Shown: positions 1 through 64,000, counted from the stretch's first letter. The stretch is DNA of 64,000 bases from Asterias rubens (GCF_902459465.1 NC_047075.1:4402001-4466000), one strand, 5' to 3'. Notes: generated from the letters alone by a model not told the origin. Numbers and translations: made by a program.

Positions 1-393
1 TGAAAATCATTCGGTAATAGTTGTGGAGGCTGGTGTAACTTAAGTGTTACAACTTGACATTGCATCAACATATCCACTGAACTATGCTATAGCTTCCCCA
101 ACCACCACCACGAAGAATGCAACACTACTTGTTAAATGCTTAATGGGATTTGAGGCATTGCGTAATTATTGGTCTGCCGATTTCCTACATTCCGCTCACG
201 AAGAAGTTTGTGGTTATAAAAAGCAGGACAGTTCTTTTCAGAATTGAAAAATCTACCGAAGTCCAGAAACAAAATCTACTTCGCGGTAGTACAATACACA
301 CCAAGACAAGTTTGTTCTCAAACGAACGTCATCTACCCAGAAAATGTATACACCAAGTCATAACGCGTGTGCAACTAAATCATCAAGCTATAC

Positions 394-770
394 TTAAAGG
401 TAGTGGACACTATTGGTAATTACTAAAAACAATTATTATTATTATCATAAAACCTTACTTGGTAACTAGCAATGGGGAAAGGTTGAATAGCATAAAACAT
501 GGTGAGAAACAGCTCCCTCTGAAGTGACGTAGTTCTCGAGAAAGAAGTATTTTCCACGAATTTGATTTCGAGACCTCAGATTTAGAAATTGAGGTCTCGA
601 AATCAAGCATCTGGTATGACAAGGGTGTTTTTTCTTTCATTGTTATCTTGCAACTTCGATGACCGATTGAGCTCAAATTGTTACAGGTTTGTTATTTTAT
701 GGATATGTTGAGATACAACAAGTGAGAAGACTGGTCTTTGACAATTACCAATAGTGTCCACAGTCTTTAA
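394..770. mobile_element. TTAA-flanked MITE, family B (Kolobok-like termini)
   Basis: TTAA|AGGTAGTGGACACTATTGGTAATT...AATTACCAATAGTGTCCACAGTCT|TTAA. Related copies: 24907-25295 (inverted), about 8110-8700, 20709-21040, 48080-48408, 56175-56503, 62200-62583, partial near 38165-38330. Confidence 0.8.
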
Positions 771-1299
771 GTTCTAATAGTTCTGTATCGTGCATAGTTT
801 TAAGTAAAAATTATGACATTTGATATTTTGGTGTTAACGCTTTTTTGCTAATCATAAGAATGTTTAGATATTTTTTCGTAAAAATCATGACATTAAGTTG
901 TTGTATTAGTCTCATAAATTATTTCAAAACATTAAACGTTTTTTCTAATCAAATCACTATTGAGATAGATCTTCACTGTAACTCGATCACTATTTACATA
1001 AACGAAGCAGCGGCTGATTTCACAAATTAATACAAGCCTCATCTTATTTAATGATCAATGAAGCTGATGAAAAGATTTAATTGGACCGATCCATCAATCA
1101 CCATCATTCCATTGGCCAATCACAGCCGCGAACGCGTGCCAAAAAGAACCAACTCACTTAAATCCATAAGCAGTGTAAACAAGTATATTTATTACCCGCC
1201 TTTCGGGTTTGCTTTGTCATTGTGTTTGTTCGTGTATTTCATGTTTTTCTTCATTTTTTTTATATTATGAATGGCATTTAACTTCCTTTTTCCTCCCAG

Positions 1300-4200
1300 C
1301 TTCTTCCCAAGAGCATGACACTTCTTGGCTCGTCTTCCTCGAGGGTGGCGGGTGGTGTTATAATGCAACGCACTGCGCACAAAAGAGTGACACATCATAT
1401 GGGTCATCGCGCATGCTCAATGCCAGCAAAGAGTTTAACGGTGTGCTATCCGCTAATTTCACGGTGAATCCGGATTTTTATGACTGGAACGTGGCTGTTA
1501 TCAACTATTGTGATGGAGCATCTTTTTCAGGTAGGCATACCCAATGAACCATAATATGAGCATTGGTGTGTTTTTTCAGTTTAATTTTTTTTTTAAGTTT
1601 TGGATAGTAAAAGAAAACAAACACCAAAATTTGAAAATTTACTTGAAGACAAATTACACCATTTGTTTTTGGAACCGTACAATCGTTTTAATCCTGTATA
1701 AATACAGGTGTATAGAATAGAACTAACATGTGGAAATCAAAAGGTGTCCACGTTTTTGATATATCGCCGAAAACCCGTAGCCAATGTCCATGAATGAGGA
1801 ATAATTCCCTATCATTCACAAAACAACTTAGTGTCAAGTATAAGACCATGTGTAAAAAAAAATTAGGTTTACCAAAAAAATAAAAAAATTAACAAATGAT
1901 AAAAATTGAGATCAACAAATGTGTGGATACATGAGGGTTTGCGTATTGATCCTTCATTGTTTCCTCGTTAATGATTTGTAATGTCTTATACTCCGCTTTA
2001 AAGGAAATCGTGATCTTCCATTTGAGGTTGGCAATAAGACCATTTACTTCCGAGGAACCCGTGTGCTGGATGCAGTGATCACACATCTACTCTCAGCAGG
2101 CATGGCGCAGGCAGATCAAATACTCCTGTCTGGTGCATCGGGTAAGCATTCATTGTTTCATTGAAAACCTTTTGGGTCAAAGTAGTCGGTTTTTAACCGA
2201 GATTTTCGCGTTTAACATTTTACTAGTGTTTGTGGTGTCTTTTTGGACTTTGAGTTTTCGGGTTGGACGACGCGTCGCGACGACGTCGCAGAGCTGGTGG
2301 TTTCTTGCCAGCTGATAAGATGGAAGTTTCTGTCAGTTTAAGATGGAAGTTTCTGTCAGTTTAAGATGGAAGTTTCTGTCAGCTTAAGATGGAAGTTTTG
2401 TGTTAGCTTAAGAGGGATGATGTAAGCTTATAACATGGAATTTCTTGTCAACTATTAGACGAAGGTTTATTTTCAGGTGATGGAGGTTTCCTCTCAGTTA
2501 ATAAGCCTCACCCTAGAAAAAAAAAGATTCTTCGCAGCCGATGGATGGGGGTTTCTTCTCAACTTGTATAAGATGAAGGTTTCTTGTCAGATTAGGCTTT
2601 GTAGGCTTTTAGTCAGTTTATAAGATGGAAGTTTCGTATAGTCTTTTTTGTGAGATGGCTGTTCTTGTCAGTTTAAAAGATGGAGGTTGCATGGAGGTCG
2701 AAATAGAGTTGTCAGTTCGCAAGATGGATGTTTCTTATCAGATAAAAAGATGGATGTTTATTGGCAGTTGATAACAAAGATATTTCTTGGTATTTATTTT
2801 ACAAGACTGAAGTTTCTTATTAATTTTGAAGATGGAGGGTGTTAGTTCGCAAGACGAAGAATTCTTGTCAGCTTTTAGATGGAGGTTGGTTTTCAGTTGT
2901 TTTTGTCTTAGGTAATGCTTGCTTACTTGCTTAACTAGAGTGATGTCCTCGAATCACGATGGTTCCCAATGCATTTCTGTCCCCCATAGCTGACTTTAAA
3001 TTTTCTGATTCCAGACGCGTGTCCATTTTAAGTATCTCAGTGTAATTTAGTGCAGGTCTTCAAGGTTTCCTCCTCCCATGCTTAGGGGTCCACAGAACAA
3101 TATTGGATACTGATTCGTCTTTGCTCCTGTAGCATTGGCCAGCAAAACGCATCCTTCTCTGCCTGATTTTTGTTGAGAAATTGGCAGGTTTCCATAATGT
3201 TAACCATTTTTTTGTCACATTTGTATAACACAGCTGGAGGTCTGGCCGTGTTCTTGCATGCAGACCACGTCAAGGAGCTGATACCCGAAGAGGTATCATT
3301 CAAAGCAATGGCGGATGCTGGGTTCTTCTTAGACGAGAAAAATATCAGCAATGAGGACATGTGGCGCAACACGATGAAAGGAGTGTACGAATTGCAGGAA
3401 GTGCAAGGTATGAGCGATCCTTTTTGTGTATGACGCTGGGGCGTCCCTTTGCAAAATCTTGCACTATAAGATGATATAGAAGAGTTTGCGGTAACACCAT
3501 GTAATAACAATGCAAACTCTTCTATATCTTATTTCCACCATGCAAAGTTTCAAATCCTACTTACTATAAGTATGGTTTGTGAAGACCTTATTCATCTAAG
3601 TAGCGATGAGACCCTTGCGAAGCTATAGGCTGTTGGCTACTAAAATTCAAAGGTTTAAACAGGGGTTTTTTGGGTGGTTGTTTACGGGATTGGTGTCTTG
3701 TATGCCAATTGCCTAATGTGTGATTGATTTTACAAAATGTTTGTAGTGTGTATAATAATAGCGGTTTCTTTCATGTGCGTCACACAGTGACGCCCACAAG
3801 GTTCTTAAAAAGTCAGTATTTTCCTGCAACTGTGCAGCTATGTTTGCATAAGTATGACCATATTCCTTTACATTAGCACCATGTAATGGTTTAGAAGGCG
3901 ACGTGGTACATTACAGACAATCAAACCAGCAACTCCAGGACGAACTCATTCTCATTACGATATTCGTTTACTGGGTTCGTTCACGTCCATTACACAGCAC
4001 ACGGGACCAGCGCCTTAACGTCCCAACCGAGGGACGCAGCAAGAATTTTTTTTAAATGTCATGCTTAACACAGTTGGCACGACTGGGACTCGAACCCACA
4101 AGCTGCTGATCAAAAACAATATTATGCTAGGCAAACGAACGACAGGGTTATAATGGCTAAAGTGTAAAGCAAATTTGAAAGGGGAAATTGGTGTTGTGCT

Positions 4201-4772
4201 TAAACTTCACAAAATATAGTTTAAAATAAAAGTGTGTCTTTCTATTTAAAGGGAGCTTGGATGAGGATTGCCTTCTTGCTAAAGGCACCGAGAAATGGGA
4301 ATGTTTCTTCCCTGAATACGCCTATCCCTATATCAACACGCCCATATTCATCATCAACTCTGCCTTCGACTACTGGACTCAGTTGCACATCTTAAACCTC
4401 AACTGCAGACCCGGCCTCTGCGACGAAAAAGCCCAGGCATTTTTCGAGGATCATCGGGAGCTTTTCTTACGACGCACGGACCAGGTGAACCGCTACGACA
4501 AGGATGGCATGTTCATCTCGTCGTGTTACGCGCACAGCCATGCGTACTACGACGCACCGTGGATGAACTACAAAGTGATTGGAGAGGAGACTAGGCAGGC
4601 GTTCGCTGACTGGTACTTTGGTAGGAGTACGCCGGCGAGATCGCGATACGTAGACTGCGACTCGAGTCTGAATTGTAACCCGTCGTGTGCTGAAACGTGG
4701 GGAGCGGAGTACTTTAATAGCACGGTGTGTTTGGTGTTAACTACGGACGAATGTTTCAACTTATTGCATTAA
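1300..4772 (+). CDS. Pectin acetylesterase/Notum-family alpha/beta hydrolase, paralog 1 (5'-incomplete, 4 exons in window)
   Basis: Exons 1300-1530, 2004-2141, 3234-3407, 4252-4772, all GT-AG and phase 1, join in frame. Motifs: WLVFLEGGGWC, NPDFYDWN, YCDGASFSG, catalytic GASAGG (split by an intron), CFFPEY, NSAFDYW (Asp), SCYAH (His). No first exon found in 1-1299. Confidence 0.92.
2315..2890. repeat. Decaying 23-bp minisatellite in a PAE1 intron
   Basis: taagatggaagtttctgtcagtt is nearly perfect for 3-4 units at 2315-2400, then degenerates (agatgga.gtttc) out to about 2890. Confidence 0.8.
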
Positions 4773-4784
4773 AGCTTATAGTCA

Positions 4785-5146
4785 TTAAAGCCATTGTACA
4801 CTTTCGGTAAACGGTATTGTCCAAGGCCAACACTTCGTGTATCACAACGTATATATAAAATAGCAAACCTGTGAAAATTTAGGCTCAATCGGTCATCGGA
4901 GTCGGGAGAAAATAACGGAAAACCCACCCTTGTTTTCGAACGTTTCGCCGTGTGTTTAAAATAAATTCGTAATTATCGATATCGAGAATTGATATTGTTT
5001 TAATGTTTTCTCAAAAGTAAAGCATTTCATGGAATAATAATTCAAGAGAAGTCTTTCACCATTACCTTCTGTAAACCCTGTAAGTTATTTGTAAATATGT
5101 GAACTTTTAATTTTGTTTCTGTACCGAAAGTGTCCAATGCCTTTAA
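4785..5146. mobile_element. TTAA-flanked MITE, family A
   Basis: TTAA|agccattgtacactttcggta...taccgaaagtgtccaatgcct|TTAA, inserted 13 nt after the PAE1 stop; inverted relative of 45423-45797. Confidence 0.8.
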
Positions 5147-5595
5147 GAGTCATTTCGAACAATATTGCCTATTGCCTATGACACAGGGGCGGGTTGGCAA
5201 CTGCCCTTCAAAACTGTGGGCGCTATAATAATGTAAGGGGGAAAAAATCGGTCACAGCAAGAAAAAGAAAAAAATGGACAGAGAAAGCGAATCCTTTTAT
5301 ACCTGGTTTTAGAATTGGTATATTAATGTTTTTCTGTGTAAAACTACTATATTGGGCAAATCAAGAACCCCTCTACCCAGTCCCCCCCCCTTCCGACCAT
5401 AGCCTTAAACCTTTCCATTGCGCTTATGTACAACTTTTCATCATACTCTTAACACTTTTTTTCATGCAGCACGACCCCTAACATAATTCTTGGTTTGCGA
5501 TTACTGGATGGTTTAAAGACGAGTTTGAATAAACAAATTAATATGGGTATATGGTGAATTAGATATAAGTCGGGACTTGCCCTTAACACTAACCA

Positions 5596-6080
5596 GGTGT
5601 GGCGGTTTCAACTTACCGAATGATCAAATACGGTTACCTTACATCATGCGATGCCTGCGCACAGCAAGCGAAAGTATATAGTACATTTTTAGTGTCGTGT
5701 TGAGTCATCCGTGTCTCTCCGGTAGCTGTCATGGCGGCGTCCAGAGAATTTGGTGTGAAGACCAAGCAAATTATCCTGTATTTAACCAGTGGTACATATA
5801 CCGAACGAGCGTCAGAGAATCACAAGATTTTTTTTATTATTCTGGTTTAGTTTATTAAATTTATTTATTACCGTTTTTATGTTATTTTATTTTTATTGTT
5901 ATTTTTTATTTCACTGAACTACAGTACTCGCCAGGGTACTCGCGACGGTATTTATGTCTGGCTACGTCAACCGGAAAACTGAACACGCCGGAAAGCTTAA
6001 ACCGTTCGAACAACGTGCTGAAATGTCCGGCTACGTCACCCGGAAAACTGAACACGGCGGAAGACTAAAACCGCCACACC
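5596..6080. mobile_element. Probable MITE with 13-bp TIR GGTGTGGCGGTTT
   Basis: Inverted 13-mers at 5596-5608 and 6068-6080, and an internal direct repeat of about 45 bp (atgtc.ggctacgtca.ccggaaaactgaacacg). Confidence 0.5.
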
Positions 6081-6960
6081 GGCGTCCATGATAATAAAAG
6101 CTCCTACGGGCAACCAACACGCTACTAAAAACTGTGCAACCTAGCTACTTGTTCGAAATGCTAAATTTCTTCCATTCAGATGTGAATAACACATTTTTTT
6201 GAGTGTTTATATTAGGCCTAAGGCACCAGGAAGATATATTTATGACAATACTAAAACTTCCTGGGGCAAGTTAAACCCAGTTTTGTTTCTTTATAACACA
6301 AACCATATTGAGCAAGGCGCAAGGCCTGTAATTGTTCACAACACTTAAGCTCCTTGTATTGGTTGGAATGGACCGTGTTAAAGGGAACATGTACTTTGGT
6401 TTTGGGACCGTTCGATTGTTTTTATCCTGTATAAATGTAAAAATACATCAGTAAAAAAAATAATCTCAAAAGTTGTAGAGTTTTTGAGAAATCCCCTAAA
6501 ATTCGGAGCAGTTTAGTCCATGCATGAAAAATAATTCATAACTGGAGTGCGAAAGCGAATGTTGGTGGTGGTCCGTAATAAGTGAATGTTTATTAGTGAT
6601 TGTGTCGCATTGATACTTTGTTGGCAATGCGTTTTTCATGTAGACATTCTAGTTTTTAATAGTAGTTAGACAATCATCGTAGTAGGCTAGTGAAAAGATT
6701 GCATAAAGGGACATACTTTTATTACAAACATGTTATTGAGATGGATGTTTTATTAACAACCAAATCAATAACCCACAAATAAAAATTGTATTAAACAGCA
6801 CAGTTTGCCTTTTTGTATTCTATCATTGTGAAGCCCATGGGGGGGTACATGTCTTCTTTGTAGTCCTATTTTAACTAGGAACTTGAACGATTTTTTACGG
6901 GAACGCTATTTAATCTTGTTGTTTTAATGTTTAAATTTGTAATATTATTAAGATCACTTG

Positions 6961-7807
6961 TAGGGCCACTGATTTTCCGTTTCAGAAAAGTGCAAATTCC
7001 GTTTGGCAAAAACATGAATTCCGTTTCAGGCACAAAAAATTCCGTTTCATGTTTTTTTAATTAGATAAAAGGTTGTTTAATACCCAGGGACACACTTATA
7101 AAAATCAATTTGAGATAAGTTGCACTGTTGACTTCGTAAAATGTTCATTTGAACTGACAAATTTCAAAAAAATACTTTTTTTTATAATTGTGGATTATTT
7201 TGTATACTGCTGTTCTAAAAAGGTTGCACTGTGACTGCAGTATCAATGCACATGATGTGATAGACTTGATTCCAAGTCTAAAACTGCAGTTGATTCTCTG
7301 CATCAGCCACATTGTAGGCTAATGACAGGAGTGTATCCACAAGAGGGCGCTGTTTCAGCATGATCAAAGACTTGGGAACAAGTCTATGGACGTGACCATT
7401 CTCCATCCACAAACAAAATGTCAGCCATTTTGTTTTCGCTTTGGCGACAGAATTTTGACAGTTTACGGTTTTATTTTAGACCTTTCCGAGATGAAAAAAC
7501 ATTGTATGTGTTCTTATAGATCATAGGTAAGCTAGTTTGTGTATTATTGTTGGTAAAAGAGAGGGAGAAAATGCAATTTGGGTGAACAAAAAATGTTTAA
7601 AACGTGCCGCGAATAATGCCCTTCGCTTAACCATGTTAACAACGTGTGTACATCATGTGTGTAAACATTGAGGATGGTGTGAAGTAGAACAGAATGATCC
7701 ACGGTTACGATCTCGTACTTTTTAATGGTCTGATTTCTGATGCCTTTTTAGTTTAACAAAAAGAATCTTAATAAAGAATGCAATTTCAATAGTTTTGGCG
7801 TCAAGAG

Positions 7808-7838
<31 letters not shown>

Positions 7839-7926
7839 AATTTTCTGAAATCCCGTTTTCCGTTTCAAAGGGCGGATTCCGCGAATTCCGTCCGTTTTCC
7901 GCGATCGCGGAAAATCAGTGGCCCTA
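6961..7926. mobile_element. Non-autonomous hAT-like element, 966 bp
   Basis: Perfect 19-bp TIR TAGGGCCACTGATTTTCCG; cacttg directly repeated on both sides (6955-6960, 7927-7932); subterminal ttccgtttca repeats; no ORF. Confidence 0.8.
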
Positions 7927-8160
7927 CACTTGCTGTCGGTCTCATGCAAGTATGTCTTTAACCAGCAAGTTGAACCATACTGAAGTCTCCGGTGGAGACC
8001 TTTATTTAAAATCGGACATGGCCTCATCGGACCTCTACAGTCTGACTTTTTTGTATTTATAAAAAATGCGTATTTAAAAAATAAATATTAATCATTGCAC
8101 AGTTTATATGTTACGGTACGGCTGGACACTATTGGTAATTACTCAAAGTAATTGTTAGCA

Positions 8161-8546
8161 TTAAAGGAACATTTCAGAATTGGTTTTGCTAGCAAAGAAG
8201 TTGCTGTCAGTGCAAGCACTTTATCGAATCCACCATATATACATAAACTGACAAACCTGTAGAAGTTTGAGATCGATCGGCCATCTGGGTCACGAGAGAA
8301 TAGTGAAAAACCGATTACAAATTTTGCATTGCATCGATGCCAAAACAAAAATGAATAAAACGCTCACTGAGCGATAAACTCCAAACGCGATATAAGAATA
8401 TTTATTTCTCATCAAATATGATATTACAGACATAAATATTTCAAGGGATGTTTTCTACTATCATCATCATTACACCTTGTAAGTTTGATGTAAATCTGTG
8501 ATCTTCACGATTTTTGTTTCTTACCCATTCTGTAACGTTCCTTTAA
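8161..8546. mobile_element. TTAA-flanked MITE, family C, nested in a family-B element
   Basis: TTAA|aggaacatttcagaattgg...ccattctgtaacgttcct|TTAA; near-identical to 20328-20712. Flanks rejoin as family-B sequence (compare 62205-62320). Confidence 0.82.
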
Positions 8547-9712
8547 AACTATTTTTGGTAACGACGAGCTATTGACATTAAAACATTGTGAGAAACGGCT
8601 CCCTCTGAAGTTATTTGGTTTAGAAGAAAGAGGTAATATATCTCACTTAAATATATATTTGAACCTCAGAAAGACTTCACGCCTGAAACCTTTCTCAGGC
8701 CTCTGAGAGAACACACACATTACCAAACAGTGTCAAGATGTATCAAGTTCACGTTTACATTATTATGGACGGGCATTGCCATGACGAAATAATGTTTTGT
8801 TAAGATATTTTGTAGTGTTAAAAAGTAAGCAAGCCAAATCAATAAACTAAAAGCAAGGATGGGGGAAAAACTGTGTTTGTCTGTAATAAAATTATTTGAG
8901 CATCATCAGCCCTGTAATTTTAAACACATGACCCCACGACTATATAGGCAGTAATTAACTAAATTTGGGATCATCGTATAACGCAAACAAACTCGCGTAA
9001 AACATGTTTGTTGTTCAGCTGTGTGAATGCTTTACCCTATTGCCTTGAGTTTGTTTAGAGATGAAATGTTTTGTACTTAACATTCGTCGGCCGGGTAGTG
9101 AGCTCGATTAACTAATAAATTGGTTAATTAAATTGGGTGTCCTCATAACAACAACGCAAAAAAAAAAAAAAACAACAAAACATGGAAAAACAGTTTTGTT
9201 TTCCCGGACACTTCGTTCAGCTGTCTGAATACCTTGTTAAGTTGTTACCCTTTGTTTACAGATGCAACATGGTTAACATAAAATTCTTCGGCTGGGTAGT
9301 GAACAATAGATGAGTTAGATGTGAGCAACGTTGCAAGTAAACTAACCTGATTATAGGGTCATGACCTCTCTTCCTTTGTCAAGTGTTTGAATAACAGGTG
9401 CGTACAAACAATGGGAAGCGGTTGGAGGCTTGAACAATAGATTGGCACGAGCCAATGTTGTCTAGTTTTAGTACAAAGGAGTGACTTTGGGTTAAAAAAA
9501 ATCCACAAGACCGCTGTATCAGAAAATATTGACTGGACCAGAATTGTGAACACAAGACCAGAATCAAATTGGAGGGAAAAAGACATCTGTGAAAATTTTT
9601 TTATCTCATCTGTCTTTAGGGTAATAGTTGTTACCCAATAGAACTACAAGGTATTTTTAAGACTAAAAGTCAATTATAAATATTGTTTCATGTTCAAGAT
9701 AGTACAGAGTGG

Positions 9713-9941
9713 CCCCAGGAAAAAATTCCCATTGAAAAAAATCAATGGGATTTAATGGGATCCCATTGAAAATTTGAATGGGATTAATGGGATTCAATGG
9801 GATTGGTGTGGAATTTGGTACATATTCAACGGGATCTAATGGGATCCACAGGGGATCCCATTGAACCCCATTGAAACAATGGAATCCCATTGAATCCCAT
9901 TCAAAATATCAATGGGACTCAATGGGAATTTTTTCCTGGGG
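9713..9941. mobile_element. MITE with CCCCAGGAAAAAATTCCCATTGA TIRs and internal aatggga/tcccatt repeats
   Basis: Perfect 23-bp TIR. The interior is built from short repeats in both orientations. Superfamily not assigned. Confidence 0.75.
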
Positions 9942-11520
9942 GGGGGGGGACATGCATTTTTGATCACAAATTTGACAACACTGCTAGACTTGTCTGGTCA
10001 AAAGTCTACTAAAATTTAAGCCATGGTACATTTGGACACCGTTGTCAAACAATTATGTTTCTTTAACATCTGCCGAGAATTTTGACACATGCCTTTACGG
10101 GTCTTCGAGAGTTTTTGGTACGTTTGTTGATAAAGTTTATTGGATAACTCCTTACTCACTGTGAATGAAGGTGTGTGTGTAATAATATATCAATCTGTAG
10201 AAATTTCTTTTCATTAGTCGTCAAGTTTTTGAGATAGAAATGGCGAAAAACACAGAGCAACGTTTTGAGGAGTCGCGTATAAATACATGTACACATGCTA
10301 ACTTCCATTTTGGATAACTTTCCGTATGGCGCCACCACTTTTTCACTAGTTTTTTATTGAGGTAAATTGGGAACTGTATTTTTTCATGTCGAATGAAAAA
10401 GTGTTGGCGCCATACGAAAGATTTTACAATGCTTACACTGCCAAGAACTGTTTGTTAGCAAAAACAATTTATGTAATCTTTCTTTAACAAAGGTATACCA
10501 TTGAAAAATAGCTCACCATTTCCATGTCGAGTTGACCAATCCTTGGATTCGATCATTGGAAACAACCAGCTTTGCTGATTGGGTGCTCTTCACATCCTCG
10601 CACCGCCTTTTGTCATAGAATCGACAAGTCGACTTTAAAATGGCCTCCTCGAACATAGCCGGGAAGACACAGTAAATTCCATGTAAACCCATCTCAACTT
10701 GTTGGTTTGCTTCGCCATAAATCCACATACAGAAACTTAAAGGTTCGGATATTCCTCGCTTGAAAAGATTCATCCTAAATCATGCCTGGTGCCCGACTAT
10801 TTTCCTTGCGTGTTCTGTGTAAGTGTGGTCCCGGAAGACAAGGTGAAACAGCGTCAGAAACAGCAAATTTTCTCTTCCAAAATTCAGCGTGGTATATGTC
10901 CTTTTTCCAACTGTAAACTGTTCAAGTCTGATCTATAGCAAACAACGAATCCAATTCACCACATGAGCTGCCAAAAATGTTGGTTGGAATGGCCGTAATT
11001 TCAGTCACGAAACCCAGACAATGACGGGCATTACGTAATTTCTGTCTACTCCACAAAGTGTGCAGACAACAAAATGAAAATGCAAAACGTTAAGATTTGT
11101 TGTAATGCGGTTCACTCTTGTATTCCTACGCGGTATGTTTACTCCGTTGGAACCCCTATAAAATAGTAAATACTGTTTACAAAAAGGTTGTTACAGTTAA
11201 AGAGGTCTGACACCGAAACAATTAAGAAGAATTGAATAGTTTTATTTCACTTAATTATTTAGAAATACTGAGAACGAGTTACAGGAGTGGGACTATTTTC
11301 TGCACATTGCGAGAGGATTTCAGTGCTGTGCGGTCGGAGCAAGTTGTCCGTGAAACTCACACGGAAAAGCACATAAGAACCACGGCTCTGAATTTTTTTT
11401 TTGGCATTCATTCAGTAACAATACAATCAATAATAGTACACAGAATAGAAAGTAGAAAGTAAAGAATGAACTTCAGCACAGACTGAACTTCAAATCAGTA
11501 ATGTTAAAGTTCAACACAGA

Positions 11521-11938
11521 ATGGGGCTGTGTATCCATTCGCTCTTGGTCGTTCTGACATCGTGAAGGCCGTTGAACTACAAGTAGAAGCTTCAAGTAGG
11601 CTAATCAGAGACGGTTCCATGTGATCAGGGCCCAATTTCATAGAGCTGCTAAGCACGAAATATTGCTTAGCATGAAATTTCTTTTTTTTTGATAAAAATA
11701 GGGTTACCAACAAAATGTTTGTTTGTTGCATATTGCTTGTTACTGGTAATAATTAAGCTGTTGTTCGCTTATCCTGAAAATCACGTGGAAATTTGGTTGG
11801 TAATCCTGTTTTAACCAAGGAAGAAATTTCATGCTAAGCAAATCTTTTTGCTTAGCAGCTCTATGAAATTGGGCCCTAGATACAAGTATAGAAAGGTGTA
11901 GACGAGTTGAAACTAGAGGGCAGAAAACTACCTAACCA
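11521..11938 (+). pseudogene. Decayed duplicate of the first coding exon of the FReD pseudogene, interrupted by a MITE
   Basis: atggggctgtgtatccattcgctcttggtcgttctg aligns with atggcgttgtttatccgttcgctcttgatcgttctg at 12446. Similarity resumes after the 11627-11877 insertion (gtagacgagttga...agaaaactacctaac vs gtagatgagttga...agaaaactacctaac). Confidence 0.75.
11627..11877. mobile_element. MITE with GGGCCCAATTTCAT termini (PIF/Harbinger-like)
   Basis: Perfect 29-bp TIR agggcccaatttcatagagctgctaagca. The same terminal motif occurs at 18396-18645 and about 39857-40137. Confidence 0.78.
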
Positions 11939-12445
11939 CCCCCCCCCCGCTCGAATTGTTTCGCTCATCACCCCACTGCTCAACAAACCTACGTCACAAC
12001 CTGCAAATCAAACATTTTGAATGAGTTTATTTACTTGGGCCCTGTATATGTCAAAACTATAACGAACCCAACTCCCTTCCAAAAATATTACATTACTTCA
12101 TACCTCAGAAGAATGAAAACCATTGATATTGCTAAATTGAAGAGTTCATCTAGTTCAATATTTGGTGTTTGTTATAAAAACCTGCTTATCCGGGTCTGGC
12201 TCGAGTCCAAAACCAATCCTCTTCCAAGTTCAAGTGTCTGCATGGTTGAAGGTCGTTCCCAGGGCTGAGTTCCTGAGTCAGTTTCTTTTTTGTGTCACTT
12301 TATATTTTCTCTAAAAATCCAGGTCAGCTAAACTGCAGAAAGAAAAACAAACCTAAATTGTGGGTACAGACAGGCTATTAAATTTCCCAGTATACATTGA
12401 AAAAGCAACCGCAACGAGAGGAGGTGGTGTTGAAAGTTGAGCAAA

Positions 12446-14479
12446 ATGGCGTTGTTTATCCGTTCGCTCTTGATCGTTCTGGTCGTGAAGTCTAAAGTTG
12501 TTCTACTGGTTGAAGCATCCAGCAATCAGAAGACGGATTCATGTGCTATACAAGTAGTAAGGTAGATGAGTTGAGGCTTATAGTAGAAAACTACCTAACT
12601 TCTGTTGACTCGGAGCGGAGAAACACACAGGATCTGGTGAAAGAGCTCAAAGTTTTAATGGCCAATAATATACGGAAGGTAGATCACCTGCAGTTTGCAC
12701 TGTCGGCCAACCAAGAAAAGTTAAGTGAAGCCCTGAGGGACACAACACTTCAGTTAGAAAAGACGAGAAGTCAAATGGGAGTCATGGCACATGAAATGGA
12801 AATGCTTGAGGAGTCATTATGGGGTGCTGCGTTAACGCAACGCCTAAAATAATGGTATGTTTTGTTTGTTTGCAACCGTGTAAGTGGTCAGACTTTTAAC
12901 TGGAACACGAACACAAATCACCACATTATTTATATTTTAAGATATGGTTGTTGTTTTTTTGCAACTATAAGGCCTAACTTTACTCGTAGGCCTACACACA
13001 AATTGGAACACACAATTCGTTATTTTATTGAGGGGCTGTATAGTAATAGTGTTTCTCATATCAACCTTGTCTTATTGTCTGTTTCCATACCATACTAAAA
13101 TAATCATCTCGATTTTAATCATAAGGATCCACAAGTTGTTCCGACATTCTCGCAAGAGGTGGGACACGCAGTGGCGTTTACACCGCGAAGCCAGACCGCG
13201 GTACGGCATTCAAGGTTTACTGCTCATGGAAACAGAACTCGGAGGTTAGACGGTAAGAAAACACGCACTCCAACTTTTCATGTGCATAGCAATAATGTTA
13301 TTGCAAAAACTAGCCATTCAAAAACATAATAATTATGGCATTCTCCGATAGGTTTTTCAGCGGCGCCAGGACGGCAGTGTTGATTTCTTTTTGGACTTTG
13401 CCAAATACAGCCAGGGCTTTGGGAATCTAGAGGGAGAGTTTTGGCTCGGCAACGAAAACTTGCACCGTCTGACTGCTCAGGGCGAGTACGAACTCCGGGT
13501 AGATCTCACAGGCTTCGAAGGCAGTACCTGGTATGCCGTTTACGAATCGTTCAGCATCGCCGATGTAAGCGACAACTTCAGGCTGTCTTTGGGAAACTAT
13601 GGAGGAGGAACCGCAGGTAAAACGTTAAAGGTGGTGACTCCATACCTAATGCAAAACAAATTTAAACTCTGCTCATTGCGGAAGTGTATATTATAGGACA
13701 TACCGGAAGAAAAACAATCGGGCTCCACTATTCCGCCTTGGCGGAATAGCATTCCGCAGAAAAGTATTCCGTCCAGGCGGATTACTATATTCCGCCAAGG
13801 CGGATTACTATTCCGCCCGGGCGGATTACTATTTTGCCCGGGCGGATAACTATTTCGCCCGGGCGGATTACTATTCCGCCCGGGCGGATTACTATTTCGC
13901 CCAGGCGGATTACTATTTCGCCCGGGCGGATTACTATTTCGCCTGGGTGGAATCTGCCCGGGCGGAATACAAATCTGCCCGGGCGGATTAACAGTGAAAT
14001 AAGGATGTCTGTTGGTATGTGTTTACATTCGTTTTGGTAATCCGCCGGACGGAATAGTATGATCCGCCAGGGTGAATTAGAAATCCACCCGGGCGGAATG
14101 GTAATCCGTCCGGCCGAAATAGTATTCCGCCCAGGCGGAATGGTGCGGAATAGTAATCCACCCGGCGGGCGGAATGGTGGGGCCCGATTTGTTTGAGCAG
14201 AAAAAAAAATGACCAGTGTGTTATTTTTCAGGTGACTTGTTAACCCGCCATAATAACCGAGCATTTTCGACCAAAGACCGAGACAACGATGGAGCGAGAC
14301 GCGGTAACTGTGCCGAGGAAAACAACGGCGCCTGGTGGTACGATGACTGCTGTGACTCCAATTTGAACGGGAGATACCTCAATGAGGGCACTACCGCTTG
14401 GGATGGACTTATATGGTATCGGTATTTGGGTTTCCAATCAGTCAAATTTACTGAGATGAAAATTAGAAGTAAAGTTTAG
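12446..14479 (+). pseudogene. Fibrinogen-related (FReD) gene with signal peptide and coiled coil (angiopoietin/ficolin-like layout), disrupted
   Basis: Exons 12446-12854, 13126-13252, 13352-13616, 14232-14479. Last two exons are intact FReD (VFQRRQDGSVDF, EFWLGNE, FSTKDRDND, GAWWY, CDSNLNG). Lesions: frameshift after the signal peptide (TAG 12563-12565), TAA 12850-12852 just before the donor, 1-nt loss in YC(D)MET, TGG>TAG at 13247-13249. Confidence 0.85.
13712..14194. mobile_element. Foldback/minisatellite MITE in the FReD pseudogene intron
   Basis: Imperfect 26-bp TIR aaacaatcgggctccactattccgcc. About ten 21-bp units (cccgggcggattactatt[t/c]cg) on the left and inverted units on the right. 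Confidence 0.75.
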
Positions 14480-14483
14480 TCAT

Positions 14484-14803
14484 TTTATGGACACGTTGCA
14501 TTGGATCGGACGGGTTGGTCTTTGAAAAGCGTTTGTAACCGGTTGTTATCAAAAGCATACGGTTAGAAAAGGGTTTTAAAAGTAGAATACAACGATCACC
14601 ACATTAATATTGGACTCCCATAAAATGGCCGACTGTGTTAGTCGACGAGGTAAAAAGGAAAACAACGCAATTTCGAGTGATACTTGTGTGGATCATTATT
14701 CTACTTTTAAAATATCTATCTAGCCATTTACATTTCATAACAAACGGTTTCAAACACTTTTCAAAGACCAAATCGACCGATCCAAGGCAACGTGTTCCTT
14801 TAA
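14484..14803. mobile_element. MITE family D (gaacacgttgccttggatcgg termini)
   Basis: Inverted ends acacgttgcattggatcgg / ccgatccaaggcaacgtgttcct|TTAA. Full copy at 62587-62976; right-end remnant near 45088-45180. Confidence 0.7.
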
Positions 14804-15971
14804 TGGGATATTTACTATCAACCTCTCCCCATTACTCGTTAATACCAAGTACGGTTTTATTTTGAGTAATTACCAATTATAGTGTCCACTGCCTTTAACA
14901 GAACGCATTGAATTCAGCATTGCAAAACGAGACAAGCTGGAAAAGCATACTAATCTTAATGGTATGCTCATGCGTTTATTTTTACTGTTTTTTTTCTGTA
15001 TAAACTACAATACACGACCGATGAACGGGGGTCAACTGATGAATAGGGGGTCTATACTATAAAGTAACTCCATGACAAAGTTATAAACACTATTGTTTTG
15101 TTATTTTCTAAAAGTGTCGAGAAATATTATGCCTACTGCTGTAATGCATGCTTTACACACATCGAGTATAATAATTTATGTAAAACCAAACTAATATTCT
15201 TTATTTCCGATGCAAAATTTAACATCTACTAAAAACATAGATCTACATTAGATGCGATAACGTAACCCTCCTCCCGACGGGTACGCCGTCAGCAGGGTTA
15301 AAATAGTCGAGTTGTTGGCTATTATTTTGATTCGCTCGTCCCCAGCGCCTTGCTTTAAAGACTGGCCGCTGGGGCCGAGCGAATTATTTTGATGGAAGTG
15401 CCGACGTACCGCAAGCGGGCGCTATTTTTTGTTTTCTTTGTAAGCGTTTGTCTACTGATGACAGGACAGGTGTAAATTGTATTGTACAGGCACAGCACAG
15501 ACCGCCTCGTAATCACCTGCACAGTAGCTGTACATTTTTGTAAGTTAAGTGAGCTTGGATTTTCCCGGAGTAAAGGCAAGCAATGTTATGAGAGGTATGT
15601 ATCATTTTGTATGGAGGCCTACTCCGGAAACAAATTTAAAATTGTCTTGGCACTGTACTGTACACACTGACTGTATTTTTTATTTTATTTTGTTTGTCCC
15701 GATATTTTTATTATTATTATTTAATATTATTACACTCACATTCACAATTTAATTGTCTCAGCTCTCCTAGACCTAGTCCTATAGTATGAAATGAAACGGG
15801 CCATGGGTCTCCTGTGTTTGCACAATCGTGTATTGTTGTACATCTATGATTTTTTATGATCTACCCGGTACTGTAATTCAATCATTCATACTAGTACGAA
15901 CATCATGAACCCATGAAGAAAAATGAACTGAGTGTCACTGTCAGAGTGGCTGTAGTGTATACATTTATTTT

Positions 15972-16353
15972 AGGCCCTTTTCAAAACCAAGGCTTCGGCT
16001 TTGAGTACGTTTTGGCGACCCCAACCGAACAAGGCGGTTATCGATTGATATGAACAGCATCTTCACCGCACCTCATAACCTAGTTAGTTGCGATAACGTA
16101 ACCCTCCTCCGCCGTCGGCAGGAGGTTTCTGTTATCGAAACTACTCATAACCGCACAAGCGAAAACTCTCAACCGATGACCAATGTTTCTTGGTTGGGGT
16201 TGCGGTTAAAACGCACTCTCCGTCCTCTCGTCTGAAGCCCTTTGCGCGTACGCAAAGCACGCGCAATTGTCAAAATGACGTTGTCAAAACAACCGTGGGG
16301 CCAAGCTAGTCTGAGCCGAAACCAAAGCCAAAGCCGTGGTTTCGAAAAGGGCT
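15972..16353. mobile_element. MITE with aggcccttttcaaaaccaaggcttcggctttg termini
   Basis: Imperfect inverted terminal repeat of about 30 bp (caaagccaaagccgtggtttcgaaaagggc). Confidence 0.6.
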
Positions 16354-16362
16354 TCTCATATA

Positions 16363-16428
16363 GTTGCGATAACGTAACCCTCCTCCCGACGGCCGCCAGG
16401 GTCGGGAGGAGGGTTACGTTATCGCAAC
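16363..16428. repeat. Perfect hairpin, 28-bp arms and 10-nt loop (collapsed TIR element)
   Basis: gttgcgataacgtaaccctcctcccgac-ggccgccagg-gtcgggaggagggttacgttatcgcaac; single arms also at about 15253 and 16087. Confidence 0.75.
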
Positions 16429-17658
16429 ACCTCTCATACAGTCTCAGTATCACCACTCAGCGTAGTGTACTGATACTGAGTGAGTTGGAGCTACTCGCTA
16501 ACTGCTAGTCTAAAATCAATGTGTGGTGAAGAGGTTTTAAACTAGTGTTTCTTGATAATTTTACCGAGACGAAGTTGGGGTAAATTATCAAGAACCACGC
16601 CTTGGCGGGTTTCAACCACTAGTTTAAAACCGATTCAACACACTTTAATTCCCATTCATAAAAACCATTCTGGTCAAAAAACATCAACACTTTTTGGTCA
16701 AAAAGTAAACAAAATGCAAAAATTATAATTTTCAATGATTTCTTTCAACACAACACCCGTCACGCTATGAAATGGTAAAGCCCTCCACTGCCCTCAGGTA
16801 AACAACTCCTTATAAGGGAATGCTGTGCGCGTCGCGCGTATCGCGTGATGTGGCACAACTGTCCCGGCGGGTGCTCTCGACCAATAGGAATGAAGAAACT
16901 GTCTTATAAGCACAGGTGCAAGCTCGCGTTTAGACGCCCATGTTTCAACACTTTATACTGGTGACATTATATCATCCGTTCAAACACGCCCACGTGATGC
17001 CCTCTCAACCAATCAGAATGGACAAAGTGTTTTAGGTATTTTTGAATAACCAATAAATGCTACCAGCTTCCCCAGCCAGTCTCCAAGTAGAAGAAAGTCA
17101 ATTAGCTAGGAGTTAATTACAAAAAAAATTTCTTGAAACCATGGCGTAAGGTTTATTAATTGTCAAAATATCAAGAGAGTGCGCTGACTAAACCCAACCC
17201 ACACCTAGATTTAGGTCATGCTTGTGCACGCCGTGCATGACAATTCATACAACGCGGCCGTCGAATGCCCGCCTCTGCCTACCAATAACACATTGCGGTT
17301 CTGAATCGCGATAAAGCTTATGCGGGCAACAATCTGTCTTGAAGTGTGGGGGATGAGAGGGAGGTGGGGGGGGGGGCACATATCCAAGGGTGGATTCATA
17401 CCAGATTAGTTTAGGGGGGACCAAACTGTCAAAAATGGAGCATGCAAGTGCGAAGCGCGAAGCTTACGGTGTGGGGTCCAGAGCCCGCTAAAAACTTAAA
17501 GGGCCCCGGGAAATTTTGCATTCTAGATGCTCTGTGGTGGAATCAAGTGCATCTTATAGCTATATTTAAGGAATTAAATTTTTGTTTCTTTGAAACACGT
17601 GTAGATAAAGCATGTTTTGTAACCGCAACAACACCAGAGAAAACAACACAAGCAATAC

Positions 17659-20600
17659 ATGTCTGCTGAGAGCTTCAAGCAACAACTTCAAAACCATCAA
17701 CTACTGGACAAAAACATGAATAGGGGGTTAGCTACAAGACATCATTTCCCTCTATGGCATCAGCTAAAGAGATCCAGATTCAAAGGCATCATTCTGGCCT
17801 TCATTGCGATTGCTTTAGTGTTGTGTTTTTTTTACCCGAGACTTTGGCGCATTAAATGGTGTTCATCCACGACACTGTTCAGTAAAGTATTCGTCAAGCA
17901 AAACCAGAACTTGACGTTGGTGATCTTACCGAAGGAATTAGCCGATGAGAAAGGAGCATACTGCCTAGACGGGGGTCCACCATCGTATTATATTCGTGAA
18001 GGTAAATATTTTTTAGGTTTGTGCAATAAAACAAAGGCCGTATACGAATTGGCGGCCACGGCTACGGCTACGGCTGGATCGCCGCGTCATCATGCATTGA
18101 AGTATAGGAGGCCCTTAGCAACTTCCCTGGCAACGGTCCTAGCGGCAGCCGTAGCCACCAATTCGGATACGGCCAAAGAACTAAAGAACGGTGCAATAGA
18201 CCTTAATCAGGGTGTGGCCATTTTGATTTTGCTGCATTCCAACTCATTGTAACCAAACTGAGGCTGGCATAAAATAATGCATGTAGTCAGGTGCCATGTT
18301 TGTGCAATGGATGTTAGCATTTATTGCAGTGGAAACAGGGAACATAACCAAGATGTGACAACTTGACCAAGGTTCAACCTCAAAGCTGACAGTCGGGGCC
18401 CAATTTCATGGCTCTGCTTACCGTAAGCACAGAATCGACGCTTACGGAAGCAGGGAATTCTGTGCTTACGGCAAGCGTATTTCACGGGTTAGCGGCGAAT
18501 TTTGGCTTCTGCGCGTGCGTACTCCACGTTTCTAGGCATTCTACGCTTACAAGGCTAGCGCAGAAATTCGGCGCTTGCATGTAAGCGGGGAATCGCGATC
18601 GTAAGCGCAGAATTCGGCAGTAAGCAGAGCCATGAAATTGGGCCCGGGTTGGTTCAGTGGGTTGGGTTTTCAGTCCCTACCTGTATTGTTTGCATTTCTA
18701 GGGTTTCCTCCCACATAAACAACAATTGAATTTCTTCATAATTCTATCTACACTGTAGGTATCTTCAGGCATACAGGTCATATATTGCTACAATGTAGTC
18801 CCTTTGAAGGGTCCATTGCTGGAATAATGTAACAGTGAGCCAATTTACGGGCAACTAGTTCCAGGCAATCTCCACGAAGAAAAGGCATTCACATTTGAAT
18901 GTTCACCTATTTCTCTTGTGGATCGTAAGACAATGTTTGAAAACTGACCTGTGTGCTACCTAAATGGTCATGTACAATGTAGTATGCACTATAGTTGGTT
19001 GCCTCCAAGTTGCCTGCAAAAGTTGCCTACGCTGACAAGGCCCGTATGAAACTTTTTTCGGTGCAAAACAATGTTTAATTTCATTCTCAGAAACAAAATA
19101 AAAAACAGTCAGAATAAATTGCAAGCTATAAACCTCAAGATATCTGTTAACTTGGTATGAGATCACGATAAGAAATGTTAAGTAGTACCTGAGGAAAACC
19201 CCAACATGAGAACTACATGTTCAATTACAAAAGTGAATGAAAACTAAACCAATCAAATAGACATGATGTCATTGGATTTCAACAACTACAATGTAACATT
19301 GGGTCCATACTTCCAAAGAGGAATATTTTCTCAGTCAAAGCGTCAAATTCAAGGACTTTTCGATGTACATAATTGAAAATCAGGAATGAACCAAAACATT
19401 GCTCTCAGAATGATGTACCGGTAATCGGATGAATTGGATGGTGACAGATTTTGCCCATCATGATAACGTAAAGGTTAGAGACTAAACAAATGTCAAACAT
19501 GAGGACTACAAAACTGTATTAAGACATTTTCTCACTCTTTGGTTTTAATTAATTTGCTTTATCTCCTCACAAAGAGGAAACTGTTATAAATTTTCATATT
19601 TTCAGGATTGCATATTCAAATACTATTATAATAATAATAATAATAACCTTACTTATAAAGCGCTTTTTACAAAAGCGATACAAAGCGCCAACGAAATACA
19701 AAAGGAACAAAACAAAAGATAAACTACATGCTTTTCAGACAAAACAATGCAGTTAACAACGATACAATCTAGAGTAACTTAGGATAGAGGTGGGTTTTTA
19801 ATTGGGATTTGAAGGAACTCAGGGAATTGGCTAAACGAACAGATTGAGGGAGACGATTCCAGCATTTTGGCCCAGTTGCAGCAAAAGCTTTAGATCCTAC
19901 ATTGGTACGTGATCGTGGGGCATTCAATACAACAGCTGAAGTGGATCTTAAATTATACAGAGACTGGCGGGTGTGGAGAAGGTTGCCCAGATAAGTTGGA
20001 GCTTGGTTAGAGAGTGATTTATATGTGAGTACTGCGTTCTTATATTCAATCCGTTGCAAAAATTATCCCCGTTTGTTTTCAGCCAAATCAAACTCTACGC
20101 GGCACTCATGGCTGGTGACACTTCAAGGTGGGGGCTGGTGTTGGAATGCTTCGGATTGTTACAATCGTAGCCTCAGTCCACTTGGCTCCTCCTACAAACT
20201 GCCAGCCCAGACTCCATTCTATGGCATCATGTCGGCCAATTACACAGTCAATCCGGAATTCTATGACTGGAATATGGTGATGATTAACTACTGTGATGGG
20301 GCATCCTTCTCAGGTATGCTTTTCGTTTTAAAGGAACATTTCAGAATTGGTTTTGCTAGCAAAGAAGTTGCTGTCAGTGTAAGCACTTTATGTAATCCAC
20401 CATATACATAAACTGACAAACCTGTAGAGGTTTGAGATCGATCGGCCATCTGCGTCACGAGAGAATAGTGAAAAAAACGATTACAAATTTTGCATTGCAT
20501 TGATGCCAAAACAAAAATGAATAAAACGCTCACTGAGCGATAAACTCCAAACGCGATATAAGATTATTTATTTCTCATTAAATATGAGATTACAGACAGA

Positions 20601-23586
20601 AATATTTCAAGGGATGTTTTCTACTATCATCATCATTAGACCATGTAAGTTTTACGTAAATCTGTGAGCTTCACAATTTTTGTTTCTTACCAATTCTGTA
20701 ACGTTCCTTTAAAAGACACTGGAACTGGACACCTTTGGTAATTGTCAGAGACCAGTCTCCCACTTGGCATATCTCAACATATGCACAAAATAACAAATTG
20801 GTTGTCGAAGTTGTGAGATAATAATGAAAGAAAAAAAAAACCTTGTCACACAAAGTTGTGTGCTTTCAGATGCTTAAATTCGAGACCTCAAAATCAAATT
20901 GAAATATTTTTGTGGAAAAATACTTTTTTTTCCTACGCTACTTCAGAGGGAGCTGTTTCTCACAATGTTTTTTATGATCAACAGCTCTCCATTGCTCTTT
21001 AACAAGTAAGTTTTATGGTAACAGTGATTACCAATAGTGTCATTTGTTATTTTAAATGGCTCGCTTGTTTTAATCCCATTAAAATGTGGACACAATAAAA
21101 CTAACGTCAAAAAATGTCATTACAAAAGTTGTGGCTGCTGAATGCCCCATAGCACCCTGAGAAAACCCTTATAGGGTGCTACATAATTGGGTCTCAGAAT
21201 TCCTAGCTTCAATAACCTATCTTGCTGTATAAAATGTAACATAGAGTTCTCTGTCCTTATTTTATGCATGTACTAATCGCCTTGTTGGTACGTGCGCTAT
21301 TAACTAGACTGAACAATATTATCATTGTTACTATTAATATAGGAAAACTCCTTCATAGAATTTCAGACTGGAGGATTGAGAACACAGTCAAGACTGACTC
21401 TGACTAGCGCCCTCATGCGGCCAAAAATACGGTCACAGGTTTTTGGATGGTTAAGAGTGCACTCTAGTTTTCTTTGGTTTCCAACTGTTTCTTGTTTTCT
21501 TTTTTTGTCACCTGCAGGTAATTTGGAAGCACCTGTCAGATACAACAACACCGCCGTCTACTACCGTGGGGCTCGAGTGCTGAAACTAGTCATGGCCTAC
21601 CTGATTAACACGACAGGGTTACGAGTGGCTAAAAAAGTGATACTAAGCGGTGTTTCAGGTAAGCACATAATAAGTAATAATATTAAAAAGCATTTACAAA
21701 GCGCCAAAAATCTGCCTAAAAAGATGCTGAAGATGCTTAATACTTGGTTAATTACAATTATTATAATAATAGTACCTTGTAATTTGTATCTTTCTCTCAT
21801 TGTATTTTGTTGTTCTCTTTATGCGCTTAGAGGCTTTTTGCATAATTAGCCATTTTACAAAATGTCTTTATTATTATCATAAATAGTGGCTACTCATATA
21901 GCGCTCAAATTCATCACGAACCAATCAGATAAGAGGAATCAATGAGGTATATAAAACAAAATATTACCACCAATAGGAAACCCTTACAATTTGTTTCCAT
22001 TTTAAACTCCAAAACCCATTTAAAAATGTTTAATTTACTTCTGTTCCCATGTACATGTACAGCCGGAGGCTTAGCAGTGTACCTACATGTGGACCAAATT
22101 GGTAGCATGTTCCCAGAGAAGGTAAACTTTCGTGGCATCGTAGACGGAGGTTTCTTCTTAGATGAGAAGAACATCTCTAATTATCTTCACTACCAAGCCC
22201 ACATGAGGCAAATCTTTGCCATGCAGTTAGTTGAAGGTAATAATGCTATTAATGCTAATAATGCTTTTACCTCATTTGTTTTGTTTGTCTGTTTTTGTTT
22301 TGTGTTTAATAATAATACTTGTAATAGCCAGTTTTTATATAAAGCACTTCCAACATTATTACGAAGAAGAGTAGGGGTTACATGTACACAGCAAGAACCT
22401 TTGAGGTCTCCCGAGGCTTGTGAGTTAATACAGTGACTAAGTTCACTTATGAGGCATGCTTGGTTTCATTTATATTATACACCATTCATAAATACCTCAG
22501 ACAGTTTCGATATTCCTATTGTAGGAGAGCGCATCACGTGGGTGTGTATAAACCTTTATTTATGACCGGTAAAAAGTGTTAATTTATGGGCGTGACACGT
22601 GACCTTGCACCTGTTCTTATAAGACAGTTTCTTCATTCCTATAGGTCGAGAGCAACACTTCGCCTCGGTAAAATTATCAAGAACCAGGCCTCGTTGGGAT
22701 TAAACCACTAGTTGAAAACCTCTTCACCACACATTGATTCCCTTAATAATACCTGCTCCACCGAGCTTAGCTCAGCTTTGTCCCGCCTTCAACCACCTTC
22801 AAGCAAAGCCTCCAAGACAGTACTTCAGCAGCATCTACATGTAGCAACAGAGTCCAATATTCTCCTGAAGATGATCAGAGCATACTGATCAAAAAGTTGA
22901 GTTGTCAACCACCGGTTCTTTTCAGAACCAACACTACTCAAAAGATGGTTCTACCCCAAACCTCAGCTAATAATGATACAATGAATATAATAATAAAAAT
23001 ACGACTAAAAGACTAAATTCCTTTTCATTATTTTACAGACAGCCTAAACAGGGGTTGTCTCTTTGCCGAAGGAATCGACGAATGGAAATGCTTCTTTGCC
23101 GAGTACACGTACCCCTACATCAAAACTCCCCTCTTCATCATCAACTCAGCCTATGATTACTGGCAGCAGTGGTTCATCTTAGATCTCCGTTGCCATCCGC
23201 TCCAATGTCCAGACAAACTCAAATACCTCAAGAGGCATCACACAATATTCCTCCAAGAGATTCAGCGCGTGTACCATCACCCGAATGATGGGATGTTCAT
23301 CAGTTCTTGCTACGCGCATAGCCACGCTTTTCACGACTCGACGTGGACCTCGTATAAAGTTGGCGGGAAATCTGCCAGGGAAGCTGTCGGAGATTGGTAC
23401 TTTGGTCGGACGCCCCCGGAGAGGTCCAGGTACACTGACTGTAACACGAAGTACAACTGTAACCCAACGTGTGCAAACTCATGGACTGTAGAGTTTTACA
23501 AGAACACCACGGATCGCATGAAGAACACAACGTCAGATTTTTTCTACAGCCCTCACAAAAGTGATCATCTTTATGTGAAGAAGTAA
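17659..23586 (+). CDS. Pectin acetylesterase/Notum-family hydrolase, paralog 2 (5 exons, about 478 aa, N-terminal hydrophobic anchor)
   Basis: Exons 17659-18001, 20083-20313, 21518-21658, 22063-22236, 23039-23586 total 1437 nt in one frame. Motifs: AYCLDGGPPSYY, WLVTLQGGGWC, NPEFYDWN, YCDGASFSG, GVSAGG, NSAYDYW, SCYAH. Hydrophobic stretch GIILAFIAIALVLCFFYP. Start codon uncertain (17659 or a later ATG). Confidence 0.9.
18036..18174. mobile_element. Short MITE (139 bp), possible AAA target duplication
   Basis: ggccgtatacgaattggcggccacggct / agccgtagccaccaattcggatacggcc, 3 mismatches in 28 bp. Confidence 0.65.
18396..18645. mobile_element. MITE with GGGCCCAATTTCAT termini, in PAE2 intron 1
   Basis: Perfect 26-bp TIR gggcccaatttcatggctctgcttac. 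Confidence 0.78.
19625..20058 (-). mobile_element. 5'-truncated L2/CR1-clade LINE 3' end
   Basis: QRIEYKNAVLTYKSL...APTYL...LRS...AFAATGPKCWNRLP...FKSQLKTHL is the typical ORF2 C-terminus, followed by a gcgc stem and (TTA)n tail. Confidence 0.85.
20328..20712. mobile_element. TTAA-flanked MITE, family C, in PAE2 intron 2
   Basis: Near-identical to 8161-8546; starts 14 nt after the exon-2 donor and abuts a family-B element. Confidence 0.82.
22862..22901 (+). ncRNA. Degraded hammerhead-like motif in PAE2 intron 4
   Basis: ctc-CTGAAGA-t-GATCAG-agcata-CTGATC-aaaaa-GTT-gag. Confidence 0.35.
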
Positions 23587-24906
23587 TGGGAGACAGCTAG
23601 GGATGCTACAAACCCGGCCATATCTCGTTGCCCCCCCCCCCTTTCAATGTTGGTTCTGATTGCACGGTCTTCTGCGTTCCAGTCAACATTGAGCAGGGGT
23701 CGGGGGAGAGAATGATTATCGTCAGTGGGAAGTGTACAGGGAATGGTTTTCTGTTACGTTAGGAATGGTTTGCCCAAGCATTTTGGCCGGGATTGTAGGT
23801 GGCGATAGACTTGAGCTGCATCTGAAGTGGCTGCTTCTTCTTTCCAGTCCATCATCTACTCTTCTAATGTTTGGACAGGATTGGGCGCATCTCACAGCCT
23901 TCTTGTTTGCCGCATCAGGTCTTCAAGTCAGCACTGCTCCTCAAGGGCTGGGCATCATGGTGTGGCATAGTTTGGAGTGACGTGCCACAATCACACAGTG
24001 TCATTGGTATACCCCCATTGTTCATGTTTGTCGTACAACGTCCATCCCCTGTACGTAGTCTATTGAAGGACTTCCAAGACTAGTTAAAACTAGCAAATTG
24101 AAGAAAACATTATTTGAAGTTAAATATTTTTAAAACACCGTTGTCTTTCAAAATTTCATAGGTTTTTCAAAGATTTCTTTTAGTGGACACTTAAATTAGT
24201 ATGAACTTAATAAATACACCGCTTTTCAATGCTTTAAAATTGATATAAAACAGCATATTTTTAAACATTACAGTAAGAAAAGTGTTATTGTTATAAACAA
24301 CTCTTGTATACACATTAAAGTAAGGAACTTGTTGGTTAAAGCAAAATGAAAACAAAACCAAAGAAAAACATTCCAATTTCATTGTATGCACTATGTGTGT
24401 GTGTCACTTCTTAAAAATGCATCAACTCACTGGTTCAAGAATTCACTCATCTTCTGGCGTCTACAAAACCAATGAATACGCCCTTTTTTACAAGTTGTGT
24501 TTGTAATTTCTATGTAACTCGTTTTTTTCAATTAATACACCAAAAGCACTGCATAATCAGTACTTCCTGCGAGTTTGGTGAAAAATAAACATGTCACTCT
24601 TCTTAACTCGCGATACCATTATAAATCAATACTTAAAACTATCGTACCTAGTCGTTCAACATGGTTCTCGTTATGATTACGGGTTGATGTGTGTGAAGGA
24701 AATCGTCATTAAATTGATTCAGATTTTTTTTTTTGCAATTTATCCCCTAGAAGTGCTTTCATACAAATTTTCTCGTAATATTTTTTTACCTGTTTGTAAA
24801 TATTTTGTTGCACTGTTCTTTTTTTGTTATCATTTTTAATGATTGCAGCTGTTCTGTTGTCTAATGCTAATGAAACATTTCTTGTCCATCATAAGGTAAC
24901 ATTTTA

Positions 24907-25295
24907 TTAAAGGCATTGAACACTATTGGTAATTGTCAAAGACTAGCCTTCACAGTTAATGTATCTCAACATATGCATAAAATAACAAACATGTGAAAAT
25001 TTGAGCTCAATCGGTCATCGAAGTTGCGAGATAATAATGAAAGAAAAATAACCCTTGTCACACGAAGTTGTGTGCGTTTAGATGGTTGATTTCGAGACCT
25101 CAAGTTCTAAACTCGAGGTCTCGAAATCAAATTCGTGGAAAATTACTTCTTTCTCGAAAACTACATGTATGGCACTTCAGAGGGAGCCGTTTCTCAGTGT
25201 TTTATACCATCAACCTCTCCCATTACTTGTCACCAAGAAAGGTTTTATGCCAATAATTGTTTTTAGTAATTACCAATAGTGTCCACTGCCTTTAA
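24907..25295. mobile_element. TTAA-flanked MITE, family B
   Basis: TTAA|aggcattgaacactattggtaatt...aattaccaatagtgtccactgcct|TTAA; interior is the reverse complement of 394-770. Confidence 0.8.
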
Positions 25296-25426
25296 AACGA
25301 ATGGATGAGAAAGTGTAGATTCCAGGATAGAATGAACAAACCGAAGGCAAGTACATTGCAGTCACGAATCTACACTTTAGAGACTATTTCCCCCAAACTT
25401 GTACTTTGTCAAATGATGTTACATTA

Positions 25427-25570
25427 TACAATTGTTGCACGCTGTGACGGGGTCCATGGCGTTTTGTACACCCGAGGGGGAAAATGGCACCCGAGGCGAA
25501 GCCGAGGGTGCCAATTTCCCTGGAGGGTGTACAAAACCCATGGACCCCAGTCACAGCATGCAACAATTGT
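25427..25570. repeat. Imperfect palindrome of about 144 bp with the apex ccgaggcgaagccgagg
   Basis: acaattgttgcacgctgtgacggggtccatgg...ccatggaccccagtcacagcatgcaacaattgt; arms of about 65 bp. Confidence 0.8.
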
Positions 25571-28261
25571 CTTGTTGTACCTTATACCTTACGTTAACAT
25601 TATCATTCCTCTTCTCGAAGTTCTGTTGTCATCTTCAAACATTATTACGTCGGACTATTCATTGTTTAATAAGTAGACGAACAAGAGACAATTCCCTCGT
25701 ACCCGCGGTTGTTTCGTACACAGTGCTGTAAATCGACCAACGCTGGGAACGATCAAGGTGATGTACACCGGTGTGCATCACTTTTCATGTTACCCAGCCC
25801 GTCGAGCCATGTAACATGCGTATTTGTTGCACGGCACGTGATTGGTTCTTGACCAATCAAACTTCACAATTTGTACAGAGGTATAACAAGAACGTATGTC
25901 ACATTTCTGTTTTGCATAATTTATAAGCATACATGTACATTTCAAAGGTCACCAGGGGCATTGCGCCAATTGCCTTAATGAAAAATCAGGCCGGGTAAAC
26001 TCTGCCAATCTTGGAGGAATAGAAAAGGTAGTTTGAAATAACAGCTGAGGTACAGCTTTAGATGTGGTTAAAAACGAAAGTCAGGGACCGAGTGAAACTT
26101 GAAATAAACTTTTATTTCTTAACTTGTAAATTTGTGTCTTTTTCAGATAACAATCTGTACAGGTACAATTTCAAACTGAAATATCTAAACATCTCATCTG
26201 TCGAATATGAACTATAAAATAGTCCACCTTCCTCTAAGGGAGGTATACAATTAAATTGTAAGAATTTATTGTGACACCCCATGGCAAAACAACGTTTCTT
26301 GGAAATAGCAAAATGGTATTAAAAGTGAAGACAACTTAAATATCAGCCATGAAATCAACGTGATGTGAGGTTTCAAACATTTTATGCTGAGAAATACAAA
26401 CCTTATTGGCCTAAATTATGGGGGAAATGTTTAAAAAGCCCATTTTTGAAGTGGGAGGAACTGCCTTGTTTTGGCATGAAGCGTCACAATTGGAACAAGC
26501 TATTAAAATTTGTGTTAACTTCATTTGTAAAAACACATAGGTCAAGTATACTTTTTTAACAGATATATTTTTGTCATGGTTTTATGGTTAACTTAATTAA
26601 TACTAATTGATTTTGATTGAAAATTCACACAAAAAAATTAAATCCCTAATCATTCAGTGTAGAACATGCAACCTTTGTGTACAAAAAAGAGCGACTTTGT
26701 ACATTCCAGGGCACTTTCTGGCAGGCAAGGTACAACATCCATGTACACTGACCATATCAGAAATGTTTACATTCATGTGTCAAAACTTCCACATAAACTC
26801 AAAAGTTTTAACTTAAAGGCAATTCGAGGCATGCTTGTGATGTCATGGTCTGTACAATAATGGAACCACAAACTTTTTAATATTTACAAATCTAAGTTGT
26901 GCTTTAATTAGTTAGAAAAAAAAAGAAAACAATTCAGATTAAGAATTTCAAAACCCTGAATAATAAGACACAGGTGCCTTTTAAAAAGTTTATCTTATTT
27001 TTAACATCCTTTATTTTAGGACCTTATCAACTTATCCATCTTGGTGTTAATTTTGAATCTTGTGATCAGGGAAAGCGGATTTAAAACCCTTTCACATGGC
27101 AGTAATTTAACAAGGGTCCCTTGCTTAATTTTAGCATGGTTGCAAAATTTCAACAAATGCACCTGGTGTGAACGGACAATATTGTTTTGACTGTCTATAA
27201 AGTATGGACACAATTTCTCAAGGGACCTCGGACAGTCCAAACATTGTCGCCCTTTCACACGAAGTGCAGGCTTGCTCAAATTAAGCAAGGGACTCCTGCT
27301 AAACTGTTGTGTGAAAAGGGCTCTAGATTGCATACTCTCAGTACTACTACTAATGTTTAATGTGCCTTGCAGATGTTTTACTCTTGGAGTAGCTTGGGAG
27401 TAGCTTGTATTCTAAAATGATTGTGTTTAACGTTAAACCTACAGTCTGGCGACTATAAATTAATTTTTCTAGTTACAGCCGCCCGTTGTTTGTGTACTGT
27501 TTCTTATGAAGTCATGGGAGTGGTTTAGTGTTGTAGCCACGGTGGGGGTTGCTGGGCGGGCCTGCCCTGGGGTCGATTTCACAAGAGTAAGGACTTGTCC
27601 TAGGAGATATTAAGACCTTAAACCTAGTCCTAAGTTAGGACGAGTAACTAGTCCTTACTCGAGATAATACTAGTCTTGAAACAATTTTGCACAGCACTCC
27701 GAGCAAAATACATTGTGCCGTCCAGCACAGATTTCTCCCAGATATCCACAAGTTGCTTAAGGAACAATAGCAACAAAACCTTTGAAAATCCCTCTATAGT
27801 GCAAAACTCGATGTTTGAAAACGGTAATAACCAAGATGATGACCAATGCAATAGTAAATTGGTCTTTGACAACTACTTCTGTCAAGATGCTTTAATACTT
27901 ATTCACATTTCCAAATACTTTTTCCAGAGCCACGTTTTCTGCTTGGCTGTAGACGTCCAGCCTTGGTGTTCCATGGCTATACATCTAATGCAGATGAGCG
28001 CTCTCAAACTTTGTATCACTTCCAAGGGAATAATCATTCATACCAAAACAGTTACTAAAGACTGGAACACATTACCACCACAGTTACTAAAGACTGTTAC
28101 TAAAGACTGAAACACATTACCACCACAGATATCATATCCACCAAGGACAATAACACATTTAAAGTATACCCCGGGAAGTGATACAAAAATAATACTAATT
28201 AGAGCGCCCTCATGCGGTCAAAAATACAACGCACTGAAGTATTTCCTTTTTTAATCCTGAA

Positions 28262-31200
28262 TCAGGGTTGACTTTTACAGCACTGCCATGTACCAACGAC
28301 CTCCCAGTCGCTTGAAGCGTTGTCCAAGCGATGAATTCCAACTCCAGAAACTAAAGTTTGAAGGGAAATAAGAAAAGTTTAGTTTTTATGAATTGCATAT
28401 ACAATGGAAAGTATTATACAGACAAAATAAAGCAGTATTTTTTTAAGGGATATAAATTGTACATCACTGGTCAGAAAGGTACATCTGCGAGTTAAACAAA
28501 CAACAATATAATATAGGCCTATTAATTATTTAAACAAAAGCTTCATATCATATTGACATAACAAAGCACTGTACCGTTACAAATCCACAAATTATTCAGA
28601 CATATAGATTAAAGCAATAAAAAACAACAATTTATTACAAAGTTACAGTTGACTTTTGCGATTTCCCATGAATGTAAGTAAGGAAGTGTCAAGAAGCTAT
28701 AACTGACTTTCCTTTTCCGCTCAGAAAGTCTGTTTAAAATTAATATTATTTAATGGAAAAATGCTCTCCCTATCACATGGACATCACAAAGTGCTTGACA
28801 ATTAAAAATCCAGGAAGAAGGCCAAAGCAAAATCCATGTATATGACAAAAAAATATATAATACACAATGCACAGCTAGTTAGCCTGTGTGGGGCAAAAGG
28901 TCAACACAACACATGGATATAGCCATACACAAGTTTACAATGATTCAATCGGCCCCAAAAATTACAATATTTCTGGAATAAAATAAGAATATGATGCAAA
29001 GTAGTACACAAATAGCTCTATCACACTATCCCTCCAAAATGAATAGTACAGCCAAAGCCACTCTGCCAAAAGGAGCCAAAGCCACTCTGCCAAAAGGAGC
29101 CAAAGCCACTCTGCCAAAAGGAGCCAAAGCCACTCTGCCAAAAGGAGCCAAAGCCACTCTGCCAAAAGGAGCCAAAGCCACTCTGCCAAAAGGATATAAC
29201 ATGTACAGGCCTGATACTTCACGGAGGCAACTGAGGCGATTGCCTCCGTTGCCCCTTGCCATTGCCTTGGTGCCCTTGAAATGCTCCAGTAGAAATTTGC
29301 AATTTCATTATAGGGTGCCCTTTGCCAAAGAGAAAATGCCGCGGTGCCCTTGCCCTTTAAAAAACGAAGCATACAGGCCTGCGTGTATGTATGCTTTCTG
29401 AGTTTTTGTGGCCAAACTGGGAGAAAATTCCTTTATGGCATTTCCCATAACGTGAACTGTCGACTTACCTCCCCACGTATCGTTCCATTGGCTGGAGGCG
29501 AAGACTACCTCTCTAAGCTCCATCTCTAAGAGGATTTCCTCGCTGAGACTCGTGGACGGAACGAACGACTCGCTATCCCTTGCGGCATCCAAGACATCGG
29601 GCTTGATGGCGAACCACGACTCACCAAAGTCGTGGCTTCGCATTATGGCTAGGCCATGGTGTGAGAGGGCGTAGAGGGTGTTTGTGAGAGGGTCCACACC
29701 CAGGAGGTTTCCCACAGTCGAATGAAGGGCTGTCGTGTTAAACGATAGATTGACAATTGAAATGAACTTCTAGTTAGTGGTAGTTGGAAAATTGTTGTTG
29801 CTGTCCGCAACAGTTTAAGTAATGTTGTGAATTGAATTGCTGTATAAGGGAAGAAATAAAATATACTATTGTCCAACTTTATGTCGGGGCAATATTTGAT
29901 TTGTGACTTGACTCGACTTGCACAAATTTGACTTTTGACTGACTTGACAGTTTGGGAAAATTTGACTTGTAACTTAACTTGACTTGACTTGCCAAAAGAA
30001 AAAAGAAAAATGGGTAAAAGTCACCTGGAAATGGAATTTTTTTCTTTCAAACATAAGAGTATATGCTTACGAACAATAAAACATTTTTTTTAGTATTTGT
30101 TTGTCACGATTTATATGTTTAAAAAAATATATAAAGTTGTTTGGGGGCTGACTCCGCCTACCCCTTTTGTGACGTCAATCCAGGCAGACTTTGCCTGCAA
30201 TGCGTATAGTAAACACACGTGCAAAGTACATGTACATCCAAGTGAGTTGGTACATTTCAAAAAGTGTTTTTCTGTATTCAGCAGCAATACACCTGGTCGG
30301 CATTTTTGTTTTTAAACGTACAAACTCACGACTTGGTCCTTACATGTACTTTGCAATTGTGTTTACTCTATGCATTACAGGCAAAGTCTGCCTCGATTGA
30401 CGTCACGAACAGCACCCTCTCGGGTCGGGGTCTACTCTTAAATTTGTAAATAACATAAGAACTGATTTTTTAAAACCTTAGTTGACTGTTTATTCACATT
30501 CCACTCATCAAAACACATATTATTAGTGACAAAAGCTTTATTTTGAAAAAATACCACTTCCAGGTGACTTTAATACCATGGAGAAAGTAATACCAACCTC
30601 TCCAATGTGTTGTCTCATAGATCTTTTCAGGCTCGACACATCCACAAGCGCAAGAGCAAACCTCAACCTCTTCTATACAGAGGCAAGACCCGATCCTGTG
30701 GCTCCAGTCCAAGAAGGTGCAGCTCTGATTGATGATAAGCTCTGGGTGATGGAAACATTCACAGCTGCAGTTGCAAGTTCTGGGCTCTTCGCATGTGGTG
30801 TTGTCACAGACCTGCAAGCAGTTGTTGAAGGCTGACGAGTTGTCGCAGTGGAATTGGCACGTTGTTAAGTTTGCGTATTGAGGGAGTGCGCATTTATCGG
30901 AGCATTTCGCAGGCGTCACCACTGAGCTATGGTTTACGACAGTTACGTTTGTGGAATCGCAGCTGCCGGTGGTTACATTTGAGCATGTTGTATTTGGAGC
31001 TGATGCATTCTCACTATCCGCGCCCTCGATAGTAGAGTTGTTGATAGTAGAGTTGTTCTGGCTTTCTATTGTCCCATTTGCTTGGCTATGACCAGGCATA
31101 CCATCCTGCCTGTGGGAGCAGCCTGAAGTGTTTGATGAGCTGCAGTAGTTCACGGTGTTGTTACAATCAGCGAAACACTCCCTGTGGACGTCAGGTCTTA

Positions 31201-34200
31201 CTTGCTCACAGATCCCAACACAGTTACCAGAGCAGGAATTGATACAGGATTCCAGTGAGTTACGTGTGGTAGATGTTGAACGACTGGTAGAGTTGCTTAT
31301 GGTAGAATTGGAACAGGTGGTAGAGTTATTTATGGTACAATTTGAGCAACCAGGAGAGTTGCACATGGTAGAATTTAAACTAGTAGAGTTGGATGAGTCA
31401 GTTTCATTGTAATAACCTGTTTCCATATTCTCCAAGTTGGCCGACTCAAGTGTGCAGTTTCTTTGTGTACCATTAGAGCTGCTGTAGTTATTACACTGGA
31501 CATCACAGATCTGAAGAAGAAGGCTACAATTTTGCAAGCAGCTTTGGTAGTGTAGATACTGCATGTTGCTTACACAAACTGGGTACTCGTAGTCCATTGG
31601 GCCGACTGTGTTGGATTCATTAGTTGCATCAGGCCACTCGGTCGTGTTGCTCTGCAGTTGTGTCTGGTTGACGCTGCCAGTCGTAACATTCTCTGCATCT
31701 GCAGAGTCGTTGATGCTTCTTCTGTGTAGTCTGTGACCAGAATTGGATGGTTGTCGACTTTCCGTTTGAGGCTTGGCTGCCAATTTCCGATTTATGAAAT
31801 CAATGACATAATTTAAAAATTTCTTGCCATAACCCGGTCTATCTTCAGTATCACCTCCTCCACCTAGTGCAGAGTCTATCCAGCCCGAAAAGAACCTGGA
31901 CGGTTCAGATGATGGTGATATCTGTTCTTCCTTACCAGTAGTCGTCAAGGTGCTAGACATCCTCATGGTATGCGATTCTCGACGAAACTCACCTTCTTTC
32001 AAATCCGAGGTTTGGATTCGAGTCTGACTACCTTGCTTTCTCAATTTCTTAACAGAATCCTTTAACAACAGCCTACTGTATGCCTCTATTCCTTTAGTTT
32101 TCCTAATGTGCTCTTTTATGTATCTCCGCTTCATCTGGTCATGGATTATGATATTGGGGATGTATGTCTTCCTTGGATGACCATTAAATCCTCCAAGGCC
32201 TGTATAAAGAAGCTCAACAGGCAAACTTCTTCGCCTCCTCTGGTGACCAACACACAAGTTTGAATACTCGGAGCAGTTTTCCTGAGAGGTGCAGTTTGAA
32301 GATATAAACTCTTGCAGGCAAGCTTGGGTACAGTTTGCAGCACTACAGTTTGCATTCTCCAAACATGTCTCATTAGAAGCATTGTGACAAGGACTGAGGC
32401 AAATGTGGTAAGCTGTACAGTTTGGATGAATGTTGTTGTCTCCCGAAGTGCCCTTGATTGCTGTTGTGTTGTTGTAGGGTGCTCTTGAGCAGTTGGCATA
32501 GCTCTCCTGACAAGTTGGTAGGCAATCAGGACACGATGTGCAGTTTGTGCATTCAAAGTCACAGTCAGCTTTGCTGCCTTGACAGTCTCTTGTGCACTGG
32601 TTGAGGAATGTTAAGGTATGGCAACTTGTGTAGCACTTGTGATGATCATAAACACACTGATTGGCACAGGTTTCAAAACATTCTGTGTCATTGAGGCATT
32701 CTTCACAGTTATCAAGACAGATATAAAGAGAGCTATTGCAGGACGATACACAAGTGTTGAATGACTGGTACATCATGCAGAAGCTTTTGCATGTCTCATT
32801 TTTAGTTTCAGTACTACAGGAAACAGCAGTGGTGTCATTTGAAGTGGTGTTATATGTCTCACTGGCATTACAAACTCTGACCTCTGACATTGATTCATTC
32901 AGGTCCAACTCGGAACATCTGTCGAAAGAGCAGTTCTGCAAGTCTGTCCAATTGGCAAAGTTCAGATCCATGCAAAAAGAATACCCAAGACTGCAGTTCA
33001 GGACACAATGAGCGCCAACATCGGCACCGGATGAATTGTCTCTTGAGCAGTTCTGCGCACATTTTGTAAAAGTCTCTTTGCAAAGCTTGACTTCGCCTGG
33101 AAGACAGAGCTCACTGCACACCTCCTCACTTGAGGAGCAGTTGGTCTGGCAGCTATCGGTACAACTACAGAAAGTGCAGTTGTCGAGACAGGTTGACCGA
33201 CTGTCTTCGCATGAAACTGGGAAGCATATCCCCAGACACGTCGACTTCTCGCTGTTACATTTCCAATGGCAGTCATCTCGACAGTCCAGGCAGTCGAGGC
33301 AAGTTTCAAAACATACATCATTCACTTCTTCACAGGGTAAACTGCAATTCTCAAACACCAGGTCGTATGTGCACTCGTATGTGCACACTTGGTAGATCTG
33401 ACCACAATCCTGATAACAACCCAAGGACTCATTGAGCACCACTGATGTGTTTTGCATCACACAGTGGTCGGTGCAATTCTCAAACTCTGTCAAACAGGTG
33501 TTGGAGCAGTTGGCAAAGACATATGGAAAAGTGGTTCTGCACTCCTTGACACAATGGCCTGTCTTTGAAGTCGAGGACGTTGTCAAACTTGATGCTGTGC
33601 TTCCTAGAACTAGTTGAGTAGTGTATGTTGAACTACTGCCAACAGGAATGGGAGTCGTAGTAGAAGCGGGAGTAGTAGAGTTTGGCAAGTCAGTTGGTAG
33701 TGTTTCTGTAGGAGTACCTGAGGTACTGTTAAAGCTGCTTGTGTTCTCATGTTGGGTCCAGTTGGAACAACTGGACATGCAATCGGAGAAGCCGCCCTCA
33801 AATGTTCTATTCAATGTTGCATTGCTGTAACCATAAGCATAGGTGTGACACTGCGCTGAACAGTTATCGCTGAAACCAGTCTCTGGAAAGCAGATGTCTG
33901 AGCAGCTTCTGATACTGAGCAAGTCAAAACAAGGGACAAGGCAACCAATGCTCGTGGCAACACAACCTTCTAGGCAAGTCACATTCAGAAATGTCCTTGT
34001 ACTGGATTCTGAAGTGTTGACTGGTCCACTAGATGTGTTTTGGAATCTGGTGATATTGACTGTCAGGTTCTGGAGGCATCCAGGTAGACATTCAGTAAAG
34101 TCCGCACTACAGGTCTCAGTACATGTATTCACAGGATCAACTGTAGGCTCAATGCATCCAGTCATACAGCTATTAGTTGCAGCACTGCAGTTTGACCCGC

Positions 34201-37200
34201 AACCATCAAGGCATATTGCCTCACATCCACAGCAAGAAGACGAACAGTTTGAATACTGACGGAAGCAAGGCTCCTCACATGGGCACTGATCTCTACAATC
34301 TTCAAGGAACCCACCACAGTCTGTGTGACAGTTAACCATTTCAACAGAGCAGTTAACTGGGGTGAGCGGCAAGGTTGTTGGTGCCATAGTAGAGCTGATA
34401 TTCCTCGCTTCAGTACAGTTTCTTATTAGTTCTTGACAGGTTGAACTGTTGGAAGTACCATTACAAACTACAGACTCATTGAAGCAGTTATTCCCATAGG
34501 TCTGATTTCGTGGGATAGTTTGGTTCCTGTCTCTATGGGCACTGGCAGTTACATTACAGTTGCCAGACTGATTGAGGCAATTAGATCCGTTGTCTGAACC
34601 CACGGTTTGATTCCCTGCACTTGTCTGGTTCCTGTCTCCATAGGCACTGGCAGTTACATTACAGTTACCAGACTCATTGAGGCAATTTGTTCCATTGTCT
34701 GATTCTAATGTCTGATTTGGAAGACTATATCCTCCACATGGATGGCAGTCCTGTCTACATGTTTTAAGCCGTATGTCACAATTGGGCCGACAATTCACAA
34801 ACGGCATGATACAGTCCAGGTTACATCCGTCGAACTGATCTGCACAGGAGAAGCTACATGCTTGAAGGCAGCCAAAGTCTGCTGCACAAACATCTGTGCA
34901 GTTCTCAACACAAAATCCACGATTCAATACGCAGTCCTCGAGACAGCAATGCTCATCACAGGCCTCAAATGTCGAAAAGCAAATTGAGGAGCACTGGCTA
35001 TGGCACACGGTGTCAAGACCAAGGGAGCAATCTTCAATTAGCTTGCTACTACAATTCTGAGCTTGACTTGTGTTCCAACTTGTGCAGTTTCCGCTTGTGC
35101 AATTTGTGGAAGTCGAGTATAAATGTTCATCTACTGTTTCGTTCTTGGATGTTGTATTGCCTGATGAATAATCTGTACAGTTGACAGCTTCTATTGTAAC
35201 CTCACAGATCTCCAAGGCACAAGTCTGGTTACAGTTTCCTTCACAGTAGCTCAGCTCATGGTTGCAGTCCGCTGTACAAGGTACGATCGGAGGGTCGCAG
35301 TCTGTGCTGCAGGAGTCAAAGGTCATTATGCAGACATTCTGACAACCAGACGAGCAGATGTCATCCTCCTTACAGGTATACAGACAGTTATCAACACAGA
35401 TGGTTTGATTGAATCCACAGTCATCCATACAGCAACCCTTTCGGCAACGGTCCTCAACGCGGACGCAATCCCAGTCGCAAATCTCTGTACAGTTCACCTC
35501 AACACCGGGGTAGTGTACCTCCTTCTGACCCTTGCAAACCCCCTCGCAGACCTCCTGGCATGCACCCCTGTCAGAGGTGCAGTTATCAGTGCATGTGTCG
35601 GGTGGTTTGACGCAGTCGAATGCACATACTCCGTGCGTGAGAGAGCAATCTAAGGTGCAGTTGTAATCGGAGGTGCAGTTGTAATCTGAGGTGCAGTTGT
35701 GATCTGAGGTGCAATTCATCGAGCCAACGTCCCCTGCTAATGTGCAGTTGCTGCAATCAAGGAGACACCCATCTGAAACGGAACTGCAAGAGTCTAGACA
35801 GCATTCTTGGGTACAGTTTAAGTGATTGCCTGTGCAATCAGAGAGGCAGGCTTGTAGCTGATTGTAGGTACAGGATGTGCAGTTGTGACAGGTGTCCTCA
35901 CATGCTGATTGTATCTGCAAATCGAGACAAGAAAAAAAGAAGATAAATTACCAACTGACAGATTTGCAAGAAACAGGGAAAAAATAGACACAATTTCTTG
36001 GCTCTGATGCCCCCAGAATTCTGTGTTTAAAACGTCATTCTCCGTTTACTGTGCAAGCGCCGAATTTCTGCGCTAGTTATTTAAGCGAAGAATACCTACC
36101 TAGAGTACACACAGGCACAAGCAACAGCTCCCTGCTACCGTTTGCACAGATTCCATGTTAGCTTTTCTACAATTATGTAGGATTTAAACAATCAAAATCT
36201 TCCAAAGCCGAAGCTATACATTGCCATGAAATAGTTTTTTGTTATCAAAAGAATAGAAAATCAAACCTCTAAGCAGTCTGGAACACAGCCACAGGAGCAG
36301 TTTTCAGGCTTGGGTTCAAACTGTGAGCAGTTTTCTCCAAGGGTCAGGTCCCAGACGTAAGTACAGTTGCAGAAGTCATCACAGGTTGGTGGTAATTCCA
36401 CCTCGTAGGCCGGTAGGTTACCCGTCATGAAGCATCCTCCTTCATAACTGCAGTGGGGCGGAGAAGTTCAGGGTTGGAAACAATTTATATCAATTACCAA
36501 TTTAATTCTGTAAATTGTAAATTTTATTCTTGTTGTCTATATTTGCTATGCCTTTCTTGTATGTATTGTAGAGTCTCCTTTACACAGGGAAGACAAATTT
36601 CATGTTTTTTATCATGACAATAAAATATTTTAAGTTTTAATCTTTAATCTTTAATAGAAGTTAACATTTGCTTTGGGATGATTAATTTAGTTGGTTAAGT
36701 ATCCTTACACAAATATGTTTTCAGCACTATATACTTTCGTAACTGCAGTGGGGCGGAGAACTTCAGGGTGGGAAACAACTCATTATCACTTATTATGTTT
36801 TAAGCACGGAATACGCGGTTCTTCCCAAGGGTTCTGTAAAAAAAATCACTTGGTGGGATTGGAGCCCACGACCTTTGCATTGCTAGAGCAGATGTCTTCC
36901 CACTAGTCCATTGGCTTGAGGAAGTTTGAATACTTAGAAGCGGCTACAAGGACTTATAGATTTCCTTTTCCTTTTTTCCGGTTCGAATCCCACCTGAATG
37001 ATATGAGTGGGGATTTTTTTGTTCAAAGGACGGAAAAAAGGGTTTATTTTTCTCCACTATTTAATGGGATTGAGGGTGATTTTTGTCAAAACCATTTAAC
37101 ATGTTTAACCATAAATCTACTAAAATTTATTTCACTATTAGCTTGCATATAATAAAAGATACAGTGTACAACCATTTGAAAAACTGTTAATGTGGTGGAT

Positions 37201-37371
37201 GCAGAGTAAAACCGTAAGAACTCTGTTAATGCAAAGTGTTATAAAACTCACAAATGCTTGGTGTTGTTGTAGAAACAGGCATACATTATATTGTGCTGTT
37301 CATCATACAAAGCGCTGTATGTTGATAACTTGAGATCTAAATGTGAGAAAGATACGAGGAAAAAAAAAATG

Positions 37372-37424
<53 letters not shown>

Positions 37425-40400
37425 CCGTTCTTTTAAAGCGCATTACAAACGGAGTCCCAATGCGCTGTACAAAGTCAGAAAGAAAAAACAGACAAAACTA
37501 GTTGGAGTTTAACAAGTGAGTTTTGAGAAGGCGTTTGAATTTATCCAGAGTTTTAGCGTCTTTGATGTTGCGGGGGAGTTTGTTCCAAAGAGTAGGAGAA
37601 GACGTAGAAAATGCACGCTGGCCGTAAGACTTAGTAGAAGCGGATGAACAGGCAAGTAGAGATTGTGATTGAGAGCGGAGATTTCGAGAAGGCTTGTATT
37701 TGTGAGCAAGTTCTTGCAAGTATGTAGGTGCGTGGCCATGGATACAGCTGTATGTCAGAAGAAGGGTTTTGTAAGCAATCCGTTGTCTAACCGGAAGCTA
37801 GTACAAGTCCGAGAAAATAGGTGAAATGTGGTCACAGGTTTTGGATGGTGTGACCAATCTGGTTGCTGACAGCAAGTCTGTAGCCAGACATTAAATTCTG
37901 ATCTTTCACACAGTTACTGCACAAGCACGCGCAACAATAAAAGTAAGCCAAAAAGTAAACACTTATTCTTTTGCAAGTTAAACAATTTACAAAATAGGTG
38001 TTACCTGAAAGCTCAGGTCTTCCCATGTATGTCGTAGGAACTAAAAGTAAAACCAAAAAAATAACAAAGTAATTATGTTATTGATAATAATAATAAAACA
38101 AAGCAATGACAACAAATTGCAGTAATAATAATACAAGACATTAAAGCGCGACACAAAACACAAAACAATGAAATACATTAAATACACTGGACAGCTTTGG
38201 TAATTTGTCAAAGACCAGTCTTCTCACTTGGTGTTTCTCAACATTTGCACAAAATAACAAACCTGTGGAAATTTGAACTCAATTAGCCATTGAAGTTGCG
38301 GGAGAATAAAGGAAGACAAAACTATGTTCTCTTTTTTAGATGATAAAACCATTTTCTCATCTTGATATTTCTAGTCTCTTTTTATTTTGATTCTGGTTTT
38401 GTAAGTAAAATCCCCGTCCAATCAAGAGATTCTGAGATACAAGTTCTGTGGTCTTGTTGATTTTCCCCCCAAAGTTGATCCATGCACACAACTGTCTGAT
38501 CTTTAGATCAAAAGCTATCACAATCTTTAAATATATTTACCTTCAAAACTGATCTTAGTTGGTATAACATCATGAAAGTGCGTCACCACGTTATGTTTGA
38601 ACTCATCCTCGTGTGGGTTATAGAGATCCCATGAGTAATAATACGTCTCAGCAAGCGCTACCATGTGGTACTCCCCCTGAGGTAGCGCCCTCGCTGGGTC
38701 CAGCTTGATTAGGAAGTGGAACGAGATCATATCTGTATTTCGCAGAGTAGGCACCTGAAAAATAAATTATCAACTAAAAACTTTTGAAATATGAAAAAAG
38801 GGATAGGTGTAATACACCTGTAGCTGATGTTAAGTTTGCATCCGGGCTAAAGAATATTAATTTTGGTTATACATGTACCCATATCATGGATGAGTGTTAG
38901 CACTGTTTACTCAGTACTTTCCTGAGTTGTGTAAAAAAATCACAGGCATTTTACTCGGGTGGGACTCGAACCAACAACCTTTGCAATTCTAGAGCAGTGT
39001 CTTACCAACTAGACCACCAAGAATGTTTATTAATCAGCATCTTGGAGAGTTTATATACTCTGACTGGTTGAAGGCTTATCCCAACTTCATAGAGTGGCTT
39101 CAACAGCAATTAAGTGCTTAACAACTTTGTGCTTAGCCTAAATGAGCAGGATACCAGTCACTGATGATACATTTGTACATGCAGAAGGGTATTTTGGCTA
39201 GTTATTCTGGAGGCCATATTTTTGTGCTTAGCTAGCTTTTGTGCTGAAGACGCTGTATGAAATTGCCTCCAGCTGCCTCCAGCAAATGGGTACATTAAGC
39301 TTGGTGGTCTACATGTAATAACGTAAGGAATAGCACAGCTCCTGGGTTCAACTCCAATCAGAGCCATAAGCGCCACCAACCGACTGGTGGCGCCTCATTC
39401 TGAGGATGACTAGTGATACTAGTCGAAACGTAAACAAAATTTACTTAAGTATTGGCTGTGTTTTGTAGAAAATTCATTTGATGAATTGATATTTTACCAG
39501 CCTGATGAACTTCTTACAAAGCAAGCCAATGGTTTGGTATTTGTCACAGGACTCGATAAAATATTGTGTAAACAGTGGTTGACGCACATCGATTTATAAA
39601 TTAATATAAAGAAGCAGTTACACTTACAAAAAATTGGAAGCCTTTGGTAGGGTCTGTGCGTAGGGCCTCGGCTGGCTGCAGAGCGTTAGTTTCATGAAGA
39701 GAGGTCTTGTGGTTAGTGAGGTTGACATACTCGATGTACGTTGGGAACATCCAGACGATGGAGATGTCTCTAGCTGTTAACGTTGATAGAGGGTTATGGA
39801 ACACCTCGGTGTAGAACTCCAAAAGGTCTCTATAACAGAATCAGAGAATGAGTTCAGGGCCCAATTTCATATCGCTGCATAGCGGCAAGCAAATTTGCGT
39901 GCTTAATGTAGCAGACAAGTTTTCTAACGTGCAAGCGTACTTCACAGGTTAGTAGAAAAATTGGGTGGTCATATTGCATGTTTGCCATGGATTTACATTG
40001 TGACGTCATTTATTTTAGGGCGGTTAGCACGGCAAGGTTAGCACTTTTTCGTGTGCTTATGGTTAGCAGCGCTATGAAATGGAAATGGCACAGTAACCAC
40101 AAAATCGGCCGCTAAGCAGCGCTACGAAATTGCGCCCTGGTGAATTTCGTACCAAGGCCCCCCCATCGGAAACTCGCAGTTGGATCTGTCAAAAGGAATA
40201 GTGTCGCTTTGTATTTGACCCTCCCTTTAAAGAACATTCACTTCTGTGGCATATATGGTCTCAATGCAACTTCCAGTTGCTGTTCTAGTTATTATTATTA
40301 TTATTAAAAAGATTTATATAACGCATTTCCAAAATAGACCAATGCGCTTTACAATAAACACTGAAATTAAATACAATGGAAAGCAAAAAAGCACACACAT

Positions 40401-43400
40401 AAAAAGCACTTGAAGAAACAGCCATTAAAGAAGTACATGTATATTGAAAATTACCAAAATATAAAACCTAGGGGAAAAGCTTTGCAAAGAAAAATAAAAA
40501 AAAATAAAAACAATAAAATAAACCAGCAACATTAAAATTCCTTTGGAAAGAGGAAAGTAAAAAAAAAACACTAGTTGCTGTGACGTCATCACTCTTTGCG
40601 CATATATGACGTTCTACTATTTTCTTCTTGTACCCCCTGTTTCGGGCTAAATGGTATCACAAATAAGTAACAAAAACAAAACAATGAACCCTCCTTAATA
40701 ACTCTCTGAACCACGGTAGCAACATTTTCACAGAATACGCAATTAACTGACTGGGAACTGTGTAGAAAACTGATTTCAAAAGTTTTTTGGGGATAAAGAT
40801 TGGTGTTGACTCACCCTGGTACAAACCCTTCAATCTCTGGTGCTACCCAGACGTTCATATCCAACCAGATTGTTCCAGCCTGTCAAATAAATAAAATAAT
40901 GTACACATATCAATTTGGTTTGTACTCAAACACTGGTTTTTAATAAGGGAATCAATGTGTGGTGAAGAGGTTTTCAACTAGTGGTTTAATCCCAACGAGG
41001 CCTGGTTCTTAATAATTTTACCGAGACGAAGTCGAGGTAAATTATCAAGAACCAGGCCTCGGCGGGTATAAACCACTAGTTAAAAACCGATTCAACACAC
41101 TTTGATTCCCATTCATTAATACCTTTTCGGTCAAAAAGTAAAATAAATGCAAAAAATATAATCGTTCAATGATTTCCTTCAACACAACACCCCTCCAGCT
41201 ATGAAATGGTAAAGCCCTCCACTGCCCTCAGGTAAACAACTCCTTATAAGGGAATGCTGTGCACGTATCGCGTGATGTGGCACAACTGTCCCGGCAGGTG
41301 CTCTCGACCAATAGGAATGAAGAAACTGTCTTATAAGAACAGGTGCACAGCTCGCGTGTCACGCCCATGTTGTTAACACTTTTCACTGGTCATAAACAAA
41401 GGATTATACACACCCACGTGACGTGCTCTCCACCAATAGGAATTGCGAAACTGTCTGAGGTATTTATGAATAAGCATTTGTAATATCAGGTTGTTGTTTT
41501 TGTTTTGTTTTTGGGGTAGTGGTGCAGAAAGCTGTGAGACAGTGATTATCAAATATTGGTGTAAGCATTACAATGGGAATGCTCCACTAAAGAAAAACGC
41601 TAAAAAGGAACATCCTTTTCCTCTGACAACTCACACCTGTTATATCAATGTAATTAATTTACCAAAACAGTGGATCATTTTGGATCATGCACAAATCACT
41701 GGTGCCTTGGAAAACTAATCGCACAAAGGAAGGACAAAGGAGCTGATGCATTCCTTGAAGATACAAATGGTTTGGAGCATGGTCAATAGTAATCAGCTGA
41801 TAAATGACAACATTATTATGATTATTATGATTGATGTACATTGTACTTACTTCAAGTCTGTATGGGGCAGACGGCAGGATAGTAGGGGTGTGTTCCTCAC
41901 CGTGATCGTAGGTAACAAAGGGCTGTAGAATCTCAGTGATTCCTTTGGTAAGCAGAGGGGTGATAGACAGAGTGATATCAAAGCTGAATACGTCCTGTCA
42001 AGAGCAAGATTGTTAGTTATATAGCGTCTAAACTCTGGTAAATTTTAGTAGGGCACAAATGGGGTGCACTGAATCTCATATGAATTCCTCCTAAAGCAGA
42101 GGGGTAATAGACAGAGTGATGCCAAAGCTGAATACGTCCTGTCAAGAGCAAAATTTTCAGTTATTAGCAGCGTTTAAACTCAAGTTAATTTCAGTGGGGA
42201 ACAAAAGGGGGTAAACTAATTTTTCTAGGGGGGCACTTCTGGCCAAACGCCATTAGTGAGTTCTATTTGAATAATGCCTGGCACAATGATTTGCTTAGTA
42301 ACAAGTTACCGCTCAAATTTGAATTCCTCAGACTATAGAGACAAGCGGGTTTCAAACGCTTTTCATCGACCAGATCGTCCGATCGGAGGCAACATGTTCC
42401 TTTAAAGCCTATAGTGCTTACTTCCCGCGAGTGCGAATGCATTATTGGAAGTCACAGCTCTGGTTCTGCTAAGCATGTTTCGTGAGAGTTCAACACGCCT
42501 CAACTCTTCAGAAATATTCTTTGAACATTTGCAGGAAGTATGAAAAGTGCTATTACTCTGGTTAGTTTTAGGTGTCAGAGGTCCAAATTTCAAATGGGAC
42601 GGGGGGAAGGTGGTTCACGGATATCAGATGTGGAGGGGGCATAATTCTTAATGCTTTCTTTACCTCCTGTTCATCATAGAGTCCTGCATACCATTCACAT
42701 TGCTGCCTAGCTATGGAGCCTTCCAAGGGGCCGTAGATCAGAATAAAATCTGCACCTCCACAGGTCATGTTAGAGTTACCTGCCAAAAAGAATGTAAACT
42801 AATAAAGGCCAAAGGGGTCTTACTCTGTGTAACGTTTGTTCAGTTTATGAAGACCATGCTGATGATGTTATGGTTTGTCACATCAACTAATAATAATCAT
42901 AATGTAACGGCGCTCCACACTCCGAAAATTGGGGCCACCGCTAGTTATGAAATGCCACTAATAATAGTTGTCTTAAAACACAAACAACTCAAATGAATGC
43001 ACAAGGAAAATTTATAGAATTTCACGATTATTTAAATGATTTTAATAAATCTTTGCACTATCATTATGGTCGCCCAGGGGAGGCAGTTTACTTATAACTC
43101 TCTATAGCAAAACATGACCAGACAACTTAATGAAATACAAAGCAATTAGCGGAACCAGCTAGAGCAATAACATGAGGATAAGTGAGGTTTTGTTGGGTGC
43201 ACTACAGCACCCGAGCAACAGCAACTGCAGTAGCAGTGGGCACTGCATGCACATGATATAAATATTAGCAAAATATTACTGACAAAATTAGGTAAGGAAT
43301 GAGCAAGGCGAATAATGACACGAGGTAGAAAGAAAATAAGTAGTACTTACAGCACAGTACGGATGCGGTGGTGGATAGTCGCAATCCGTATACATGTAGG

Positions 43401-43904
43401 TCTTATCTTATTTTATTACAACGTATGTAGATCATGACTTATCAAAGTTGTACAGAGGTTATTCCTTATTTTTGGAGATTAATGAAGCTTTCTTATTTGT
43501 AATACCTGTACATGTACTTGTATGAGGTGCAGGACCTAGCTCGCAAATATTTGAGAGGCGAATTTCTTGCTTAAAAGCATTAAGTAAAGACATAGTAATC
43601 AGGGTAAAGAAGTAATCAATGTCATGCAAAATGTGTAATCGGTTTTTGTTTTGAAAAATATTTTCTCTTGACCCAGATGGCCGATCGATCTCAAATTTCT
43701 ACAGGTTTGCCAGTTTATGTATAGTGGATTACATCAAGTTCTTATGGCAGTGAAGAACCTTTTTCCATTAGCTTTGGGAACACTGCTTTAATTACCTGTG
43801 CATGGTACATCACAATATTCAACAGTCACAGGTTCAACAGCGACTAGCTCTTTGGTTACATTCCGCCACTTCAAGAGGTCCTCACTGCAGTTTCCAAGAT
43901 AAAT
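28262..43904 (-). CDS. Large probably secreted or anchored glycoprotein: reduced WSC-like N-terminus, giant Cys-rich insert, Asp-box C-terminal region (at least 2224 aa, 5' end uncertain)
   Basis: Exons 5'->3': 43904-43796, 42779-42664, 40879-40815, 39829-39628, 38754-38541, 38040-38005, 37336-37252, 36447-36267, 35914-30598, 29729-29469, 28350-28262. All GT-AG, phases chain correctly, total 6675 nt = 2225 codons ending TGA. WSC-like YLGNC...VTVEYCDVPCTGNSNMTCGGADFILIY; Asp-box SHDFGESW; ends VVGTWQCCKSQP. Confidence 0.8.
29051..29194. repeat. Minisatellite, 6 perfect 24-bp units
   Basis: (gccaaagccactctgccaaaagga)x6 in the last intron of the minus-strand gene. Confidence 0.95.
30169..30406. 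mobile_element. Inverted-repeat element in the intron after the giant exon
   Basis: 35-bp inverted repeat gtgacgtcaatccaggcagactttgcctgcaatgc with 2 mismatches. Confidence 0.6.
30598..35914 (-). CDS. Single 5317-nt internal exon encoding Cys-rich repeats
   Basis: Covers almost all of ORF 30494-35920. Polypyrimidine acceptor before 35914 (tttttttcttgtctcgatttgcag). Donor G|gttggt at 30598/30597 joins the next exon in frame (HWR-A-LHSTVGNLLG). Confidence 0.88.
37370..37875 (-). mobile_element. 5'-truncated L2/CR1-clade LINE 3' end
   Basis: HISPIFSDL...PVRQRIAYKTLLLTY...HAPTYLQEL...RNLRS...YGQRAFS...LWNKLP...FKRLLKTHL; gcgcattgg...aatgcgc stem and a long (TTA)n tail. Confidence 0.85.
39398..39434 (+). 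ncRNA. Minimal hammerhead ribozyme-like motif (Penelope-element type)
   Basis: CTGAGGA-t-GACTAGT-gat-ACTAGTC-GAAAC-GTA: intact CUGANGA and GAAA boxes with a 7-bp stem II; stem I is weak (2 bp). Confidence 0.5.
39857..40137. mobile_element. MITE with GGGCCCAATTTCAT termini, diverged
   Basis: gggcccaatttcatatcgctgcatagcggc ... gccgctaagcagcgctacgaaattgcgccc; starts about 27 nt upstream of the 39829 acceptor. Confidence 0.7.
40947..41468 (+). mobile_element. TIR-less dispersed repeat, family E (about 520 bp), with an internal palindrome of about 115 bp
   Basis: Copies at about 16515-17046 (+), 22490-22742 (-, deleted), 48445-48965 (-), 56540-57066 (-). Palindrome 40971-41085 has the apex ccgagacgaagtcgagg. 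Confidence 0.8.
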
Positions 43905-43977
43905 CTACAAGAGAAAACAATGAGAAATTAACAAAACCAGTCAGTTTCAGGAATATACAGTAAAAATGAATTTGAAG

Positions 43978-44560
43978 AGTGTCATGGCCGAGTGGTTCAG
44001 AGCATCGCATTCAAGTTCTGGTGGTTAAGTCATCAGAGTGTGGGTGTGAATCCCGTTCGTGACACAGTGTCCTCGAGTAAGATACTTTACTATAATTGCT
44101 TCTCTTCAGCCAGGGGTAGAAATGGGTACCTGTGAGTGGGTGCAGGCTGTAAATGAAAAGTCCTTCAGAGCGCCACGACAGCAGGGACTGTACATATTAT
44201 TCCCCAGGGAGCTGAGAAAGGTTTGAGAGATGGTATTGGGTTAATGACTAGGGCACTATAATTGGTGCGTTCGATTAGCTTCCCTGGGTCGACCCCGCAG
44301 TGCTCACTCAGAGTCTCAGGTGCACCCCTGACAAGAGCTAATCAAACGATCACACTCGCCCTCTCGTGGTGACGGCATGCACCTCATGTCGCCCCCAAGT
44401 GACCCACTCCACAAGCAGGGCACTGGGGGCTGACCCGGGTGAGCCCCGTCACAGCTATTTGAACGTACCGGGCAGACCGGGGTCGACCCAGGGAAGCTAA
44501 ACGAACGCACCCAATGTAAAGCGCATTGATGGTTTATTGTAAAATTTCTTATTATTAATT
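43978..44560 (+). mobile_element. tRNA-derived SINE interrupted by a MITE
   Basis: A-box tggccgagtgg, B-box-like ggtgtgaatcc, body gtgtcctcgagtaagatacttta...aaatgggtacc, L2-like tail gtaaagcgcattga after the MITE. Relatives near 36830-36910, 38930-39020, 51000-51120, 52200-52300, 59100-59220, 60300-60400. Confidence 0.65.
44263..44512. mobile_element. PIF/Harbinger-like MITE inserted in a SINE tail
   Basis: 33-bp TIR ggtgcgttcgattagcttccctgggtcgacccc (1 mismatch); aat on both sides suggests a 3-bp TSD. Confidence 0.78.
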
Positions 44561-45236
44561 TCAATTATTTGTTTTAGCTCAAAAATTCCTTGAATCAGTC
44601 TAGGAAAATGAATATCATTTTATGAGTTATAATGCCAAGCTATACTGTACGTACTAATATATGCGGTTGTATTTGTAAAAATAATAAGGTTTATTGTGTT
44701 TCAGAACTGCAATGCGTTATGGGTAGGCAGTGGGGGCATAGGCTGACCGCGGTGTACATTTACGTTGTCGTGCACGACGTGCACATGCATGTCCTATATT
44801 ATATCTTTGTGTGGGTTCAACAGCGCCCTCAACTGATATGCTATTCACTGTAGTACCTTATCATCTAGGAACTTTTCAAAATGGGAGACTTGGCTAATTG
44901 CCGTATCAAATCAAGGGCTTTTTGCCTCTTGTTAACCAGGCAACTTTTTAAGGACAAAAAATGGCGTAGTAAACAAAATAAATTCTCCTGCCATACCACA
45001 GTTAATAACCAGGATGTACCTTTAAGTCGCATACATGGCATAGGGCTAAACGGCACTGGACACTTTTGGTAATTACTCAAAGTAATTACAACATCTTTCT
45101 AACCATACCGATTTTATAACAAACGGTTACAGAATGCTTTTCAAGGACCAACTCGACCGATCCAAGGCAACGTGTTCCTGTAAGTATTATACAGTAAGGC
45201 ATATTGATTGAATACAGTCCACACAATAATCTCAAC

Positions 45237-46063
45237 CTGAAAGTCGGGCAGAACGAAAGCGGATACTATGCAAAAAGTTGACTCTTTTGTCACCATTATA
45301 CATGTACAATGTAGCTAACAGCAAACTCAAAGCTGTCTTGTATTTTAGGAAGTGCCTTAATTACCAAAATGTACCCTGATGCTGAAGTAACGTAGGGCAT
45401 TATACACGTACTTGTAAACCAGTTAAAGCCATTGGACCCTTTCGGTACAGAAAAACAAAAAAAAGTTCACAGATTTACAAATAATTTACAGGGTTTACAG
45501 AAGGTAATGGTGAAAGACTTCTCTTGAAATATTAGTCCATGAAATGCTTTACTTTTTGAGAAAACGGTAAAACAATATAAATTCTCGTTAGCGAGAATTA
45601 CGGATTTATTTTAAACACATGTCATGACACGGCGAAACGCGCGGAAACAATGTTGGGTTTTCCCGTTATTTTCTCCCGACTCCGATGACTGATTGAGCCT
45701 AAATTTTCACAGGGTTGTTGTTTTATATATAAGTTGTGATACACGATCTGTGGGACTTGGACAATACTGTTTACCGAAAGTGTATAATGGCTTTTAAGTA
45801 TTATATTGAAAATATTGATCGTGCAATTAACACAACCATCTCAACTTGAAGAAGCCGTCAGACCATTGTGATGGAAAAACCCTGCTCTACTGGAGTACAA
45901 TGAAAGGGCTAAACTATAGAAGCATTAGTGAAAAGGTTTTCAATAGGCAATTAGTCAGGAAATTATTACACCACAGGCGTAAGCAGAGCGGGAAGAGCAC
46001 AGCCAATGAAAACACGCTACAGATGATGATGGTGTATGTCTTCAAGCTTTTGTCTTGTGCCAT
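45237..46063 (-). CDS. Tentative 5' exons of the minus-strand gene (46063-45970 and 45265-45237)
   Basis: MAQDKSLKTYTIIICSVFSLAVLFPLCLRLW + L + SAFVLPDFQ splices in phase to the 43904 exon (IYLGNC) and gives a hydrophobic leader. Donor sites (T|gtaata, G|gttgag) are weak. Confidence 0.3.
45423..45797. mobile_element. TTAA-flanked MITE, family A; empty site present in the paralogous block
   Basis: Filled site ccagTTAA[agccattgg...taatggctt]TTAAgtatt; empty site ccagTTAAgtatt at 63193-63205. Confidence 0.88.
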
Positions 46064-46267
46064 TTTTCTTTCTTTTGCTCTCACTCTCTCATCGCTGTGA
46101 AATGCTGATGTCAATGGGTGGAGTTTAAAATTGGTTGCGACCGAAGATGTGGTTCATTTAATCCGTCTATGAAGAACCGTCAGTGTCAGGACATCTTTTC
46201 ACAGTCAGTTAAAGGGGGAAAATTAACACACAAAACATCTCTCTGATAGAATCCACGAACATTCATC

Positions 46268-47266
46268 ATGGAAGTTATGATGATCATAATCTTGGTTAAG
46301 ACTTTGATGGTACAAACCTGCCAGGGTGAAAACCAACAACAGTTCAGCGAACCGTTTTACCTGGCTGAAAACCAAGCCTTACTGAATCATGTGTTTCAGT
46401 TGAAGACTGTATCTTCTCCTGTGATCTGTGGGAGAGACTGCTCTATGGATCCACAGTGTGCATCATTCAACTACCACATCATAAAAGGTATTTGTGAATT
46501 GAATATTGCCAGCAGAGCCCACAGCCCTGATGACTTTGTTGAGATTCAAGGAAGTGCCTACTATGATGACAACTTGGACACTTTATCATTTTCACTACCC
46601 AGCACTACCACTACAACAAGTTACAGTAGTTGTCTGGAGATGTATCAAGCTGGTTACAGCATCAATGGTTTATACACCATCTTTCCTTCAAGCGTGCCTG
46701 ACGGGTTACAGGTTTACTGTGATATGGAGACAGATGGAGGAGGCTGGATCGTGTTCCAGAGGAGACAAGATGGCTCTGTTGACTTTGACCGTACCTGGGC
46801 TGATTACCAATCTGGGTTTGGTGATCTGCAGAATGAGTTCTGGTTGGGGAATGATATCCTTCGTGACCTTACTGGATCGGGTCAATGGCAACTCAGGATA
46901 AATATGGAAGATTGGCAGTCCAACACAGCTTGGGCTTCTTATGGTCAGTTTGCTGTTACAGGTGACAAGTACACTCTCCAGGTTGGTTCATATGATGCTC
47001 AGAGTACAGAAGGTGATTCAATGGCATGGCATGATGGTCAATCATTCACAACGAAGGATCAGAACAATGATGCAGGGTCTGGTTACAATTGTGCCGAGGG
47101 ATATGAAGGTGCCTGGTGGTTTAAAGCTTGCTTTCGTGCTCATCTGAACGGTAAATACTATCCACAGGGAGAGGTGTCATATGCACAGGGAATACAATGG
47201 TACAGCTGGAAAGGATGGTACTACTCCCTGAAGAAATGCAGCATGAAAACACGGCAAGTTTTGTAA
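46268..47266 (+). CDS. Secreted PAN/Apple + fibrinogen C-terminal (FReD) protein F1, 332 aa, uninterrupted CDS
   Basis: Signal peptide MEVMMIIILVKTLMVQTCQG; PAN pattern VICGRDCSMDPQCASFNY...CELN; S/T linker; FReD VYCDMETDGGGWIVFQRRQDGSVDF, EFWLGND, FTTKDQNND, GAWWFKAC..HLNG. Confidence 0.93.
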   Translation: MEVMMIIILVKTLMVQTCQGENQQQFSEPFYLAENQALLNHVFQLKTVSSPVICGRDCSMDPQCASFNYHIIKGICELNIASRAHSPDDFVEIQGSAYYDDNLDTLSFSLPSTTTTTSYSSCLEMYQAGYSINGLYTIFPSSVPDGLQVYCDMETDGGGWIVFQRRQDGSVDFDRTWADYQSGFGDLQNEFWLGNDILRDLTGSGQWQLRINMEDWQSNTAWASYGQFAVTGDKYTLQVGSYDAQSTEGDSMAWHDGQSFTTKDQNNDAGSGYNCAEGYEGAWWFKACFRAHLNGKYYPQGEVSYAQGIQWYSWKGWYYSLKKCSMKTRQVL

Positions 47267-50200
47267 CTATCAACTCATTGAACAGGTACAGGGAATAAGA
47301 TGGAACAACTGGAGTGGGGATTATTAAAAATTGCATCATGAAAACACGGCAAGTTTTTTCGAATTCAAACCTTACCAAGGCCAGGGTTTTTGGGACATAA
47401 AGTGATTGACTTGTTGAACTGGAAAGGTTATTTTCTTCGCTGTATCTAAGAACATGAAGAATGCCTGACACTCTCCATTTGAGCACAGAGATCAAGAACA
47501 CATCAACGGTAGGCCCTTTTAACCTTGTTAACGCTATCAATGTTTTAAAAAAGGAAGAAAAGAAAGGTAAACAAAAACTACAACAAAAACAATTTCCAAT
47601 TCTAGTAATAAATTCTAGTAAAAAGATCAACTAAAAATTCAATTTTAATGAGAAGACTCAAATTTCTTTGACAAAGGAACTGCCGACTGTTTGTTGGTGG
47701 ACATTACGAAAACATTCACAGCGGTATAATTTAATTTAACATAATTCTAAAGTTGATTCCCATTCAGTATACAAACATCGGAAATATGAAATCAGATATT
47801 AGATACCGACTGTTTGACTATTGCAGTGAGATGAAAAATTATTGTTTTAGGGCCTATTGTAGAATATTCTTTACTAGAATTTGTCATTTGACATTTTATG
47901 AAAGTAGCATTTACCAAGTGTTGAAATGTGTTGTGAAGTGAATTAAGGTAAAAGTTTATTTATAAACTTTTCCGAGCGGCCAGCTATTTTGTTTTGAAAG
48001 TTGAAAACTTGTATCGGTTTTATTGTTGAATGGAAGATGAAACATACTTGTTGAACATGTAGATCCCATGCTTGTGCTATTCAAAGGATTGGACACCTTT
48101 AGTAGTTGTCAAAGTAAACTAAATTGTTAATCGAAGTTGCAAGAGAATAATGAAAGAAAAAATACCCTTGTTGCACAAATTTGTGTGCTTTCAATCAGAT
48201 GCATAAAAAAGGCTTCAGGCTTGAAGTCTTTTAATATTTGATAAAAAAATTGACTCTATCTCAAAGAACTATGTTACTTCAGAGGGAGCCGTTTCTCACA
48301 ATGTTTTACATTGTACACTATCGACAGCTCTCAGTTGCTCGTTACCAAGTACGTTTTTAGGCTAAAAATCATTTTGAGTAATTACCAAATGGTGTCCAGT
48401 GCCTTTAAGCAAGTGATCCAATGAAGTACATATAATTTATTTATAATTCATACCTCAGACAGTTTCGCTATTCCTATTGGTGGAGAGCGCGTCACGTGGG
48501 TGTGTATAAACCTTTGTTTATGACCAGTAAAGAGTGTTGAAACATGGGCGTGACACACGAGCTTGCACCTGTTCTTTTAAGACAGTTTTTCATTCCTATT
48601 GGTCGAGAGCAACGGCTGAAACAGTCATGCCACATCACGCGATACGCACGACGCGCACAGCATTCCCTTATAAGTTGTTTACCCGATCGGGCCGAGGGCC
48701 TTACTATTTCATAGCTGGAGGGGTGTTGTGTTGAAAGAAACTATTGTACAATTAAAAATGTTGCATTTATTTTACTTTTTGACCAAAAAGTGTTGATGTT
48801 TTTTGACTGAAAAGGTATTTATCGGTTTTCAACTAGTGGTTTAAACCCGCCGAGGCCTGGTTCTTGATAATTTACCTCAACTTCGTCTCGGTAAAATTAT
48901 CAAGAACCAGGCCTCTTTGGGATTAAACCACTAGTTGAAAACCTCTTCACCACACATTGATTCCATTATTTATAAAACATTTTTGTGTGCAAATATTGTG
49001 TAATTGTTTAGGTGCACAACAGAAATACCAAGCACTTGAGTGGTCTAAGTGGTACATATAAGTGATTTGTTTTTGTAGGACTTAGAATTTAACTAGTGAC
49101 ACTTTAAAAATATAATGATAAAATATAAATATTGTGAAATGTTGAGAAGAGATGTGAAAATCCGATTGTCGTACCACAACTTTCCACACTGGATGGTTCA
49201 TGAATTGACAATAAAACACATTTATCTAGACTTTAGTTCAACGGAGGCCTGGCCTCAAGATGGTAAAGTCTCAATGATGCAACAATCTGATTTCGTCCAG
49301 CATTGTTTAACCAAACGATTGATGGCGATAACCAGCTAAGTTTGTTGGTATAGAAATAATTTCAAAGATCAGCCAAATTGTTTACTGAAATAATCAAGGT
49401 GTGTTTTTAAATTTACAGAGCAGAAGTTAAAATTGTGACCTGGAAATTCAAAACTTTTTTTTGTCGGAAGGAAATAGAATCGCACAACTAGGCCTATTAC
49501 AAAATGTTTAACAGAGTGTTTAAGAAAAGATTTTTTGAAATGGTATTTTCTCTTTTTATTCTATTGTGATTATAGCTGCACACATGCTGTTGGATAGTAG
49601 AATTACATGGCACGTGAACTGATTATATTGATATAATAAGTGATCCAAGTCATTTGTATTTGTAGGACTTAGAATTTAACTAGTGACACTTTAAAAATAT
49701 AATGATAAAATATAAATATTGTGAAATGTTGAGAAGAGATGTGAAAATCAGATTGTCGTACCACAACTTTCCACACTGCTTCGTGTGGGGGAAGAGTCCA
49801 GAGATTTGACCATGGATCAAGAACCTCAGTCTCCTGACGATGACCAGAGCAAGCTAGTCAAAACGTTGAGACCAATTCAGAACTGACTCCGCGGTTAATT
49901 ACGATCCTATAAGCTAAAGTAGTAGTCCAGTCTAATTTCTATACCATCCGCCCTGGTAATAGTTAAAAAGCAGGACAGTTCTTTTCAGAACTGAGAAGTC
50001 TCCCGAACCTCCGATTATCTACTCAACGGCAGTAGAATAAAGCAATACAGTTCCCTAAGAACAACTCTACCTGGCAAGTAGATACACACATGGTGTTACC
50101 GCAAACCAAATATACATTGATACCTCACCATGCAATGCCTCAAATCCTATATATGATCAAGAATCTATCAAACCTTTGATTATGTAGAGGCATTAGTTCC

Positions 50201-52673
50201 TGTAAGACCAAGTGTGAAAGTACAGTAAACAGTTGACAATCTGATTTTGTTTTAAAAGCATTGTTTAACCATCAGGTGAAACCAAAAAGGCAGCTGAATT
50301 TTGAGCTAAAGAAATTGTTTCTAAGAAATCATTGCAAAGATTGGTGTACATAGCAACATTAGTTACTAAAATAATCAAAATTAATATGTTTTTAAATAAT
50401 TAACGACGCGGAAGTCAACTTTGTGGACAGGATGTCAAAAGGCATGTGTTCTATCTGATGTCAAAACCATATCAGAAATGTTCAACTGAGAGTTTAAGAA
50501 AAGACTTTTTAATAATATATTATTCTCTTTTTAATTAAAATTGTTTCCTTAATCTTTAAGTGTGTAAACCTTAGATTAGTGATATGAAAATCACCTTTTG
50601 AGCTATTTTGACATTGGCTTAAATCCAGGGCCAATTTAAGAACAACTAAAGCTATCAAGTCAAACGTATGGACTAGAAATCTATGTAAAAAAAATGTTCC
50701 CCTATATTATCTTGATGGGAAAAAGTGTATCAGATGTTCAACTGAGTAATTTCAAAGGAGGAATTTTCAAAAGTGTGTTTTCTACTTTTAATTAATTGAA
50801 TTGTCTTAATTTTAATTTATTTAAAGCTAGAATTTGTGATTTAAAGAAAAAGAATAACTTTTTGCATGACTATACAAAAATTCATACTTATCCAGGGTCA
50901 ATTTCAGAACAATGAAAACCAATTAAGATTTAATGATCCATGCCGCAACAAAGTTTCATGACCAAACGGCCTAAGCATCAAACTAAAATCATAATGATTA
51001 TGTATGTCCTCAGAGTTTGGGTTTGAATCCCTGACATGTTATTTGTATTCTTTGCCAAGACACTTAACATTAATTGTTCCTCTTCACCAGGAGTATATTG
51101 GTACTTGTGAGTGTGGCCACTGTACATGTTGTGTGAATAATTAGCAACTTGGGCAACAATTTGTCAACAGTCTGAAAGAAATACTTGCAAAGATCAGTAG
51201 ATCAGCAAAATTATGAACTGAAATGGGCTAATCACTGTGTTTTTTAATATTTTGAGAAGCAGTTTGTGGACTGGAAAGTCAAAACAGTTATTGTTTTTAT
51301 CTGGTTGACAAAAACAATATCAGAAATGTTCAAAATTCCTGAGTGTTTAAGAAAAGACTTTTTGAAAGCACATATTTTTCTCCTTTTATTTTACCTTAAT
51401 TTTATCTGTATTAATGCTGTTTATGTTATGTAAACCTTAGTTGAGTGAATAAAACAAAAACATTTGTTTAATTGACATACGTAACTGTCACCTGTACCTG
51501 TGAGTGTGGACCTTGTTAACATTGTTGTGAATGATTAATGGCAACATGTGTACCCATTGGGATGCTGGTGCTGCATACTCCACAGGAGTTGAGATGGGTC
51601 AAGGAATGCCAAAGGCCCAAAAGAGGTACAAATAACCAAGGCATTCCTTGGGTGAGATTCAAACCCACAACCCCTTGGGTCCACGGGATAAAACCCCCAA
51701 TAGCCAATATTCATCTTACACGTATATTTATCCCATTTTGTGACAAGGAATTCCAGAAAATGTATAGGCCTACCGCGGTTTGGTTAAGTGTGTTAAAGGA
51801 TACATGTAAGATAAATTTATTACTCTACTAGTCCTGCCTCATATAGTCTCTACTTATAGTCGCTACACCTACATGTACATGTAGTCCCAACTAATTCTTA
51901 ATTTAAATTCTCAAGATGCATTGCGGCATACATTGTACTCTTTGCCGCAGGCACAAAATAGTAAAATTCACAAGGAAAGGAATGGGTCAAGGCTGATGTC
52001 TGATTGTGATGGTGTGAATAGTCATGAGAAACACAATTGGTTCACCAAGCAGGAAGTCACGACAATTTTTGGATTAGTCATGGCGGCATGATTATTCAAG
52101 TAGTTGAACAACGGTTTGTAGTTGCAGTTCGACTAAGTATTAGTTTTGACTTTGACACTAGCCACACAAGTCGCCCAGGCTAAAAAGTGTTAAGCACTGC
52201 CCAGAACCCTCCCTGAGTCCTGTGAACAAAAATCCATATTACTCGGGTGGGATTCAAACCCACGGACTACATGTATGCCACTTCTAGAGCAGTTTTCATA
52301 CCAATGGATTAGTATATTGCAGGTTTTGATTTCACAAAGCACATTCAGAGTTATCAATGAACTAGCCAATGAATTTGTTTTAATTGCTAAGGGCAATTAC
52401 AAATTGGAGTAAAACCATGTAACAAAAAAACAAACAAAAATAAAAACAAGTAAAAAATAAAGCAATTTAGTGATAATATTGACTGTTTAGCAAGTTCAGC
52501 TGTTTAGCAAATACGGCAAGTTCTGTAACTATCAACTCTTCCAATTGACCAACTATTAATTGACCAGAGACAGGGAATAAAACGGAACAACTGGAGTGGG
52601 GATTATTACTCCCTCAAGGAATACAGCATAAAAATATGGCAAACAAGCCATTCAAAAAATCAGACTCTTACCC
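47267..52673 (+). repeat. Segmental duplication block ZW, copy 1 (3' flank of F1)
   Basis: Colinear and near-identical (small indels) to 55404-60776, including shared TE insertions. Confidence 0.92.
49829..49872 (+). ncRNA. Hammerhead-like motif, G12>A (paralog at 57933-57976)
   Basis: gtctc-CTGACGA-t-gac(c/t)ag-agcaag-ctagtc-aAAAC-GTT-gagac; stem I gtctc/gagac; stem II perfect in the 57933 copy. Confidence 0.45.
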
Positions 52674-53240
52674 AAGCGAATTGTTGGAACATGAATTGAT
52701 TGACATGTTGAACTGGAAAGGTTATTTTCTTTGCTGTAAGAAATGCCAAGAGACTATCCCTTTGAACACAGGGACCAACAACTCATCAACGGTAGGATTT
52801 TTAATCATGTTAACATTGTCAATTGAAATGTTAAAGGAACAGAAAAAAGAAAAGATTTGCTAAAAACAAAAACCAGCTCATTACCAAATCAAATAAATCA
52901 ATGGCTGTTTGGCTCTGGGTTCAATAGGTTACTTATGGATCATTTTCTCAGTCAGGACAATGATTGTGCTGAGCAAGAAGGTGCCTGGTGGTTTTATGCC
53001 TGCTTTACTGCTCATCTGAATGGTAAATACTATCTACCGGGAGACGTGTCATATGGACAGGGAATACAATGGGCCTAGTGGACAGGACATGACTAGTCTA
53101 CGCCCTGAAGGAATGCCACATGAAAATACGGCAAATCTTAACTCATTGACCAAAGACAGGGAACTAAATGGAATGACTGGAGTGGGGATCATTACATACT
53201 CCCTGAAGAAATATATGCATGAAAATACGGGAAGTAATAT
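52510..53240 (+). pseudogene. Decayed FReD C-terminal fragments
   Basis: About 52960-53135 reads DNDCAEQEGAWWFYACFTAHLNGKYYLPGDVSYGQGIQWA* and then stops. Further echoes of tactccctgaagaaatgcagcatgaaaatacggcaag lie near 52605-52645 and 53195-53235. Confidence 0.75.
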
Positions 53241-54416
53241 AAACTCAAACTCTTACCCATGCGCTGTGGGAACATGAATTGATTGACTTGTTGAACTGAA
53301 ATGTTTATTCTTCGCTGTAAGGAATGCCCCGAGACTCTGCATACGAACACAGAGATCAAGGGCTTAATTGTTTCTATGTATTGAGCAAACGGTCCACACG
53401 ACCATCTCAACTTAAAGGCTGGCCAAATGAAAGCGAATATTATGCAAACAGTTTTGACTCTTGCCTCTAGAGCTGCAGGTAAATTCACAGCATTCTTATT
53501 ATTTAAGAAAGTCTCTGAATTATCAAAACCTAGCGCACTCTGAAGTCGCCTACAGCTTTTACTTGTAAAGTTTAACATTGTACATATTAAAGTCTTGATT
53601 GTGTGGTGCACTAGATGAAGTTTGTACTCTCTACTTCTAATAACTTATCTACAACAATTTTAGGCCAGTCTTCGGAAACATCAAAGACCTTCAGGCATTG
53701 AAGTGGTGGAGGCAGTAATCCAAATTGGCATGGTATGAGCACGTTCTTCACTGCAACTCCTTATCATTTAAAACCTTAATTGTGAAAATTGGTTGTCACT
53801 CAACTATTAATTACATTACATAAACGGGAAACCGTGTTGCACAGAAGGTCAAGTTTACTTTGGTTTGGATATTAGATTTGCCTGATGCTCATGAATATTC
53901 ATGACATTGCCTAATATGATGATGGAATCAAGGTTAGCATGGTAGGAGCACGTCCTTCTCTGCTACGCCTCAACTAATTAAGACCTTAATTTGTGCAATT
54001 TGGTTATCACTCAACAACTAGTTAAATTTAATTAAAGGAAAACGTGTTGAGCAGACGGTCAAGTCCATAACTTCATCTTGATATAGATTTGCCAGAGAAC
54101 GCTCATAAATATTCATGACAATGCCAGAAAGGACCAATCAAATGGTACAAAGTGTTGTTATTTACTTGTTACTATGGGTTACCCCTTAGTTACCATTAGT
54201 AACAGCACTGACGTACTATGCTAGGCTGCCTTCAAAATAACCAAACTCCTCTGATCTTCATCACTTCAGTGAAGAAACAACCGATGAAAGGATATCAAGA
54301 TACTGTAATCCAGAGAGTATAAGGTTGACTGAAATCTACATGTAACTCTTGTCTTTTCATTCAATACAGTTTCCTTCAGGAATTTTTACATTTTTATATG
54401 CCTCTAAAGCTTGATC

Positions 54417-55403
54417 ATGATAGTTGTTATCACATCCCTGTTTTTGACCTTGATGACACAATGCTGTCAGAGTGAGACTCTACGACAGTTCACTGGGGAA
54501 ACCTACTTGGCTGAAAACCGTGCCTTACTGAATCATGTGTTTGAGTGGAAGACTGTATCTTCTCCTGTGATCTGTGGGCGAGACTGCTTTATGGATGCAC
54601 AGTGTGCATCATTCAACTATCACATCAGAAGACGTATTTGTGTGTTGAATAATGCTAGCAGAGCTCACAGTCCCGATGACTTTGTTGCAATTGAAGGGAG
54701 TGCCTACTATGATGACAACTTGGACGCTTTGTCATTTTCACTGCCCAGCACTATGAATTACAGTGGTTGTTTGGATTTGTATCAAGCTGGTTACCGCAGC
54801 AATAGTTTATACACCATCTTTCCTAAAAGTCGGACTGACGGGTTACAGGTTTACTGTGATATGGAGACAGATGGAGGAGGCTGGATCGTGTTCCAGAGGA
54901 GACAAGATGGCTCTGGTGACTTTTACCGTACCTGGACTGAATACCAATCTGGGTTTGGTGATCTGCAGAATGAGTTCTGGTTGGGGAATGATATCCTGCG
55001 TGACCTTACTGGATCGGGTCAATGGGAGCTCAGTGTAGATATGGAAGATTGGCAGTCCAACACATCGTGGGCTTCTTATGGTGAGTTTGCTGTTACAGGT
55101 GACAAGTACACTCTCCAGGTTGGTTCATATGATGCTCAGAGTCCAGCAGGTGATTCAATGGCAGGTAGTAATGGCCATTCATTCTCAACAAAGGATCAAG
55201 ACAATGATGCAAGGTCTGGTTACAATTGTGCCGAGCAAAGTGAAGGTGCCTGGTGGTTTAAAGCTTGCTTTACTGCTCATCTGAACGGTAAATACTATCC
55301 ACAGGGAGAGGTGTCATATGCAGAGGGAATACAATGGGACGCGTGGAAAGGATATGAATACTCCCTGAAGAAATGCAGCATGAAAATACGGCAAGTTTTG
55401 TAA
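54417..55403 (+). CDS. Secreted PAN/Apple + FReD protein F2, about 328 aa, uninterrupted CDS
   Basis: First ATG at 54417 (the ORF track starts at TTG 54411). Signal MIVVITSLFLTLMTQCCQS; same domain layout as F1. Possible 5'-UTR acceptor cctctaaag just upstream. Confidence 0.92.
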   Translation: MIVVITSLFLTLMTQCCQSETLRQFTGETYLAENRALLNHVFEWKTVSSPVICGRDCFMDAQCASFNYHIRRRICVLNNASRAHSPDDFVAIEGSAYYDDNLDALSFSLPSTMNYSGCLDLYQAGYRSNSLYTIFPKSRTDGLQVYCDMETDGGGWIVFQRRQDGSGDFYRTWTEYQSGFGDLQNEFWLGNDILRDLTGSGQWELSVDMEDWQSNTSWASYGEFAVTGDKYTLQVGSYDAQSPAGDSMAGSNGHSFSTKDQDNDARSGYNCAEQSEGAWWFKACFTAHLNGKYYPQGEVSYAEGIQWDAWKGYEYSLKKCSMKIRQVL

Positions 55404-58400
55404 CTATCAACTCATTGAACAGGTACAGGGAATAAGATGGAACAACTGGAGTGGGGATTATTAAAAATTGCATCATGAAAACACGGCAAGTTTTTTCGAA
55501 TTCAAACTCTTACCAAGGCCAGGGTTTATGGGACATGAAGTGATTGACTTGTTGAACTGGAAAGGTTATCTTCTTCGCTGTAACTAAGAACATGAAGAAT
55601 GCCTGAGACTCTCCATTTGAGCACAGAGATCAAGAACACATCAACGGTAGGCCCTTTTAACCTTGTTAACGCTATCAATGTTTTAAAAAAGGAAGAAAAG
55701 AAAGGTAAACAAAAACTACAACAAAAACAATTTCCAATAAATTCTAGTAAAAGATCAACTAAAAATTCAATTTTAATGAGAAGGCTCGAGTTTCTTTGAC
55801 AAAGGAACTGCCGACTGTTTGTTGGTGGACATTACGAAAACATTCACAGCGGTATAATTTAATTTAACATCATTCTAAAGTTGATTTCCATTCAGTAAAC
55901 AAACATCGGAAATATGAAATCAGATATTAGATACCGACTGTTTGACTATTGCAGTGAGATGAAAAACTATTGTTTTATTGTAGAATATTCTTTACTAGAA
56001 TTTGTCTTTGAAGTGTTGAAATGTGTTGTGAAGCGAACTAAGGTAAAAGTTTATTTATAAACTTGTCCGAGCGGCCAGCTATTTTGTTTTGAAAGTTGAA
56101 AACTTGTATCGGTTTTATTGTTGAATGGAAGATGAAACATACTTGTTGTACATGTAGATCCCATGCTTGTGCTATTCAAAGGATTGGACACCTTTAGTAG
56201 TTGTCAAAGTAAACTAAATTGTTAATCGAAGTTGCAAGAGAATAATGAAAGAAAAAATACCCTTGTTGCACAAATTTGTGTGCTTTCAATCAGATGCATA
56301 AAAAAGGCTTCAGGCTTGAAGTCTTTTAATATTTGATCACAAAATTACCTCTATCTCAAAAAACTATGTTACTTCAGAGGGAGCCGTTTCTCACAATGTT
56401 TTACATTGTACACCATCGACAGCTCTTAGTTGCTCGTTACCAAATAAGTTTTTAGGCTAAAAATCATTTTGAGTAATTACCAAAGGGTGTCCAGTGCCTT
56501 TAAGCAAGTGATCCAATGAAGTACATATAATTTATTTCTAATTCATACCTCAGACAGTTTCGCTATTCCTATTATTGGTGGAGAGCGCGTCACGTGGGTG
56601 TGTACAAACCTTTGTTTATGACCAGTAAAAAGTGTTGAAACATGGGCGTGACACACGAGCTTGCACCTGTTCTTTTAAGACAGTTTTTTTATTCCTATTG
56701 GTCGAGAGCAACGGCTGAAACAGTCATGCCACATCACGCGATACGCACGACGCGCACAGCATTTCCTTATAAGTTGTTTATCCGATCGGGCCTAGGGCCT
56801 TACTATTTCATAGCTGGAGGGGTGTTGTGTTGAAAGAAACTATTGTACAATTAAAAATGTTGCATTTATTTTACTTTTTTTATTTTTACTTTGTACCAAT
56901 GTTTTTTGACTGAAAAGGTATTTATCGGTTTTCAACTAGTGGTTTAAACCCGCCGAGGCCTGGTTCTTGATAATTTACCTCAACTTCGTCTCGGTAAAAT
57001 TATCAAGAACCAGGCCTCTTTGGGATTAAACCACTAGTTGAAAACCTCTTCACCACACATTGATTCCATTATTTACATGTATAACACATTTTTGTGTGCA
57101 AATATTGTGTAATTGTTTAGGTGCACAACAGAAATACCAAGCACTTGAGTGGTCTAAGTGGTACATATAAGTGATTTGTTTTTGTAGGACTTAAAATTAG
57201 TGAAACTTTAAAAATATAATGATAAAATATAAATATTGTGAAATGTTGAGAAGAGATGTGAAAATCCGATTGTCGTACCACAACTTTCCACACTGGATGG
57301 TTCATGAATTGACAATAAAACACATTTATCTAGACTTTAGTTCAACGGAGGCCTGGCCTCAAGATGGTAAAGTCTCAATGATGCAACAATCTGATTTCGT
57401 CCAGCATTGTTTAACCAAACGATTGATGGCGATAACCAGCTAAGTTTGTTGGTATAGAAATAATTTCAAAGATCAGCCAAATTGTTTACTGAAATAATCA
57501 AGGTGTGTTTTTAAATTTACAGAGCAGAAGTTAAAATTGTGACCTGGAAATTCAAAACTTTTTTTTGTCGGAAGGAAATAGAATCGCACAACTAGGCCTA
57601 TTACAAAATGTTTAACAGAGTGTTTAAGAAAAGATTTTTTGAAATGGTATTTTCTCTTTTTATTCTATTGTGATTATAGCTGCACACATGCTGTTGGATA
57701 GTAGAATTACATGGCACATGAACTGATTATATTGATATAATAAGTGATCTAAGTAATTTGTATTTGCAGGACTTAGAATTTAACTAGTGACACTTTAAAA
57801 ATATAATGATAAAATATAAATATTGTGAAATGTTGAGAAGAGATGTGAAAATCAGATTGTCGTACCACAACTTTCCACACTGCTTCGTGTGGGGGAAGAG
57901 TCCACAGATTTGACCATGGATCAAGAACCTCAGTCTCCTGACGATGACTAGAGCAAGCTAGTCAAAACGTTGAGACCAATTCAGAACTGACTCCGCGGCA
58001 GTACAGTTAATTACGATCCTATAAGCTAAAGTAGTAGTCCAGTCTAATTTCTATACCATCCGCCCTGGTAATAGTTAAAAAGCAGGACAGTTCTTTTCAG
58101 AACTGAGAAGTCTCCCGAACCTCCGATTATCTACTCCACGGCAGTAGAATAAAGCAATACAGTTCCCTAAGAACAACTCTACCTGGCAAGTAGATACACA
58201 CATGGTGTTACCGCAAACCAAATATACATTGATACCTCACCATGCAATGCCTCAATCCTATATATGATCAAGAATCTATCAAACCTTTGATTATGTAGAG
58301 GCATTAGTTCCTGTAAGACCAAGTGTGAAAGTACAGTAAACAGTTGACAATCTGATTTTGTTTTAAAAGCATTGTTTAACCATCAGGTGAAACCAAAAAG

Positions 58401-60776
58401 GCAGCTGAATTTTGAGTTAAAGAAATTGTTTCTAAGAAATCATTGCAAAGATTGGTGTACATGTACATAGCAACATTAGTTACTAAAATAATCAAAATTA
58501 ATATGTGTTTAAATAATTAACGACGCGGAAGTCAACTTTGTGGACAGGATGTCAAAAGGCATGTGTTCTATCTGATGTCAAACCCATATCAGAAATGTTT
58601 AACTGAGTGTTTAAGAAAAGACTTTTTAATAATAATTCTTCTCTCTTTAATTAAAATTGTTTTCTTAATCTTTAAGTATGTAAACCTTAAATTAGTGATA
58701 TGAAAATCACCTTTTGAGCTATTTTGACATTCACTTATCCAGGGCCAATTTAAGAACAAGGAAAGCTATCTTAAGTCAAACGTATGGACTGGAAATCTAT
58801 ATTAAAAAAAATTCCCCTATATTATCTTGATGGGAAAAAGTGTATCAGATGTTCAACAGAGTTATTTCAAAGGAAGGATTTTCAATAGTGTATTTTCTAC
58901 TTTTAATTAACTGTATTGTCTTAATTTTTATTTATTTAAAGCTAGAATTAGTGATTTAAAGAAAGCAAAACTTTTTGCATGACTATACAGAAATTCACAC
59001 AATCAGGGCCAATTTTAGAACAATGAAAACCAATTAAGATTTTATGATCCATGCCGCAACAAAGTTTCATGACCAAACGGCCTAAGCATCAAACTAAAAT
59101 CATAATGATTATGTATGTCCTCAGAGTTTGGGTTTGAATCCCTGACATGTTATTTGTATTCTTTGCCAAGACACTTAACATTAATTGTTCCTCTTCACCA
59201 GGAGTATATTGGTACCTGTGAGTGTGGCCAATGTACATGTTGTGTGAATAATTAGCAACTTGGGCAACAATTTGTCAACAGTCTGAGAGAAATACTTGCA
59301 AAGATCAGTAGATCAGCAAAATTATGAACTGAAATAGGCTAATCACTGTGTTTTTAAATATTTTGAGAAGCAGTTTGTGGACTGGAAAGTCAAAACAGTT
59401 ATTGTTTTTACCTGGTTGACAAAAACAATATCAGAAATGTTCAAAATTCCTGAGTGTTTAAGAAAAGACTTCTTGAAAGCACATATTATTCTCCTTTTAT
59501 TTTACCTTAATTTTATTTGTATTAATGCTGTTTATGTTATGTAAACCTTAGATGAGTGAATAAAACAAAACATTTTTTGAATGACATACGTAACTGTCAC
59601 CTGTGCCTGTGAGTGTGGACCTTGTTAACATTGTTGTTAATGATTAATGGCAACGTGTGTGCCCATTGGGATGCTGGTGCTGCATACTCCACAGGAGTTG
59701 AGATGAGTCAAGGAATGCCAAAGGCCCAAAAGAGGTACCAATAACCAAGGCATTCCTTGGGTGAGATTCAAACCCACAACCCCTTGGGTCCACGGGATAA
59801 AACCCCCAATAGCCAATATTCATCTTACACGTATATTTATCCCATTTTGTGACAAGGAATTCCAGAAAATGTATGGGCTACCGTGGTTTGGTTAAGTGTG
59901 TTAAAGTATACATGTAAGATAAATTTATTACTCTACTAGTCCTGCCTCATATAGTCGCTGCTTATAGTCGCTACACCTACATGTACATGTATTCCCAACA
60001 ATTCTTAATTTAAATTCTCAAGATGCATTGCGGCATACATTGTACTCTTTGCCGCAGGCACAAAATAGTAAAATTCACAAGGAAAGGAATGGGTCAAGGC
60101 TGATGTCTGATTGTGATGGTGTGAATAGTCATGAGAAACACAATTGGTTCACCAAGCAGGAAGTCACAACAATTTTTGGATTAGTCATGGCGGCATGATT
60201 ATTCAAGTAGTTGAGCAACGGTTTGTAGTTGCAGTTCGACTAAGTATTAGTTTTGACTTTGACACTAGCCACACAAGTCGCCCAGGCTAAGTGTTAAGCA
60301 CTGCCCAAAACCTTCCCTGAGTCCTGTGAACAAAAATCCATATTACTTGGGTGGGATTCAAACCCACGGACTACATGTATGCCACTTCTAGAGCAGTTTT
60401 CATACCAATGGATTAGTATAATGCAGGTTTTGATTTCACAAAGCACATTCAGAGCTATCAATGAACTAGCCAATGAATTTGTTTTAATTGCTAAGGGCAA
60501 TTACAAATTGGAGTAAAACCATGTAACAAAAAAACAAACGAAAATAAAACACGTAAAAAATAAAGCAATTTAGTGATAATATTGACTGTTTAGCAAGTTC
60601 AGCTGTTTAGCAAATACGGCAAGTTCTGTAACTATCAACTGTTCCAATTGACCAACTATTAATTGACCAGGGACAGGGAATAAAACGGAACAACTGGAGT
60701 GGGGATTATTACTCCCTCAAGGAATACAGCATGAAAATATGGCAACCAAGCCATTCAAAAACTCAGACTCTTACCC
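55404..60776 (+). repeat. Segmental duplication block ZW, copy 2 (3' flank of F2)
   Basis: Same start (gtaactatcaactcattgaacagg) and same end (cagactcttaccc) as 47267-52673. Confidence 0.92.
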
Positions 60777-61612
60777 TGTGGACGAGACTGCTCTTTGGAT
60801 CCACAGTGTGCATCATTCAACTATCACATCATAAAAGGTATTTGTGAGTTGAATAATGCCAGCAGAGCTCACAACCCTAATGATTTTGTTGAGATTCAAG
60901 GGAGCGCCTACTATGACGACAACTTGGATACTTTTTCATTTTCACTACCAACCACTACAAGTTACAGCAGTTGTCTGGAGTTGTATCAAGCTGGTTACCA
61001 CATCAATGGTTTATATACACCATCTTTCCTTCACTAAGTCTGACTGATGGGTTACAGGTTTACTGTGATATGGAGACAGATGGAGGAGGCTGGATCGTGT
61101 TCCAGAGGAGACAAGATTGCTCAGTTGACTTTTATCGTAACTGGACTGAATACCAATCTGGGTTTGGTGATCTACAGAATGAGTTGTGGCTGGGGAATGA
61201 CATCCTGCGTGACCTTATTGGATCAGGTCAATGGCAACTCAGAGTAGATATGGAAGATTGGCAGTCCAACACATCGTGGGCTTCTTATGGTGAATTTGCT
61301 GTTACAGGTGACAAGTACACTCTCCAGGTTGGTTCATATGATGCTCAGAGTCCAGCAGGTGATTCAATGGCATGGCATGATGGCCAATCATTCACAACGA
61401 AGGATCAAGACAATGATGCAGGGTCTGGTTACAATTGTGCCGAGCGATATGAAGGTGCCTGGTGGTTTAAGGATTGCTTTCAAGCTCATCTGAACGGTAA
61501 ATACTATCCACAGGGAGAGGTTTACTTGTCAGAGGGAATACAATGGTACAGCTGGAAAGGATATTACTACTCCCTGAAGAAATGCAGCATGAAAATACGG
61601 CAAGTTTTGTAA
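60777..61612 (+). pseudogene. PAN/Apple + FReD paralog F3: 5'-truncated, frameshifted
   Basis: Begins mid-PAN (tgtggacgagactgc) fused to flank sequence, with no ATG or signal peptide. A 2-nt gain (ggtttatatacacc vs ggtttatacacc) splits it into ORFs 60795-61037 and 60971-61612. Confidence 0.85.
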
Positions 61613-61625
61613 CTATCAACTCACC

Positions 61626-64000
61626 GCTATTTGAACGTACCGGGCAGACCGGGGTCGACCCAGGGAAGCTAAACGAACGCACCCAATGTAAAGCGCATTG
61701 ATGGTTTATTGTAAAATGTCTTATTATTAATTTGCTATCGTTTGTTTTAGCTATCATTTGTTTTTAGATTCCTTGAATCAGTCTAGGAAAATGAATATCA
61801 TTTTTTGAGTTATAATGCCAAGCTATACTGTACGTACTAATATATGCGTTTGTATTTGTAAAAATAATAAGGTTTATTGTGTTTCAGGGTAGGCAGTGGG
61901 GGCATAGGCTGACCGCGGTGTACATTTACGTTGTCGTGCACGACGTGCACATGCATGTCCTATATCTTTGTGTGGGTTCAACAGCGCCCTCAACTGATAT
62001 GCTATTCACTGTAGTACCTTATCATCTTTTTCAAATGGGAGACTTGGCTCATTGCCGTATCAAATCAAGGGCTTTTTGCCTCTTGTTAACCAGGCAACTT
62101 TTTAAGGACAAAAAATGGCGTAGTAAACAACATAAATTCTCCTGCCATACCACAGTTAATAACCAGGATGTACCTTTAAGTCGCATACATGGCATAGGGC
62201 TAAACGGCACTGGACACTTTTGGTAATTACTCAAAGTAATTGTTAGCATAAAAACTTACTTAGTAACGAGCAATGGAGAGCTGTTGATAGTAAAACACAT
62301 TGTGATAAACAGCTCCCTCTGAAGTAACGTAGTTTTTGTGAAAGACATAGTTTCTCACCCAAATAATATTTGAATTGAAACAAGACCTCAGCTGCGGTCT
62401 CGAATTCAAGCATCTGAAAGCACACAGCTTACAGTGCAACAAGAGTTTTTTTCTTCCATTATTCTCACACAACTTCGACAACCAATTGATTTCAAATTTT
62501 AACAGTTTTTTTATGCATGTTGAGATACACCAAGTGAGCAAGACAGATCGTTGACAATTACCACAGGTCTCCAGTACCTTTAACTGTTAAAGGAACACGT
62601 TGCCTTGGATCGGACGAACTGGTCTATAAAAAGCGTTTGAAACCTTTTGTTATGAAATGCTAATGGTTAGAAAGATGTTTTAAAGTAGAATATATTGATC
62701 TACAAAAGTATCACTCAAAATTGCACGTTTTTCATTATACGTCGCGAACTAACACGGTCGGCCATTTATGGGAGTCAAAAATTTGACTCCCATAAATGGC
62801 TGACCGTGTTAGTCGACGAGGTAAAAAGAAAACCACGCAATTTCGAGGCATATTAATGCAGAGCATTGTATTCTACTTTTACAACATCTTTCTAACCATA
62901 CCGATTTTATAACAAACGGTTACAGAATGCTTTTCAAGGACCAACTCGACCGATCCAAAGCAACGTGTTCCTGTAAGTGTTATATAGTAAGGCATATTGA
63001 TTGAATACAGTCCACACAATAATCTCAACCTGAAAGTCGGGCAGAACGAAAGCGGATACTATGCAAAAAGTTGACTCTTTTGTCACCATTATACATGTAC
63101 AATGTAGCTAACAGCAAACTCAAAGCTGTCTTGTATTTTAGGAAGTGCCCTGATGCTGAAGTAACGTAGGGCATTATACACGTACTTGTAAACCAGTTAA
63201 GTATTATATTGAAAATATTGATCGTGCAATTAACACAACCATCTCAACTTGAAGAAGCCGTCAGACCATTGTGATGGAAAAACCCTGCTCTACTGGAGTA
63301 CAATGAAAGGGCTAAACTATAGAAGCATTAGTGAAAAGGTTTTCAATAGGCAATTAGTCAGGAAATTATTACACCACAGGCGTAAGCAGAGCGGGAAGAG
63401 CAGAGCCAATGAAAACACGCTACAGATGATGATGGTGTATGTCTTCAAGCTTTTGTCTTGTGCCATTTTTCTTTCTTTTGCTCTCACTCTCTCATCGCTG
63501 TGAAATGCTGATGTCAATGGGTGGAGTTTAAAATTGGTTGCGACCGAAGATGTGGTTCATTTAATCCGTCTATGAAGAACCGTCAGTGTCAGGACATCTT
63601 TTCACAGTCAGTTAAAGGGGGAAAATTAACACAAAAAACATCTCTCTGATAGAATCCACGAACATTCATCATGGAAGTTATGATGATCATAATCTTGGTT
63701 AAGACTTTGATGGTACAAACCTGCCAGGGTGAAAACCAACAACAGTTCAGCGAAACGTTTTACCTGGCTGAAAACCAAGCCTTACTGAATCATGTGTTTC
63801 AGTTGAAGACTGTATCTTCTCCTGTGATCTGTGGGCGAGACTGCTCTATGGATCCACAGTGTGCATCATTCAACTACCACATCATAAAAGGTATTTGTGA
63901 ATTGAATAATGCCAGCAGAGCCCACAGCCCTGATGACTTTGTTGAGATTCAAGGAAGTGCCTACTATGATGACAACTTGGACACTTTATCATTTTCACTA
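61626..64000 (+). repeat. Segmental duplication block XY, copy 2 (5' flank and start of F4)
   Basis: Matches 44454-46597. Lacks the 45423-45797 MITE and has about 640 extra nt at about 62240-62880. Confidence 0.9.
63671..64000 (+). CDS. PAN/Apple + FReD paralog F4 (5' part; runs off the window)
   Basis: Nearly identical to the first 330 nt of F1 (MEVMMIIILVKTLMVQTCQG...). Three differences seen (EPF>ETF, one silent, NIA>NNA). No stop within the window. Confidence 0.85.
   Translation, partial: MEVMMIIILVKTLMVQTCQGENQQQFSETFYLAENQALLNHVFQLKTVSSPVICGRDCSMDPQCASFNYHIIKGICELNNASRAHSPDDFVEIQGSAYYDDNLDTLSFSL

Follow-up and report, generated by a model that had tools for sequence, protein, structure and literature searches.

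A single giant exon on the minus strand of the 64,000-nucleotide stretch of DNA analysed here (the window) encodes, in at least six copies, a cysteine-rich module of about 100 residues that, by alignment and database search, is a previously undescribed domain. We place at roughly 0.45 the probability of the whole picture, in which the exon belongs to an expressed giant glycoprotein whose modules are disulfide-laddered helical hairpins. Slightly below that we put the more specific proposal that the module represents a new class of extracellular domain, a single helical hairpin with about ten nested disulfides that arose by internal duplication and acts as a rigid rod within a giant glycoprotein.

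The minus strand carries an open reading frame (ORF) of 1808 codons (30494..35920) that is open throughout; the plus-strand frame at the exon coordinates was rejected because its translation is riddled with stops. Within this ORF, the coding exon extends over 30598..35914 (5317 nt, 1772 codons plus one base, phase 0 at its start), as judged from the ORF, the splice signals and RNA-like contigs along the exon. The acceptor at 35914 reads ttgcag followed by ATA, and the donor at 30598 reads GAG followed by gttggt. The original prediction of one 5317-nt exon with an open frame of 1772 codons is thus borne out, with the same limits re-derived on the minus strand. Transcription, on which that prediction had been made to depend, is also confirmed: each of the four RNA-like runs, which come from two related species, has contigs with the spliced joint 30598/29729 (GT..AG, minus strand). 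The exon is real, transcribed and spliced to the next exon. All features described below lie on the minus strand.

Cysteine makes up 218 of the 1808 residues of the ORF, and the spacing of successive Cys residues shows maxima at 3 (84 gaps) and 6 (41 gaps). Exact C-x3-C-x6-C-x3-C units occur 30 times in the giant exon when overlaps are allowed (29 without an internal Cys) and 26 times without overlap, compared with a mean of 0.36 and a maximum of 4 in 1,000 residue shuffles. The earlier count of at least 26 units is therefore reproduced, and all four 16-mers quoted with it were found. The 30 matches, with n = 6, satisfy the published α-hairpinin search motif C1-X3-C2-X(4-20)-C3-X3-C4 (PMC11591084), so the reported likeness to the CX3C-Xn-CX3C spacing holds far above chance. 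The many sequons noted earlier are confirmed: there are 114 N-x-S/T sequons against 35.2 ± 4.6 in shuffles, 38 of them of the form N-C-[ST] (4.5 expected), and Ser and Thr together reach 42% in the S/T-rich linker region of exon residues 701–800.

The true repeat, however, is not the 16-residue unit but a module of about 100 residues with 20 Cys, present six times at 28–34% identity with 15 invariant Cys; each module comprises four C-x3-C-x6-C-x3-C units and four extra Cys, and a profile search of the genome recovered all six. Module A (35195..35503, exon residues 138–240), our reference for alignment and AF2 modelling, has the pattern C-x3-[C3C6C3C][C3C6C3C]-x3-C-x5-C-x3-[C3C6C3C]-x6-[C3C6C3C]-x3-C. 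Upstream of it, module C1 (35525..35866, residues 17–130) aligns as the same 20-Cys type and carries a tip expansion (35647–35713) formed by an 18-nt tandem repeat of 3.7 copies that encodes N-C-T-S-D-H/Y. Module B (34727..35017, residues 300–396) is a duplicate of module A at no more than 40% identity (BLAST E 1.6e-16) and is followed by two 35-residue, N-glycan-rich tandem repeats (34490..34726; 75% amino-acid identity, 105-nt period). Modules D (34067..34363, residues 518–616), E (33035..33430, residues 829–960, with Cys-containing insertions) and F (32480..32830, residues 1029–1145) were placed by alignment and profile search, and a mucin-like S/T/P-rich linker without Cys (33554..33766, residues ~717–787, a 71-residue Cys gap) separates D from E. 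Beyond module F, a basic, Cys-free insert of 225 residues (31577..32251) lies between and around two furin-type sites, R-R-R-R (32228–32239) and H-R-R (31718–31723). The exon closes with a Cys-rich, N-glycan-rich part (30598..31576, residues 1447–1772) that contains a single exact 16-mer unit, with a region of C-x-C-x-C motifs at its end. The modules are acidic, and basic residues concentrate in the central insert.

An AF2 model of module A places helices at 5–44, 48–67 and 81–94 with a moderate pLDDT of 66 (80–87 around the tip), although the underlying alignment consists of six rows of internal repeats and shallow alignments tend toward long helices. In this model, one continuous helix runs through both CX3C motifs of a unit. 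Periodogram analysis of the Cys positions has its maximum at 3.6 residues (z 7.5). None of the 38 intra-unit x6 gaps contains Pro (~7 expected at a 3.2% background), which is found only in three inter-unit gaps and does occur at the conserved break separating units 3 and 4. A hydrophobic residue at position 4 of x6 (i+8) extends the helical stripe. A unit would then be a four-turn stretch of helix whose four Cys share one face, their offsets of 0, 4, 11 and 15 corresponding to helical angles of 0, 40, 20 and 60 degrees. The module as a whole may form one long antiparallel helical hairpin, in which a 40-residue first arm bears units 1 and 2 and is followed by a 5-residue tip and a second arm in which a Pro-rich x6 bulge interrupts the helix where unit 3 gives way to unit 4. 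The arms would be zipped together by ten nested rungs of inferred disulfide connectivity, five in an inner ladder at the tip and five in an outer one.

The 20 Cys residues of module A form two perfect mirror sets, five pairs summing to 94 and five to 100, yet such symmetry is not diagnostic alone, as the unit is palindromic and periodic (117 centres have at least four rungs, and shuffles reach up to seven). A rung-counting scan was rejected as a locator of true hairpin centres on the same grounds. The module tip, C-x3-C-x3-C-x5-C-x3-C-x3-C, corresponds to the motif that defines the 6C α-hairpinin class (PMC11591084); the exon has three copies of this motif, where shuffles give 0.006. The model hairpin superposes on vicilin-buried peptide (VBP) structures, including 9q1l_F (r.m.s.d. 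1.1 Å over 39 residues) and 6o3q, at 1.1–2.4 Å, all structural matches being within helical-hairpin noise (Z ≤ 7.4, Foldseek E > 1). Nothing but generic helical hairpins came out of Foldseek searches of pdb and afdb_clusters, a wide VIA-align search or a shape search of the atlas. The α-hairpinin-like fold originally proposed survives for the module, which is predicted as a disulfide-ladder helical hairpin, but probably not for each 16-residue unit as a hairpin of its own.

Nested pairing is also self-consistent in at least two other registers, and the chief competitor, which we consider doubtful but worth keeping in view, retains the helical disulfide-ladder architecture in another register. 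The ladder would either zigzag across module boundaries, each 5-Cys half-arm pairing with that of the neighbouring helix, or fold each module into two short hairpins of 4–5 rungs with turns at the CC/x8 junction and the Pro-rich x6. Consistent with a zigzag, a perfect five-rung mirror set (centre 134.5) spans the boundary from module C1 to module A, which also reads as a 6C motif with a 14-residue loop. Short hairpins would be compatible with the six-rung mirror of units 3 and 4 around the Pro-rich x6 (centre 209.5) and with the loop-like length of the junction between units 1 and 2 (0–8 residues across modules). However, a junction of zero residues, CC, cannot form a hairpin turn, whereas AF2 sets the turn at the x5, the length of which is kept in five of the six modules; in module F, moreover, the long-hairpin register yields 6–7 rungs as opposed to 2 for the short-hairpin register. 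Pairing across boundaries is further opposed by inter-module linkers of 14 to more than 100 residues and by the duplicated A/B block, which is exactly four units and thus argues for a self-contained domain.

The continuity of the predicted helix also bears on the possibility that each unit is an independent α-hairpinin mini-hairpin, some 26 of them in a string that may be a defence-peptide precursor. In α-hairpinins, two CXXXC motifs on different antiparallel helices are joined through C1–C4 and C2–C3 (PMC7191063); the spacing here falls within C-X3-C-X4-20-C-X3-C, plant precursors contain up to 12 modules (PMC11591084) and 26 non-overlapping units are available. Nonetheless, both CXXXC pairs of a unit are modelled on one helix that runs through x6, Pro is excluded from x6 where a loop would tolerate it, the hydrophobic residue at position 4 continues the helical stripe and units abut with zero linker. 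To our knowledge, 5-residue arms would be shorter than those of any solved α-hairpinin. Nor is there a sign of short peptides being freed from a precursor: the four basic motifs all reside in the central Cys-free insert, neither units nor modules are separated by dibasic sites, and the acidic character of the modules differs from that of typical antimicrobial peptides. We consequently regard independent mini-hairpins as unlikely, and the defence-precursor role once suggested for the exon as unlikely too, given that basic processing sites are missing between modules.

Less likely still are disulfide-stapled β-hairpins. Arthropod β-hairpin peptides such as tachyplesin, polyphemusin and gomesin have the pattern C-x3-C-x4/5-C-x3-C; D, N, G and S are enriched in x6 and just before the second Cys, and single-sequence AF2 of 316 residues, unusable overall (pLDDT 38.6), drew the first unit as two strands (pLDDT ~72). 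Once the alignment was used, the model became all-helical; the Cys period is 3.6 and the periodogram lacks a peak at 2, the hydrophobic position falls at i+8, and Pro and Gly are not enriched in x6. Very improbable, finally, is metal binding by reduced thiols on Cys-lined helices, of the sort found in ascidian vanabins and bacterial Csp copper-storage proteins. Although the modules are acidic and Vanabin2 (1vfi) and Csp proteins appear among weak Foldseek matches at 18–22% identity, those matches have E > 4, and the 114 sequons, mucin-like linkers, furin-type sites and probable transmembrane (TM) segment point to the oxidising secretory pathway.

The exons flanking the giant exon suggest how the predicted disulfide-laddered modules may be presented. 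A candidate upstream exon (36267..36447, ~60 codons with 10 Cys, phase compatible), read from the sequence, shares its C-x-C motif with the end of the giant exon, to which it is weakly similar (E 0.001). No convincing 5′ signal-peptide exon was found further upstream; a candidate at 43172–43254 was weak with a poor donor and was not accepted. The next exon (29469..29729, 87 codons), supported by the joint and by contig ends that coincide exactly with these coordinates in RNA-like runs, has no Cys and contains an Asp-box-like S-H-D-F-G-E-S-W. Its language-model look-alikes are BNR/Sortilin-Vps10 clusters (0.94), a weak lead; a propeller of the BNR/Asp-box or Vps10 type was rejected, as no Pfam match was obtained (E ≤ 10) and ~100 residues are too few. 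Farther downstream are a candidate 57-nt exon (28294..28350; phase compatible, good acceptor and donor), likewise a sequence reading, and a candidate last coding exon (27757..27878; phase compatible) that would encode a hydrophobic segment, then K-H-R, a short tail and a stop. Positions 27690–27870, which overlap the latter, have a share of 1.00 in RNA-like runs X1 and X4. The hydrophobic segment has 15 residues, few for a helix that spans the plasma membrane. The product is probably an acidic, mucin-like glycoprotein tethered by this putative C-terminal TM segment, and the giant exon probably encodes most of the ectodomain of a protein of ~2000 residues or more.

Searches for relatives matched the exon to nothing characterised, in keeping with the earlier suggestion of a possibly undescribed protein. 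Pfam hmmscan of the whole 1808-residue translation gave no family at E ≤ 1, and Pfam searches of flanking exons and segments gave no match. PDB sequences yielded no match to exon residues 85–400 at E ≤ 10, nor did word-indexed homology searches with the whole 1808 residues, the module alignment or the C-terminal 580 residues, and an ESM Atlas feature search with residues 80–400 produced no usable match. An exhaustive phmmer search with residues 3–1200 found no match among 1.84e9 representative proteins, a set that did not return the genome's own protein either and whose eukaryote coverage may be thin. In the rest of the genome, protein and module-profile searches recovered this gene only, apart from two marginal matches on another contig with four stops each. 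The best reading is a lineage-restricted animal gene of invertebrate type.

Against PDB, the module profile had a sole match, Cerebratulus lacteus neurotoxin B-IV (1vib; E 0.11, 15.8 bits), an animal helical hairpin with four nested disulfides. The aligned stretch has the C-x3-C-x6-C-x3-C spacing and lies on a single helix of the hairpin; both the Cys pattern and the AF2 model of the module are compatible with a nested ladder of this kind. However, this E value is no evidence of homology. B-IV, a basic secreted toxin of 55 residues, has four rungs as opposed to the ~10 proposed here, and it is neither repeated nor an acidic glycoprotein module. Plant α-hairpinins and VBPs share with the predicted module CX3C pairs on antiparallel helices, ladder-like nested disulfides, the exact 6C motif of the module tip and multi-module precursors, but no sequence relationship was found. 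They comprise at most ~55 residues with two disulfides (three predicted for the 6C class), whereas the modules here, at ~100 residues and ~10 putative disulfides, are acidic and N-glycosylated, lack flanking processing sites and belong to a giant, probably membrane-anchored animal protein. Otherwise, the CX3C ladder principle is seen in small defence peptides of plants and in a few toxins from animals. Nematode C-x3-C-x3-C repeat proteins (PF02363, C_tripleX) are likewise secreted animal proteins with many CX3C Cys, and a cluster of this family appeared in the shape search (TM 0.40), but PF02363 is among the families without an hmmscan match at E ≤ 1, and neither the 6-residue spacing nor a 20-Cys module is a feature of the family. 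Membrane-tethered mucins resemble the protein in its giant ectodomain, S/T-rich linkers, extreme glycosylation potential with dense sites, internal proteolytic site and probable single C-terminal TM segment; unlike them, the exon has no SEA, vWD, NIDO/AMOP or EGF domains, N-linked sequons dominate and it is the new Cys modules that provide structure.

The original prediction also took the long open frame as a sign of selection. A sister species keeps the frame, with in-frame indels, and divergence between the two species is lower in the Cys arrays than in the linkers; the basic insert is the most diverged stretch (8.3% plus 18 gap letters). The codon changes scored, 22 non-synonymous and 8 synonymous, are nevertheless near neutral, and derive from 38 of ~280 inter-species differences, all of which lie either in the C-terminal part or in the next exon. 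Selection is supported in part.

As a best guess, the protein would serve as a rigid, glycosylated extracellular scaffold. Modules would form protease-resistant rods, joined by glycosylated S/T-rich linkers into an extended cell-surface or matrix structure, and cleavage at the two furin-type sites flanking the basic insert could release the N-terminal six-module part. If the proposed fold is correct, the module would exceed every known helical hairpin in cross-linking, with more than twice the disulfides of any described helix-loop-helix ladder; solved folds of this kind have 0, 2 or 4 (bioRxiv 10.1101/2020.05.26.118075). The protein would also be the first giant animal surface glycoprotein to employ the CX3C ladder principle in a repeated structural domain, and the module could provide a hyper-stable, sequence-tolerant scaffold for protein engineering. 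A complex 20-Cys domain would then have arisen and been amplified inside one lineage-restricted gene. With its constrained Cys arrays, rapidly evolving glycosylated linkers and a basic insert that could be cleaved, the gene is a candidate for a role in surface barrier function, adhesion, matrix or recognition in a marine-type invertebrate.

The giant exon of the original prediction keeps its coordinates (30598-35914) and lies on the minus strand; translated from the plus strand, the region is riddled with stops. The minus-strand frame is open over 30494..35920 (1808 codons) and is the sole ORF of at least 150 aa within 29-38 kb. On this strand, an acceptor signal (polypyrimidine tract plus AG) lies just before 35914 and a donor (GAG/GTTGGT) follows 30598; these splice signals give the 5317 nt originally proposed. 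All four of the C-x3-C-x6-C-x3-C 16-mers quoted there are present in the frame, which contains 30 overlapping or 26 non-overlapping such units, matching the claim of at least 26; residue shuffles (n=1000) yield a mean of 0.36 and a maximum of 4. Cys is the most frequent residue (218/1808), with Cys-Cys gaps peaking at 3 (84x) and 6 (41x). The many sequons are likewise found: 114 N-x-S/T against 35 +/- 4.6 expected, including 38 N-C-[ST] against 4.5. The observation is confirmed; the interpretation attached to it is supported in part only.

The succession of Cys gaps shows that the top-level repeat is not the 16-mer. Self-comparison of the exon by segment-wise BLAST detects a duplication of aa 137-235 with 299-391 (up to 40% identity, E 1.6e-16), and MAFFT aligns six ~100-residue modules, denoted C1, A, B, D, E and F (exon aa 17-130, 138-240, 300-396, 518-616, 829-960 and 1029-1145, minus strand), with 15 invariant Cys and 28-34% identity. 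The module pattern is C-x3-[C3C6C3C][C3C6C3C]-x3-C-x5-C-x3-[C3C6C3C]-x6-[C3C6C3C]-x3-C, its 20 Cys comprising four units plus four Cys. In each CX3C, D or N tends to stand before the second Cys (17/30 and 12/30 units), position 4 of x6 is frequently F or L, and in most modules the x6 that separates unit 3 from unit 4 is rich in Pro. The modules are separated by linkers of N-glycan-rich and mucin-like character, which contain two 35-residue repeats. Two microrepeats in the exon, one N-S-T-rich (33-nt x3.9, 71% matches; 31267-31391, minus strand) and one encoding N-C-T-S-D-H/Y (18-nt x3.7; 35647-35713, minus strand), show that segments with sequons are still expanding in a slippage-type manner. 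Module F, the last, is followed by a basic stretch of 225 residues that lacks Cys and is delimited by R-R-R-R and H-R-R, and the final 325 residues of the exon are rich in Cys and sequons. Except for this basic insert, the protein is acidic.

AlphaFold on a single sequence was useless (pLDDT 38.6). When rerun on module A with an alignment of the six internal copies, which is shallow and self-derived, it returned a model with pLDDT 66 overall, rising to 80-87 in the region of residues 31-60. Entirely helical (helices 5-44, 48-67 and 81-94), the model has the shape of a long hairpin whose second arm is broken at the Pro-rich x6. The proposal that each 16-mer is itself a hairpin was not borne out, as the model helices span x6 and none of the 38 intra-unit x6 gaps contains Pro, which is present only in three inter-unit gaps. 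Other sequence features agree independently with helices that continue through x6: Cys positions recur every 3.6 residues (z 7.5) without any signal at 2, and on a helical wheel offsets 0, 4, 11 and 15 fall with the hydrophobic offset 8 within an 80-degree arc. At its tip, the module reads C-x3-C-x3-C-x5-C-x3-C-x3-C, an exact match to the 6C alpha-hairpinin motif (PMC11591084), which occurs three times in the exon compared with 0.006 in shuffles.

The 20 Cys residues of module A split into two sets of perfect mirror symmetry: positions add up to 94 in each of the five inner pairs and to 100 in each of the five outer ones, and this difference of 6 matches the Pro-rich bulge facing the CC junction. 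Symmetry alone is not diagnostic because the unit is palindromic and periodic; there are 117 Cys mirror centres with at least four rungs. The model hairpin superimposes on the vicilin-buried-peptide structures 9q1l_F (rmsd 1.1 A, 39 residues) and 6o3q (2.4 A, 46 residues), every structural match being within noise for helical hairpins. Against the PDB, the module profile gave a single match, Cerebratulus neurotoxin B-IV (E 0.11), and the aligned B-IV stretch, which lies on one helix, has C-x3-C-x6-C-x3-C spacing. We predict that the module is a disulfide-laddered alpha-helical hairpin. Other nested registers are also self-consistent, notably one that pairs the end of module C1 with the start of module A directly after it. 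However, it is precisely the four-unit block that was duplicated, the x5 tip length is kept in 5/6 modules, the CC junction is unable to form a turn, and the linkers between modules range from 14 to >100 residues; for these reasons we prefer the intramodule long hairpin.

Transcription of the exon, a check on the original prediction, proved positive, and the giant exon is a real part of an expressed gene. Contigs of four small RNA-like runs, two from A. rubens and two from a relative, were compared with 29400-35399. The spliced joint 30598 -> 29729 is present in all four, with 868 nt skipped and GT..AG on the minus strand; the unique part of this intron is covered by contigs of none, and contig pieces are spread along the giant exon. 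Between the relative and A. rubens, divergence over the exon is 2-8% per contig. Two contigs contain gaps, with gap letters totalling 18 and 9, both divisible by three, and divergence is 2-3% in the Cys arrays, about 5% in the S/T-rich C-terminal part and 8% in the basic insert; thus, the reading frame is maintained between the two species, and constraint seems stronger on the Cys arrays than on the linkers. Codon scoring of 38 inter-species differences, a listed subset from the C-terminal part and the next exon, gave 22 non-synonymous and 8 synonymous codons, with one Cys-to-Phe change, making the C-terminal linker region roughly neutral.

The exon joined downstream (29469-29729, minus strand), which the RNA contigs bear out, is Cys-free and carries an Asp-box-like motif, S-H-D-F-G-E-S-W. 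Its protein-language-model neighbours are BNR/Sortilin-Vps10 clusters (0.94), Pfam gives no match, and a propeller would need more residues; the exon may encode one degenerate blade or else an unrelated domain close to the membrane. Two candidate exons on the minus strand, 28294-28350 and 27757-27878, were placed solely by phase and splice signals. In the second of these, a 15-residue hydrophobic segment is followed by K-H-R, a short tail and a stop; the stretch is fully present in both A. rubens runs, consistent with a 3' exon, possibly of this gene. The protein is probably membrane-tethered. Upstream, sequence reading places a phase-compatible exon of 60 residues and 10 Cys at 36267-36447 (minus strand). 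C-x-C and C-x-C-x-C motifs in this exon and in 30599-30850 (minus strand) flank the module array and share a weak likeness (pairwise E 0.001); they may be another type of repeat, shorter than the module, that brackets the array. An upstream search for the 5' end and a signal peptide found neither; a short ATG ORF with a Leu-rich, signal-peptide-like start (43172-43254, minus strand), lying some 6.8 kb ahead of the first recognised exon, was rejected as first exon for its weak donor.

The introns hold repeats of their own. After the giant exon, 30000-30597 is a very high-copy element at which contigs of all four runs reach depths that total thousands to hundreds of thousands, with numerous variant joints and loose ends in the pile-up; it resembles a SINE/MITE-type repeat that many transcripts carry. 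In the next intron, a perfect 24-nt x 6.0 tandem repeat (29050-29194, 100% matches) produces spurious repeat-containing ORFs on both strands.

The neighbouring plus-strand genes, Notum/pectin-acetylesterase-like and fibrinogen-related, the latter including a PAN-FReD array, form a set typical of an invertebrate animal. Two multi-exon genes (1209-4772 and 20025-23586), Notum/pectin-acetylesterase-like carboxylesterases, have ORF pieces that share N-Y-C-D-G-A-S-F-S-G among other stretches and are apparently a local duplicate pair. ORF pieces at 12541-14479 (plus strand) belong to a further fibrinogen-related gene with a coiled-coil-like N-terminal exon, by eye angiopoietin/ficolin-like. Tandem single-exon genes with PAN/apple and fibrinogen-related domains lie at 46268-47266, 54411-55403 and 60795-61612; the third is probably frameshifted, as it is split across two overlapping frames. 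A short FReD fragment (52857-53078) sits between copies, and their flanks are repeated (49115-49339 is identical to 57219-57443, and 45846-46100 nearly so to 63249-63503).

No relative of the Cys-rich protein was found in Pfam at E <= 1, among PDB sequences, in three word-indexed protein searches or when aa 3-1200 were compared by exhaustive phmmer with 1.84 billion representatives; in the 417.6-Mb genome, profile and protein searches returned only the gene's own modules. The protein libraries also failed to return this genome's own protein, so lineage coverage may be thin, and 'orphan' here means without a relative in what could be searched.

The best-supported picture is of a lineage-restricted, expressed gene with a giant, acidic, heavily N-glycosylated product, built in its structured parts from a new 20-Cys module present in at least six copies. 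The predicted module has a structural principle in common with the alpha-hairpinins and the B-IV toxin but falls outside both families, since homology to either is absent, the hairpin is not formed by the 16-mer and the module, unlike theirs, is acidic, glycosylated and not excised. Solved helix-loop-helix peptides are reported with 0, 2 or 4 rungs (bioRxiv 10.1101/2020.05.26.118075), whereas the predicted module would have about 10, well beyond these. Such a protein could act as a stiff, protease-resistant extracellular scaffold, possibly with furin-type processing, and the fast change of its linkers leaves recognition or matrix roles open.
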